DNA from: Epithemia pelagica | Taxonomy: Eukaryota > Protista > Bacillariophyta | DNA length: 64,000 nt | NCBI GenBank assembly: GCA_946965045.2 | Contig: OX337239.1 | Span: 2,914,001 to 2,978,000 of the forward strand | Direction: 5' to 3' | Part shown: positions 1 through 64,000 of the stretch, one piece after another | Position numbering within the stretch: the first letter of the stretch is position 1 | Layout: the number at the start of each line of letters is the position of its first letter | Translations under genes and position numbers: made by a program | The notes under the pieces: generated by a model | The model's database searches: none | Told to the model about the DNA's origin: nothing | Seen by the model: the letters and a program-made list of their open reading frames with translations, nothing else

Positions 1-1975
1 CAGCATGTCCAAAGTGCTCGAATTGTCCAGGAGTATGGATCGATTGTCCTTTTCCGTGGAATGCATATTCATTGAAGATGCCAATAATGGGTCCATCATT
101 GGTTTCAAACTTAGCGGCACATGTGACAATAGGAATCTCAGTAAGCTCATGATTGTCGATACCCATAATGGATATATGACGACCAGTCTTAGAAAGGATG
201 CGCATGTCAGAACCAGCAAGTCCTCCATTAGCACCACGGTCAACCAATTGGTTTCCTGGGAGAGTAGATTTCCTGGAAGACAGATAGTGCAGTATGTGTC
301 CTTCCTGTTTATGCATATTGGCCTTGAGGCTAACCTTCTTGCTTGTTTTTGACTTGGCGTTGGATAGAACACTGGTCAAGTCAGATGCTGGATGATTGAT
401 GTCAGTCGTCATGGCTTGGTTGATGAATTGTGTAACTGGATCTGACTCATCTTGATGCTCGGAAGTCGCACCAAGTGAAGCATTTTTAGAAACAGCTTCT
501 TGACTGGGGTCAGGATCAGGTTCCGGATCAATGTCAAGGGCATGTGTCTGCACTTTCCTTGGCGTTGTTGATGATGGTGCATGAATCATCTTGCTGTACT
601 CAATGATCAACTTGCGATCTTCTTCAGAAAGTTTGAACCATAGGTCACGCGGCAGACTAACCTTAGATGAAGAGGATGGAGAGTCAGATGTCACGTTAGT
701 GTTGTGAACATGATACTCCATATCATCTTGTGGGCTTAAGTCAGCATCTGTATCTTGGCCGTATTGTGAATCATGTTGTTTGACATGTCGACGGCGACTA
801 TGTGCAGATGACTGGGTTGCTTGATCATGGTCATAAGCTGCGTCTAGAAGGAGACCAAAGTATGATTGATAGCAAAGGGATTTTGCACCGGATTTTGTGT
901 TCACCACATTGTCCAAGATCTTGACTCGGCGGAGATCAGGTACCTTTTCTACAGCTTGCATGAGGAAAGTCATCCTGGTATGATCAGGGATGCGATCAGA
1001 CAATGTCACAAGATTGTCTAGCAAACGTAGCTGCTCTTGAAAGTGTAGAAGAAATTGACGTGTTGTTCCACGCCATGTGTCATCAAGACGTAGATTGGAA
1101 ATGTAGTTGGTTAAACGTAGGACTTCTCGTTTTGCGAGATCAGATTCAGTATGTAATGAATGTAACTTCTTCAATACGGCACGCGCATCTTCATCATGTT
1201 CATGTTCACGTACATAGGCTCGACCTTGGTCAGTCTGGATAATACGGACAAGAACGGAGTAAAGAAATACTTGTTGCTCTTGGAATAGTTCTTCATCATA
1301 CTCATCATCTTTGGGAGGTGTGTACTTGAAATTCAGAACGTTGGATAGGCCTTGTGCCTTAGCTGTAGTCTTGAATACACGCCAGAATGAATCCTAGTAT
1401 CGTTCATCCTTGAATACCTCATATACAGTTGCGTCGCGCTTAGTTCCCTTTCTGAACGCCGTTAGGTCTTGTTGAGATTGGGATGCGGCAGTAACTGTGC
1501 TGACAGATTTTGCAGATGACGGCGACTTCATTGGCAAGACTGGGACTTGGCTAGGTTGTCCATTGGAGAAATTTGTATTGATCCTCCAAATGTTGAACTC
1601 TTTCCTCGTTAGGGTCATCCAGTCGCTATTGGATAGCTCATCTTGAATTTCATTGGTCTTGTGTATGGCCCAATAGGCTAAGAGCTTGATATGTTGTCTT
1701 GTAGGACCTTGCAGATCATGCGTCTTGTTGTTGACCTTGTACTGGGTTAGTTCGTTCATGGATTCCTCAGTATTGGTTTGCATGTACGAGAGAACATGAG
1801 TTATGTTCTCAAAACCATGGTATTTCATCCACTTCATTAAATAGTCAGCTCTTTCTTTGGTAAAGTGTTGACAAGCAGTATATATGATGTGGTCGAATAA
1901 GTCTGTGTTCGAGACATTGTCTTGGTTATCTTCTCCCTTAGGAGTCGTAGGTGTCTTGGGTGGTTGAGGATCCAT
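1..1975 (-). pseudogene. gag: Ty1/Copia (CoDi-like) gag-protease region, disrupted; continues off the window edge
   Basis: ORF 1394..1975 ends ...DLTAFRKGTKRDATVYEVFKDERY* and reads on past the stop as DSFWRVFKTTAKAQGLSNVL, a diatom Copia gag signature. Near 220-250 the minus strand reads QLVDRGANGGLAGSDMRIL...IDNHE, the protease-like motif of these elements. Confidence 0.8.
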
Positions 1976-2490
1976 GGTAGTACTTGATTGGTTTTATTTA
2001 ATGTGTGGTGTGATATGAACCCGGATGTACCACGTATATGCCACGTATAAAGTACCCGGATGTGTGTTGTGATGTCCAAAAGGTAACCCGGATGTGCGGA
2101 ACTCGGTTTTGTCTCTGGTTTGGTGTGAAAACGACTTAAAGATACTTATTCTTGGTCTCTTCCAGACTCGTTGCGGTGATCGAGTTGAACCGGGGAATCA
2201 GGGACAGTGGTAGCTTGCTCGTCTTGCTCGTAGTCCTCAACAAAGTGGTTCACTGGTCAGGTGAGTATTGGGAAGGTAGTTGCACGGAGTCCTGGTGCAG
2301 CTTGAGGTCCTGGAATAGGAGAGGGTTGGTGACCCTAGCCTTAGCCAGGCTGGCCCTGTTGTTGGGTTGGGTAGCTTTGTCCTCTAACTCTTGTTTGTTG
2401 GGGTATCTCAATCTGTAGTGGGTGTTGATGGGTAAGTAAGATGGGTAAGTAAGGTTCCAAATGCAACTGCAGGGAAATAAGCAGTGAGAC

Positions 2491-3060
2491 TGTTAATCTA
2501 GTAGAATTCTTTCAAACTCATGGGGGATAATGCTCGGTAGAGCAGACAATCAGGTAGGTCACCAACCGATAGTAGTATCTCCACGGGTCAGAGATACAAC
2601 CAAGTCGTAGTCTATCAAAAGGATAGTCGGGACACAAAAGAGGATGTGATAAATGGTAATATTGTTAGATTGTGAGCTTTAGGACTACGGTGTGTGTTTT
2701 GATGTGCAGGTCTGGCCAGGGTGCATGACTGATATATTCATGGCGCTGACAGGACTGGTCTGGTTGGAGTGGAGATGGATATTGTGTATTGGAAGTATAT
2801 GCACTTGTATATCATATACTAATGCCAACAGCTCTTGCTTTGTTGTGATATAGGTATTTTTCTTGGCGCGTTGCCGTTTGCATTCTTCGATTTGTGGGAA
2901 TAGAGATATGGTCTCGCGTGATCGTGATTCGTGCTTCGGTTACTTAGGCCGTTGGGCTAAGTCGTGGAGGTGCGTACTCGGATATTGATTGCGCGTGCTT
3001 GAGAATATTGGGCGCGCATGTGTTGGGCCATAATTAATATCCGATCGGTCGCTCATAACA
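2491..3060 (-). repeat. Putative 5' LTR of the left-edge Copia element
   Basis: The minus strand starts TGTTATG at 3060 and ends ATTAACA at 2491 (TGTTA/TAACA terminal inverted repeat), upstream of gag. The partner LTR is outside the window, so this cannot be confirmed. Confidence 0.35.
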
Positions 3061-3839
3061 CGTGCATTGCGAGCATGCCTTGGCCGAATTTAAAGATCTG
3101 CGAGCATGCCGTCATTCTTTTCTCACTTTTGCGAAAATGTCATCGGATGCCATAAAATACTAGCATCAGTCGATGAGTTGTAGATTCCACCACCACCTGG
3201 TTGTTGGTGAGAATTCTGCCAGGCCAAAGTGGTTCTTATAAGCGGTGGTTCTTAAGTTCCGCTATTTACGGTAGATGCATGTCATGAACAATGCCCCATC
3301 CTAGTTCATTTAATGTCTTAAGCTTTCAAACTATACTCTAGATAACACATCACATACTCTTTCATCTATGAGAAGTTTGATTCTAGACGTCCTATTCATC
3401 TTCCTTTATCAAGCATCCAACTATTGTGCTTATTTGAAATCCAGAATCCTTGACTTCGCCAATTGCTTCTGGTGAGCTATGACAGCAATTGTCAGCTATG
3501 ACAGCAATTGTGGAAACTCAGCTGCTATCCTTCAAACTGAAGAATACTTGCTCTGTTGTATTTCTTCACAAAGTTGTCTGGGTTGTTGTGCATGGGTTGT
3601 AGTGCATGGTGGAGCATTCAACAAGAACAATTTGATGGACCTTCTTTGGAGCATCCGATTTCAGTATTCCCATCATTTTCATTATCTCTACTCTTTTGAG
3701 GAGCTATTTCTTATTGTGACTATCTCATTGGAGCAACACTGGATCACTTACAGTGAAGAAACAAAACTTATAAGGCGATTACTAAGTTTCCCTTGAGAGA
3801 GCCGATCACTTAGGAAGACTGAAAAATACCTACAGTGCG

Positions 3840-4042
3840 CTGGCACGACTCCTCGTGACAAAGGAAGCTAACATACTTTAATAGCCCCGGTGGACTCCTC
3901 GTCGCAGGGTGCTCCTCGTGGCCTAACTCCTCGTCGGGCAACTGGCACGACTCCTCGTGACAAAGGAAGCTAACGAACTTTAATAGCCCCGGTGGACTCC
4001 TCGTCGCAGGGTGCTCCTCGTGGCTTAACTCCTCGTCGGGCA
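3840..4042. repeat. Tandem repeat, 102-bp unit x2
   Basis: CTGGCACGACTCCTCGTGACAAAGG starts at 3840 and 3942; rich in the CTCCTCGT core shared with the next array. Confidence 0.9.
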
Positions 4043-4476
4043 ATAGCGACGAGGAGTGGACTGCCCCCTCGATCCGCTTTGGTGGTATCAGTCCTTGATC
4101 TTGATCTTCTTTGACACAAGAAGTGGCTTAACTCCTCGTCGGGCAATAGCGACGAGGAGTGGACTGCCCCCTCGATCTGCTTTGATGGTATCAGTCCTTG
4201 ATCTTGATCTTCTTTGACACAAGAAGTGGCTTAACTCCTCCTCGGGCAATAGCGACGAGGAGTGGACTGCCCCCTCGATCTGCTTTGGTGGTATCAGTCG
4301 TTGATCTTGATCTTCTTTGACACAAGAAGTGGCTTAACTCCTCCTCGGGCAATAGCGATGAGGAGTGGACTGCCCCCTCGATCCGCTTTGGTGGTATCAG
4401 TCCTTGATCTTGATCTTCTTTGATCCGCTTGGCAGTCCACGCCTCATCGCTATTGCCCGACGAGGAGTTAAGCCAC
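4020..4476. repeat. Tandem repeat, 103-bp unit x~3.9, followed by an inverted partial copy
   Basis: GTGGCTTAACTCCTC starts at 4020, 4123, 4226 and 4329. 4423-4476 is the reverse complement of the unit start. The units contain the stem-loop CTCCTCGTCG-ggcaatag-CGACGAGGAG (perfect in units 1-2, one substitution in units 3-4). Confidence 0.9.
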
Positions 4477-4480
4477 TCCT

Positions 4481-7408
4481 CGAGATTGAGCTGTTGAAAC
4501 AGCGCTGGCGACGCCGCATGGCAGACTTACAGGTCCCGAAACGCTTGTGGGACTATGGACTCGTCTACGAGGCCGGTATTCTCAGCCGCGTCGCTCGGGG
4601 ACAGGAGAATCGTACTGGACTGGAGCGACTTACTGGGAATACCCCAGATATATCCGAATGGCTAGACTTCTCTTTCTTCGACGTCCTCGTCTGGTACCAT
4701 GATAATTCCAAAGAAGACACCACCGACGAACAGCCGTTCCTTGGACACTGGCTCGGGATAGCCCATCGGATTGGTAGCGATTAATGCTACTGGATTCTGA
4801 CGAAAGGAGGCAAGGTTATTGCAAGGACCACAGTACAACGTGTCACACAGGCCGACATGGACGACCCAAAAGTTATGGAACGGATTCGACAGTTCAAGTT
4901 GATTGTCGCGGAGAGGTTGAATGATCGTAATTTTACCGATCATGGGGCAATGGGGCCTGAATATCTGGAAGACATCGAGGATTCGGAGGAAGAAAGGCGG
5001 GGACGGGAGCTGGGAATGATACCAACAGACGAGGAGTATGGGAAGATGATCCAGCGTGAAACAAAAGAGGCAGATGAATATGGTGATGGGTACGATGAGT
5101 ACGTGGGCGCGAAAATAAGGATGGACATCGGGGGCGAAGAATTGGTTGGGACATTGGTGAAAAGGCAAAAGGGATTAGACGGGAGGCCGATTGGGAGACG
5201 ACACAACAACCCCTTGTTCGATACTAGGACTTACTCAGTTCGGTTCCCAGGGGGAGTATTGCACGAATACACCGCGAATGTGGTGGCAGAGAACTTGCAC
5301 GCACAGCTGGACAGCGAGGGCAAACGACATCTGATGATGAAGGAAATCATCGGACATCGGAAAAACGGGGACGCAGTTTCGCGAGAGGATGGGTTTACCA
5401 TCTCTTCAAATGGAAACAAACATCCAAAAAGGACAACAAAGGGATGGCAGATTGCGGTAGAGTGGAAGAACGGGAACCAAGAGTGGGTACCCTTAAAGGA
5501 TATGAAGGAAGGATATGCAGTGGAACTTGCCGAGTATGCAGTCGCGCAGGGCATCGAGCAGGAACCGGCGTTCCACTGGTGGGTACCTCAAGTGTTGAAT
5601 CACTTGCGTCGGTCAAGAAGAAGTACAGGAAAACAACGACGAAATACGGGATCCAGCTACCACACTCCGTGGAAGAGGCACTGAAGATAGATCAGATCAC
5701 CGGGACTACGTTTTGGCGCGACGCCATAGACAAGGAACTACGGGCAGTCAAGATAGCATGGGAGGCTAGAGACGACCTAGATTTGGACGAAGTACGAGCC
5801 GGGCGGCAATTGATTGGGCACACGGAAATATCGTGCCACATGGTATTTGACGTGAAGGTGGATCTGATCCGCAAGGCACGACTGGTAGCAGGGGGGCATA
5901 TGACAAATGCTCCAAATAGCTTGACCTACTCGAGCGTGGTGAGCCGCGATTCGATCCGGGTGGCCTTCCTACTTGCGGCACTGAACAACCTACGGATCCT
6001 CGCCTGTGACATAGGGAATGCTTACCTAAATGCGCCGTGCAGGGAAAAGATCTGGTTCCTTGGAGGGCCGGAAGTGGGCAAGGAGTACCAAGGACGAATT
6101 TGTGTCATGGTTCGAGCACTATACGGGTTGAAATCCTCAGGAGCAAGCTGGCGAGCCACAATGATGGCCTTGCTTTACGAGATGGGGTTCAGAGACACAC
6201 TGGCGGATCCATGTGTTCTACGGCGCAAGGCAAAACGGAAAACAGGGGAGGACTATTATGAGCTTATTCTGGTATATGTAGACGACCTGCTTCTCGTCAG
6301 TGATGATCCACAGCCAGTGCTCGACGAGATAGACAAAAGATATAAAATCAAGGCCAGAAGTATGGGGGAACCCGACGTGTATTTGGGTGCACAGATCTAT
6401 CGACATAACCTGCCGGATGGATCGTGGGCCTATGTGAGTAACGCAGTCAAGATTGTTGAGGGACTGTTACAAGAAGATGGAGTGGGCAAACACCTGAAAA
6501 CAACGGCCAAAGTACCTGTCCCGACAACATACAAGCCGGAACTTGACGTCAGCCAAGAGTTGGATAAGGAACTAACGGCGCGATATCAGCAACTAATCGG
6601 GATCCTCAGGTGGGCAGTGGAACTCGGACGAGTGGATATTTACCTTGAGGTGTCACTACTCTCACAGTACTTGGCAGACCCACGACAAGGACACTTTGAA
6701 GCAACGTACCACATTTTCGCTTACCTGAAGACGCATGCAAAGATGAAGTTAGTCTTTGACCTGAAGGCCGTGGTATTGGACGAGACTTGCTTTGCAAAAG
6801 TTCCAATGGGAGAATGGCGGGAATTTTATGGCGATGTAGCGGAAGAACTCCCCGCCGTCAACATGCCCGAGCCGCTCGGAAAACCGGTACAAGTGACATG
6901 TTTTGTGGATGCAGACCACGCTGGGAACTTGATAACTAGTCGGTCGTACAGCGGTATCTTGATCCTGTTACAAAATGCTCCGATCCTCTGGTACTCACGC
7001 AGACAAAACACGGTTGAGACATCAAGTTTTGGTAGCGAATTCGTTGCCATGCGCATTGCAAAGGAAATGATTGAGGCGATCCGGTACAAGTTGCGTATGT
7101 TTGGCGTACCTGTGGTTACGGCAGCGAATCTCTTATGCGACAACCGCAGAGTGGTCAAGAATACCAGTATCCCTTCTTCTGTGCTGTCTAAACGCCACAA
7201 CGCGATCAACTACCACACCGTACGAGAGGCAGCAGCAGCGGGAATTCTTCGCGTGGGAAAGGAAGGTACCGAAACGAATATTGCGGATCTCTTCACAAAG
7301 ATGCTCCCACAAGATCGGCGAAATGAGCTCTTGTCACAGTTCACCTACTCGTCGGCATTCGGTGCCACTGGTCCTCCAGTTAAGATTACCAACCCCGCAC
7401 ACTTATGA
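4481..7408 (+). pseudogene. pol: Copia pol (INT-RT-RH), one in-frame stop at 4782 and a frameshift near 5600
   Basis: ORFs 4365..4784 and 4857..5684 share a frame; the RT/RH frame is 5444..7408. INT-before-RT order is diagnostic of Copia. Confidence 0.9.
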
Positions 7409-7560
7409 GACAAGATCCTTGTTGAGTCTCTTGCGGGGACTGTCTGGATGACCTCATGACGGGATTGGGTAATCACGGGTAATACGGAACGGTCATTACC
7501 GCGTATCGGCTTACTGAAGGAAAAGGGGTTTTGTTCGTAGTGGTAACCTTAGTCTTTTAG
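4481..7560 (+). mobile_element. 5'-truncated Ty1/Copia (CoDi-like) retrotransposon: integrase C-terminus, RT, RNase H, PPT and partial 3' LTR
   Basis: Integrase (RWRRRM...LWDYGLVYEAGILSR...GHWLGIAHRIG), RT (CHMVFDVK, KARLVAGGH, RALYGLKSSGA, YVDDLL) and RNase H (VDADHAG, ETSSFGSEF, NIADLFTK). GCGGGGAC PPT at 7433-7440 is followed by TG at 7441. Confidence 0.9.
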
Positions 7561-8184
7561 GAACTGGTTTGTACGAAAGTGTACGACGAATTCGACTCCC
7601 AGACAGTCCTTCTCCCCGGCACGAAACAATCGAACCCGACAATCAATCCTCGCTTCGACCAGATCAACGTGTACCACCCAGCCTGTAACAACAGGAAGAG
7701 CGACACGTTCGGAATCATCGTCGGTGTGCCCGCCCAGACAATCAAACACCGCCGGGCGGCACTGGATCTCACATCCGACATCCAGAACACCCTCACCCCT
7801 CATCTCCCTAGGAAGTTACACTACATGGACTTCTTCAACCACATCGGCTGCCGTTCGGGAACATTTAGCGGCGAGCTCAAGAACAAACAAAAAGGACAGG
7901 TTCCTGCCATCTACGTCACGGCATCAACGAGAAACAACTTCGAAGCATTGCTTCGAAGCTACAACGCATACATGGCCGCAAATCGAAACTCCGAAATGAA
8001 ATGGAACAAAAACAACATTCAGCTGATTCCCATGCCGACCAGTCAAGCCAATCGGACAACAACAATTGAAGCAATCAAGGACATCGACCAATTTTTTGGT
8101 GCGTGCGTACGCATCAAGCTTAAACCAATCAACCTGGAAGCGACCGATGGAGATTGGAAACGACTTCGACAGCTACGAGAATTC

Positions 8185-8424
8185 TGAATAAATAATCACG
8201 GGCGCCCCCTTTGTAACCTACGAAGGGCCTCGCCATGCCTCGCTACGCACCGCCTGGCATCGCCCGGCCCCTAGTTATGTGTTCGCTAGTGGGTACCGTG
8301 GTCGCTATTTGGCCCCTACGTGAGCGATTTGCCCCCAAAGGGCACCCCTAGTTTAGTTATCATAACTTCTGATAGTTTGATTGTTGCAAGCCGTATATTG
8401 CGTCTGGCCGTCAGTTTTTATTCA
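8185..8424 (+). repeat. 5' LTR (240 bp)
   Basis: Matches 15360-15599 with 2 substitutions that I could see (cccctaG/Cttt; cataaC/Tttc). Followed by GTTTATCAGACCCA, a possible PBS. Confidence 0.95.
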
Positions 8425-8920
8425 GTTTATCAGACCCACTGTCTGTTGTTTCCCCACTGTTCGCCGGACGGCAAGCGCCTGATCAACGCTCGGGAGTTGT
8501 TCGCGCTAAGCGGCTTCGTCACTCGCTCGCTTGCGTCATCTCTGTGACTTGTTTTTGTCACTGTGGGACCCACTCGCTAATTTGTGACTTGCGACTGCAC
8601 AACGTACCGTGCACGTGCTCGTACACGTGGACCGTCCATCCACGCGCTCCGTACGACTCAATTATATAAGCCTGCTGGCTTTTGACACGTGCCTGCTTGC
8701 TCGCGGAGTCGCCGGTTCGCCGACTCGCGGATTCGCTGATCGCTAGCTCGCTCGCTCGCGGAATCGCCGGACGACTACTCGCCGATTCACTCGCAGATTG
8801 TTGGCTCACAGAAATTCGCTCCTCTCATCACAATTGCAAATTTCTGCACAAGAACAAGCCTTCCCTTGCCATCCGTTTGACCTTCTACTACCCTCCTACC
8901 CTTCATCCGACCCTTGAACC

Positions 8921-11900
8921 ATGGCCGCAAATGCCTTCCGTACTGCACTGGGCCGCTGTGGCTACGACAATGACACCGTTGAGCACCTAACGCAACAGGG
9001 CTTCACAACAACGGATCAGTTCCTGGAGTTTCCTATCAACGAAGTAAAGCCCATGCTGAAGACATTAGCCAAGAACCTACCCGACACTGTCACCCTACCC
9101 TACCAGTTCAACCTGAAGTTCCTTGGCTTCCGAATGTGGTTGGAATATCGTTCTGTCCGTGGTCAAAACCTTGATGCTGGTGGTTATACTGGTGACGTAA
9201 TCACCAAGTGGATGAAACGCGTAACGGAACTCGCGAATGCCACCACCACTGATGGTCAGGATGACCCAGTACCACCCAAAAGGCTAACGAACCTTGCCGA
9301 TTGGGAACGTCACAACGGAATGTGGCGCACGTACTTGGGTCAGCACCGTAATCCGACAACGGGAGTGCCGCTCACCTACGTATTGCGTGAGGAGTCCGAC
9401 GTACCAAACGACGCACTAACCGCCGATTACGACTGCATTGACGACAACCTAGTCGCAACCACTCGTCATGAGGGGGATCAGTACAAAGCCGACCGACGCA
9501 GAGTGTATGAGCTGTACTACCCTCTTATCTACGATGGCCCGGCCTGGACGTTTGCAAAAACGCATGCGAAATCGAAGGACGGCCGTGAGGCCTACCTAAC
9601 CGTCAAGCGGCAAGCCACTGGACAGGCCGCGAGCATCCTGCGCAAGAAACAAGCTTACGCGCAGATCGCAAATGCTAAGTTTACAGGACGAGGGAAGTAC
9701 CGCTTCCATGACTACATCCACCGTCACCAACATGCGCACAACACCCTGGAAGAGCTTGGCGAAACGGTCGCGGAAACGAAAAAAGTGACCGATTTCATGA
9801 ATGGGATCACCGATCCGACGCTCGTCCAAGCAAAGACCGTCGTCAACGGTGACCAGGAGAAGTTGGAGAACTTCGAAGCGTGCCAGCAATACTTCTTGAC
9901 TGTGCACAGTGCCGCCAAAACCGAAACGCAGGACGACTCTCGCAAGATCGCCGCTGCTAGTACCACCCCAAGCAAAGGAAAGGGCAAAGGGCGCAATCAG
10001 AAAAAGAGCAAGAAAAAGAAGGACCGCGTTCATGCTGGTCACTACGATGCCGACGAATAGGCAGACCTGACGGAGGACGAACGCAAACAAGTCCTGGCTC
10101 TTCGCAGAGAGCGCAAAGAAAAGCGGAAGCTTGGATCCGTCACCACAGACGACTCTTCCAACGCATCGTCGAAGAGATCGAAAACGTCGCATGGGAGTAC
10201 TGCTGAGGACGCAATCTCAGTAGACATTGACGAAGACGACGCTAAGCCTGAGGCTAAGACCAACGTATCGGTCATTATGGAAGTAGACGAGAACTTGCTT
10301 GACTCCTCTGTTGACAACGTACCGTCGCCAGACAAGCACTCTAAGTTCCGCGCTTCCGCCTCACCTGCGAAATCATCCGAAGATGATTCGCAGCCGACAA
10401 AGTCCTCAGCTGGCAACAGCTTTGGACGTTTCGCGCATAAGGCTAAAGCACAACCGAACGAACCCGGATCTGCGTCCGTCAAATCCGTACGTACTCGCCC
10501 CATGGGGGAATACGAGACCTATCCACCGATGTGGCAATGGGAAGAGGACGGACGTCCTGATATGAGTCATATGACCATCCCTCCAGTCCCGGAACACGGC
10601 GACATCTTTGTGAAGCTGCCGCTACCGGTCAAAGGCAAGTATGCTGAAGGGACTCGCAACGTCCGCTCACTTACCAAGCATGACCAAAGTATGCTGAAAG
10701 GAAGCTTCCGCGAAGAGATCGACACTATTGTCCACAATAGTCCAATTTGGTCTTGGCGCTGGTCTAAAATGTCAGGCTATGAACGTGAAGAGCGCCAAAT
10801 GTACCATGTGTGCAAACGCTTAGCCGAGCACACGGAAGTGTTCGACGAAGCTTTGCAATACACTATGCTTGCCAATGGACAATTGGCTGCCGCAGAGCGA
10901 AGGCGTAATGTATGCGGTCGTTATTCCGCCGATCTTGAATTCGATGTCCGTGACCCCAATGTCTCTGACAAGTCTGCCGACCTGTCTCCTTCCTCCTGAT
11001 GGAGTGTGCCCTGTGCATCCGCTGCCGAAGCAGTAAAACTTGATAAAACGAATCTTATTGTTCAATCGAATGCACATGTAGGCACCCATTATAGTTATTC
11101 TAAACGTTTCGCACATCGTCTATGTGCTATGAACACCGACGAATATGGTGTTGAGACCATTGAGCTCACCTGTGAGTTGGACTCACATGCGGACACCTGT
11201 GCCGTGGGAAGAGACTTCGTAATGCTCTCCGAAGCCCACCGCTATATCAGTGTGCATCGGTTCGCGGAGGAATATAACCCGCTGACCAATGTCCCTATTG
11301 CGACTGTTGCTACTGTCTGGACTGACAGCGAAAACCAGTCTTACTTGCTTGTTATCCACCAAGCATTGTTTTTAGGGGACCGTATGGGCAGTTCGTTACT
11401 TTGTCCGAACCAGATGCGTGCCCATGGCATCGTTGTCAACGACGTACCTAAACAGTTTGACCCGCACAGCACGCATAGTATCCACGTACCGGATGCCGAT
11501 CTCACCATCCCGCTCACCATGGCTGGTGTGATAAGTGGTTTCGCCACTCGCAAACCCACTTCTGACGAGCTGGAACACTTGCCACAAGTTGTGCTAACTG
11601 CCGATAGCCCATGGCAACCTCGTTCTGCCGCCTTTGCGGACGCGGAGGAGAAACTGGGTGTAGCTGCCGCTACTGTCGTTCGCAATGGCGATCCGAATTC
11701 GATTGCCGCATCCTCCATTCCATGACTCATCAAAGCAGTGCGAACGTACCAGCATGCTTTTGCCAATCCATCACCCGATCTGGACGCCGACGCACAAGGC
11801 GACGACCTGTACAAACGCTTAATAGCGACGGTCACTGTTCATCCAGAGAAGGAGGAGCCTGATGTAGTCCCGGAGGACAAACGTGAACGTCGGCTGTACA

Positions 11901-14900
11901 TGATCAAGACTGCTAACGAGTCTTCCCCAGCCGATCCTGCTGGAAAGGGAGTGCTTGACGCAGCCGTACTGTCACAACGTTGGGGCATTGGTTTACCCAA
12001 AGCGAAGAATACGCTTAAAGTGACGACGCAGGCTGGAGTACGAAACGTATTAATCCCATCTGAGCGTAAGGTCCGTAAGAAGGCACCGTGGCTCAAATTC
12101 CCTAATGTGAAAGGCCGTTGGTTCTCGGACGAGATGTTTGCCAAAGAAGTATCACTGAACGGGGACACAGGCGCCTCGATCTTTACCGACGGCAAAGGAT
12201 TCGACCACGTTTATCCCTGGAAGTCTAAAAAGCAACATCCTGAAGGATTGATGTCTTTGATTCACAATGTAGGGATTCCCCAAACAATGGTATCTGATGG
12301 TGCCCGAGAATTGTTCCTAGGGAAGTCCCGTGAAATATGCAACGAGTACCGCATAAAGATGGAGAAAACGGTTCCTTATAGTCCATGGCAGAACGCCGCC
12401 GAAGCGAGCATTCGTGAACTAAAGAAGGGAGTTGTCAAAATTATGAGGACGACCGGCGCACCACGACGTTTATGGAGCTATGCTCTTAAATGGTGCTCAC
12501 ACGTACGGCAACTCACGGCATCCGATATCCCTGAATTAGATGGACGGACACCGTTCGAGCATGTAATTGGCTCAACGCCAGACATCTCTCCATTAGCCAT
12601 GTTCCAATTCTATCAGCCGGTGTATTATCGCATGACCATGGCACAGTTTCCCTTCGAAAAAAGACTGATTGGCCGATGGTTGGGCTTAGCCGATGATTAC
12701 ACCGATGATATGGCCTATGAAATCCTAACGCAAGAGGGCAATCATGTCACATGGAAAGATGTGTGGGCCATTCCGGAAGACGACCTGAAGAATCCGACGA
12801 TTCATCAGCAGTTGTTGGACTATGATACCGCTATTCAAACGCAAATGAAAGAGCCGCCATCTGATGGCACAACTGGGAGCGATCCACCCCCAGACCTCTT
12901 TGACGAAGGTGAACTTCTAGAGCCCTTGTTCCCAGAGGCCGAAGCCCTGGAATCCGACGCGTACACGCCGGAGGAACTAGACGAATACCTCACCGCTGAA
13001 GTCATGCTGCCGCGAGGAGGTGAAAGCGCTCGAGCGAAAATCATTGGACGCACGAAAGATGCTCATGGGCGACCTATTGGTGAGCGCGACGCAAACCCAA
13101 TCCTTGATACCCGGTACTACGATGTACAGTTTCCGGATGGATCGGTCGAGTCGTATGCAACCAATATGATCGCAGAGAATCTGTATTCGCAAGTTGACCC
13201 GGAGGGCAATGCGTTCAACACATTGAAAGCCATTGTGGGTCACCGCAGTGATGAGACCGCAGTTAAGCGAACAGACGCATCGTTCCTTGACGGCACATCA
13301 CACCACACAACGAAAGGCTGGGAATTGCAATGTGAACTGTCCGATCAATCAACTGTTTGGCTGCCGCTCAAAGACGTCAAGAATGGAAATATGATTGAAG
13401 CCGCCGAATACGCAGTATCCACTGGCATCGCAAAAGAGCCTGCTTTCGCATGGTGGGTGTCACGTGCACTTCGCAAACGAGACCGCATTATCAAAAAGGT
13501 AAAGTCACGTTATTGGAAGCGAACGCACAAGTATGGCATTGAGTTGCCCCACTCTGTGGAAGAAGCCCTGGCGATTGACCGCCGAACGGGGACTGACTTC
13601 TGGCGTAAGGCTATTGAGAAAGAAATGAAGAACGTTGGCATTGCTTTCGAATTTCCAGCTGATGGCGAAGTGCCTTCTGGATACAAGCATATTCCCTGTC
13701 ATATGGTTTTTGATATCAAATCAGACCTGCGACGAAAAGCACGGTAAGTGGCCGGAGGCCACAAAACTGATCCACCCAAAGAATCGACCTATTCTAGTGT
13801 GGTATCACGCGATAGCGTACGCATTGCTTTTACTATCGCTGCACTAAATGGTCTAGATGTTCTCGTCGGGGACGTGCAAAACGCATATCTCAACGCACCG
13901 ACTAAAGAGAAGACCTATACCACCGCGGGACTCGAATTTGGACCAGATAAGGTTGGACAACCTGCACTGATAGTGCGCGCATTATATGGTCTCAAAAGTT
14001 CTGCCGCAAGGTGGCGTGATCACATCGCCGCAACGCTCCGCGATATGGGATTTAAGATGTGTCAAGCTGATCCGGATGTATGGCTTTGAGCGAACACTCG
14101 ACCATCTGATGGGTTCCAGTATTACGAGTATGTTTTGGTCTATATTGATGATCTGCTGATTGTTAGTCATGATCCCAAAACCGTGATGCAGGATCTGCAG
14201 AGGCGCTATACGATCAAGCCCGACAGTATCAAACCGCCAGACGAATACTTGGGATCCGAAATACGGCGTTATACCATACCCGACACGCAAGATCCGTCGA
14301 ACCGTGATCGTTGGGCCATGTCCGCTGACAAGTATTGTAAGCGTGCTCTTGCCGAAGTCGAAACGGAACTGGAGAAATCCGGAGAAAAGCTGAAGTCAAA
14401 AGTGACGACGCCGATCGCCGATGGATATCGCCCGGAATTGGATGCGACTCCTGAACTCGACGCAAGACGTGCGAACTATAACCAAGGACTGATCGGTATT
14501 CTCCGTTGGATTGTTGAACTCGGTCGTATCGACATTACAACCGCAGTCTCCCATATGTCCCGTTTTATGGCGAATCCACGAGAAGGACATCTCGAGCAAA
14601 CGTTGCACATCTTCGCATATCTGAAGAAGTACGATAAATCCGCCATTGTGTTCGACGACACAACCCCTGACTTCGATGAGTCACGTTTTACCCGACCGGA
14701 TTGGTCTGAGTATTATCCTGATGCTGCCGAGCCGATTCCGCCAAACGCACCAGCACCGCGTGGAAACGCTGTCACCACGACTTGCTTTGTCGATGCTGAT
14801 CATGCTGGATGTCGTGTCACACGGCGCTCTCAAACAGGAGTCCTACTGTTCTTGCAACAAGCACCGATCATGTGGTATTCAAAACGACAAAACACTGTTG

Positions 14901-15235
14901 AGACGTCTACATTTGGCAGTGAGTTCGTGGCGATGAAAACTGCCATTGAAATGATTGAAGCATTTCGTTATAAGCTGCGAATGATGGGTATCCCGTTGGA
15001 TGGAGAGACGAATGTGTTTTGCGACAATGAATCTGTGTTCAAGAACTCGACGCAGCCGGAATCAGTCCTAAAGAAGAAGCACAACGCAATTGCTTATCAT
15101 CGGACTCGTGAAGCGCAAGCTGCTGGACTTGTGCGCATTGCATGGGAAGAAGGTGAAACGAATCTTGCCGATATCCTAACCAAACTGCTACCCGGACCTC
15201 GATTGCGATTCCTGGCCCAACGTATCATGTGGTAG
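8921..15235 (+). pseudogene. gag-pol: Copia gag-pol polyprotein with five in-frame stops and no frameshift
   Basis: ORFs 8921, 10277, 11006, 11738, 13748 and 14135 are all in the same frame. Stops at 10058, 10997, 11723, 13745 and 14087. Motifs: ELDSHADTC (PR), WFSDEMF/SDGARE/PWQNAAE (INT), CHMVFDIK, YIDDLL (RT), VDADHAG (RH). Confidence 0.93.
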
Positions 15236-15359
15236 CAGACCCCTTTTTAGATCCAAAATGGGATCGCCCCTTTTGAAGAATAGTCCGACGTACTGGACTG
15301 GCCTCTGCTGATATGACGAACTAAACGAAGTTGCCCACCCCGATTTTGTTCGCGGGGAC

Positions 15360-15599
15360 TGAATAAATAATCACGGGCGCCCCCTTTGTAACCTACGAAG
15401 GGCCTCGCCATGCCTCGCTACGCACCGCCTGGCATCGCCCGGCCCCTAGTTATGTGTTCGCTAGTGGGTACCGTGGTCGCTATTTGGCCCCTACGTGAGC
15501 GATTTGCCCCCAAAGGGCACCCCTACTTTAGTTATCATAATTTCTGATAGTTTGATTGTTGCAAGCCGTATATTGCGTCTGGCCGTCAGTTTTTATTCA
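15360..15599 (+). repeat. 3' LTR (240 bp)
   Basis: Near-identical to 8185-8424; preceded by the PPT CGCGGGGAC at 15351-15359. Confidence 0.95.
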
Positions 15600-16495
15600 A
15601 TTCGTCGCCGTATTCCCGGAATACAACAACGAGGACCCAGATGCGCAATACTACACCCTCTACCTGCGCAAGACCCCTGACACACACTTGCTCACCACCA
15701 ACACCATCCGACAGTTCACCGACTTCCCGAACAACATCCTTCTCCCCACCCTGGCGGCCGTGGCCGCGACACCTCCGAGACAATCGACAAACAACCACAA
15801 ACCAGCAACTCCGACTTCTTCTAGCCACACCAACCGACTCGTAGCATTTACCAACCGTCTTCTCAGGCGAAAACACAACAACCTCGACGAAACACCAGCC
15901 GAGACAGAGGACAACGGACCCGAGACTCCGGACAGGCACAACCATCCAAGCAACCAGCCAAACAAACGGAGTGCAGCCGCCATGCAACCAACAGAGGAAG
16001 AGGACAACGACCCATACGACGACGGCACAGATTGGACAACAGTGGCAGCGACAGCCCACCACATCCAAAACCAAAACAATGAGGTCGACGACCAAAAACC
16101 AGCAGCCAAACGGAACCAATTCGCCCCGTTGGCCGAACAACAAGACGACCAAACAGCTAACGACGACATGATGGACACGGAAGAGTCCGACGACCACTCG
16201 CGTGCCCTCATTGGAAGCGACGACAACGGAGATAACTACGAACAAGACGACCATGAGTTTTCAGCCACCACCATGCAAGAAATCGAACTAATCTTCAAAT
16301 ATGTGGCAAACAACAATCCCTCACGCATCGACGAAATGCGCGAATTTCTAGAGAATACAAAGTCGTTCACGAACGACACCGACGCGCAGGATGCTTGGCG
16401 CTTTGCCCAGTCTTTAGTCCAGACCGGCAACACCTACATCGCCGACTCGCGCACCGGCCATGTGGTCCCGCATGACAAATGGGCCAAAGGGCCAA

Positions 16496-19400
16496 ATGAG
16501 TGAACGAAAGACAAAAACTCCCCGACACTGTCCAGTACCCGACTGCCCATGGACGGTGCCATCATCATCAACCAACCCCCATGCCTCCCTGAAGGAACAC
16601 CTAATCACCGAGCACAACGAAACTCACCCAACAGACTACCTCACACCCAAATACTGCAACCAACACGGCTTTCATCCATGCCCCAAATGCGACACGCCCA
16701 CAGCCATCTTCACTACGGAAGGGCATCTAAGACAACACGTAACAAAAAAACATAGTAGGACGAAAACAAACCTCCAGTTAGTCCTACAAACCTACCGACA
16801 TTCTCAACCAGAAAATGAGAGACAATGGAAAGATAGCTTAGCTTATCTGCACAAACTGCAGCTTTCACCACCACCATTCCGCCGAAGTATCTGGCACAAA
16901 CTAAAGCCTCCAATCAGAGCAGAATTTTACACAACATACAACACGGTTGTGTCTTGGATCCTTGAAGCAACACCACCCCTGTCCCCCTCGGTCCTGAAGG
17001 ATGACAGACCACCACAACACGACATCGACGCCAGTCCCTTTTGGAAATTGTTAATTCTATTAGAGTCCCTCCTGCTGGCACCAATCAAAGGAACAGTGCA
17101 CCTCACCCATGCAAACGCCTTTCAGGCCCGGCTCTCCTGGTTTAAGACCGGCAGACTCGAAGAGCTCCACAACATGATCTGGAATCTAACTCCACTCCCG
17201 AAACAGGGAGCAATCAACAAGAAAAAACAGAAACAACGACATCAACAACAACATCACCCCTCTCAGTCCGACCAACTGCCACAATGGCGTATCAACTCAG
17301 CTCAACAATTAGCCGACCTTGGCAATTACCGAGCAGCAGTCAAACGACTCACAACAAACACACCACCAGCAACATTGACAGCACCAAGAGTCAAACATTG
17401 CCAGGACGAACTCTTCCCACAAAGACAACGACCACCCCCGTCAACAAGATCACATGGTCAAACAACAATGGGACCCCCAGCCGCGCAGTACTTGAAGCTA
17501 ACAGACGAGTCCTTCGAAAGAGCACTGCGGCAGATGACACCGGGGACGGCCTCGGGACCGTTCTCAACATGCATCGACACAATAGTGTCGATGGCCCTCC
17601 ACAAGACAACAAAAGCGCCGGATGCAACAAGACCGTACTTCCACAACATCAAGTCACTCATACAACTCGTTGTGACTGCCCAAGTACCGACAACAATCCA
17701 ACCAATTCTCGCAAGCAATTACTTTCTTGCTCTGCACAAAGACATGAACAATCTGGAACGGTTAGGGCCAATTGGGATTGGAACAGCCATCAGAAGAGTA
17801 GCGGCCAAGACAGCCCTGGTTCACCTTACCGACGCCAATCAACCCCTCATGCTCCAAGGAGGCCAGTACGGCATACAAGTGCCCGGGGGAGTCGACTTTG
17901 TCGCACAAACCACGGTCATGGCAGTGCGGCAATACATCAACCGAAATCCAACAACGACAGACCCATCAACAACATCAACACCAACCGACAGCCAGACGAG
18001 ACCTCCAAGCTAAGCACTGGTCATGCTGGATCTAACAAATATGTTCAATAATGTGAGCAGAACCGAAGCAAGAAAAATCTTGTTAGAGCACGAAGAAACA
18101 ACACCACTGGTCCCCTTGTTTGACCTGTTAACACAACACACCTGCAAACAATGGAACTTCGACGAAAACAAACAAGCACAGTTTTTACGGCAAGAAGAAG
18201 GGTTCCCACAGGGCTGCCCTTTGAGCCCGCTATTCTCCTGTCTCGTCTTACTGGCCTTAACAAACAAGCTGAACAAAGAACAAGCCAAAAGAGCACAACA
18301 ACAACAGCGCAACAACAACCCACACGACGACGAAATGGGCGGAATAGGACACACCGCATCCATCATGGATGACACATCAGTGTGTTTGACCCACTGCGAC
18401 GTCCCATGGTTCCTAAGACGTTTCGAAGCACTCGGTCAGCCTTTGGGAATCATTTTGAACAAAAACAAAACAACAATTCTTACCTCCACTGACGGTACAT
18501 CCCCAGACACTCTAGACCCAACCGACAAACAGTGCCTCGAACAAGCGCTGTCGTTCCTTTCTCCAAGAGACCCGGCAAAAGCCGAGATCACAAACGGCGT
18601 ACGATTTCTCGGACAGCCTATAGGCTACAGCAAATTCGCCCAACAATACATCCAAAACAAAGTGAAAAAGATGCACCACAAACTAGACTGTTTCTTGCAA
18701 CTGCCTGACCTCCAAACCAAACACAACCTTTTCAAATTCACTATGGTATCGTCCCTGTTGCACCTGCTACCATCAGACGTCAACCTGGCACACACAACAA
18801 CAAATCCAAGAACGACGCTTTGGTCAAGCCCAACAACATTAGAGACAGAAAAAATCGTTACACGTTTTCTCTCAGAACTCACCTCGCTCCCCGAAACAGA
18901 GATCAGCACTTCGGCTTGCCTCATTGCGGCAATGCCACAACGACTCGGAGGCCTCGGCTACCAACAAGCGGCCACATCGGCGTACCCAAGATTGCTAACC
19001 CAAACGGCACAAGCAATCGCCTTAGCAACCTCAAGAGAAACACCAATCCCGAAAGTCCACCAAAGGGAACTTATCAATTGGCAAGAAAGCACCGATGAGT
19101 ATCTGACAATTTCCGAAAAACACTTTCACTATACGCCAATGAACACGCAGAAGAGCAATTGTACACACCAACGAGGTATGACCATACCACTCACAACAGA
19201 CTTCTCCATCACACAGTCCACGAGCACACCCTACCGCGATTGGTAGCCGAAACCACACCAGAACAACGAACCTTCCTCCCCGGTTTATTGTCGCCTCTCA
19301 CCAGTTTGGCACTGTCTCTTCCCTTGACAGCAACACAATTTCGCTATCCAAACAAAGTATTCCAAACGGCAATCAAAAGAAAATTGCGGCTCCCCCTGTT

Positions 19401-20388
19401 CGTGAATGATCCAACACAGTCTTGGCCACAGAAATGCCGCTGCTCGAAGAGCAAGGCAATTGACCCTCTGGGAGACCATTTGTTCTCATGCACCTCCGCT
19501 TCGAAAACAGCCCTTTCAAATGCAATTCGAGATACCTTATTCGATGTACTAAGACAACTCGCACCAGCAGCTGGAACAGTCGAAACCACCCACAACGTCC
19601 ACGTTGAGCCACCTGGTTTGGCTCCGCAACACGAGCGAAACATACGGCCCGCCGATGTTGGGATGCTCCTCCGAAAGCCACACCACAACAACCACTTTCA
19701 ATATGTGGCAATAGACATCACAATTCCCCCACCTCAGCAACCTTTGCCAATCAACGACCCGTCCGACCACAAAACAATAGCCACAATGGCATCTAGGGCG
19801 CATCAGGAGGCAGCAAGGGCTAAGTTCTGTCGGGATCCACAAACAGCCACACACCTGCTCCACAACGGAGTTTATCTCTTACCATTCACCGTCGACCACC
19901 TTGGTTCCTTGGGATCCTTCGCCGATACCCTTCTATTCCCATCAGAATATCGCAACCAAACCTTATCAACAACCGAACCCCCGCCATGGAATAACCCCTT
20001 TTTTGGAAAAGACGAAAAGCGAAGCAAATCACATCCCGCGGCATACGCACTCTTGCAACAACTGAAAGAAGCGCCAAACAACCTGCTTACCAAGGCAAAC
20101 AAAAACACAAAAAAGTTTAGCTATCCAGAAGCAAACATATACACAATCGGACACTTTGCAAAAGCCTCATTGGGACATGCAATAGTATCGGCACTGGCCA
20201 ACCATGCCAACAATAACATCACAGCGATCCAACATCACCAATCCAATCGAAAAACTCGAATCACACAATTGCAAAATCTGGCAACACCATGTTTTGCACC
20301 AGTCACTCCGATCTACTCCCCGGCTCCAATGGCACAGTTCATCACTGCCACGGACACAGCCCCACTCCTTTGCGAACTCGCCGCTTAG
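16496..20388 (+). pseudogene. ORF2 of the CRE-like element: C2H2 fingers, reverse transcriptase, CCHC and restriction-like endonuclease
   Basis: CPVPDC...HLITEH and CPKC...HVTKKH fingers; RT motifs GPIGIGTAIRR, LDLTNMFN, GFPQGCPLSP, SIMDD, FLGQPIG; C-terminus CRC...DHLFSC, RPADVG, IDITI. One in-frame stop at 18011 and a frameshift near 19100-19160. The ATG at 16496 overlaps the ORF1 stop. Confidence 0.85.
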
Positions 20389-20468
20389 GAGTCCCACTTT
20401 ACCATAGACAATAACATACTAAAAAGACTAAAGGTATATGACAACATCGAGACCCAATCGTCCAGTTA

Positions 20469-21490
20469 TGGGCTATCGGTGGGCGTGATAGCGCAAACAA
20501 ACCCCTGCTCGATTTGGCTCGTTTTTGTTGGAACGAGATTTTCAACCGTAACTCGATGTACTGCCGAAGCTCCAATATGGTAGTTCTACAGTTCATACTT
20601 GAAGGGCTTTTACTTTAGCGTCTACCTTCGTGAAACCAACTATCATAACTATCGTAGGTGCCATGGTTATCGCAACATAGTCGTCCATCGATGAGGATTT
20701 TCATCTCTCGCGACACGAACCACAATCGATCCTCATCGTCAGTTTCCGCTACTCGTCTCATTCAATCTTGATTCTCTGCCCCTCCTTTTTTGTAGCATTT
20801 TAGTTTAGGAACACTTGAGCGTAACGAGGTATCAGATTGACCGTAGGCGCCATGGTCATTGAGAATGGGCCATCCATTGATGGAGGCATTTTTCTCGATG
20901 TAGCACGTAGCACACAACATTTCGAGACCGAAGGACGTTGCTACTCGTCTCGTTCAATATTGACTCGCTTGCCTTCCTACTTTGTAGCATTTTAGTTTAG
21001 AACCTACTTGAGCGTACCCAAGTCTCAGATTGACCGTAGGCGCCATGGTCATTGAGAATGGGCCATCCATTGATGGAGGCATTTTTCTCGATGTAGCACG
21101 TAGCACACAACATTTCGAGACCGAAGGACGTTGCTACTCGTCTCGTTCAATATTGACTCGCTTGCCTTCCTACTTTGTAGCATTTTTAGTTTAGAACCTA
21201 CTTGAGCGTACCCAAGTCTCAGATTGACCGTAGGCGCCATGGTCATTGAGAATGGGCCATCCATTGATGGAGGCATTTTTCTCGATGTAGCACGTAGCAC
21301 ACAACATTTCGAGACCGAAGGACGTTGCTACTCGTCTCGTTCAAAATGGACTCATTGCCCCTCCTACTTTGTAGCATTTTAGTTTAGGACCTACCTGAGT
21401 GTACCCAGGTCTCAGATTGACCGTAGGCGCCATGGTCATTGAGAATGGGCCATCCATTGATGGAGGCATTTTTCTCGATGTAGCACAAAG
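20469..21490 (+). repeat. Left TIR including ~3.8 copies of a 193-bp tandem unit
   Basis: Starts TGGGCTATCGGTGGGCGTGATAGC; CATGGTCATTGAGAATGGGC recurs at 20851, 21044, 21238 and 21431. Confidence 0.9.
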
Positions 21491-21642
21491 CACACGAGAT
21501 TGGGCAAGCTTCAAATCAATTTTTAAGTGTCGTCTGAAGATGTCGGAGACAGGGGACGATTGAGACGAGAAATGGAAGTGGGGAGGTCATGGATTACAAC
21601 AACAGACGAAAGTCTATCACGCAAGCATAAACTTATAGTTTT

Positions 21643-24404
21643 TTATTTTAGAAGAAGTGCGCCACGAACTTTCTTTGGAGATTTATAGTGGACATGCTGA
21701 CTGTGCCGGAAATATTTTGCGAGACGATCTTCTGAGTTGTAGTAGGGTGGTAACTGGTACTCGTTTTTGGGAAGATATGGATGAATGGTTTGATCACGCC
21801 CTTGATACATGTAGAAATGGGCACGTGGATTGCCTTGGGCACTGGTCAAGAAGCCTCCGGCGTGAACAGTATCGCCTCGCATCATGAGGAACGTTCCATA
21901 GGGAACGTCGACCACCTCACCCAACTGATGCCTATTCTTCTTGTGGTCCTTGCGGTGCCGCCACAATTCTAAAGTCATTCCGTCCTCCGTCAGGGGCACA
22001 AAAACAGCAAATGGGACACGTTCTCGGAACGGCACTTTCTTTCGTCCCTTTCCACGAGTCTTGACGTTGCCTTGGGGTGTCCCTTTCTGTTCAGTCGAAC
22101 CCTGTTCCTCGTCCGGACTTGGCGTGACCACATCCCATTTGAAATCCAGATGTGGCTCTTGCACCTTTTCAAATGTGGTCTTGAGGAGCGACAGGTGGAT
22201 CTGGATACCTTCAGCAAAGGAGTCATCCTCTGCGTACTCCATGTCCACAAGGCCTTGAGCAAGAGTCTTCTTGAACGTTGCCACAATTTCAGCTACCCGC
22301 TTCTTCCCCCAGGGTGTGAATTCGTCATGTGCCACTAATCCTTCACCGTCAAACATGCGCATTTGGATTTGTGGGGTGTATTGTTGCACACCCCGCATTC
22401 TCTTCGAAATCTTGTCGTCCCCATGCTTCTCCGTTCCGAGAGACCAGAAAGCTCTGTCGGAGCGACCAAAAAACGTCCTCGTGGATCACCCTCATAATTG
22501 ATCAACAAGTGGCCATAGTTTTTATTCAGTTCTTTTGCTTTCTCTGCCGGATTTGGTTCCTCCTCAACCGCTTCCACCTGGTGAGAGTCCTCCGGACTGG
22601 GGTTTTGATTGAGTATCGGGGCGTCATATGGAATGCTTGGTTGTGGCTGAACCTGCCCGTATCCTTCATAAGGGAGCTGCCCCTGAGCCACCAAGACATG
22701 GGGCCGATGATGCTCATCATAGAAATGCCCGGGCGTGTAGTGGGAATGTGGAGGATGATGGTATGGTGGACTGTGGTACTGAGGATGATGGTGTGGTTGA
22801 AGGTGGTGTATTTGCGGAGAATTGTAGTGGTGCTGTTGAGTGGCAACATCATGAGGAACAGCAGCGGCGGGAACAGGATGGTGCAGTTGAAGGTCGTGCG
22901 GTTGGTAGTGCTGTTGAATGGCAACATCAGGAGCAGCAGCGGCGGGAACAGGATGGTGCAGTTGAAGGTCGTGCGGTTGGTAGTGCTGTTGAGTGGCAAC
23001 ATCATGAGGAACAGCAGCAGCGGGAACAGGATGGTGCAGTTAAAGGTCGTGCGGTTGGTAGTGCTGTTGAATGGCAGCATCAGGAGCAGCAGCGGCGGGA
23101 ACAGGATGGTGCAGTTGAAGGTCGTGCGGTTGGTAGTGCTGTTGAATGGCAACATCAGGAGCAGGAGCATTACCACCAGAACCACCCATCTTCATCTTCT
23201 TCACCTTCTTCGGAGAATCATCCTGGCTGGATCGACCTCGCTTCTTCTGCACATCCTCATCAGGCTCCTCACCGCCTTCCTTTGAGGCTGCGATCGTCTT
23301 GGTGTCCGAGCTAAGGTTGTAGAATAAAAACAGCTCGTCCCCCTCCGCGATCTCCTTGATCACACGAACTAGCAGATTCTTGTCGATACGCACGTTGTAG
23401 TCCTTGTGTGCTTCGTCAGGTCCTTCTTCTGTATCGTAGAGGTGATACTGGGGATCATTCATCAAATGAAACCCCATGAAAAAGAAATCCTCGTTGTCGG
23501 CTTGAACGATGCGTTCTCCGTGCTCTCCAAACTGAATTGCGTACTCGGTCCGACCGACGGTCCGAGAGGTGATATCCAACCCTGCATACACACCAATCAC
23601 CTCACCTACTTTGTGCTCTTGTACAGAAAAAAGACCAAACCCGGGGCCTTCTTTTCCCTCTTCAGCCTTGAGGCCCGACTTCTTGACTGTGAAGATGTGT
23701 TTTGTCCCCAGCATAATCTTGAAGATCGGATCATTCTTGAGGGAGAAGCTGAACTGTCGAAACTTGAGGCACGAGTTGTTTCGAGTTTGCTTGGTTGGGA
23801 TCCCAATCCCAACGGACTTGGGCACAACTTCCCCAACTTCCAGTCCGTAGTCATTTTTCTTGGGGGCCGTATTAGAGTTCTTGATGCCTGTGCCTGATTT
23901 GCGAATGGGCGCATCTGTCACCGAAAATGTGACGCCAATCTTCTTTGCCACAAACACTCCGTATGCGTTGATCAGCACAGTGCCATCCTTGATCGAAGTG
24001 GACAGAAACTTCAGTCCTCGGATGAAATTGTCCCATGGATCCCGTCCATAGGCCTTGACTTTCTTTACTGCAGCGACAGCCTCCGCATAATCCTTTTTCC
24101 GTTGCTCGCTGAGGCGCTGTTTCAAAGCCGACGCCGAGTCCGTGTATGCATTGTCGTCCTTTAGCTTGCCGCGACGACTGTCTGCATGCTTTTTCTCGTT
24201 GACTTTATGGAGGTCTTCGTCTGTAAGAAACCGATGGCTTGCTCTCGCTTCTTCTGTTGCTGCCATTGTTGCTTCGTCTGCTGCTGCCATAGGTGATGGT
24301 GAATGTGGCTCCGACTCCGCCTCCGAGGCAGCAACTGCAACATGAGCAAGCGCCTTAAGACGCGATTCAGATTGACTTTGTGTTTTCATTGTTCTCCTCT
24401 CCAT
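21643..24404 (-). pseudogene. SET-domain plus His/Gln repeat linker plus 2OG-Fe(II) dioxygenase fusion gene (~920 codons; one nonsense codon, one homopolymer frameshift)
   Basis: SET motifs GFGLF...GEVIGVYAG...FHLMND...IAEGDELFLFYN (~23316-23665). DSBH motifs PHLDF...FAVFVPL...RGDTVHAGG...GNPRAH (~21800-22160). ORFs 23040..24404 and 22335..22694 are in the same frame, separated by a CAA>TAA change in one repeat copy. One extra base in the A6 run at 22468-22473 joins the oxygenase frame. Confidence 0.75.
22830..23163. repeat. Coding tandem repeat, alternating 75/78-bp units (~4.4 copies)
   Basis: GGGAACAGG at 22869, 22944, 23022 and 23097; the minus strand encodes QQHYQPHDLQLHHPVPAAAAPDVAI-like units. 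Confidence 0.9.
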
Positions 24405-24842
24405 CTTTTTGTAGAGTAGGGGTTTCTCAGAGAGTCTTGGGTTTTCGAGCGTTTCTCAGACAGAGAGCGTTCGTCATTGCCTGGTCTGCAGACCACTTGA
24501 CAAAAAAACAAATCAGACCACACTTGGAAAAAATCTTTCGATTCAACGGGAATACGGTTAAAACGTCAAATTTTGTTACATATTTCATTATGTTTAGAAC
24601 ATTCTTGTCGTTTAATGAAGGCGGGCGGGCATGCGGAACACGCGCTTTTGTAGCGACTGCTCCACAAAAACTACATCTTCCCTCCAACACCGTTCCACAG
24701 TTCATTCAACAATCAACCATGTGCTTGCTTGCAAGTCGAAAAGATGCTTTTGACCGCTAATGGAGATTGGACACACAAACAGCAATTCTCAATAACCTCT
24801 TAGAAACTTGAGAAGACCAAAACGCACGAGAACGATACAGCA

Positions 24843-27800
24843 ATGGAACCACCGCCGCCGAGGCCTAAGTCATGTGGTTTGGGGATTGGATCGAGATGTT
24901 TCATGAGGCGTGGAGACATCCCATGCATTATTGTTGAAGCAGTCGAATTTCATAAGTGGATGGTCGCTGGAGTGGACGAAAGAGGAAATCTAACAGAGCT
25001 AAGAAATGAACGCTCTTCCCCACAGCTTCGATTCCCCAAGAAAGATGAAGGTTTTCCTGGACAACCAGATCCAGTTGCAGCAACCGGACCTCGACCTACG
25101 ATCTCAACAACAACCACAGTATCAAATACTCCAGTTCCAGCCAAAACCGCAGCAAGGACAATGACAACGGCATCGAGGACAGCAACATCCACGTCAATGC
25201 CAACGGCAACCACGACAACGACAACGAGCGCGACAACAAGCGCGACAACGAGCGCGACAACGAGCGCAACGAGCGCGACAACGAGCGCAACAACGACAAC
25301 GAACACCCCAGTCGAGACGACAGCAAGGCCGACGGCAGCGGCATCGACAGCAGGAACAACCACACCAATGCAATCGGTAATGACAACGACTGCTGCACCA
25401 ACGACCACGGCAACGACCACTGCAACAACCACTGCAACGACCGCAGCAACGACAACGACTTCAGAGGCTCCTCGCACTGTTGGTGGAGTGATATCAACAG
25501 ATGTAAGCGACGATGAAGAAATTGAAGTTTTGGCACAAGCGGCGATCCTGGACAACGCTCAAGGTCAAGATGCACCTCCGAACAATCAGAACAACCCACC
25601 AACGACCAGGCAAAATGATGATGAAGATAGTGACAACGAACATGAAGATCAGGATGAAGATGCAGCTGCCGATGAAGAACTCGAAGAAGATGTACCCGTG
25701 GAACTTGTCTATGATGACGAGGATGACAGAGCTGAACAAGAACAAGCACAAGCACGCCAATTGGCTTTCGGGGCTTTGGTTGAAAGAGACGAAGATTGTC
25801 ACAGGCATAAAAATGGAGCAATACAAGCTTACCAAAGACCATCTTATTGAAAGCAACTGGACCGTAGTCGTCAAGCCTCCCAAGAAAAAAGGAATCGACA
25901 TTGGAGATCGAGTTCACAAGAATGGCAACAATGCTCAATGGGGAACAGTTGTCGACGGGAAGAAGAATCCAGTGGCAAAAGGAAACCTATGGACTGTGCT
26001 TTTTGACGGAGAGAGTGAGCCAACGACCGATTTAACGGGTCAACAGCTACGAAGGAAAGAGGACAAAAGAAGATTTGAGTGGAAGATAGTCGAGGATTCA
26101 TCGCCGGATCATCCAGTGTCGGACTATGAGAAGAATGCAATCGTTGGCTACAACTTCGGCAAAAGGATGAGTAAAAGTGAAATAAGCCACGAGAATGAAA
26201 AATACTCCTTTCCATTTCTTGACTTGTTGATGCACTTCTGGCCAGGTAAGTCAGCACTACTCTTTGTTTCTACATCGCAGAAGTTCAACAGTCTCACTTT
26301 CTTGCAATCGGCCTCTGTACAGGGAACTGGCAAAATCAGTTGAGAGTCCTTAATCTTAGTTTAGATCGATTGAATCAAAAGCGTGATAAAAAGAAGAAAA
26401 TTCGAATGGTTACGGAAGGCGAGTGGTGGAAAGTTTGGGGGATTATTGTCGCGGCAAGTCCCCTTGGTGTAGGAGGAAAGGCTCTTTTCCAGGATCCTAG
26501 CACTCGTCGGTTATCACCACATGTAAATCTTGGAACGAAAGGCGAAAACATCATGACAGAGAGTAGGTTCAACGACATTAAGACGCATCTCTATCATGCC
26601 TTCAGGGGGACGGATCCGAATGACAAATGGAATGAAATCCGTCCCCTGACTGATGGGTTCAATGAGAACCGCCGACTAATAATTGCGTCGTCCGTGGTTC
26701 AAGTGCTTGACGAGTCGATGAGTGCGTTTCGACCACGAACGACCAAGCAATCTTTGTTGCCGCATATCTCATTTATTGCCCGCAAGCCCAAACCTCTTGG
26801 GACGGAGTTCAAGGTAAGCTAACACCAGACAGACAATGTTTTGAAGACTTAATGTGTCTGACCTTACTACCTTATTTCATTCACAGGTGGTCGCCGACAC
26901 CACGACAGGGTGTCTGACCCAACTTGAAATCCAAGAAGGAAGAGTCCCAATGCGGCGTAAGAAGTTTATCGCGAAGTCTGGTCCATCGGGCGGCTGCACA
27001 CTGCGGCTTGTCGAAGGTTCACAATACAGTGGACAGCTGTCAAGCGCACGCCACGAAGCTGGAAAGGCCTCCAAGCGCTACCTGTATTTAGGCGACTCCT
27101 GGTTTGGAAGTGTCCAGGTCGCTGAATGCCTCAAGTGTTCGTGGAGGGAACAGGACGATCGACGCAATCGCACTTCCTTTCCGTTCTACGTGGACAAAGA
27201 GAAAGGGCTGAACACGGATGGACATGAGTTCATTGGTGCTGTGAAGACAGCGCACTCATGGTTTCCCAAGAAACAGATCGAGAAGCAGATGAAGTCTTTT
27301 CCATCCGGAGCCTACCTTGTCATGGAGTGTACTGCCCCTGTCACTGGAGTGAAGCTCGTAGCGGTTGGGTACAAGTACAATACAAGGAAGGTTCTTCTCT
27401 TTGTCATGACCAAAGATGCCGGGCATACTCAACCGGGCGCACCATACATTGCTCGCTTCACAGATGTGTTTGGAAATATCAAGCAGCGGAGAGTCGAGCG
27501 TCCCGACTGTATTTCAAAATACTTTCGGCACGCCAATGCAATTGACCGGCACAATCACATCCGTCAGGGTCTTCTACGCCTCGAAGAACTATGGTTAACT
27601 AAAAATCCGTGGTTTCGGATTGTGACGACAGTCTTCGGTATGACGGTGGTTGATTGTTATCTTGCACTGCGTTTTCACATGCAAGTGGAACCTTTCCTGA
27701 ATACCTCAATCCACGACTTTGCGGATATTCTGGCTTATGACTTAATCAACAATCCATATTCCAAACGCAGTTCAGTTGAACGAAGAGCGGGTGTGCTTGA

Positions 27801-28200
27801 AAGCTTGCCAGTGACAAACAACCTTTCGGTGTGTACGGATGCCTCCGTAACTGTGCCATCCAGTGTTGGCCATACCTGTTCAAGCAGTATATCACCCGCG
27901 TCCGTATTTTCTGAGCTTACAATTGATTCGGTCGTTTGTCACAGCGTTGTTGAACAGGACAACGTTTCTTCATCAGACCAAAGAGGCATGAAGCGTAAAT
28001 GTGTTATTTGTAAGAATGACACGCGAACCATGTGTGGCCATCCACAATGCCGCATGTTCACCAAGACTTGGCGCTCAATAACCTACGTGGGAACACCAGT
28101 GTGCAAACCATCTGTGAGCATTCGATATGGGAAACAATGAACTTGTATCGAGCAGCACGCCATGAACTTTGCTGCGGCGAAAGGAGGAAATGCGACTTAA
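24843..28200 (+). pseudogene. piggyBac-like DDD transposase with a long N-terminal extension, two introns and a Cys-rich C-terminus
   Basis: Introns 26246-26322 and 26814-26886 (GTAAG...CAG) give continuous ...HFWPGNWQNQL... and ...GTEFK-VVAD.... Catalytic-like motifs VLDESM, GDSWFGSV, AIDRHN; C-terminal CVIC...CGHPQC...C..H. There is a +1 frameshift in the A5 run at 25809-25813 and a TGA at 28138 before TCIEQH. Confidence 0.82.
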
Positions 28201-28315
28201 TGAAACTTCTGTGTGCACAAGAACTACACTCATTCTACATGTTTGCGCCTCTCTACATATTATGAAATTAGGAAACCACCATGAATAAGAATACTAACTA
28301 TCATTTGTTACCCGC

Positions 28316-28888
28316 TTACGTGATTTTAACACTTTCCTGGTTGGGCCACGTCTCCGTTGCTTTGTCATAGAGCGACATGAATGCATTCATCCCAGTAAGA
28401 CTCATTCGCACAGTAATGATCATGGGTCCCATTGTCACCTTGGTATCCAAGGAGTGAGAGGTCTCAATGGTGAGTTCTCCTTTGACAAGGGACCCATTTT
28501 TGGAACGGAACTTCTTGGAGCGAATTTTGTTGTGAACCGATCCGACTGGGATGACGATGTCAGGCATCGAATCGTCCTTCTTGTCACGGCCAAACGCGCA
28601 AATTGATAGCATTCCACCGTTGGTACCATACCTGGAGCGCTGTAAAAGAATCACGCCTCGATCCACAACAAGTGTCCCCTTTTCTCCTTTCTCCCCGAGA
28701 GTGGCGTCTTGAAGGTGTACGTTCACGACCGCTTCACCGTAGATGGTTAAGCGGCTTCCTTGGAGCTCGATGTTGCTCCCCGTATCTTGTACGAGGTGAA
28801 AGCCGTTAGGAAGGAGAATCCGATTGCGCGATTCATTCTCGTGTTCGGACATTGTACTTCGATCCGTCCTAAGCATAGAGAGAATCAA
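28316..28888 (-). CDS. Hypothetical protein (190 aa), cargo inside the TIR element
   Basis: Uninterrupted ORF of globular, beta-rich composition; no motif recognised. Confidence 0.5.
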   Translation of the reverse strand: MILSMLRTDRSTMSEHENESRNRILLPNGFHLVQDTGSNIELQGSRLTIYGEAVVNVHLQDATLGEKGEKGTLVVDRGVILLQRSRYGTNGGMLSICAFGRDKKDDSMPDIVIPVGSVHNKIRSKKFRSKNGSLVKGELTIETSHSLDTKVTMGPMIITVRMSLTGMNAFMSLYDKATETWPNQESVKIT

Positions 28889-29354
28889 TGAGTCAAGGTT
28901 ATTGCCACCATTGTAAGCAATGATTTAGATGCCGCGGAACCACTTACTTCTACGCTCGTTTTGATTTGCAAACAAAAGCTCTTTCCTCAGGTGAGCACTT
29001 CATTCAGGTGGCCTATCGATTCTCTCCTCTCCTTCGGAAAAGCTCTTACGTCGTAAAATCGATTTCTCAGACGACATGTAGTAAACTTCATTTGATTTGG
29101 GGGAACGGTTGGGGACTTCCTACTATTGCCACTCGGGAGCAATTACGAAAGTGTGACAAGTTACTTAAGAAAATTTTCTTCCGTTGAGCGTTGAGCCGCA
29201 AGCCGGCTTCCCATACGAGATCCGATTTTATGGTGAGACGTCACATCAATCAAACATCAACGAGAGACAGAGCCGACAGCGACCTTCATAAAACGGCGTC
29301 AACGAGAAACACATCAAGAACAACTGCAACTACAACAACAAAAGCAACAACACA

Positions 29355-29753
29355 ATGTCACTCTATATCGACAAGCGCCGTGTTAGTGCGCGCCTTCAAA
29401 ACCGCACACACACAAGTGTTGTTCGAACCAGTGTGTCAAAATCTGCCGTGCGCCCAACTGAACAAGGTGCCCTCAAGAAAACCAAAATCAAGGCAGAGAC
29501 AGCAACCATTGGAAAGGCAGAATTGCTCTCGGAAGGATTGGATCAAGAATGTGGGGACAAAACCGTAGTTGTTCTTGGAACCGTTGAAGAATCAATCACC
29601 AAGATTCGCGACAATTTAGAGGAAGAAGGATTGAATGGTGGAGACAAGACTCCAGTACGCCACCTGAAAATCAAGTTTGCCGACGACCTTAGCCCAGTCA
29701 ACGAGGAGATCGAAAAGCCTGCATCACGTTTCTCAATAAATCTCGATGCGTAG
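29355..29753 (+). CDS. Hypothetical protein (132 aa), cargo inside the TIR element
   Basis: ATG-initiated ORF preceded by a CAA-rich leader; no motif recognised. Confidence 0.4.
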   Translation: MSLYIDKRRVSARLQNRTHTSVVRTSVSKSAVRPTEQGALKKTKIKAETATIGKAELLSEGLDQECGDKTVVVLGTVEESITKIRDNLEEEGLNGGDKTPVRHLKIKFADDLSPVNEEIEKPASRFSINLDA

Positions 29754-30023
29754 TGCTCAGACTGTATCCTCCCGTGGAACTGCTGTTGATAGCGATCTTT
29801 CTTTCGACTTTGCCGAGACCCAACAAGATGACTGCGAGATTCTTTACGACAACTACATGCAGTCCTAAACAACGTTGAACTAGATATAAATCAAAATAGC
29901 ATTGACTATTCTTCAACTTCCTTGAATCATCACTCAGAAGTCATAGAAACTTACGGATTCAAAGGGCAAACTACCAAATGGAAACACCACTTCCGTTGAT
30001 GGTCGCTACTAGGATAATAAACA

Positions 30024-30796
30024 CCATGGCACCTACGGTCAATCTGATACCTGGGTACTCTCAAGTAGGTCCTAAACTAAAATGCTACAAAGTAGGAGGG
30101 GCAGCGAGTCCATATGGAACGAGACGAGTAGCAACGTCCTTCGGTCTCGAAATGTTGTGTGCTACGTGCTACATCGGGAAAAATGCCTCCATCAATGGAT
30201 GGCACCTTCTCAATGACCATGGCACCTACGGTCAATCTGATACCTGGGTACTCTCAAGTAGGTTCTAAACTAAAATGCTACAAAGTAGGAAGGCAAGCGA
30301 AACAATATGGAACGAGACGAGTAGCAATGTCCTTCGGTCTCGAAATGTTGTGTGCTACGTGCTACATCGAGAAAAATGCCTCCATCAATGGATGGCCCAT
30401 TCTCAATGACCATGGCGCCTACGGTCAATCTGATACCTCGTTACGCTCAAGTAGGTCCTAAACTAAAATGCTACAAAAAAGGAGGGGCAGAGAATCAAGA
30501 TTGAACGAGACGAGTAGCGAAACTGACGATGAGGATCGATTGTGGTTCGTGTCGCGAGAGATGAAAATCCTCATCGATGGACGACTATTTTGCGATAACC
30601 ATGGCACCTACGATAGTTATGATAGTTGGTTTCACGAAGGTAGACCCTAAAGTAAAAGCCCTTCAAGTATGAACTGTAGAACTACCATATTGGAGCTTCG
30701 GCAGTACATCGAGTTACGGATGAAAATCTCGTTCCAACAAAAACGAGCCAAATTGAGCAGGGGTTTGTTTGCGCTATCACGCCCACCGATAGCCCA
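30024..30796 (-). repeat. Right TIR including ~2.8 copies of the 193-bp unit
   Basis: CATGGC(A/G)CCTACGGTCAATC at 30025, 30218 and 30411; ends ...CACCGATAGCCCA. Confidence 0.9.
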
Positions 30797-31693
30797 TATG
30801 ACCTGAAAGTGCTCTTTCTTACACTACGATAGACATATCGTAGGCACCATTTGATGGTAGGGCACGTAGTGGTCGACTTATAGTACCATCAATGTAGCGG
30901 CCAAAGGGCAATCTAGCGGCCATTACGTGGACAAAAAAAAATGACCCTACAATGGTGAGTTAGAACTCGATAACCATGGCCGCTATAGCAAAAGTGGTCC
31001 GCAGGGGCCGAGAGCTTTGTTTGAAGAAGACGTCGCTCGATATTGGGGCATGGGCGTCCTATATTGAGTGAGTTACGCTAGATGTCCATCATGGTCATTT
31101 GGCCGCTATTTTCGAGGTTTTGGCCGCCTCACCCGGCGCGGCACTACAGTAGCGCCGCCACCACTGCGTGAGTACGAGACCGTTCTGCCTCATTCATCTC
31201 AATGACATCTCAATGAACAAAGTAAGGTCTCAGTTATCGTCTCTCATGCTTTTAGAGAGTGCAAGAACAATGTCATCCATACCATCCAATAACTTAGATG
31301 ATGAAGCTATGAGGTCCTCTGGATGTGTTGTCATAGACAATGCTCGCTCCTAGTTGCTGGCTGTCTAGGGTTAGGGTTATTGCTTCGCCGTACAAAACCA
31401 CGGAGAGATTTTAGACCCTGTTTTAGACATTTTATACAGTCTACGAGTACTTTTAGATTTATTTTAGACCCGAAATATTTTAGACTGTCTAAACGGTCAC
31501 CCTGAATCGTCCCCTATCTCTAGCCGCGGGTTGACTCCCTATCTCACTCCCATCATTGTTTCACTTTGAGATCATTCAGTCTCCTGAAACTCACTGGGCG
31601 TAGAGCTGACTGGGCTTGAATCTGAAGGCTCTTTGGGCCGATCAGTACGAACTGTGTCTGCGATCCTCTAAAAGTCATATTTAAGTCCGAACG

Positions 31694-33349
31694 ATGATTT
31701 CCGATTTGGGTATGGACATAGAGGTCATCCCAAAGAGAGAGAGAGAGAAACAAAACGAACCGACCATGTCCAATGTACAGACCATGTCCAAGGAAGGTGC
31801 CAAAATCGTTCCCCGCTTCAAACACAAATTGTGTCGAATGCTTTCGTGTGGTGTCCTGGTCTTGGTAATGGCTCATTTGGTTTATCTTTTCGATTTGCAT
31901 CGCCCAGAACACATGTTGTTGCCTCAAGAAGCCGTCTCTCAATCAGTTCATGGAAAGGAGAATGAGACAACAACTAGTACTAGCATCTTTGAGGAATCAA
32001 AGGAAAAATCAAAGGAAACTATTCTGATGCCGGATGAGGTGTTCCCTGTGGCTGTACATGCCGAAACACACTTCCTGAAATCCATTCCATCGACATTTCG
32101 TTTTCCATGGGTTGATCAAAACAATGCAACCTCGTACTTTCGAGAAACCGTCAATGAACCAAAAAAATACCTATGGGAATACAATCCAGCACTTGTGTAT
32201 CTTCCAGAGGATCAAGTCCCAGATATTGACCAGTTGCAGGATGCACGGATTCAAAAGGACTCACTGTATTTGGCTCTTTATCGTGTTTCGAATGTTCAAA
32301 GTTGTCTTACCACGGAGTTTTGTCTGGAGCACAATTTGACGTTTGGTTGGGGGAAAAGACATGTGGAGATGACAGCGTTTGCAATTCTGAATGCAGATTT
32401 CGAAATTTTAGCTGAAACAATTGTCGGTATTGGTCGAGATTATCGTTTGTACAACCTTCGAGGTCAACTTTATCTTAGCAAAGATACGTTGATATGGCCC
32501 ATTTGGATCAACAAGAAAGCCACACCACCCAATGTGAGAACCGCCACCCTGCGCTCGTCATTCTCCTCTGAACACTTCTCTGTGTACCGGGGCGTGAATG
32601 CTGCCTGTGTCCAATCTCAATTCCGAAAAGGAAAGAATTTCAATTACTTTGAAGACGCTTCTGGACGCGTCATGGCTCAGATCTATCCGATGGGCCCACG
32701 CATTGTGGAGAACGTCAATATCAGTGTTGTCTGCGGGCGCGAGACACTTCACCAAGAACCCCGTAACGAGAGTTCATCTGCGGCACAGCTGGAACAGGCA
32801 AGTCTATTCGAGACCCGTAGTTTGCCGAATGCTACATTCAAAAGCTATGACGAGACTTATTTCCCTAAATTTTCAAGATGGTATCCCTTCACTGAAGAAA
32901 GGGGAACAGCATGCTGTCTTTCCCTTCCGGACAAACGCAATGACGTAGGGAAATTTCCCTATTTACTTGTTGGAATCAGTCATACAAAAATTCCATTTTG
33001 GGTAAAGCTACGAAACGCTTCGTTCACAAGTCGACAGTATACGAATCGCCTCTATGCATTTGAACCTGTTCCACCCTATCGACTTGTCGCTCGGTCTGGG
33101 GGATTTTGCCTCGGTTTTCCCGATCACGATGAAGGCTTGGACAATCCCAATGTCTGGTTCCTCCGAAATAAGTCCTATTCGGTTGGACGTCCTCTCAATT
33201 GTCCCCATATTACGTTTGTCATGAGCATTATTGACGCAGTACATGACCCGTTCATGGCGATCATAACATATGGAATGAATGATTGCGCTTCCCGTATGAT
33301 GAAAGTCCGTAAAAGTGACTTGAGCCAACTTCTCTTTCCACCGCCCTAA
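31694..33349 (+). CDS. Host-like type II membrane protein with a probable five-bladed beta-propeller glycoside hydrolase/transferase domain (GH130/GT91-like)
   Basis: Intact 551-aa ORF with one hydrophobic helix (MLSCGVLVLVMAHLVYLF), then YNPA...LYR, DYRL, GKNF, YAFEPVPPYRLVARSGGF, ITFVMSI...YGMND motifs. The true start may be a downstream ATG. Confidence 0.6.
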   Translation: MISDLGMDIEVIPKREREKQNEPTMSNVQTMSKEGAKIVPRFKHKLCRMLSCGVLVLVMAHLVYLFDLHRPEHMLLPQEAVSQSVHGKENETTTSTSIFEESKEKSKETILMPDEVFPVAVHAETHFLKSIPSTFRFPWVDQNNATSYFRETVNEPKKYLWEYNPALVYLPEDQVPDIDQLQDARIQKDSLYLALYRVSNVQSCLTTEFCLEHNLTFGWGKRHVEMTAFAILNADFEILAETIVGIGRDYRLYNLRGQLYLSKDTLIWPIWINKKATPPNVRTATLRSSFSSEHFSVYRGVNAACVQSQFRKGKNFNYFEDASGRVMAQIYPMGPRIVENVNISVVCGRETLHQEPRNESSSAAQLEQASLFETRSLPNATFKSYDETYFPKFSRWYPFTEERGTACCLSLPDKRNDVGKFPYLLVGISHTKIPFWVKLRNASFTSRQYTNRLYAFEPVPPYRLVARSGGFCLGFPDHDEGLDNPNVWFLRNKSYSVGRPLNCPHITFVMSIIDAVHDPFMAIITYGMNDCASRMMKVRKSDLSQLLFPPP

Positions 33350-34253
33350 GTGGTGCAAACAAGACAACAAAGCACCAGAGCGATTATGAGCCAGAAGTAC
33401 AACTTACAATTGAGAAAAAAATGATTGATGTGTTGGGACACATGGTAGTTTTCACCTACTCCGATAACTACGAGTAGTACATACTCTACTCCCTTCATTT
33501 CAAGTCGTCCTATCTTCGTCAATTTCAATTTGTTTTGTTTCGTATAGCTTGCTTCTGGTAGAACATATTGTGTCTCGCAGAAGTATTGATGGCCACAGCG
33601 ACCATCCAGTACTAGTCTACGTATACTGGGTGGAAGCAGCGGTCTCTCCGTAGTCCTGTAGAAGAAAATAGGGGGAGCGAAAGGCCGGAGAGCGGGGGGG
33701 GGGAAGAAGGGGAGAAAAAAAAGGAAGAAGTTAGCAACCTAGATTCCAGATTCCATATCGAGGATAGGTGAGTCTCAATCCGTTCGTCATTCACGTGATT
33801 GTCACAGTTCGCGTAGTTTGCGCAATAGCACTGTCCTGAGGGGAAAAGGCGATCCCCTTCAACAAAGACATTGTTTTTGCTCTTATACTTAAAGGTTTTG
33901 GCCTTTAAGACAGAAAGCGATCTTGACAGCTAGGTCCGGGTGACTATGGATCCTACCCGTACCCGAGATCTTTTCAGATGTCGTTTGTGCTCATTGCTCA
34001 TTCTTGAAAATCAATCATACTAACTTGTTATTGCTATTCGTTCTCTTTTTATCTTCTTCAGGTTCTTCAGGATTTCAAATACTAAGTGTTGTGGTTTGTG
34101 GTGATTGTGGTCGTGCTGTTGGGTTCCTTGGAGGCTTTTGGTGGTGGTTCTCGGATTGCATCTTATTTTTCTGATTGGTTTTCTTTCTTGGTGTTTTGGT
34201 TGGTGCTCGTGTATTTGGATTATTTTTTGGTCGAACGTGACGGGCAAGAGTCA

Positions 34254-35612
34254 TCATGCGATGGTCGACCACGTCGTCCACTCATAAAGTACTGCATGTA
34301 CTTCCTGCAGCAATACTGGCGCTGTTGTCGTGGTGGTTCTCGTGCTGGTTGTGATTCTTGTTGTTATATACGAATAGAACCTCATAAGTCTATCTTTGAA
34401 GTTTCTGTTGATAGCACCATATAACATCTTCGAGCACAGGTCACCATTTGCATAGGTGACCATGAGGTCTTCAAATAGACTTGTAGCATCCTTGGTAATG
34501 TGTGCTGCACCTCTGGCATACTTGGGTTTGACAGGATATTCCATTGCTATGAAGGGTGGCATTTTCGACAATAGGTGACCATCGTTGGCTTGGATGCATG
34601 TTTGGCACGTCGAGCACTTGTAGTTCTGCACGAGGATTGCATAACTTGGGGGACCATCCATTCGGAAGAGAGGGAAAAGGCATTTGTTCTTCGAGAAATT
34701 ACTTCGGGTACGCTCAAGTTTTGTTTTGCACGTAGGACATTTTAGTAGGAGATCAGGGAAGAAGAGTTCCCAATCCACTACCAAGAGCTTCTGTCCAACA
34801 AACGAGTCATCCAAAGGGCACGTGTCCCCCCCCCCCCCCCCCCCCCCAAGGCAGGTACACAAAACTTGATACCAGAAAAGAAGCTCTTCAACTCCATCAC
34901 CTCACGCTTGTTACCAAGACACTTGTCCTGCACATAGGAAGCAAGAGCAAGCATGGTCTTGGGAGCCGTTGTTACGGTGAACTTACATGTGTTCACCCTA
35001 TGTAAAATTTCTCGTTTGAAATTTTTGACTGGCACGCTCGCAGTCACACTACCGTTGCTCTCCACATTTTGCTGTGTCGAAGTTGCAACGGGCATGCACC
35101 AATCTGGTATCGTTTCCTCACTTTGAATGAACGACTTTTGGGGCCTTGCACAGTTGTTCCTTGGTGCCATGAAGGCAGCCAAGTTGTCCTTTGTTGTGTA
35201 TTTGCCTGTGCCCTTCTCCTGGGCACTGAGAGGCGTGTTGATGGCTCTTCTCAAGGCAACAGTTGCCTTGTTTGCCCTGTAAGTCGTCGCTTGCCCGCCT
35301 CCTCCCCGCGTTTTTCTGTTCAAGTTGCAGCGTTTGTGATGTGATCTGTGGGGGATTTGACTGCCCATTGCCCTGGCCTTGCAAATAGGGCAGTCAAACC
35401 TTGCAAATAGGGCAGTCAAACCTTGATTCAAACAAGGTTTCCCCAGTCACTGTTTTTTGGTTGGAGCGTCTGTTTGATTGCTGGGGGTATCGCGAGTAGA
35501 GGTTTCCTCGTCTCTGCGATTGGGGCCCCATGGTCTCCTCCTCTCCACCACCAGTGGTTTCAAGGGGAGGCTCCTCCATTATGACTGTTTTGGTCCTCAC
35601 CTTGTCTCTCAC
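34254..35612 (-). pseudogene. Cys-rich transposon-associated protein fragment (DUF6729-like), frameshifted
   Basis: LKCPTC...YKCSTC...ANDGHLLSKMP...YPV pattern; frame break at the long C run 34826-34846; reading frame degrades near 34300. Confidence 0.4.
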
Positions 35613-36315
35613 AGTCGTTTGTTTGCAACGTTGTCACCTCCTGAGGGTATCTCTTTTTTCAGAAACGGAGACTTGTCTTTTCCATCTGAGGGGGTAATAA
35701 GGTACCCCCAATGCACCCCCCATTTGTACATAAAATGCACCCCAATTGTACATAAAATGCCCCCCAGTTCATACATATAATTTACCCCAATGGGCGCGTT
35801 AATTATCCGAAAGTTGGCACATTTTCATTTCATAATAGGGGTACATTGCCATCCATTTGATACCACCGGTATGTACATTTTCCATGAATGAAACCAGAAC
35901 ACAAATGGACATGAACAGTCAATGCTGAACATACCCAGGCACATCATGTTCACATTATACAAACAACAACATGAGCATTCCACCGTCATAGTATAAACCA
36001 CACATGGACATTCCCCTGACATGATATTAACAACACATGTGCTTTCACTTGGTCATTCTATTTTCAATTCATGGGCATCATCACTGCATACTAGGACTTG
36101 TCATACGGGCATTTTGGCAATCATGTTATACTTCATTCTGACATAAAACCTCTACCTAAATTGGCACTAATACTGTTTGCACTTGCACATCGTCATCCCC
36201 ATCCACAGACTCCTCATCTTCAGTCTCCTCACATAGATAAAACTTCCGCTTCCGTTGCACAGTACTACCACCCTTTCTTTTATTACCATAGTTCATCACT
36301 CTGCAATACTCTGTA

Positions 36316-38041
36316 TTGAGAAATCTTCAAAACTCATTGTCTACCTCTTTCTTCCTGTCTTCAACAACATCGTTTTGTAGTTGTTCATACCTGTTCAACC
36401 CTCTTGCATCCATCTTTCTGTTTCTACCCATTCTTCCGGAATATGTATATTTATCCACTTGCTCACTTACTAGTTCGTTCTCAATATCCATTTCACCATA
36501 CCAGACAGGGTCTAATGCCTTGATTGACCATTTCAACTGAAGGGTTGCCTCTGATGTCCACACATCCCAATTGTCCTCAAGAATTGTTAACATGAATGCC
36601 TCGTCGCTTGGTGTAATTTTCTTTGCTGCCTTCTTCCACCATCTCTTCTATTCATCTTCTGGTATATTTTCGTCTGATGGGTCGAAATCAAAAACTTCCG
36701 TCGTCACTGACTCTCCGCAGACAGCTGGAGCAAACACCAAGATCATGTATGCATAAGCTCTATTATTACAATCATCTCCTCTCATTTCCAACATCTCACC
36801 CAACGAAGGCATTTTACCATACTATCTTTGTAAAACCTCCTTATATCCTTCTTGACTTGGGCTATAGAAGATGAAGAGACGCAAGTAAGCCAAGAAGAAG
36901 AACACAATGGCAGTCTGATGGGGGTCGAGTCTTACCCTTAAAAGCTCTTGCGAATGTGGCAAGTACATTCGACCTTTTCACTCCCAAATATCTTTTCACG
37001 TGAGGAACATGTTCAACCCACCATGTCTCTTTCATATTTTTGTTAGTGAGACCGTTCCTTCGAAAATATTCCTTGAAGTAAGTCTTTGCAAGTTTGTACA
37101 ACCCTTTTTCATCTGGTATGTTATCCTTGTCACTCAATTATTTGCAAACCCTAAAACAAGTCCTGGTAGCAAACCATTTGAAGGAAGTTGTTTCAGAAAC
37201 TGGCATGTCACCAGATGCAGATGAGTCTTTTCTTACCTTTTGAGATTCTGATGTCGAATGTGTCACAGCTGTAAAATGGCTCCGATTGGAAAATCCACCT
37301 GTGGTAAAGGACATATCCGAAAGTGAAGAAACATCATGAGCGACATGTCCACCTGTTCCCATCATATCACCCACATGCATTAGCTGCCGATGGCTTCAAT
37401 GTCAACCTTTCTTCAAAGGAATTTCATTACAACTTACTAACCTCAGCGCCAACTGGTTGTGCTATATCAGACATACTCTGTTGATTTGTGTCTGTTGAGT
37501 ACATTAGAGGGACAAGTATGTGAATATGATCCATGTGACGATTGTCAAAAATGATAGATTACACACCATTGTCTCTGGTGGGGTTCCTTTGGGACATTGT
37601 TGTTGGCTGTGTTCTCAAACCTGTAGTGTCTGTTCTGTCTCTCATATCATCAGTCACCGTGGAGTCTCCTAACCTGTCATCTCTCATATTATCATTCATC
37701 GTGGAGTCTCCAAACAGAGGTCTGGATGGACTGTCATGTGAACCCTGCTCCACCAATCTATCAATATCTCCATATGCAGTTTCTTGTACGTTTCCAACAT
37801 TAGTACTTTGCCCAGATAATGAAAGACGATTGTTAGCCTGATTTCCGACTTGGTTTTCCTTATCTTGAGCCTGCCGTCTCTCCCGGTTCTGTTGGCGTTG
37901 CCTGGCCTCTCTCTCTTGTTTCTCTATATCTTTTTCGTGTCTGTCTCTGTATGCTGTGTTGCGGTCACTCATTGCCTTTTGACGGGCATTGCTTCCTCGA
38001 TCCACCTGTATGCGTCTACCGGTCGTTGCCATTTTGTCCAC
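36316..38041 (-). pseudogene. Multi-exon companion gene of a Plavaka/CACTA-related element
   Basis: ITPSDEAFMLTILEDNWDVW...KYTYSG...GLNRYEQLQNDVVEDR resembles the second gene of diatom Plavaka-type elements (recalled, not searched). GTAAG donor near 36935. Confidence 0.55.
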
Positions 38042-38299
38042 ACTTCTTTCAGTTTATGGGTAACCTGAGCACTGTTCCAAATCAATGTACTAGAAAGAAA
38101 CAACGAGTCCTGGTTCCAGGTTTCAAAACACATCGTCTCGTTTGGTGCTTCAGACTCGGTTGGTATCATGGTTTGAAATTCTTTTACTTGCTTTGGTTGG
38201 AATCGTTCTGTATTTATTTCAGTTTGAAATTTTGCCAACAGCCGAGAAATCAGGTTTCCCGTTATAGACCTGCACGCTTGCAACGTGTTTTCTTGTCAG

Positions 38300-40037
38300 A
38301 GTTAAAAAAAATCTCGACCGTTACTTCCCTATCTGAAATGAGGAAACCAGAACGCCAGATTATATTGGGTTTGGTCTCTGATCTCGATAGAAAATCATCC
38401 GCGGCAAAACATAAACAATCCAAAGGAGCACCCTGTCGCAATTATCATTCCCAACTAAGAGTCCTATTCCAAGCCCTTCATCGGATCCATGAGAAAGGAG
38501 GGTTATGGATGAGACTCCGTTTACACGGTCATGAACGTGTTGTCAAATTGATCTTACCCTTGATTGCCATTAAAGATGATGCCAAATCACAGGATAATTT
38601 GGTTGGTCGATATGCCTCAAACCATGCCAAGGTTGGTCGTCTTACATGGGCTTGTGATATTCTTCCCGTCGAAGCAAGTTATCCTTGGCAAGAATGTCAT
38701 TACTTACGAAGTGATAAAATACGAGAACTCAGTCTAACTGCAATGGGTTTGAATAATGATGGGGAACGGCTTGTCGAGTCAGAAAGCCATAACAATCGGG
38801 AGATTACAGTCAAGGTGAAAGAATCAGAAAAAATCTTGCAAGAAATAGGCCAATACAAGGTAGACAGTATATTGACTCAATTGTATATGGGTGAAGGCAT
38901 GAATAAAGAACATGGGATCACAACAGCCGCTTGTTGTGATGCAATGCATACTTTGAAAACAGGTGTGGTCAGGTATATCATGATGAACTTTTTCAATATG
39001 ATGACAAAAACAGAAAGGGCAATGTTCGATTACCTGTACAATTCAATTTTCCGCGCGAGTCGCCAAACACTGTTTTCATATTCCTCAACATATGGTTACC
39101 CCAAGACGATGTTTTCTGCTGGGATCAGTAATGTATCCAACATCACTGCAAATGAATGGGTTGGAATAATGTTTGTATCAGCAGCATTGTGTGTCACTAT
39201 CAGGGGACAGCTTATATATGCGGATACAATGAAAAAGAAATGGGAAAAAATGGTTGGTGAATGGAAGAATAGAGAGAGTAAACAATCAAAAAATGAAAGA
39301 GAACTAGTGGAACATACAAGAGGAGAGGAAAGTGATAATGAGAGTGCCGTGGATATAACCGGGGTTACACCGGATCCAGAAGAAGACAACAATAATACCG
39401 TCACATCAACGCACGTTACTGTAGATCCAACCTTTCAAGACGACCCAGAAGCATACAGATCCATTTGGGATGATGATGACAGAGAGCCTTACCTTGATAA
39501 CCTTTATTTGTACGAGACGATATTATGCTTTCACGGCTGGGTGCGTAAGGATGTTTTCTGGGAAAGCAATGCAACTTCAAAGAATGCGATGGAGACATCT
39601 TCCAAATCAGACAATTCCATAAAGATCATGATGGATGGGATACGTCGTTTGGCTCCCAGAGTTGATAAAAAAGGTCGTATTATGTCCAACGGATGGAAAA
39701 TTCCAAAGTATCACAATCTTACTCATATTCCAATGCAAATCACAAATTTTGGACCGCTAAAAGGGATTGACGTCGAATCAGAGGAAAGTAACCACAAAGA
39801 GATCGTGAAAAGGAATGCAAAGACTGTGCAGAAACGGAGTAATGGTGTTTTCACATGCCAACTTGGGAATACCATTTGGCTGATGCAGGCATTGGAAATA
39901 CTTCGGGTGGCTCTGGGAATTGATCAAGAGGAACTTCGTATCTTGAAAAATGGTCAGGTTCCAAGTGAGGTTCGCAAGAAAAAAACCCCTCCGAATATCT
40001 CCCAACATAGTGTGACACACGGACCAACCAGTACACG

Positions 40038-40099
<62 letters not shown>

Positions 40100-40933
40100 T
40101 TCAAGAAGGTGCCAAAAGTTAGTGCCGTCAAACAAAGTGGTTCCAATAGTAGCAGCAAAATCAGTGTTCCATCGAATATCAAACTACCACATGGAGCGGT
40201 TGTTTTTGAAGAAGGTTCCGGCAGCAACGAAACTTTGTCGCAAAATCTTCGTAATGAAGATCATACAGAAGATGCGAGTAATAAGAGAGATGTCATTGAA
40301 GTTGAGTATGTGGGTAAAACTTCTCTTGATATGAATTTCCCAGCATTCGCAAAAGAATTCTTGCAGAGACACTTAGAAAGTGTGAGAGCCCATCTGGAGA
40401 TAGAAGCCGAACTTGGTACCATACGGTCTCATCCAAATTATCAGAGTGATGGTCCGTGGAGGGATTGGGTCTTAGCAAAAGTTCCAAAGGAAGGTCGTTA
40501 ACCCTTTAGAAGCAATTATGAAATGACAAATTCCCTCTGCCAAGTCATTTGTTTCCTCTGTTTACCTGAGCCGAGCAACACACAAATTAACAGTTCAACG
40601 AGAAATCAGATAACACACGCCATGGTACGAACTTGTGCAATAGGGACAGCAACAGACAAAAAGAGATCATCTGTTCTCTTCCATCGATGGAGGAAGAAAT
40701 ATAATGGGAGAACAAAGATTGCAGACGTGGCAATCATACCAGTCATGTCGATTCTTAAACCAGTACCGGTGATTAATGAAAACCCAGAATTGATTCTCCA
40801 ACAAGACCAAGTTCCAGTGTATTTACATTCGGGATTGGAACAGGAATTACTGGATGAAGACTGCCGTAACTTAAGGTCCAAGAAGAAGAAGTGTAGTGAT
40901 GTTGTTTGGGAGGTCAAAGAATATAAAAAGTGA
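38300..40933 (+). pseudogene. Plavaka (CACTA/EnSpm-related) transposase, N-terminally incomplete
   Basis: RNYHSQLRVL...IK(D)DAKSQDNLVGRY...CD, DAMHTLKTG, YPKTMFSAG...TANEWVG, GWKIPKYHNLTH...FG...ESNHKEIVKRNAKTVQKR; C-terminal HPNY...WRDWV and IPVMSILKP. Broken by a (TA)n tract and frameshifts. Confidence 0.75.
40045..40097. repeat. (TA)n microsatellite, ~26 units
   Basis: Direct reading. Confidence 0.95.
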
Positions 40934-41311
40934 GCCATAGAATTCAATATGGAAGCAGCGTATAGTTTGGAAAGGAGATATAAAAAAGAAACCACCAAAA
41001 GAGGATTCATCTGTTGAAAACGACGATAATATGAATGAGGAAGATGATGATTCAGAATGTGATTGACCACCAATAGTTGGTGAGAGTCGTCTTTGGAGGA
41101 CTTCTCATTGAGAATGCGTGCGATTGACCAGCAAGGTTTGATCACAGTCGTCACTCGAGGTATTCCTCATTGTTTGGATCTCGGATTTATTGGTAGACCA
41201 ACATTTAGTGGGGTAATGTCCACCGATATACCCCACCTTGTTCTTCCATCATGAAAATACACCGATCTTTGCCACTGTCACAATCAAACCCAGCCATAAA
41301 ACAGAACCAAA

Positions 41312-42238
41312 GTGAAAAGGGATCTCTCCAAAATCTCAAACGGAAGCATGGATGAGTATCGTCGACCACTCGATATGAACGATCCAGAAGTAAGGGGGGA
41401 ACAGGAGGAACAAGATGGCAGAGCCAATGCATTGGTTTGGAGGATATATCGTCAAAGGTTCAATTCCCGTTGTGTCCCATGTGACCGTATAGCCCAAGTT
41501 GTATTAAGGGAGTACGAGGAGGAACGGGAGGAACGCGATGAGATTCATGATGCAATCCTTCATCAATTCAAAAAATTGGTCGATGAAATTCTATCGAAGA
41601 AAGAAAAACTTTGTCCCTTGTGTGTCATTCTTGGGCAGGTACGGTGTAAACTCGAGTGGCAGATATGACACCTCGTCCGGTCAATCTGCGTGAGCGATTG
41701 ATCTGGTCTCAAACCTACAACACATTATGTGCCCACTGTGGACGTCTCGAAATTCATCCAAGATCTTTTTGTGCATGCAAAACATGTTTCCGTCCATTAG
41801 TATCACACATAACAACATACTTTCTTTCTGAACATGATACTTGCGAAGCATGTGCGGGATCCGTCAATCGTTATTTTGTATGGCAATTTTGTGGTCTGAT
41901 CCGATACGCTCTCATCCGGGCTATGTGCCCATGGAGCGATTGTCGCAGTGTTGAACAAGAATTCTGGACTCGTGTTCCACAAGAGCTCTGTTTGAGTATT
42001 TTTTTTTACGGTGAACAATTTGTGGTGGAGACAATTGATTCGACGAGATATTTATTGGGATGAAGGGTATTGGGAACCAAATACGTTCGTCAACAACAAA
42101 AAACACTGGACTGTTTGGTTGCTCTCAAGTCCAATGAGAGAACCACTGAACATCAGTGGTTTCCGGAACTATATGTGGCTCTTCAATGTATGTTACTCTG
42201 TCTGTGTTTCGAGAAACTTTGAACAACGCCCTCCTTAG
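41312..42238 (+). pseudogene. Cys-rich Zn-binding-like protein, paralog A (frameshifted)
   Basis: LCPLCVILG...CAHC...CKTCFRP...CEAC...FVWQFCGLIR...WTVWLLS...FRNYM, spread over three ORFs. Confidence 0.6.
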
Positions 42239-42331
42239 GGGGAATGATGTTATTAGATGCTCATTCCATTTAATTCGAAGAACGGTATTGGGAAACAGAT
42301 ACGTTCAACAACATAAAACATATAATATATG

Positions 42332-43456
42332 TCAAGAATCATTATCGTCAGTGTTTCCATGTTCCATATCCACCGTCTCAGCCATTCGTTTGAGACAATT
42401 ACGGAAGCACCTGACGAAGAGTGGCATATAGTTCAGAAAACCACCCATACTCGACTGAGGAACCGAAAGTAACCATACTGCCCATGTTTTATCAGATGCT
42501 CGGGCGTTATTGTATGGGGAACAATCTCGATCATCAAAATAGAAACGTGAACTCAATTCATCATTCCATAGGCTGCGGACAATTCTAAACATTAGCCAGG
42601 TTGTTTCATGGGGAAAGTTTACTCCGTCGTATGATGATGTTCTTTGAAAGGTACGCGCCACAATATGGCGTATGAGCATACAGAATTTCCATACAAAGTG
42701 CTTGTTCTCGGATACCAAACAGACACAACATGAATCCAAATCGTGTTGTGGAACCGCATAAGGAAATGAGAGTTCGGGAACTCGGAAACATTCCCTACAA
42801 ACATGACAATGAAACGGTGGATGCCTGTGACGGTTGCATGAGTCACACCGCAACAAGAAATTCTGCTGCCAAATTACTGGATAATCGAGATATGCTGCAC
42901 GTGTTAACAGGATAGCATTTTCATGACCACATTGATGATGTGGTGTGGGACGACCGAGGATGACACAGTGCGGACAGAGCTTCTCACCTCTAAGCATCTC
43001 GTCCACCAACTGCTTGAATTGACTCTGGTTATCACGACCAACACGCAGCTCTTCTCTGAGCTCTCTTACGACTTGTGATACATCTTCCTCGTTATCAAAA
43101 TCAAAAGAGATGGTTCCAGCGTTCCTGTAACAAGGTCGATCATTCACCTCCAAGTTCCTGTTTTCAATCGCCCTCATTTCTCGCTGTCGTCTACGTAACC
43201 GCAAAACCCAATGTTCTTCCTCAGGTTCATCATCCGATTCGTCACCAGGCGGTTTACTCTCTGGATTGTCGGCCATTGTGCTTAAGGAATCGTTCTCACT
43301 GTTGCCCTGGAATTCAAATACCTGTCCTCGCTGCTTCCTCTTGGAAGTTACATGAAATCTTTTCCTTGGCTTTTGATTCGGTCGTGGCTTTCCCTTTAGT
43401 CGCATTTGTGTACATATAACGTGACACTTAGATGTAATACCGCATTTCAGTAGCAC
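42332..43456 (-). CDS. Cys-rich Zn-binding-like protein, paralog B (374 aa, intact)
   Basis: LCPHCVILG...HQC...CDSC...CRECFRVP...CCVC...FVWKFCMLIR...WAVWLLS...FLNYM. Confidence 0.65.
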   Translation of the reverse strand: MLLKCGITSKCHVICTQMRLKGKPRPNQKPRKRFHVTSKRKQRGQVFEFQGNSENDSLSTMADNPESKPPGDESDDEPEEEHWVLRLRRRQREMRAIENRNLEVNDRPCYRNAGTISFDFDNEEDVSQVVRELREELRVGRDNQSQFKQLVDEMLRGEKLCPHCVILGRPTPHHQCGHENAILLTRAAYLDYPVIWQQNFLLRCDSCNRHRHPPFHCHVCRECFRVPELSFPYAVPQHDLDSCCVCLVSENKHFVWKFCMLIRHIVARTFQRTSSYDGVNFPHETTWLMFRIVRSLWNDELSSRFYFDDRDCSPYNNARASDKTWAVWLLSVPQSSMGGFLNYMPLFVRCFRNCLKRMAETVDMEHGNTDDNDS

Positions 43457-43586
43457 ATTGATCTCACCGTGTTAACAACAAACAGGTTGTGTTATCAGCG
43501 ACCGCGTGACAGTCACACTCTGACAAAACACAAGTTGTATCTCGGCATACACACATCCATTGAAAGTAGGAGAACAAATCTGAACC

Positions 43587-44687
43587 ATGAAAATGAAGCA
43601 TTCAAACTTGATCGAGAATCCATACAAAGTCCAAAAACCTGTAAAAGGGAATCCTTACAAAACTTATAAAAGTGTCATTGCCCACCCATACAAACTACCA
43701 CGTCCAATTGGAATAGAAGATCAAGCCACACCAAAACAGTCTGAGACGACCAATATTGTATCAAAATCCGAGTCCAAAGACAACCAGCATGCAACGGAAT
43801 CTTTATTTGAGGAGAAAGAGGTCAATCGAAAACCTCAAGAGAAAGAGATCAATCGAAAACCGGCAGCGAACACCAATACAGGGGTTGTTCGAAAACAAGT
43901 GGTGAATCCATACTTGAAAAAAAACACTAAAATAGACGATCCAGCATCTCCCAGAAATGAATTGTTCAAGATTCAGTTCTTACCAGATTCACCAGAGGAG
44001 CAACCACGTCGAAATAGGACAAAGCTGCATGACCAAGTCATTGCCTTTACAAGAGTGGCGAATACAGTCTACGGATCCTTTGATCTCCAAACAGAGGCCC
44101 TATGTCCTTCCTGTATTTTGACAGATAGCCCGACCAGTAATTGGTTGATTACCCAAAAGTGTGTTCACAAATATGGATCAAATCCAAGATGCCGTGACAG
44201 TTGTTATGGGTGTGGTGTACACCTGAGTGGATGCTCTGGGTTTGGGAACGAACGCTATTGCCAGGCTGCTCTGTATGACGGTTCATGTGCAATACTCGAA
44301 ACTAGATCAGAGTCAATTCGTCGTGGTATCCCTATGATCTGCAAGTCTTGTCTCTGTCCATTGGATTCACATAACAGGTGTGTCAGTTTATGTAAGTGTT
44401 TCATGTCAGACAATAAGTATTTTGTCCGGTGTTTTTTGCCATTTGGCAAGAAGGGCCCTCCTTTTCGATAAATATAAACCCAAGTGTATTGGTGACGACA
44501 GTGTCCCCAGGGATACACAACTGAAGATTAAAAAGCAACACAACAGATGTGGAAGGATTTATATGTCCCCCTCTGTAAGACAACGATAATGGGCCCATTT
44601 GATCACATCGACGAGGCCGAAGAATGGTCGATTTGGCTTCTTACAATCTCATTTGGTGCGTATTACAATTACATGCCATTCGAGTAG
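43587..44687 (+). pseudogene. Cys-rich Zn-binding-like protein, paralog C
   Basis: LCPSCIL...HKY...CYGCGVH...CKSCLCP...FVRCF in ORF 43587..44471, plus a downstream broken segment EEWSIWLLTISFGAYYNYMPFE*. Confidence 0.5.
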
Positions 44688-44688
44688 G

Positions 44689-46280
44689 TTAACCATTCAA
44701 CAAGAATTGCTGTTCCTTCGAAATGCTGTGCTCTTTTTGATTTTCATTCACAACTGCCTTAATTGTCCTGGAATTTGCTCCCCAAAACCATCCAACCGTG
44801 TGTTCCCCTTTTTTCAAAGTGTGGTATGATGTTCCATGCCGAATAATCCGTCCATCCCAAAGTATGCTTAGACCATGAAATAAGCGTATAGACAACCCCA
44901 TATATGTCCTGCTGTCTCCTTTCATTCTCACCAGAATATAAGGTAAGACAAAGTATGTTTGTCGATTGTTTACAAGCCTGTCCAATTACCATCATTCCAC
45001 CAAAATCACCTTTATCGCGTCTACAGTTTCCCTTCACAAATGCCTTCTTGGATGTTAATTTAGTAGAAACCTTGTGCATCAATGAAAGTGAGCCACTTTC
45101 AGATGATAAAGTAGATATTCGTAGTACGGAAAGTGCTTCTGGACGACCTCTAGTGTCACGAATGGTGACAAGAAATACAACATCTCCCATGGATCGTTGG
45201 TCATATCTCAAACAGTTACTCCCAATGTTTCGATGTAGTGCTCCCATTACATAACGACGACAATGGCATTTGTTTGTTGTGCTTTCTTGCAATAATTTGC
45301 AATATAGACATCGTGTGAACTACCTGTTTGTCGACAATGATCTGGAGCAACTACTTCGTTGATAGGGTAATAATCTGGTGCCAATAGTGGTGTGCCACTC
45401 TCTGCATCATTGAATTGGAAACAATGCTTGATGGTTGGTACATTTTGGGATAGGGATAACCAATCCAGTGACCAACACTTTAGAACTTCCCGGATATATC
45501 CACCTGCTGCTGGTTGACCTGTCTGATGACACAATCGTAACCATGAAAGCGGTAAGGGTACAAATTGCGTAGAATATCTTAGCCTGTTCGTGTGACCATG
45601 ACTTTGGAATGGCAGCATGGTCCGTGTACCAGTGAAAAATATTGAAGCATATGGAAAGAACAGTATAATATCCCTGAATATTGGGTTGTATCCATCATCC
45701 ACTAAACCCTTCCTCGTGCGTATTACCAATATACGCTCTTCAAAAATAGATGCAGACTTCTTTGACTTAGGGTTAGGGTTTCTTGTTGCTCCGGTTCAAC
45801 ACACATTCAACCAGAAAGGCACACGGGCATGTCTTAGTCAAGCATTCAGCATTGCATCTCCTAACCGATAACCCTGTGTGTGGACCAATGAAACAATGAC
45901 TTGCCATGTCCTCTGTTCTATCCCCAATTCTAGATAGAGCCATTGAATATAGACTTGGTAGTCTGTCAATTAGTATTCCGTCAATCCCATTTCTAGACTC
46001 CCACGGATCGACTTTCTCGTAACAAACTTCCAGGAATATTTTCTGATCTGTGGGACTACCGAAGCACAAAGACAACAACCTGAAGAAACCTGAAGAAGAA
46101 TTTCATTTTCCCAGATTCCGATTGCTGGAAAAAGGTCAGTGTCTCATGAGCAACATCACTGTGTCTTGTTCTTGACAATATAGTCGACCTGGCTCGTTGT
46201 GGTTTTTGCTTTATGTATTTCTCAAGTTCTTCTTTGGAACAATCCAACCCTTGCTGTTTACTTGCTTGTATATTGTTCAT
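44689..46280 (-). pseudogene. TET/JBP-like 2OG-Fe(II) dioxygenase, internally deleted and frameshifted
   Basis: GNCRRDKGDFGGMMVIG (~44980-45030) is followed almost directly by YFVLP...GLSIRLFHGLSILWDGRIIRHGTS (~44840-44960). The HxD-containing middle segment expected between them is absent. Confidence 0.6.
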
Positions 46281-46550
46281 TTTTCTAAAATCACAGGAAA
46301 AGAATCAATGGTCAATATTTCTTGTCTTGGTTTAATTATATAATTGTTCAAGAAGGAACTGACCTGTATTCTTGATCTTCTTCGCTACTATAATCTTCTC
46401 CATTTTCCCTCTGATGTTCGGGGGATTGATTTTCTCTGTTATTTCCTTCATTCTGCTCGTCTGGGTAGTCAATTCTATCTCTGTCTTCTCTCTGTACAGA
46501 ATCATCTTCCCCTTGTGATCTCCGACCTGGGTATTCTCTTTCTCTTTCTC

Positions 46551-48950
46551 TCAGTTCATTCCTTTGATACTCTCTCTCTCCCTGTGTCCTCGAGGGATAG
46601 AATCCTGTTCTCTTCGCACTCTATACTCTTTACCCGCATGATCATACTCATCATCCCGAGTTCCAGTTTCCTGATTGTATCTATGTGGTGTTCTTCTTCT
46701 ACTCCGATTTCTATGAGGATCAACAGACCATTCATCTTCATTTCTTCTCACGTCTCGTATTTCTCTCACCCTTCTCGATCTAGTGAACTCTTCTTTTCCT
46801 TGGTATTCTCTACTACTTCCTCTTTCCATCCAATTCGTGTTTCTAGAGTCTTTGTCATGTCGTCCCGATTCTCGAAATTCTCTTGGATATCCTCTATGTC
46901 TGTTGGTTGGATAATACATTGATCTTTCTCTACCTCCATCATTTGGATGATGTACTGACTGGTATGACATGTGATTTTCTTGATATTCTGGTTTCCGCAC
47001 CAACATATAACCTTCGGGTGGTGGTGAAAATTCAACAATTCGTTGTACACTTTGGGAATCGAGACTTTCCTTCATTGAATCGTGGTATCGATCTCCTTGA
47101 CTAATATATGGATGAACTCTTCCTGGAGGACCCTGGAATTTTCGTCTTTGCCATTTCGGATGACCACCACCAATACTCGACGAACCACGTGGAGAAGCAG
47201 AATTTCTTGACCGTGGAAAATTCCCTCGTGAAGATACAGAATTTGGTGAATGTTAACGAAATTCTTTGCTTGATGTTCTTGGAACGGGTGCACTTAGTGA
47301 ACCTTGTTCTAGTGAAGACAGATGGTTCCTTGGAGGAACTGAATTCAATAATTGAGAATGCTTTGAGGGTTGTGACTGTGAGATAGGTGTTGTTTGTGTT
47401 GGTTCCCTTGTTGTCGTGCTCTCTCTGGTCGGTTCTCGAGGAGTTTGTTTTTCATTCCTTTCATCATTCCTCTTGTTGTTGGGATCCTCTTGTAGTACCC
47501 TAGGTACATTCATTGAATTTGCGTTCATTGTTTCCTTGTCTTGCTCCTCTTGGGATTTTCCTTTCTCCTTTTGGGCTTCCTCTTTGCGTTGCCCTTCCCG
47601 GGTTTTTCCTTCCTCCTTTTGGGCTTTCTCTCTGCCTTGCTCATCTTTTTTCTGTTTCTTGGATTCTTTGCCTTGGTCGTTTTGAGAATGAGCTTGTTTC
47701 CTGATTCGTTCCTCGGTCGGGAAGTTTTCATCCAACTCGGTATTTTCCTCTACCGCTGGCTTGAGGTCCTCTTCCATTTGTTCATTATTCTCCTTGGCCG
47801 GTGGTTTTAGATCTTCTTCCATTGGTAAATCTTATCGTTCGGACTTGGATGACTTTGACTCCATGTGTTCTTGTTTACTCTCGGATTCATCGTCTTCCTT
47901 GCCTACTAATCCTGCCCGGTCATTTTGCATATCTTTATTTCCGGTCATGACTTTTTCGGTATTTGGGACGTCGTTGTTTTCATCATTGTTTTCTTGGTCC
48001 AAATCCTGTGCTTCTATCAAGTTCTCTTTGAACGGGGCATCTTCGTAACCAGAAAACAAAATTACTGCCTTCTGTTTTTTTCCTGATATAGATGCTTCAC
48101 ATACAGGACATTTTGAATTATCTAGACCGAAGCAGCCCGAACACTCCAACAAATCTTGTGGACCATGTGACCACATTCTAAAAAATACATTTCTTCAGGA
48201 TTTTCCACGTCATTGTGACAAATTGGACACGCTTGGCTATCTTGCAACTCTTTGATAGTCTTACGAACCAATTGATAGGCAGAATTTTCCTCCAATAAGC
48301 TCTGTGTATACTCTTCCTTAGGAACATACTTGCTGTAACCACTGTGTCTGTATTTTGTTCCTTCGCCTCATATTTTTGATGCGACTTTCTTTCCATTATT
48401 TTTAGTGGCATCCTCTGTGACTAAAGCTTCTTAAATATCATGTGAAATTTCCGTCAATGATTAAAGGGTGTAAACTGGAAGTTGACTTTGCATGCAGAAT
48501 ACTATCTCGAATGAGAAAGTTGAGCGCAATACGACAGTCTTCGCAGTTAGTGGGGAGATCCACCAGAGATAGTTTCCCATGTGACCATTTTGCGTCCTTG
48601 GTTATTGTATCATACAATCTTGTAAACACAACCGAAAGAACGATTTTTGATGGAACATATGATTCTCTTGTGAGGTACATTCTGCTGCGTTGATCGAGAT
48701 TCACATACCAATCTGAAATCTCTATACCAAACTCTTTTTTTCCTGGAGACCTGGAAGAATCTGATCTTTCCTGAGATGTTGTTGATTTGGGACTCTTCAA
48801 ATCAGGAGGTGCTTTATTTGATTGGATATTCAAAACACCTAGTCGAGGGAGAATCCACTGAATACCGTAGATCCATTTGTCGATGGATCCATTTTCAGAC
48901 GGGTCAGATAGTGTCCCTTTTTTTCCTCCGGAGATAGAAGGAGGAGACAA
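46551..48950 (-). pseudogene. RING-H2 finger protein with charged low-complexity tail, disrupted
   Basis: Across a frameshift at ~48099-48228 the sequence reads CPICHNDVENPEEMYF-ECGHMVHKIC...KCPVC. Confidence 0.6.
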
Positions 48951-50358
48951 TGATGATGAAATATTTCAAACTCCGAAGCTTGATCAGTTGGACATCTTTC
49001 TCCCTCTTCCTTGAAAGAAAGTAGAAACAACATCGATGTAGGTGTTGGTGTTTGTTTCTTGAACATGTGTAGCAAGTCTCGATGATAGTCCTCATATGCT
49101 AACAGCATATCTTCATCGCTTGGACAAAGATTGCAACTTAGGAAAACCAGGTGATTCCTTCATCGACCCTCTGACTGAGAGATGTCTTGATGGTATTGAT
49201 GCTGATACAAGGTCATAAAAGACTTCATTATGAAATGGTCTATATCACATCCGATCATACAACAGTGTCTTTTGCGACAAGACTTGTGAGGGATGAAGAC
49301 GTTTGTTCCCATATATTCAGCATCCATGTTTTTATTGTACACTCCACACGTGTGACAGACAAATATTGCTCTGTCACAAACTTCATCTGGCTCCCACGCA
49401 TGAGCAATAGCCAAACGGGTCATAAAGTCCATGTTTCTGCTCAATTGCAGGTCTCTCTTTTTCCGGCGTTCTACTGCTTGTGCATACCGGGTGTCATTCT
49501 TTTCCTTTCCTTTCACGAACTTCTTCTTTTTTGTTTCTGATTATCTGTATCCGCAAAAAACTTCGTTTGAGAGGTTTTTCCAGTTTCCACTTGTTTAGGT
49601 CCAGTGCCTGCTGGAGTGTTTTTCGCCATGGTTTTTCTCTGCGGTGCTCTCTTGGCAGTCGTTGCAGTTTTCCTGTTCTCTCTTTGTGGAACGATAGTCT
49701 TCGTTGTATGTTGCGGTTGATGTGAGTGTGGTTGTTTCAATTTTTTTGGACTTATGTTCTTGGGTTCCTGAACTTTCTTCTCATTCTCATGTGTCAAAAC
49801 TTGTCTCTTCTTCCCTAGGTCGTCTAGTCCTTCATTCGGTTTACCATTCTTGATTGTTGTGACTTTTCCATCGTCTTGTGTGGGAATCTGTGCTTCTTTT
49901 TCTTGACTATCACCTGTCTTGGTGTGTTCTTATCCAATTCCCAGAGGTCCCCGATGTTCGGATTCTTGAGCACAGTCATTCTCGAGACTTGTTTTCTTCT
50001 CTTGACCAGAAACATTTTTGTTATCCTTCACTGGTACACCCACCGTGGCATTCTTTTTTTGTACAGGGAGTTCCCTACTGCTTCGTTTCTTCTCTTCTTT
50101 GGAGTTCGAGTCTTTTGTCTGCCCCTTGTTGTTGGCCGTAATTTGCTTTTGCTTGCGGACTGACTCTTTTGTTTTCCCTTTCTCATTGCCCATGGTGGTT
50201 TTCTTTTGCTTATGAATATGAACTTCTATCGCAACATGGGTTTTTTATCCTTTTCACAGTCAACAGGTTCTTCTGTCATTCAACTTGCGTCATCCTCCGT
50301 ATGTTTGACAGTTATCTCGCGAGGGATTGTTAGTTCCATATCAGGGGGCGGAACCAAT

Positions 50359-52128
50359 TTATTTTTTAATTTTAGATGAATCCTTTTTGTCGAGTTGGAC
50401 ACTTTCATCAAGGATATTGGTCACGGCCTTTCTCTGAACACAAGTAAGTGTTGACTCAGAATACAAAGCTTTCTTGCCATATTTTTGGAATTTCCGCAAG
50501 CAATCCTGAAACATTGTTTTCGTGTTTGAACTTGCTTTGGTTGGTGCTGGGTATGAAAGCAGAAACTCACCAATAGCACATGCTCTCACAATCGATGGAA
50601 AGACACCGTCGGATTTACCTTGAAATGATCTGTCGAACATCATGTTCCAGTTGTCGTTTCCACCTTGGCATTTTTGCCCGACACTCGGTAAATCTGAACA
50701 TGACATAGAAACAAGGCCAAGGTACCACAGAGTGTACTGTATTGCAAGAGTCCAATATGAATCTTCTGTTCGCGAGACAGTGTCATATAATGTTATAAGT
50801 TCTTGTTGTAAATCAATCCAAAGGAACGCGACATGTGGACTTCACGAGCCAAGAAGAACCAAGATTTTCTCAGTTTTGTCCGTCTTCCATGATCGTTGGT
50901 CGAGTATCTCTCTCGGTGGTCTGCTAAGATCTGGTTTCAAGACGTAAAAAAGACACACTCTTCCATTGTGATAATTGTGGCAACACAATGTTAGAAAGCT
51001 GTCAAGAAGAGAAAATGGCTGATCCATTCCATCTCTTAGTCCAGTCATCCAATGCTGCATGATCTTTTTCCATGAATTTGTATCAGCCTCCGCAAAAGAC
51101 AAGAATGAAATATATTTATGTGGAGCCTTGACACTCAATGTCTTGTTATATGTTGCACATTCACGGCATTGGAACAAGGGGTATGCCAGACCAGACAACT
51201 CCGATTTGGCAACCTTACACAAAGGTTTGGTATGAACACAAAAGTCACTGAAATTTCGCCCAACCCGTGGCAGAACCGACAATAACCGTTGATCTTGTTT
51301 TTGAGGTTTTGGTATAAGCTGAACATCAAATCCAGGAGGTTGCGGATCGCAATCAACAATTTTCTGAAGCGTTACTTCGGGGTCCTCTTTGACAACAATA
51401 GCAAGAGCATTACCTGGAACGCTGTCATCTTCCAGTGACTCCGAGGGAAGAAGCCGTTTATTCGATTTGTCTTCTTTACGCACTATGCCACCTACACCAT
51501 GTGGTGGCTCAGAGGGAAGAAGCCGTTTTGTCGATTTGTCTTCTGTTTGCAACATGCCACATACACCATGTGGTTGCTCAGAGGGAAGAAGCTGTTTTGT
51601 TGATTTATCTTCTTTACCCACCATACCACCTACACCATGTCCCTCCGGCAGTAGTTTTCTTTTTTTCTGGACAGGTTCACTGTAATATCCCAGAGCAGAA
51701 CGCTTGATAGACAATTTTTTCTTCTCCGGTGTGACATCGCCGAGCATTTGTCGACAATCGGAACTCGGAAAATATTTGGAAGATTTTCTGTTCTTCCTTG
51801 ACCGAGCCCCCCTTCTTTCTTGTATTTCCTTCTCTTGTGAAAGTCTATTTAGGAACACAGAATATTGGGTGTATATATGTATCATCTGATCGAAAGATCG
51901 ATTGTGATACCCGGGAAAAGATGGTTGGAACTGTGCATCTTTAAACCACCCTCCAGGTAATGCATAAACCAAACTTTTGCACATCCCTTCTTCACTTATG
52001 GTAAGTCCGTCTGGATGAAGACATATAAAGACCTTGGTCATATGCTTCAGAGTCCAAATAATACTTTGGACGTCAACATCCAAAGTCTTCCGATACCTCA
52101 TATTCCTTCGAAGTAGATGTTGCCTCAA
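50359..52128 (-). pseudogene. Protein with 23-aa repeats and a probable Ulp1/C48-like protease domain (one in-frame stop at 50842)
   Basis: ORFs 50842..52128 and 50359..50706 share a frame. Read through the stop: KILVLLGS*SPHVAFLWIDLQQELITLYDTV...FQGKSDG...CA, resembling the Ulp1 H/D/Q/C arrangement. Confidence 0.4.
51443..51645. repeat. Coding tandem repeat, 69-bp unit x3
   Basis: GAGGGAAGAAGC at 51443, 51512 and 51581. Confidence 0.85.
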
Positions 52129-52854
52129 GCCCTCTGTAAAGCACGTGCCTTATCGTCACTTTCCTGAATCAGGCCATGCGACCAGACAAATTTTTTTGTG
52201 ACTAAATCTTATTCATTCGGCGGACCACCAGAGGCCGTGAAACACCGCGTCCACATATCCAAGGCATTAGTGAACAAAGTCTTCCTGAATAAATCAATTG
52301 CCACAATCTCTCTCTCTTCCATTGTCCCGTGTCTTTGAGACCCCACTTCCGATTTTATCTTGGGTGTAGATACGGCAATATGAGACAAGATAATGGATGA
52401 TTGGCAATTCCAGCCTACAAGTTTCTGGGATTCCTTGTGGACCAAAGATAGGAAGAGATTCTACTTCATGCCGATACCATGCATCCCGGTACACGGTTTC
52501 GTATCTGTCCAAGGCCATTTCGAATGTCAGTGGTGATCGTAGGAAGTCATCTAATTCTCAGGATAATTCCTGGTTCAACCGACTGGGATCTGGCACAGAA
52601 AGATTGCCGAGTGTAGAATCTGTCGAGGACACTTCTGCATCTTCTTGCATCTGTTCCTCAATTGGCTTGCCATCGTCTTCTTTCTTGCCCTCATTATCTT
52701 CCCCTTTTGGCATCATCTTGCCTTTTTCCTCTTCTGTTGAAGCAAACAAAATATGAACCAGGCAACACTTCTACTCCAATGGAGATTTTGCAAGAAGTCA
52801 CTACCGGAACTCTTGTTACAGCTAAGCTCTTTTTCTCTCTTCAACAATCCACCA

Positions 52855-53190
52855 AATAGATTCAACACAACCACCAAAGGAAAAATAAATCCAGTACCAC
52901 TCCTCAATAGATTCAGCATAACCACCGAAGCAAAATTCCAATCCACTCTTCTATAGATTTCAACACAACCACCGAACGAAATAATCCAATCCATTACCAC
53001 TCTTCTCTTCTATAGACTCAGTACAACCACCGAAGGAAAAAATCCAATCCACTCTTCAATAGAAACCGAAGGAAAAATCCAATCCAGTACTAATGAGATC
53101 CTCTTCTTCTCTCTTCTCTCCTCTCTTCAACACTTTGACAATCAACCGAATAGATTCAACACAATCACCGAAGGGACAATCCAATCCAAT
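52855..53190. repeat. Degenerate ~45-55-bp tandem repeat
   Basis: Recurrent CAACCACCGAAG...ATCCAATCC...CTCTT...TAGA motifs. Confidence 0.65.
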
Positions 53191-53269
53191 ACTCTTCTCT
53201 CTTGAACAAGCTCAGTAAATGAAGAAAGCAACCTGATCGTTATAGACCGTCAACAAAGCAAAGCAATGA

Positions 53270-53507
53270 AGCAGCGTTCTTCTTGTGCTGGTGCTGCTGC
53301 TGTTGGGTTTGGAGTGAAACTTTTTGCCGCTGTTGGTGGGACTTTGATGAGAACAACATGTGAGTATTATGGAGTGATAGGTATTTGATTGAGTACACTT
53401 GGAGAAACATTGTAAATGCATCACGCCTAAGCGCTTCAATACTCTACTTGACAAATGGTGCAGGGTCTTTGGTCTGACATGTGTCGGGTGTGCAATCGTG
53501 TAGAATG
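53270..53507 (-). repeat. ~240-bp dispersed repeat, inverted copy of 60142-60388
   Basis: The reverse complement matches TCCATTCTACACGATTGCACACC...AAGAAGAACGCTGC at 60142-60388 with scattered substitutions and small indels. Confidence 0.85.
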
Positions 53508-54154
53508 GATTGGTCGCTTAAATGGCGTGTTAGTCGCGGGTCGTGAGCATACTAGTCATTGTTGAGATGATAAGATTCAGGAATGTGCATTCAGAGAAAT
53601 CTTATTAGCGACTTTTTGCTTTTCAGTGTCTTAAAATGTAGTTAAATGTGCGTTTTGGTCCATTTTAGTGGTTGGGAGGTGCATTTGAGTGCATAAAATT
53701 CGCTCCCCCTGTGCATTTGGGGGCTCATTTTATGAAAAAGGGGAGTTTTCCCCCCTTAGATGTCGTCGTCTGAAAAAGAGCGAAGTCATTGGTGCGACCG
53801 ACCGGATCGGAGGACGGAATCTCACTTGGCAGTTTTTTTGGCTGCCATTTCGTGACTGAAAAACACAGTCGGGAATGTTTTTAAATCGATGTAAGACATG
53901 TCTTTATTTGTTTTTGTTAAGTGTTTTATTGTTAAAGACATGGTCTCACCCAATCATATTGCTGCCTTAGCAAACTAACACCCCCCTTCTGTACTCCTAC
54001 AGATTACTGCTCCCTATTCCATCGAAAGCTAGGAATGCAAATTGCAAAGGTAGTCTATGATCTACTAGGCACTCCTAATGGTTATTGAAATCGGTAGTGT
54101 CTGTCCGTCAATCATCAATAGCTTGAACGTTAGGAGTAGCTTGGAGCAATACGA

Positions 54155-55445
54155 TTAGAAGTACTTGGAGACTGTATGCGCGAGAAGCGAGTCAGGAATG
54201 CGAATGCGCCAGAGGGCATTTACCGATTGTCGATAACAGACAAGGTTGTATTGTGGGTTTTCCGTAGGAAAGGGTTGCAAATGATAATAGTCAGGTTTGG
54301 ATTGGACCAACGCCATTAAGGCGGCATCGTTTTGTTGATGCTGAAATATCGTAGCATAGTCAACCGGTAGAGGTTGGTTGGCCGTAATGGCGGGATGATT
54401 AAGATACACATCGATCAACTCTTCGTCCATAAAAATAGGGGACTCATGAGAATCCGCGTCACGAGAAGACCAATGCCATTAAGGCGGCATCGTTTTGTTG
54501 ATGCTGAAATATCGTAGCATAGTCAACCGGTAGAGGTTGGTTGGCCGTAATGGCGGGATGATTAAGATACACATCGATCAACTCTTCGTCCATAAAAATA
54601 GGGGATTCATGAGAATCCGCGTCACGAGAGGACCAACGCCATTAAGGCGGCATCGTTTTGTTGATGCTGAAATATCGTAGCATAGTCAACCGGTAGTGGT
54701 TGGTTGGCCGTAATGGCGGGATGATTAAGATACACATCGATCAACTCTTCGTCCATAAAAATAGGGGATTCATGAGAATCCGCGTCACGAGACGCTAAGC
54801 GGGGGTCATCATAAGGCGCACGAGGAACCTGGAACACGGAGTGTTTGCCGCTATGATCGAAAAGGGATCGTGGTCCAGACGAGGGACCGTGGGAAGGGAC
54901 CTTGGAAGGGACACTCTTCTCCTCCTCTTCTGAAAGAGGGAGACGCGATAACGCGTCGGCGATGACGTTATCCTGGCCAGGAATATAATGAAAGATGGGA
55001 TTGTATTCTTCGAGAAAGAGACGCGAACGAAGGACTCGTTGAGAGTTGAGAGTGGCATAGGTGGAGCGGAACTCTTTGAGGGTTTCGACAATGGAGAGTA
55101 ACTCCTTTTCCATAGTGGTGTAATTCCGCTGAGCGGGGTTGAGCTTGCGTGAGAAATACGCGACAGGGATGTTTCCTGCATGATAACAGCGCCGAGCTGA
55201 TAGTCAGACGCGTCCACATAGACGTGGAAAGGAATGTTGTGATCGGGATAGCGGATGAACGCATCATGCGCAAGCATGGCTTTGACGTTTTCAAAGGCTT
55301 TCTGACATTGCGGGAACCATTCAAAGGTCTTCTTGCCGGTCAAGGCTGTTAGCGGAGCTAAGTGATGGGATCGCTGAGGATACATGTGACGATAGAAATT
55401 AACCATGCCAATGAAGGAATGTAGTTCTTTCATGGTGCGAGGAGG
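54155..55445 (-). mobile_element. pol: Ty3/Gypsy pol fragment (RT connection, RNase H, start of integrase Zn region)
   Basis: ELHSFIGMVNFY...LAPLTALTGK...[12 protein letters not shown]...[18 protein letters not shown]...[11 protein letters not shown]; internal deletion and frameshift. Confidence 0.88.
54305..54790. repeat. Tandem triplication, 163-bp unit, inside the Gypsy fragment
   Basis: GACCAA(C/T)GCCATTAAGG at 54305, 54468 and 54631. Confidence 0.9.
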
Positions 55446-56062
55446 CTCAGAAAAAGTAACGATGGCAGTATGTTCAAATATAAAATACCAAATGACTCAC
55501 ACAAAAAGTGCTAAAATGTAAGCTGATCTGTTCTGTACGCCGTTTACTTTCTGCCTTTTTGTGCATGTTCAATCCGGAACAAATTATTGTACATTCTTGC
55601 TTTTCTCTCATAGACCCGAACGAATTATCGTAGATTCTTGAGTTTCCCTCACATCAGAATTATCGTAAATTCTTTATTTTCACTCACATAAGTTTTCGGC
55701 GTCCTACTTTCTCACATCAAAATTGTTGTAGATTCTACCTACGCCGAGAAAACCATAGCTTCAACCAAATACAGACAGTCCCAAATGAGTGAGGTAGGGT
55801 CTAGCTAGTACAGGGTTTCCTACTTAGAAACACTATAATACAATACAGTACATGTGACGTCGAATTCGTGAATTGGATCCGGATCAGCGACCGACTTTGG
55901 TCGCTCCGTAGTCCGTAGTGTATGTGAGAGAAAAGCAAGAATCTACGATAATTTAGTCGAGGCGGATCGTTGCCGACCCGGAGGTAGAAGAAGATTCCTA
56001 ACCGGAAGGGAGTAATGAGGGGAGTAGGGACAGGAAGCACAGGATGAAGTTGACGTCGAAGT

Positions 56063-56614
56063 GTGGAGGAAAAAATTGTCGCTATGGACGATTGCACTGA
56101 AGGAAGGAAAGGCGTGGGTGAGGTGTTGCGCAACATGGGGTCTGAGGGGAAAATGGTGGATCCTTTTCGTGTGACGATGAGTAACTCTCCTGCACCCCTC
56201 GAAATCGAAAGACTGGAAAGAATTGCTGAAGCTATAATGCGAAGGTTGCCGGAAAGAGGGGAGGAACACGATGGAGGACGACGGATTGAAAATGGGGTAG
56301 TTGAAATAGGAGAGGACGAAAAGGACGAGGAAGATAGTACAAAAGTGTTTGTGATTCCACCCGATGAGAGTTCAGCATCATTGACGGAGAAGTATGACTT
56401 GAAAAGTGGACTGGACAGTGGTCTATCGCCGAATCGTGCAGAAGATTGGACGTGGCATGTGCAACGACGTGAAAAGTTGCACATTCCAAACCCGAACAAG
56501 ATTGATTTCGATGCTTTGAACGGTTGGAAGCAAGAAGAGGAAAAGAACAACAATAAACGGCCACAAGAAGAGGACAAGAAGCGACCCAGGAAGCGTCACG
56601 ACCGATCTTCTTAA
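56063..56614 (+). CDS. Hypothetical charged protein (183 aa or longer)
   Basis: Open frame with protein-like composition lying between motif clusters; no domain recognised. Confidence 0.35.
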   Translation: MEEKIVAMDDCTEGRKGVGEVLRNMGSEGKMVDPFRVTMSNSPAPLEIERLERIAEAIMRRLPERGEEHDGGRRIENGVVEIGEDEKDEEDSTKVFVIPPDESSASLTEKYDLKSGLDSGLSPNRAEDWTWHVQRREKLHIPNPNKIDFDALNGWKQEEEKNNNKRPQEEDKKRPRKRHDRSS

Positions 56615-57439
56615 CTGGACAGATTCATGGAATGTTTACAATCGTAGCATGCACAGGATATATTAGTTGGAATGTTTTATGCGATCACCAGTACTTATAT
56701 TTGTTTTGGTAACATTTCCAACGTACAGTTGTTCACTAAACCTATTTTGCTACCCACAACAGCGCAATATGCATTACATGATTTGGGGTCGGATCAGGGA
56801 CCTTCTTCCGATCGTTATTATCCCTGACCCTAACTACTAGGAATTATCGTAGATTCTTGCTTTTCTCTCAGATCCTATGTTCAGCCCCGAACGAATTATC
56901 GTAGATTCTTGAGTTTCCCTCACATCAGAATTAGCGTAAATTCACTACCGTAAAAGTCGGTAATGACCAAAACAGCGACGACACTGACCTGTCGGTCGCC
57001 GAGTCCGTTCCGATTACTGACAACAACACACCAGTCCCGGATACTGAAACCAAGGAGGGTTCCATTCTGGAACACGATCAAGACTAAGCGCAAGATCAAT
57101 GTCCTCTATGATCAGTCTGAATCTTCCTTTTCCTTCACGGTCTCGAACGAATTATCGTAGATTCTTGAGTTTCCCTCACATCAAAATTATCGTAGATTCT
57201 TTCTTTTCCCTCACATCAGTTTTTCTTCCAAGCTAGTACTCACGGGAGAAGACTAAAGTACTAGGAATAGCTATCTAGGTTATCAGATGAGTACAATCTT
57301 CCGTCTGACCGTCTCATCATCCCATGTAATTCATTCACCATAGACCATCCATTCAAATCTTTTCAATTTCACCGAATCTCGTGTCAGAACAAACACGCTG
57401 GTTTCAGAGACACGTTCCGGATAGGGTTTCACCTTCAAG

Positions 57440-58243
57440 TTGTGGATTTTTTGTTATTACGGATTCACAATCTTAATTCAAGGCAGAAACGACAACATTA
57501 GCACGAAAGGAAACAACCGAGAACACAGACTAGGTGCACGTAATCGAAAGATGGAGTGTTATGCAGCGAATCCACCTGCTGGGAAAAAAACCAAACGTGA
57601 CAACCAAGACAGTCGATTGCCGGCCGAATCTTTGCAAGAGCCTGATCGAGAGCAACTGGGACAACTACTTTGCCATGAGAAGACAGGTATAGACAGAGTT
57701 CCATTGAAGAAACTGCCTCCTAACTTTGCTGAAAAAAAGAGATTGCTAAAACCTACATTAGTGCAAGGCTTGATCAACTTTGGAAGGAGTTCAGAAGCCA
57801 AGACATACGAGGAAGACTACTACGACAGTGACGACGACGAAGCTCTTGATGGCATGGGTAAACCTAACATGTGCAATCGTCTCGTCGATCAATACGAGGA
57901 GATGGCGCCGGCAATCTACAGAAAGTTTGTTGCCAAACTCCCGACGTTCGTCTTCTTCGAGTTTGGTTTCCACACGATCGCACGCCCTAGTGTTAAGAAC
58001 GACGAGAAATGGTGTTGGTGTCCTTGCTCCAATAAAGCTTCATTGTTGACTTGGCAAGGTGAGTTTACACCGGGCCTTGATCAATGCCCCACCAGGTACC
58101 GGATGACGGAGAATGGGTTCATTGAACATCTCCGTTCCTTTCAAAACACGTGCTTCTACCACAAGTTGATGCTAGTGTACATCGACCGTCTTTATGATAA
58201 CTACCATGGTAATTCAATGCATCACAAGGCCTTGTATGCCTAA
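57440..58243 (+). CDS. Hypothetical protein with a WCWCPC...C...HL...H Zn-binding-like motif
   Basis: KWCWCPCS...DQCP...FIEHLRS...CFYHKL; the start is more likely the ATG at 57551. Confidence 0.5.
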   Translation: MWIFCYYGFTILIQGRNDNISTKGNNREHRLGARNRKMECYAANPPAGKKTKRDNQDSRLPAESLQEPDREQLGQLLCHEKTGIDRVPLKKLPPNFAEKKRLLKPTLVQGLINFGRSSEAKTYEEDYYDSDDDEALDGMGKPNMCNRLVDQYEEMAPAIYRKFVAKLPTFVFFEFGFHTIARPSVKNDEKWCWCPCSNKASLLTWQGEFTPGLDQCPTRYRMTENGFIEHLRSFQNTCFYHKLMLVYIDRLYDNYHGNSMHHKALYA

Positions 58244-59259
58244 AAGTCCAAAGACTACAACAAGGCATTGGAAAGCTTCAACCAAATGCCGTGATAGTCT
58301 ACTGTAGTTTGCAATACAAATCAAATATACGCGTAATAAAATTCTCACAGAGCAAATAGTTCAACCCCTAATTCACAACACAAGGGCAACGATGAAATCA
58401 CTAGGTTCAGGCGGTATCAAGATCAAAATTGAGCGGCAACCAACACTGGTACACCCAAAAATTAGTGTGCGCGTAATAGGATGCGGAGGATCCATTGTGT
58501 CGCTACTGCAAATCTACTTGTACGGATGATGTGACGGTGAGACGGGAGATTTGTAGAAAACTGATATGAGAGAAATTAAAGAATCGACGATAATTCTGAT
58601 GTGAGGGAAAGTCAAGAAACTAAGTACGATTATTCGTTGACTTGCGACGACGAACCGAAAACCATGGTTGTGGTGCTTGTGGTTGGATAGGAAGACAAGA
58701 TTTACGACCTCGATCAGGTGATGTCACAGGGGCTACCGCCAGGGTATATTTTTGCCCACTTTTCGATATCGGTCGTCTGCCGTTTTTTTTTGGCTGATTT
58801 TCCCCATATTTCCTGATTCCAACATTTTTCTCAGCGGTCGTGAGTTCCCGTACAATCAATCAACTATGAGATTCTCGCGGAATCAACGTCTCCAACGCGC
58901 CGGCAACAGTCAAAATACGGCTTATCCCTCATTTTAAAATTCAGGGAATTCCCGGCGAAATCCGACGCGTTTTAAAAATATTTTTGAAAAATGTACACTT
59001 TTTAGCACTGTCGTCCAGAAGACCCCCCGTTTTCCCACTGACACCGATATAACAAAAAAACAGCAAAATAATCCTTTTTTGGCCGATATTCCTCTAGAAT
59101 TTGTTGCGGTTGGACCGCCCCCCCCCCCTTCTTTTGTTCTTCGAAAATTTTAGCTTGAGAAATTCAATTCTATTTTCTTAAAAACCGTTATAGCGATGGC
59201 AAAAGGATGCACCCAGTTGAGCTAACGTTGAAAGTACTAGAAGTAATGGACCTTGTAGA

Positions 59260-59754
59260 TCATTCGTTATTCTGTTGATAAAGCCACGAATTGAAGTCGA
59301 CCATGGTATCATAGAGTTTGGAACCAGAGTCCGCTATTTTGTCTCTGTGTACATGTAGCAAGGGATCTTGAATGTTATTTCCAAGGAGTATGCATGCTTG
59401 TTTCAAGAGGGAACGGTAGAAGATTGGATGCCTTTTGGCAAACTCATGAGGGGATACTTCGGGAAAGCGAGTCTTGAGAAAAAGGAGAAAGAGGTCTTCT
59501 GGACACCGAGAGCAGGGGACTTCGTAATCTTCTTCCTGCTTTACAGATGATAAGACAGACTTGTCGTCAGATAGAGCCCTGATATCATGCACAGACATCT
59601 TTCCATTGAAAGTTTCCATCGAAAGGTTGGTTGATTGTGAACAGATGCAGGATATCGCAATAATGAGATTGCTATTGCATGGGATGGGATATGTCATCCT
59701 AACGCAATGAGATCTTGAAGTATGATGTGACAAAGGGTGGCAAAAGCATTCCAT
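59260..59754 (-). CDS. Hypothetical protein fragment
   Basis: 164-aa ORF; no domain recognised. Confidence 0.3.
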   Translation of the reverse strand: MECFCHPLSHHTSRSHCVRMTYPIPCNSNLIIAISCICSQSTNLSMETFNGKMSVHDIRALSDDKSVLSSVKQEEDYEVPCSRCPEDLFLLFLKTRFPEVSPHEFAKRHPIFYRSLLKQACILLGNNIQDPLLHVHRDKIADSGSKLYDTMVDFNSWLYQQNNE

Positions 59755-60141
59755 AAATTGTCTGAGTATTGAATCTCACATCGACATCATGAACCACACT
59801 TGAGTTCTGCAGATCAATGCTGCAGGTAATGGTGAAACTTGTGCACCTCCAACCTCTGTTTACAAGATTTTATTCATCTTCTTTCTCCCTTGCCATTCGT
59901 TCCTTCTTTTCTCTCAGTAATTGACAGTCGAATGGCGACCGGCCCTGTTTCAATTCTTCAATTTCTGTTGGTCCAATCCTGGTGGCCCGTCGAAAGAACT
60001 CTCATTTTTGCATCCACCAAATGCCATGTCCCAATTGAGCCGTAAAGACACCATTTCCATGCTTTTGCACTGTCCTTGCGTTTTGTTTCACGATTTCTTA
60101 CTGCTCCAAAGTTCAAAACTTGTTGTACGATATCCATCAAG

Positions 60142-60388
60142 TTCCATTCTACACGATTGCACACCTGACACATGTCAGACCAAAGACCCTGCATCATTTG
60201 CCAAGTAGAGTATTGAAGCGCTTAGGCGTGATGCATTTACAATGTTTTTTCAAGTGTACTCAATCAAATACCTATCACTCCATAATACTCATAACCCTAA
60301 TGTTGTTCTCATCAAAGTCCTACCAAAAGCGGCAAAAAGTTTCACTCCAAACCCAACAGCAGCAGCACAAGAAGAAGAACGCTGCTAG
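60142..60388 (+). repeat. ~240-bp dispersed repeat, inverted copy of 53270-53507
   Basis: See the 53270-53507 feature. Confidence 0.85.
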
Positions 60389-60934
60389 TTAAGAGATAGC
60401 ATCTACCTCGCCTCTAGCTTGCCAATAGCTAGCAACATAGCTATATGCATGACGCTACACGTGTATGGGCACGTGGAGCAAACCAGCTGCCATCTGTGCG
60501 ACTGACCCAACAGATGACCCAACGGCTGGAACAGCTAGCCCAACGGCTGGAGCAGCTGCCTAAATGTAGGCTGTGCGCTGCGCCTACGAACACGGGAAGT
60601 TTATGATTAAAGCCCACACTCTCGCCCTACTCCTGCACAATGCCGGGCGAGCATCCGAATTTACTTCCCGCTCACTTACCTGAACTAAGACATAGCTATG
60701 CAGTATTCAAGTCCATCCCATGGCCCCAAGGTAAGTCAATCATAAAGGCGCCATTATGTATCCCCTAGTACATTGTCTACGGCAAAGAACAAGAGAACAT
60801 CGTAGAACTGTTCCCTAGGCAGCTCTGGAAGAACATATGGAAGCGTTCTCTCACAGAGCGGCCAACAAAGCCGAAATCACTTTCATCTAGATGTAAAGCT
60901 CACTTCTCTAATAACCAGCAAAAGTTAAACCAAC

Positions 60935-61126
60935 TGTTGCACCGTAGAAGTCAGCCTAATTCGTAGATAGAAGGTGAGGGCCCCATCGTCTATCTTACGA
61001 CTATGTTGGTATATACAAACAGAGAAACTAACACGTGTTTTACTAACTGAATATTGAATCTTGTAAGTGGTTATTACGCCCAATTGAGGCTAACCGACCG
61101 CATGCATCCTCTGCAGGAAACCAACA
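60935..61126 (+). repeat. Putative 5' LTR of the right-hand Copia element
   Basis: TGTTG...CAACA termini about 100 bp upstream of gag; no partner LTR in the window. Confidence 0.35.
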
Positions 61127-61229
61127 TCGCTAGCAAACCAGGGAAGCTATCGAGCATCCCGTTGAAGAAACCACCACGGACATTTACAAGGACTCACCGA
61201 CTTCGAGTGGAGCCGGAAGCTTTGAGCTT

Positions 61230-63400
61230 GTGTCCGAGGCAGGGACACACCAAGAAACAGACGTTAACGCACCGGTCGACGAATCTAACGCCGACCAAAA
61301 CCAAGGAGACAACACCGATCGAGGAATTGTTGGATCGCCGATAGGACCAACAAAAGAACCAACCGGAGCGCAAGTTGTTGCATCGAAGAAACGATCACCA
61401 AAGGGGTTGATTGTTGAGACAGGCAAGACCATGCAAGACGACGAGACTTCGCCACGAGAAGGTAGGATCATCTTCAAACCAGATGAGCCAACTATGGGAG
61501 GTCTTGCTCAAACCAAAGCCGAAGATTTTGTTGCCTGGACAGGTGGAAAACCCAAGCACGATTGGTCTGGGTTAGATGACAAGGCAGACAAAGAACCGAC
61601 GCGTAGCCTCCAGGTGCGGACACTTACCGACAAACGGTACCTGGACCGTATCACTGGACCTGCAATTGCGATTTTGCACGTCTGCAAGATGAGCTACTGC
61701 GTCACTTTACGAAATTCGGAATGGACACAATTACGTACCTTCCCAATCCAACCGAACCAAAAGAGATGATCACCATCATCATGGATCATCCGAAGTTCAC
61801 CACAGAGAAAATACGCGAGCTGATGAAAGAGCAAGCAAAGAAGTATGATAAGTATGATAAAAATAACGATGCAAGCGCTCAAGATTACCTTTTGGACTCT
61901 CTCGAACCCTCCTTTCGACGTGATATCGAAGATCAGAGTCGAGATGTCAAGACCTTCCCCGAATTGTTCATGATCATCGTGCGTATCACCACGGATGACA
62001 GTATTGAACATTGGGAAGCGGTGAAGAATGAAATGAGAAAACTTGTGCCACACAAATATTCTGGGCACGACATCACGGAACTTACCAAGGCATTCGCGAT
62101 CAAAGCGCGATCTCTATCCGCGGCTGGTCTCTATGACCATAGCCTAACCGCTACCTTGACCCGAAACATCCTCAAGGCCGATTGGCCTGATACACCCAAG
62201 TTCAATCTCCAGCATCTGAATAAAGATGTCAACAATGGAGTAGAGCACATCCGTTTTATGGATAAGTCAGACACAGACAAGTACATGGCGAAAAACAAGC
62301 TCTTGTATACTCACGTGGTCGAAACTGCCAACGCAAAGTATCTGGTGGCAGTCAAGATGGGTGAGTGGTCGGCAAAACGCAGTGTCACCGACAAGAAAGC
62401 ACCACCATCTACCTTTGGAGCACACAACGCCATGGTTCCATTTCTTAAACAAGGAAAGGGCCGAGACAAACAAGTCTCAGCCAACACACTGGTCCATCAA
62501 GGGGCTTCCAATGGGAAACCCCACCAGTCCACCCAATCCGGTGCCAAAGGACCCTGCTTCATCTGCGGAGGTCCTCACCTTCAGCAAGATTGTCCACAAA
62601 ATCCCAACCGTCGTCAGAAAGGGGAAAACAACAATAAAAACAAAAACAACAAGGGGGTTAGCAAATCGAAACAGACGACGGCGCAATCCAGTGGCCCTGA
62701 ATGGAGGACCACTCCACCTGGTCCCGGTGAGCCACACGAACGAACCTGGAATGGAAAACCGATGTACTGGTGTGCCATCTGTGGAAACTGGAATTCCACC
62801 CACACCACTGAGCAGTATATTGTTGTATATAACAAAAAGAACAAGACCAACCAACATTCCAAGAAACAAACCGAAGTACATTGCTTGACGTACGACCCAA
62901 GTGCGTGGCAAGCCGTAATTGATTTCGACGATGCCAAATCCGAAGGGGACGACTCTTGGATTGTTGAATTGGAAAAGAAATACGGTAAGGGATCCTGGCA
63001 GGTCGAACTCGAAAAGGAGCATTGGTGGCTCTTCGACCGAAAGTGCCCTGGACCAGAGTATACTCTTGAAGCACTCGACGACAAATGGAACAAAGCAATT
63101 GCCGCGAAATCAAAGAAAGAGCGGTTAGAATCCATTGAAGAAGAACAAGAAGAAGAATTTGAGATTGTCAATCTCGCAGAGATGGACTCTTTGCCATCCA
63201 ACGTACCTGATGACAACACAATTGAAGACAGCGATGATGAGTCTCCACCACCACTAGTACCTCGCCAGCGTCAGTTCGACGAAACCGCACCCCTCGTTCT
63301 GCCTCATTTGAAAAATCCGTGCCTCTGGAGAATGCTTCTACCCCTACATCTCCTAAACCACCCTCTGTCAGACCATCCGGAACCCCGACTTCATCAATAA
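61230..63400 (+). pseudogene. gag: Ty1/Copia (CoDi-like) gag with zinc knuckle, frameshifted near 61700-61760 and truncated near 63356
   Basis: FVAWTGGKP..DWSGL; CFICGGPHLQQDC (CCHC); WRTTPPGPGE...NGKPMYWCAICGNWNSTHT. Confidence 0.8.
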
Positions 63401-64000
63401 AACGGGCCAATGCCTGGCCGACATGTGCCTTGGAAGCGAGTGGGTAAACGGCCGTGTACTGTCCATCCGTCAATACTTGCGCACACTTGTGTCCCGAAAG
63501 TGATGTCGTCCGAGCAAAAAGCGTATCCGTATAGAACCGACTATTCAATCGATTCCGATGCAATGCCAAGTTGTCAACACGATATTGTCGCGTTTTAGGC
63601 GTAACAGCTGTCCGGATACCCTGTTGGGTGGTAACGCGGAGGGTTTTCCGCGCTGTTTCCAACCCAATCTTCCATTTCTTGCTGAGATTTTCCGGTGAAA
63701 CGGTCGAGTGACGGTCCGAGCCGAGACCGCCGACCGTTCTGAGGCTGTCGAGTCGCTGCCCCACGACCACAGGATCACATGCGCAAGAAACCACCCTCTG
63801 TCAGACCATCCGGAACCCCGACTTCATCAATAAAACGGGCCAATGCCTGGCCGACATGTGCCTTGGAAGCGAGTGGGTAAACGGCCGTGTACTGTCCATC
63901 CGTCAATACTTGCGCACACTTGTGTCCCGAAAGTGATGTCGTCCGAGCAAAAAGCGTATCCGTATAGAACCGACTATTCAATCGATTCCGATGCAATGCC
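63356..64000 (-). mobile_element. pol: Copia integrase N-terminal fragment, opposite orientation, tandemly duplicated (433-bp period)
   Basis: LSKKWKIGLETARKTL...FYTDTLFA...CAQVLTDG...GVPD. AACCACCCTCTGTCAGACC starts at ~63356 and ~63789. Confidence 0.85.

Follow-up and report, generated by a model that had tools for sequence, protein, structure and literature searches.

The window, a stretch of 64,000 nucleotides from Epithemia pelagica, very probably harbors what is left of an autonomous DNA transposon: a defective copy, truncated on the left, of a cut-and-paste element from a divergent clade of the piggyBac superfamily. The assembly has four full copies of the element (L001, L003, L004 and L006) on contigs other than that of the window, with approximately 98% identity and sizes of 11.0-14.3 kb. 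All four terminate in TGCC...GGCA, and each is flanked by a perfect 4-bp target site duplication (TSD), which is CTAG for L001 and L004 and ATAG for L003 and L006. The flanks of these copies are mutually unrelated, and similarity ends exactly at the TGCC/GGCA tips. Transposition has placed the entire unit at no fewer than five sites.

The same ends were seen outside the full copies. The distant families L008 and L015 likewise have TGCC tips and a CTAG duplication, and among six complete elements with the same 4-mer on both sides, CTAG occurred in 4 and ATAG in 2. One-sided ends in L002 and L007 read GGCA followed directly by CTAG. We looked for inverted repeats in L002 and found none because its left end is rearranged, and the termini of L014 were too degraded to call. 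A 2-bp TA duplication with GTGCC tips was considered and ruled out, because the two 4-mers of a copy change their first base together (C/C, A/A, C/C, A/A).

The original prediction had described a 10.3-kb element bounded at positions 20469 and 30796, but the four full copies extend about 350 bp further at each end. The window copy has lost the left outer 353 bp and keeps its true right end at 31143, where GGCA is followed by CTAC. The TTAT and ATAT flanks, which had been taken for a degenerate TTAA, are artefactual because the left boundary is the truncation point; the real duplication is CTAG or ATAG. The left arm, without its outer 353-bp tip, occupies 20467-21501 and consists of a unique part (20467-20746) and a 193-bp array of 3.9 units (20748-21495). 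The inner part of the right arm, at 30023-30798, holds 2.6 units of the 193-bp array (30023-30518) and a unique part (30519-30798), and the right outer terminal module follows at 30799-31143, ending ...CCTCACCCGGCGCGGCA at 31143, with the flanking 4-mer CTAC at 31144-31147. When 20467-21501 was compared with 30023-30798, the unique 280 nt were 99% complementary and the repeat part 91-96%, so the inverted arms that had been predicted to enclose the genes are real. In family 1, that of the window copy, an arm combines a tip of about 350 bp with the unique part of 280 bp and a tandem array of the 193-bp unit (2.6 to 13.8 copies), and measures 1-3.3 kb, versus approximately 0.2 kb in families without cargo. 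The arms are foldback-like, with a terminal module and variable arrays of the 193-bp unit. In the window copy, lesions disrupt the cargo gene as well as the transposase and one of the small ORFs.

The transposase gene lies on the plus strand at 24843-28200 (natural stop 28198-28200) and encodes approximately 1,060 aa when intact, with a long extension at the N-terminus, then the DDD core, and a Cys-rich domain at the C-terminus. Within exon 2, positions 26340-26822 matched the Pfam profile DDE_Tnp_1_7 (PF13843; E=1.9e-7), and a profile of the clade matched the structures of piggyBat (9c0f, E=1.1e-7) and piggyBac (6x67, E=1.4e-3); a phmmer search of exon 3 against the PDB gave no useful match. 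The three catalytic-type aspartates expected for a DDD transposase were located in DESMSAF, GDSWFGS and IDRHNH. Homologue alignments show the aspartates of DSWFGS and ID-HNH to be invariant; DESMS is also present. In the Cys-rich domain, C351, C354, C362, C367, C399 and H403 are invariant (alignment A4), and this tail aligns with the piggyBat CRD in the profile comparison. On these sequence grounds the transposase is a member of the piggyBac superfamily, as had been proposed. Comparison with homologues points to a GT-AG intron of 73 nt at 26814-26886: its removal joins ...KPKPLGTEFK to VVADTTTG, which are contiguous in uninterrupted homologues, and the diverged family L014 has an 85-nt intron at the matching position. 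There is also a probable first intron at 26246-26322, with a GTAAGT donor at 26246 and an acceptor at 26280 or 26322. All sequencing runs found to contain the sequence were sets of DNA contigs, and they showed no splice joints. Two lesions mark the window gene: one extra nucleotide near 25809, and a stop codon that comes too early, at 28138-28140, and costs the Cys-rich domain its last Cys and His.

Head-to-head with the transposase, whose start is at 24843, lies the cargo gene (21643-24404, minus strand). The orientation given for a SET and oxygenase gene in the original prediction holds, but the window gene is broken, into a SET-like ORF (23040-24404) and an oxygenase-like ORF (21643-22398); in the intact copy L001 the two form a single gene of 921 aa. 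The encoded protein has, in order, a conserved N-terminal module, a SET/PR-like domain, a His/Pro/Gln-rich repeat and a 2OG/Fe(II) dioxygenase domain. In the window the N-terminal module and SET/PR-like domain span 23040-24404, the repeat is a coding 75-bp tandem repeat at 22751-23168, and the dioxygenase domain spans 21646-22455; the reading frame has a stop at 23040 and, relative to other copies, a 19-bp deletion at 22448. The 438 bp between the divergent start codons (24405-24842) presumably serve as a shared promoter.

The SET/PR-like domain scored 21.8 bits against the Pfam SET profile, just short of the gathering threshold of 22.4 (E=2.6e-4, full profile 1-105), and in family 3 the match (E=0.032) is confined to the N-terminal part. 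In the Atlas search, features scored 0.92, and 94 of 100 neighbours were SET clusters. By eye, the GxG motif (GFGLF) and DELFLFY with its C-terminal Tyr are kept, and the NH position reads MND. The nearest solved relative is the PR domain of MECOM (E=0.19). A word-based homologue search with cargo residues 1-420 gave no match at all, the protein itself included. A metagenome scan with an alignment of the N-terminal module and SET domain returned zero relatives, and an AF2 model of this half, made from a 5-sequence alignment, had a pLDDT of 33.

The oxygenase domain yielded 217 homologues. Among 40 of these, H154, D156 and H250 of the HxD...H motif are invariant and R263 is nearly so; by its position, R263 would be the basic residue for 2OG. 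The AF2 model (pLDDT 88, pTM 0.86) matched FtmOx1, OkaE and KanJ in Foldseek with probability 1.0 and E of about 1e-6, and VIA gave a Z of 11.9 across 200 residues. A 2OG/Fe(II) double-stranded beta-helix fold is therefore well supported by modelling. The structures listed as its neighbours belong to PhyH-type oxygenases of small molecules and to prolyl 3-/4-hydroxylases; affinity to TET/JBP or JmjC was seen neither in Pfam nor among the listed structural neighbours, and phmmer against the PDB gave no useful match. As modelled, it is a generic PhyH/P4H-like 2OG enzyme. No similarity was detected between the cargo and the Plavaka-like region of the window at 35650-53790.

We propose the following scheme. 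The transposase would bind at the terminal module, with the repeat arrays as probable further sites, and would cut as piggyBac does, with a 4-nt stagger centred on TA. Expressed from the shared promoter region, the SET-oxygenase protein would modify chromatin proteins at or near copies of the element, and this modification would keep the element expressed or mobile despite host silencing. More broadly, we tentatively suggest that the clade switched its 4-bp target from TTAA to CTAG/ATAG, and that one branch long kept a SET-methyltransferase-2OG-oxygenase protein acting on the chromatin of its own copies against silencing. The chromatin and anti-silencing role of the cargo is offered as a proposal. 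It is also possible, though doubtful, that the element keeps the accessory protein for something other than chromatin, for example hydroxylation of non-histone proteins or small molecules, with the SET/PR-like part as an inactive binding module; the benefit could then be regulation of the transposase or of host repair or stress factors. The identity of the oxygenase's structural neighbours fits this alternative, as do the PR domain as nearest solved SET relative, the altered NH motif and the cellular homologues of the oxygenase, which have no SET or other chromatin domain. Against it, the SET-type fusion is kept in families 1 and 3 with a dN/dS of 0.19, the GxG motif and C-terminal Tyr are retained, and SET and 2OG accessory genes occur in other transposons (PMC12730594; 10.1101/2025.02.11.637652).

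It is very unlikely that the internal genes were captured recently and by chance, or make up a host locus caught between two MITE-like repeats, and are of no use to the element. Cellular relatives of the oxygenase are found in non-transposon synteny, and the domain was therefore captured at some point; most copies are now pseudogenised, with all genes intact in L001 only. However, the cargo and other internal genes are present in 4 of 4 TSD-flanked full copies, and no arms-only copies occurred among the loci fetched. A search for copies bounded by the inverted repeats and lacking these genes had been suggested at the outset as a challenge to the idea of a cargo-bearing piggyBac-like family, and the idea survives it, both through these copies and through the signature of purifying selection in diverged families.

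Two diverged sister families, 2 and 3, keep the cargo, family 2 without SET, and their transposases share 79% identity. As these two are sisters, SET is ancestral and was lost in family 2. Synonymous divergence is saturated among the three cargo-keeping families, and dN/dS was 0.19-0.36 for the cargo and 0.17-0.27 for the transposase, which argues against a recent capture. Judged by these ratios, purifying selection held the accessory genes while the three families diverged. It extends to the two further ORFs of the original prediction, both of which were recovered (28316-28888, minus; 29355-29753, plus). The first is a conserved antisense accessory gene of 178 aa, read from the ATG at 28852, with a dN/dS of 0.18-0.20; it is kept in 6 of 6 related families examined, and an Atlas search with its protein found no meaningful neighbours. 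The second, a plus-strand ORF at 29355-29865 encoding 173 aa when intact, is interrupted in the window near 29720-29757; it is conserved across families 1-3 with a dN/dS of 0.27-0.33. More distant families, 6.4-6.9 kb in length and without cargo, have in common the CTAG duplication, the TGCC tips and the 178-aa antisense gene. Among the data searched, no assembly but this one yielded families with the cargo; a metagenome scan with alignment A4 recovered 80 transposase loci, mostly on contigs of 1-4 kb, and 0 of 80 had cargo or small ORFs, a weak indication given such short contigs.

Segmental duplication in place of transposition is highly improbable: a single assembly does hold all copies found, but similarity breaks off exactly at the tips, the flanks bear no relation to one another, and every copy shows an identical 4-bp duplication of its own.

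If the anti-silencing scheme is true, the element carries a self-contained "writer plus oxidiser" anti-silencing module, together with a natural piggyBac-like transposase of new target specificity and a payload of at least 14 kb. The CTAG/ATAG clade is natural material on target reading by piggyBac transposases, and could give transposon tools with another target site. With the four-gene unit, a piggyBac case joins the few DNA transposons in which accessory enzymes persist over the long term. With a SET-like domain and a 2OG oxygenase fused, element-encoded manipulation of chromatin in diatoms becomes directly testable, and the clade has an unstudied second component in the 178-aa antisense gene, which is conserved in six families.

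A search of the literature outside Repbase found neither this architecture described nor any piggyBac clade that targets CTAG. The novelty is narrower than first claimed, as transposons of other superfamilies are already known to carry SET and 2OG genes: such accessory genes have been described in HarbingerS, MuDR, Helitron and Plavaka (PMC12730594; bioRxiv 10.1101/2025.02.11.637652). In Phytophthora, HarbingerS and MuDR families carry SET genes, according to Repbase Reports 2014 as cited in PMC12730594. They resemble the present element in being DNA transposons of stramenopiles and in having an accessory gene with a SET domain; going by their descriptions rather than their sequences, they are members of other superfamilies, and no oxygenase is fused to their SET. 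Multi-gene cargo with 2OG-dependent oxygenases is also found in Plavaka (CACTA-type) and Kyakuja-Dileera-Zisupton elements, and red-algal Plavaka has a SET-containing gene too (10.1101/2025.02.11.637652; PMC12730594). Their oxygenases are of the TET/JBP type or separate genes, whereas in the present piggyBac-type element a single protein joins a PhyH/P4H-like fold to SET.

Foldback-type elements share the long inverted arms of tandem subrepeats, with copy number varying between copies and between arms; here, in contrast, the arms enclose a defined transposase of a known superfamily and have at their tips a unique module of approximately 350 bp. Teratorn, a piggyBac fused to a herpesvirus, is a precedent for very large piggyBac-borne cargo, and anti-silencing by a protein that the element itself encodes has one in VANC of VANDAL (MuDR). 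PMC12730594 also cites VANDAL. The proteins of VANDAL and Teratorn are unrelated to those described here, for which sequence-specific anti-silencing would be conjecture.

The closest comparison is with piggyBac and piggyBat, with which the element shares a homologous transposase, a DDD core, a C-terminal Cys-rich domain, cut-and-paste movement and a 4-bp target duplication with a central TA. TTAA is regarded as a hallmark of the piggyBac superfamily; here the target is CTAG or ATAG, and the tips are TGCC...GGCA rather than CCC...GGG. The TIRs of piggyBac are 12-19 bp (PMC5381638), whereas the arms here reach 1-3.3 kb and contain tandem subrepeats. The element carries four genes instead of one, among them a transposase of approximately 1,060 aa whose gene contains introns.

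The window holds an inverted repeat with its left arm at 20467-21501 and its right arm at 30023-30798. The original prediction had described such a repeat, and it is real: a unique stretch of 280 nt is 99% paired between the arms, and the remainder, which pairs at 91-96%, consists of tandem 193-bp units (3.9 in the left arm, 2.6 in the right). A 52-nt terminal probe matched at the two arms only in the window, with zero matches expected by chance. Between the arms, minus-strand ORFs at 21643-22398 and 23040-24404 are separated by 438 bp, counted from the latter, from the first of four plus-strand ORFs (24843-25850, 25513-26343, 26340-26822 and 26854-28140), and these are followed by a minus-strand ORF at 28316-28888 and a plus-strand ORF at 29355-29753. 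Of the Pfam profiles proposed as a check in the original prediction, DDE_Tnp_1_7 matched ORF 26340-26822 (E=1.9e-7) and SET, weakly, ORF 23040-24404.

The transposase ORF has a relative, P0001, at 98% identity, and exact-protein look-ups led to five loci on separate contigs of ENA assembly ERZ21939226, namely the copies L001, L003, L004 and L006 and the window copy itself (L005). The copies align at ~98% in their interiors, and similarity extends ~350 bp past the right end originally proposed and, in the other copies, past both ends. Positions 20469 and 30796 are therefore not termini; the true tips are TGCCGCGCCGGGTGAGG...CCTCACCCGGCGCGGCA, and the right end of the window copy is at 31143, where GGCA borders on CTAC. 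The four full copies span 1248-15566 in L001 (14,319 bp) and 2795-14784 in L004 (11,990 bp), both with CTAG at both sides, and 3379-15536 in L003 (12,158 bp) and 3569-14589 in L006 (11,021 bp), both with ATAG at both sides. Their lengths vary mostly through the 193-bp arrays, which reach 13.8 and 9.6 units in the arms of L001. The whole four-gene unit has transposed. Segmental duplication is effectively excluded, as the flanks outside the 4-mers are all unrelated and matching 4-mers surround each full copy.

On the left, the window copy starts 353 bp inside the tip, and the missing piece is absent elsewhere in the window. Truncation at the homologous site, ~353 bp from the tip, occurred independently in the window (20467, family 1) and in L007 (1493), the representative of a related family 3. 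The break reads ...cagt followed by TATGGGCTATCGG in the window and ...gagt followed by AATATGTTATCGACC in L007, and both copies have full right ends, unrelated left flanks and no matching 4-bp duplication. With n=2, the shared site may reflect sequence fragility or a cryptic inner end. The truncated left end of the window copy adjoins an 11-kb stretch of plus-strand ORFs (8921-20388), with an RVT_1 match at 18023-19246 (E=2e-8), a weak RVT_2 match at 14135-15235 and a strongly skewed composition between 16 and 20 kb, where GC skew ranges from -0.25 to -0.31 and AT skew reaches +0.38; what abuts the break is retroelement sequence.

The window copy is dead, because its transposase, cargo gene and 173-aa ORF all carry lesions relative to L001, which has continuous ORFs at 7916-9394, 9391-9873 and 9905-11251 and a cargo ORF of 921-926 aa, the only intact cargo ORF among the copies. 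A 1-nt insertion near 25809 splits the transposase N-terminus, and a stop at 28138-28140 cuts it short by 20 residues, so that the Cys-rich tail loses one Cys and one His. The cargo gene is interrupted by a stop at 23040 and lacks 19 bp at 22448, and the 173-aa ORF is interrupted near 29720-29757.

At the junction of ORFs 26340-26822 and 26854-28140 lies a 73-nt GT-AG intron (26814-26886), whose removal gives KPKPLGTEFK-VVADTTTG, contiguous in the uninterrupted homologues P0013 and P0020. The family of L014 (48% transposase identity) has an 85-nt intron at the equivalent position, and there is probably also a first intron, whose GTAAGT donor is at 26246. The clade profile matched piggyBat (9c0f, E=1.1e-7) and T. 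ni piggyBac (6x67, E=1.4e-3). In 10 diverged members, neither the aspartates of DSWFGS and ID-HNH nor the C-terminal cysteines vary; the first aspartate lies within DESMSAF. Because of these matches and invariant residues, the protein is classed as a piggyBac superfamily member, in agreement with the original prediction, and as divergent because Pfam gave no match on the third exon. The transposase also has an N-terminal extension of ~470 aa (24843-26245) with a Thr-rich/acidic low-complexity spacer, on which Pfam found nothing significant.

The cargo gene encodes an N-terminal module, a SET/PR-like domain, a repeat linker and a 2OG/Fe(II) oxygenase domain. By tblastn, family 3 (transposase 63% identical) retains the N-terminal module and SET at 54% and the oxygenase at 52%, and family 2 (L002, transposase 62% identical) retains the N-terminal module and oxygenase without SET or repeat; no cargo part was found in the more distant L008, L014 and L015. 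With 79% transposase identity, families 2 and 3 are sister groups, so SET was already present in the ancestor of families 1-3 and family 2 has lost it. Nei-Gojobori dN/dS values against families 2 and 3, rough because synonymous divergence is near saturation, were 0.20-0.36 for the N-terminal module, 0.19 for SET, 0.29-0.30 for the oxygenase, 0.17-0.27 for the transposase, 0.18-0.20 for a 178-aa gene and 0.27-0.33 for the 173-aa gene. Chance capture of the cargo is effectively excluded by its retention in diverged families at dN/dS 0.19-0.36; judged from these comparisons, it is an integral part of the element. In L002, two extra sets of the coding pieces for oxygenase aa 621-713 and 828-918 lie upstream of the gene (3286-3839 and 4533-5086) within a ~1.25 kb repeat, and a further piggyBac-type transposase gene lies at 1-932.

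No other protein of the element is as well conserved as the product of the 178-aa gene, which is convergent with the transposase (identity between families 1 and 3 is 76%, versus 63% for the transposase). The gene occurs in all six related families, at 42-49% identity in distant ones (window 28316-28888, minus strand; L001 11367-11903; L008 11975-12430; L014 11533-12045; L015 11967-12419), and searches including the Atlas detected no relatives or domains.

An exhaustive HMMER search found 217 relatives of the oxygenase domain; in the 40 aligned, Q151, H154, D156 and H250 do not vary and R263 hardly varies. Its AlphaFold model is confident (pLDDT 88, pTM 0.86), and Foldseek pairs it at probability 1.0 with 2OG/Fe(II) oxygenases: FtmOx1, OkaE, KanJ, AndA and AusE in the PDB, verruculogen synthase and prolyl 3-/4-hydroxylases in Swiss-Prot, and giant-virus clusters bearing PhyH in the Atlas. 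VIA-align gave Z 11-12 over ~200 residues, and the structural neighbours listed include no JmjC or TET/JBP enzymes. Two relatives, P0074 and P0079, have conserved transposase-free synteny on several metagenome contigs, next to a selenophosphate-synthetase-like gene, TPR and WD40 genes and PGK, and the domain therefore has cellular kin. Homologues of 436-463 aa, 36-39% identical, on environmental eukaryotic contigs (L009-L013) show conserved synteny with an AIRS/Pyr_redox gene, TPR and WD40 genes and PGK, and the captured domain may have come from their lineage. None of 150 representative oxygenase relatives shares the N-terminal module or SET. The SET half scored 21.8 bits over the full Pfam profile (cut-off 22.4), its Atlas features point to SET/PR clusters, the closest relative of known structure is the PR domain of MECOM (E=0.19), and structure prediction gave no usable model; the assignment is probable rather than proven. 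A 75-bp (153-bp) tandem repeat at 22751-23168 encodes the His/Pro/Gln-rich linker from SET to oxygenase, which family 2 is missing.

The terminal module and repeat arrays would serve as transposase-binding sites. The cargo might act on chromatin, in anti-silencing or otherwise; the types of domain, their retention over a long time and what other transposons carry suggest this role, which we hold tentatively, and a non-chromatin enzymatic role is about equally probable. The sequencing runs that contain the element consist of DNA contigs. SET and 2OG accessory genes have already been reported in other superfamilies: SET genes in HarbingerS and MuDR of Phytophthora (as cited in PMC12730594), both types in red-algal Plavaka elements and Helitrons (10.1101/2025.02.11.637652), and TET/JBP genes in fungal DNA transposons (PMC12730594). 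In full-text literature searches we found no piggyBac-type element with SET/2OG-type cargo, no transposon with a SET-oxygenase fusion and no piggyBac clade targeting CTAG.

The target site and the tips are shared across the clade. L008 (39-41% transposase identity; 7532-13935, 6,404 bp) has tips TGCCTCG...CGAGGCA, and L015 (~50%) spans 6890-13776 (6,887 bp); both have CTAG on both sides. L002 and L007 each have one readable end, GGCA followed by CTAG. Six complete elements thus have matching 4-mers, CTAG in four and ATAG in two. Domesticated ciliate piggyBac enzymes also make a 4-nt stagger centred on TA, so it is the outer target bases that have changed here. In a survey of 157 piggyBac-like elements, TTAA and 12-19-bp TIRs were the rule and rare exceptions were treated as mutations (PMC5381638), whereas the elements described here have CTAG or ATAG, and the TIRs of L008 are 204 bp long.

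Follow-up and report, generated by a model that had tools for sequence, protein, structure and literature searches.

The window, a 64,000-nucleotide stretch of an Epithemia pelagica contig, contains on its minus strand a gene for a SET-linker-oxygenase protein, present as a pseudogenised copy at 21643..24404 (frame analysis; ATG at 24402-24404, stop at 21643-21645). The gene falls into four parts: a conserved, mostly helical N-terminal module that begins HRFLTDED and belongs to no known family (23703..24236, minus strand); a SET domain core (23316..23642, minus strand); a low-complexity linker of about 250 amino acids, acidic/basic at first and then rich in His, Pro and Gln (22554..23315, minus strand); and a 2OG/Fe(II) dioxygenase domain with a double-stranded beta-helix (21646..22553, minus strand), which in this copy lies in two frames owing to a deletion. 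The linker, defined by translation, contains a 75/153-nt coding tandem repeat of 4.4 units (22830..23168, minus strand; Tandem Repeats Finder). All of the motifs quoted in the preliminary description of this DNA were located in the window copy: GFGLF (GxG, 23628-23642), HLMND (23454-23468) and ELFLFY (23319-23336) in the SET core, and PHLD (HxD, 22144-22155), TVHAGG (distal His, 21853-21870) and NPRAH (Arg, 21817-21831) in the oxygenase.

Translated on the minus strand, the frame that begins with the ATG at 24404 meets a TAA at 23040-23042; past this codon it has no further stop as far as 22338. A second open frame extends from approximately 22482 to the stop at 21643-21645. The preliminary description explained the breaks by two single-base lesions, and of this explanation one half stands. 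The premature stop is as described: a change at 23042 has produced TAA where the remaining units of the repeat, and the sister copies, read CAA (Gln). The second lesion is not the proposed 1-nt indel in the A6 run at 22468-22473, a run that is identical in the window and two sister copies. The true lesion is a frameshifting deletion of 19 nt at 22448..22449, 20 nt downstream of the run, evident from a three-way alignment with the sister copies L007 and L004. It also shows up against read contigs from three of the organism's public runs (X1-X3; depth about 450-1160), in which 19 extra bases form an insertion at this point. The deletion costs the oxygenase domain LGLLRD and one further base, all from an N-terminal helix that is modelled at high confidence; across the site the sister protein reads APTELLGLLRDVWSLG. 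Apart from the deletion, only point changes separate the window copy from the intact 921-aa ORF of L007 (10001-12766), to which it is 98-99% identical.

Presence of the 19 bases in the read contigs, together with the absence from those contigs of the window's private SNPs, could be taken to mean that the window copy is intact and that the TAA and the gap are errors of assembly or sequencing. We consider this highly unlikely. The contigs examined, which break off in the tandem repeat, bear sister alleles at 21710, 21716, 22034 and 22253, and thus represent the collapsed majority of some eight copies rather than the window locus; moreover, a clean loss of 19 nt is atypical of read errors, and the truncated left end, 22-nt insertion and 8-nt deletion of the surrounding element fit a decaying copy. 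Judged by its nonsense codon in the linker and its 19-nt frameshift in the oxygenase domain, the window copy is recently inactivated and would be unable to make the protein. None of the RNA runs searched for this stretch contains it.

The joining of SET and 2OG/Fe(II) oxygenase in one protein is real, because sister copies carry it as an uninterrupted, intron-free single ORF. In the window's own subfamily the intact ORF is P0177 (921 aa, on L007), and the earlier estimate of about 920 aa for the repaired protein was right; in a second subfamily (B) intact ORFs measure 948-970 aa and include P0008 (967 aa, on L006), whose cluster has at least nine further full-length members of 948-970 aa. These intact copies bear out the single protein that had been reconstructed from the broken pieces. 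In L003 a single frame extends from the SET domain through the linker into the beginning of the oxygenase, and L004 has a frame layout identical to that of the intact ORF, with one CGA>TGA stop. That ORF callers give two or three pieces in the window, L001, L003 and L004 would suit two separate genes, one for SET and one for the oxygenase, or a gene split by introns; to this reading we give practically no credence. The position of the break differs in every broken copy, and in intact sisters a single ORF of 921-970 aa is read without a stop, which refutes the reading at the DNA level; introns joining the pieces are unnecessary and are ruled out by the same continuous ORF. The gene is about 921-926 codons long and intron-free.

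The copies differ in their parts. Between subfamilies the N-terminal module shows about 48% amino acid identity; the linker is present in subfamily B in diverged form (39.6% identity over 212 aligned codons; lengths of 278 versus 281 aa). P0177 is the sole intact ORF of the window's subfamily, and it may be enzymatically dead, because QGN replaces a nearly invariant RGD ahead of the distal His; in subfamily B, P0008 and the 948-970-aa members of its cluster retain RGD. A search of 5.8 billion proteins, subject to the length limits of the search tool, found the fusion nowhere outside Epithemia pelagica, and a SET domain is present in only one of 54 relatives of the oxygenase.

Transposon cargo did not figure in the interpretation given by the preliminary description. 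Divergently oriented to the fusion gene, on the plus strand at 24843..28140, is a transposase gene of piggyBac type, broken into four ORFs (PF13843, DDE_Tnp_1_7). The DDE_Tnp_1_7 match, on 26340-26819, has an E-value of 1.9e-7 and 31.2 bits (cut-off 22.4), and L004, L005 and L007 have the same domain annotated on their corresponding ORFs. Beyond the two genes lie inverted ends of about 1 kb. The left terminal inverted repeat (20467..21501) comprises a 280-nt unit and 193-nt subterminal tandem repeats, and the outer 348 nt or so of complete copies are absent from it; the right one (30023..31143) is complete, ends in ...GGCGCGGCA at 31143 and is followed by CTAC. The window element is 98% identical to L004 and L007 over 9.6-9.8 kb. 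Complete copies are flanked by 4-bp sequences that are identical at both ends, CTAG/CTAG in L007 and CTAT/CTAT in L004; the canonical piggyBac target duplication is the 4-bp TTAA, which these flanks rule out here. In subfamily B the fusion adjoins an unrelated 985-aa ORF with DDE_3-like features, a putative transposase. The gene at 21643-24404 is accessory cargo on a DNA transposon of piggyBac type that exists in multiple copies, and the window copy is dead.

The mobility of the carrier raises the question of whether the fusion is of any use to it. The fusion could be a neutral passenger, acquired by the element without benefit: many copies are broken, the divergent piggyBac-type subfamily represented by L005 has the SET domain and no detectable oxygenase, and L002 lacks the linker. 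Set against this are dN/dS ratios between subfamilies of 0.2-0.4 for both domains (SET module, about 0.29; oxygenase, about 0.19-0.41), and an architecture that has persisted through some 50% amino acid divergence and in the company of two transposase-like genes that are unrelated to each other. The ratios indicate purifying selection on both domains, which in turn points to a functional protein, and we think a neutral passenger very improbable. The changes specific to individual copies are mostly C>T/G>A at CpG. Such a signature of CpG deamination suggests cytosine methylation of the element, and on the strength of it the host probably silences these elements. Taken as a whole, the locus is very likely to be a recently inactivated copy of an intron-free SET-oxygenase cargo gene on a multi-copy piggyBac-type transposon, probably of a diatom.

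The N-terminal half of the protein is SET-like, as had been claimed. Seven of eight relatives match Pfam PF00856 (best E-value 8e-7); the cut-off is 22.4 bits, which the sister P0008 exceeds with 26.7 and the window copy, at 17.7-18.7, does not reach. The SET half has an Atlas feature score of 0.96 to SET clusters. Its AF2 model is poor (pLDDT 48, from an alignment of only 8 sequences), with the N-terminal module modelled as helices at moderate to low confidence; the best 50 Foldseek matches to this weak model are all SET or PR domains, headed by vSET (E-value 1.1e-3). Both GFGLF, the AdoMet-binding GxG motif, and GDELFLFY, the ELxF/Y-Y motif with the catalytic Tyr, are invariant among relatives; their counterparts in alignments to MECOM and EZH2 are the segments GAGLG and GEEL. 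The canonical SET cofactor pocket has an Asn-His pair (the NHS/C motif); at the presumed position of this pair the relatives invariantly read H-L-M-N-D, with an Asn present and Asp as the next residue. When the PDB was searched with a profile of the SET core in order to place the NH motif, designed Kelch-like repeat proteins came out on top and the segment received no residue-level alignment. The domain appears to be a minimal and divergent SET of the PR/viral-SET type.

For the C-terminal domain the structural evidence is stronger. The AF2 model of a sister domain (P0007:215-523) has a pLDDT of 86.5 and a pTM of 0.86. Foldseek returned 367 matches to it at E<=1e-3, of which the best 50 are all 2OG oxygenases, with FtmOx1, SnoN, AndA and KanJ at E-values of about 1e-6 and a probability of 1.0; in VIA comparisons Z is 11-12 (up to 12.0) over approximately 200 aligned residues. 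An alignment of 44 oxygenase sequences has invariant Q, H-x-D, W and two His; H141, D143 and H237 are among the invariant residues, R250 is nearly invariant, and all four are kept in the window copy. By profile, the segment with the distal His and the Arg aligns with FtmOx1. The proposal that this is a double-stranded beta-helix oxygenase with HxD, distal His and Arg is therefore upheld by model, structural matches and conserved columns alike: that the domain has the 2OG/Fe(II) fold, with conserved metal and 2OG residues, is well supported by the modelling, and catalysis is predicted.

The domain had further been described as PhyH-like rather than JmjC, and this too agrees with the matches, since the closest solved structures are of PhyH type and no JmjC enzyme is among the best 50. 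The likeness to PhyH is, as far as the models go, structural only: neither PF05721 nor any other Pfam family was matched at E<=1 by the oxygenase piece of the window, or at E<=0.001 by 54 family members, and a search of the PDB with the single oxygenase sequence gave a chance match only. JmjC and TET/JBP are likewise without a Pfam match and, together with AlkB-type structures, are absent from the best 50 Foldseek and VIA matches.

No model in the curated libraries Pfam, PHROG and NCBIfam covers the oxygenase family, which accounts for 332 clusters in 1.84 billion representatives; the oxygenase thus belongs to a sizeable marine-protist family that stands outside every curated library. In other marine protists the relatives belong to the ordinary complement of host genes: around the four examined (P0012, P0014, P0016 and P0036) lie unremarkable host genes, and no transposase is close by. 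Because one host relative bears a Med26/TFIIS-N domain, a nuclear enzyme that modifies proteins may have gone unrecognised within the family.

What the fusion does for the transposon can be proposed only tentatively. Active elements may make the protein, which would then modify chromatin or some other nuclear protein, a scenario to which we attach a real chance, albeit less than an even one. The protein would consist of the helical N-terminal module, the divergent SET domain, a His/Pro/Gln-rich linker of about 250-280 aa and the C-terminal Fe(II)/2OG dioxygenase. Lysine methylation would fall to the SET domain, and hydroxylation or oxidative removal of a mark, on the same target or one close to it, to the oxygenase; the element would benefit, for instance through resistance to silencing by the host. 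As to the coupled methylation and demethylation or hydroxylation suggested earlier, nothing in these results favors demethylation over hydroxylation of a protein or of another substrate.

A more specific reading is that the protein is a true writer-plus-eraser: its oxygenase, as a methyl-lysine demethylase, would take off the SET mark or a silencing mark set by the host (H3K9 or H3K27 methylation, for instance), and the protein would in this way rewrite chromatin at the element. It would make sense of the purifying selection that keeps both domains together and of the CpG-deamination signature of probable host silencing, and it has a parallel in the fusion of SET with a JmjC demethylase recorded for JMJD2/KDM4 in some lineages (PMC2938197). 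The structures closest to the oxygenase are, however, small-molecule oxygenases of PhyH type and prolyl hydroxylases, with no JmjC or AlkB-type demethylase in the best 50; a JmjC match in Pfam is lacking, and the fold does not distinguish hydroxylation from demethylation. We regard a demethylase as improbable. Alternatively, the oxygenase could oxidise nucleic acid, either 5-methylcytosine or another base, in the manner of the TET/JBP cargo of fungal transposons, with SET as a separate activity. TET/JBP dioxygenases are recurrent transposon cargo (PMC12730594), and CpG deamination in the element suggests that methylated cytosine is there to be oxidised; yet no TET/JBP or AlkB structure occurs in the best 50 matches, no Pfam match leads to those families, and the TFIIS-N/Med26 fusion among host relatives points to protein partners. 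We accordingly place little weight on oxidation of nucleic acid.

The most far-reaching reading is that two unrelated cut-and-paste transposon lineages of a diatom carry a bifunctional chromatin rewriter: SET would deposit a lysine methyl group, and an oxygenase that is neither JmjC nor TET, and that comes from a so far undescribed nuclear host family, would remove or convert a host silencing mark. We think this unlikely; if true, the transposons would encode an anti-silencing enzyme whose biochemistry is of a new type. To our knowledge, transposons with chromatin enzymes of their own are rare, and in the cases known to us SET genes or 2OG oxygenases are separate cargo. Here SET and oxygenase are welded into one selected protein beside two unrelated transposase-type genes, and it is because they are fused, under selection and found in both of these settings that the two activities can be argued to work together for the element. 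Since natural intact copies exist, the biochemistry is directly testable.

Several known systems offer points of comparison. SETMAR is a fusion of SET with a mariner transposase. As in SETMAR, SET is here joined to a transposon-derived protein, but its partner is cargo, and the gene has not become a domesticated host gene and continues to reside in a mobile element. The oxygenase resembles the PhyH-type enzymes FtmOx1, AsqJ, KanJ, OkaE, SnoN and AndA, its best structural matches (Z 11-12, about 200 residues), which act on small molecules; it is only 9-16% identical to them and has no PF05721 match, and the prolyl hydroxylases PHD2 and P4H, with Z of about 11, come nearly equal. JMJD2/KDM4 architectures include SET fused to JmjC (PMC2938197), which falls into the same broad class of oxygenase folds; the oxygenase described here is not JmjC. 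In fungi, several unrelated lineages of DNA transposons carry TET/JBP dioxygenases that are thought to counter silencing (PMC12730594). These too are 2OG/Fe(II) dioxygenases on unrelated DNA transposons, but they belong to another branch of the superfamily, with no sequence match to our oxygenase and no place among its best 50 structural matches.

Transposons of red algae and Phytophthora also bear comparison. The red-algal Plavaka element encodes PAG2, an N6-adenine methylase with SET, and PAG3, a ParB-like protein with a 2OG oxygenase whose best HHpred match is 2OPW_A (bioRxiv 10.1101/2025.02.11.637652). Plavaka thus resembles the present element in having a SET domain and a 2OG oxygenase on one transposon, and differs in being CACTA-type and in dividing them between two genes with other partner domains, PAG3 being compared here by its description; the contexts of P0012, P0014, P0016 and P0036, as host genes with no transposase, lend no support to a link with the PAG3 oxygenase. 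HarbingerS and MuDR transposons of Phytophthora carry SET-domain accessory genes (Kojima & Jurka 2014, as cited in PMC12730594). As far as that citation describes them, they share with the Epithemia element the association, in a stramenopile cut-and-paste transposon, of a SET-type methyltransferase gene with a transposase. In Epithemia pelagica, by contrast, the carrier is of piggyBac type (with a DDE_3-like ORF in the second subfamily), and SET is fused to a 2OG/Fe(II) oxygenase.

On the minus strand of the window, a frame opens with an ATG at 24404 (MERRTMK...) and runs to a TAA at 23040-23042, past which it remains open as far as 22338; a second frame, open from approximately 22482 to a stop at 21643-21645, contains the motifs PHLD, TVHAGG and NPRAH. 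Every motif named in the preliminary description, which had proposed a fusion of a SET methyltransferase with a 2OG/Fe(II) dioxygenase, was located where it placed it. The TAA is enclosed by a coding tandem repeat of 75-nt units (22830-23168) and, as had been claimed, the equivalent position in the remaining units is CAA. When the DNA of the window is aligned with that of L007 and L004, two sister loci from a public assembly, just two differences break the ORF: a C>T change on the coding strand at 23042, which creates the TAA, and the loss of 19 nt between 22448 and 22449. The second break had been attributed to a 1-nt indel in an A6 run; both place and kind were mistaken, as the A6/T6 run (22468-22473) is the same in all copies. 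Across the deletion site the sister protein reads ...RGRFLVAPTELLGLLRDVWSLGTEKH..., which means that the correct frame runs on through this run.

Contigs from three public runs of the organism contain the 19 bases as an insertion at 22448/22449. These contigs are interrupted within the tandem repeat and merge some eight copies into their majority sequence (depth ~490, versus ~55-70 for single-copy variants); because of both breakage and collapse, they are not informative on the TAA or on alleles private to the window. One read-contig variant, at single-copy depth, skips window positions 22447-23129 (681 nt). The 19-nt deletion takes out part of a helix with a modelled pLDDT above 90, and would therefore harm the oxygenase domain even if the frame were kept. 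What the window contains is a dead relic of the gene. Taken as a whole, the preliminary description is confirmed in part as to what was observed, and supported in part as to what was made of it.

Homologues of both halves were found in one public assembly only, ENA ERZ21939226, the ORFs of which were called prokaryote-style. The intact siblings sought there exist: L007 contains an unbroken ORF of 921 aa (P0177), 98-99% identical to the window gene, and L006 an unbroken ORF of 967 aa (P0008) belonging to a second subfamily (subfamily B, ~50% amino acid identity), whose 90% cluster has at least nine further members of 948-970 aa. L004 retains the frame of the window gene with one stop (CGA>TGA), and the positions of the breaks differ among all broken copies (L001, L003, L004 and the window). 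From the unbroken sisters and the differing break sites we conclude that the gene was ancestrally, and in intact copies still is, a single intron-free ORF encoding SET domain, linker and oxygenase, in that order. Two loci depart from this arrangement. At L002:7227-8672 a SET fragment and an oxygenase lie ~370 nt apart, the linker having been lost; at L005:7773-8735 the SET half is kept in a divergent piggyBac-type subfamily (65-70% nucleotide identity), and no oxygenase was detected downstream of it.

We are confident that the N-terminal half is SET-like; it may be catalytically competent. The Pfam SET model scores the window copy at 17.7-18.7 bits, under the cut-off of 22.4 bits, and P0008 at 26.7 bits; it matches seven of eight relatives (best E 8e-7), and three relatives also match the PRDM2 PR domain. 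Profile searches of the PDB recovered mainly SET and PR proteins (MECOM, EZH2, MLL1, PRDM) with weak E-values, in alignments covering the GxG and GDELFLFY segments, and language-model features assign this half to SET clusters at 0.96. The AF2 model, built from 8 sequences only, is poor (pLDDT 48); the best 50 Foldseek matches to it are nonetheless all SET or PR domains, headed by vSET (E 1.1e-3). The domain is minimal, without a Cys-rich pre- or post-SET region, and has N-D at the position of the N-H of canonical SET enzymes.

The second half is a bona fide DSBH oxygenase, as judged from fold, structural matches and conserved residues. An exhaustive profile search returned 332 clusters at E<=1e-3 (107 at E<=1e-10). 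In a 44-sequence alignment Q..H.D, two Pro, W, H.G and one more His are invariant; R.D ahead of the distal His and an Arg 13 residues beyond it are nearly so. In P0177 (L007:10001-12766), which alone is intact in the subfamily of the window, two G>A changes have turned the nearly invariant RGD directly before the distal His into QGN, and on this evidence its enzymatic activity may already be impaired. The sister domain was modelled by AF2 with a pLDDT of 86.5 and a pTM of 0.86, and its 50 best Foldseek matches, FtmOx1, SnoN, AndA, AusE, KanJ, OkaE, DAOCS and P4H among them, are all 2OG/Fe(II) oxygenases (E ~1e-6, probability 1.0). VIA-align gives Z of 11.5-12.0 for OkaE, KanJ, AsqJ, AndA and FtmOx1, and ~11 for prolyl hydroxylases; the profile ...RgDvvHAGG...GnpR... 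aligns with the distal-His segment of FtmOx1 (E 0.015), and a shape search of the ESM Atlas found PhyH, 2OG-FeII_Oxy_3/5 and HalD clusters. Pfam, PHROG and NCBIfam models gave no match to members of the family. The models thus place PhyH-type enzymes structurally nearest to this uncurated family, and the earlier reading of "PhyH-like rather than JmjC" holds.

JmjC, TET/JBP and AlkB structures are absent from the best 50 structural matches. A true methyl-lysine demethylase we consider unlikely, and oxidation of nucleic-acid bases very unlikely. Our tentative preference is for an enzyme that hydroxylates protein, or oxidizes it in another way, in a reaction coupled with methylation by SET; these weightings are rough estimates of our own, the remainder being assigned to no reading. 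The fusion protein would act on chromatin or another nuclear protein, to the benefit of the element that carries it.

Relatives of the oxygenase include KAL7564762.1 of the diatom Epithemia, one MMETSP transcript and numerous proteins from marine metagenomes. In four genomic contexts the neighbors are ordinary host genes (PP2C, DnaJ, PGK, WD40, MutS), and none of the four has a transposase nearby. The relatives P0036 (L013:10001-11572) and P0014 (L009:8001-9212), found on a metagenome scaffold and in Epithemia, each adjoin a PP2C gene transcribed from the other strand. The N terminus of P0036 bears a Med26/TFIIS-N domain, a hint, from domain content, of a nuclear, transcription-linked role. 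SET is present in one of 54 oxygenase relatives: the fusion is lineage-specific, and the oxygenase was probably captured from a host family.

The carrier is a piggyBac-type transposon. Window positions 20467-31143 are one copy, 98% identical to L004 and L007 across 9.6-9.8 kb, with inverted ends of ~1 kb or more made up of a 280-nt unit together with tandem repeats of 193 nt. Transcribed divergently from the fusion gene is a gene at 24843-28140 that matches the piggyBac transposase family (PF13843, 31.2 bits), as do the corresponding ORFs in L004, L005 and L007. Complete copies carry an extra 348-nt outer segment at both ends; compared with L007:1894-2241 and L004:741-1072, the outer ~348 nt are missing from the left terminal repeat of the window copy (20467), which is therefore probably immobile. 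Compared to both sisters, the window copy has gained 22 nt at 25246, where the transposase gene encodes a Thr-rich N-terminal region, and has lost 8 nt near 29739. The flanks are CTAG at both ends of L007 (1893-1896, 16216-16219), CTAT at both ends of L004 (740-743, 12902-12905) and CTAC on the right of the window copy (31144-31147): a piggyBac-like 4-bp duplication, other than TTAA.

Upstream of the subfamily B fusion gene there is a 985-aa ORF (L006:6686-9640; L003:2510-5464; L001:2552-5548) unrelated to the piggyBac transposase. This ORF has no tblastn match in the window and none in Pfam; its language-model features resemble those of DDE_3 (IS630/Tc1-like) transposases, the best cluster being a diatom one. 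Direct repeats of 620 nt, 82% identical, surround the L006 unit (4913-5532 and 15716-16316), and L003 homology stops exactly at the right-hand repeat; element ends and a nested insertion are candidate readings.

When the subfamilies are compared, the Nei-Gojobori method gives a dN/dS of 0.41/1.38 in the SET module and of 0.49/2.5 (saturated) in the oxygenase; against two further lineages the oxygenase gives 0.31/1.13 and 0.34/0.82. Both domains have thus been kept by selection along active lineages, and a neutral passenger, from which the element gains nothing, is quite unlikely. Element copies differ mutually by 0.3-0.4%. Where window positions 21502-30022 are compared with L004 and L007, C>T and G>A changes make up 45 of the 84 copy-specific substitutions, with 31 of these 45 at CpG, the signature of methylated-cytosine deamination; this pattern suggests that the host probably methylates the elements at CpG.

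Phytophthora HarbingerS and MuDR elements carry SET genes as cargo, and several lineages of DNA transposons in fungi carry TET/JBP dioxygenases (PMC12730594). In the Plavaka elements of red algae, SET and a 2OG oxygenase are encoded by two different genes (bioRxiv 10.1101/2025.02.11.637652), whereas here the two are one polypeptide; some JMJD2/KDM4 proteins have SET fused to JmjC (PMC2938197), whereas the oxygenase here is non-JmjC. We found no description of the SET-oxygenase fusion in the literature. Three things are new: a single polypeptide that unites SET with a 2OG oxygenase of non-JmjC type, an oxygenase family absent from curated libraries, and the carriage of the fusion next to transposases of two unrelated types. 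We regard the gene family as real, and as a moderately interesting addition to the chromatin-enzyme cargo borne by transposons.
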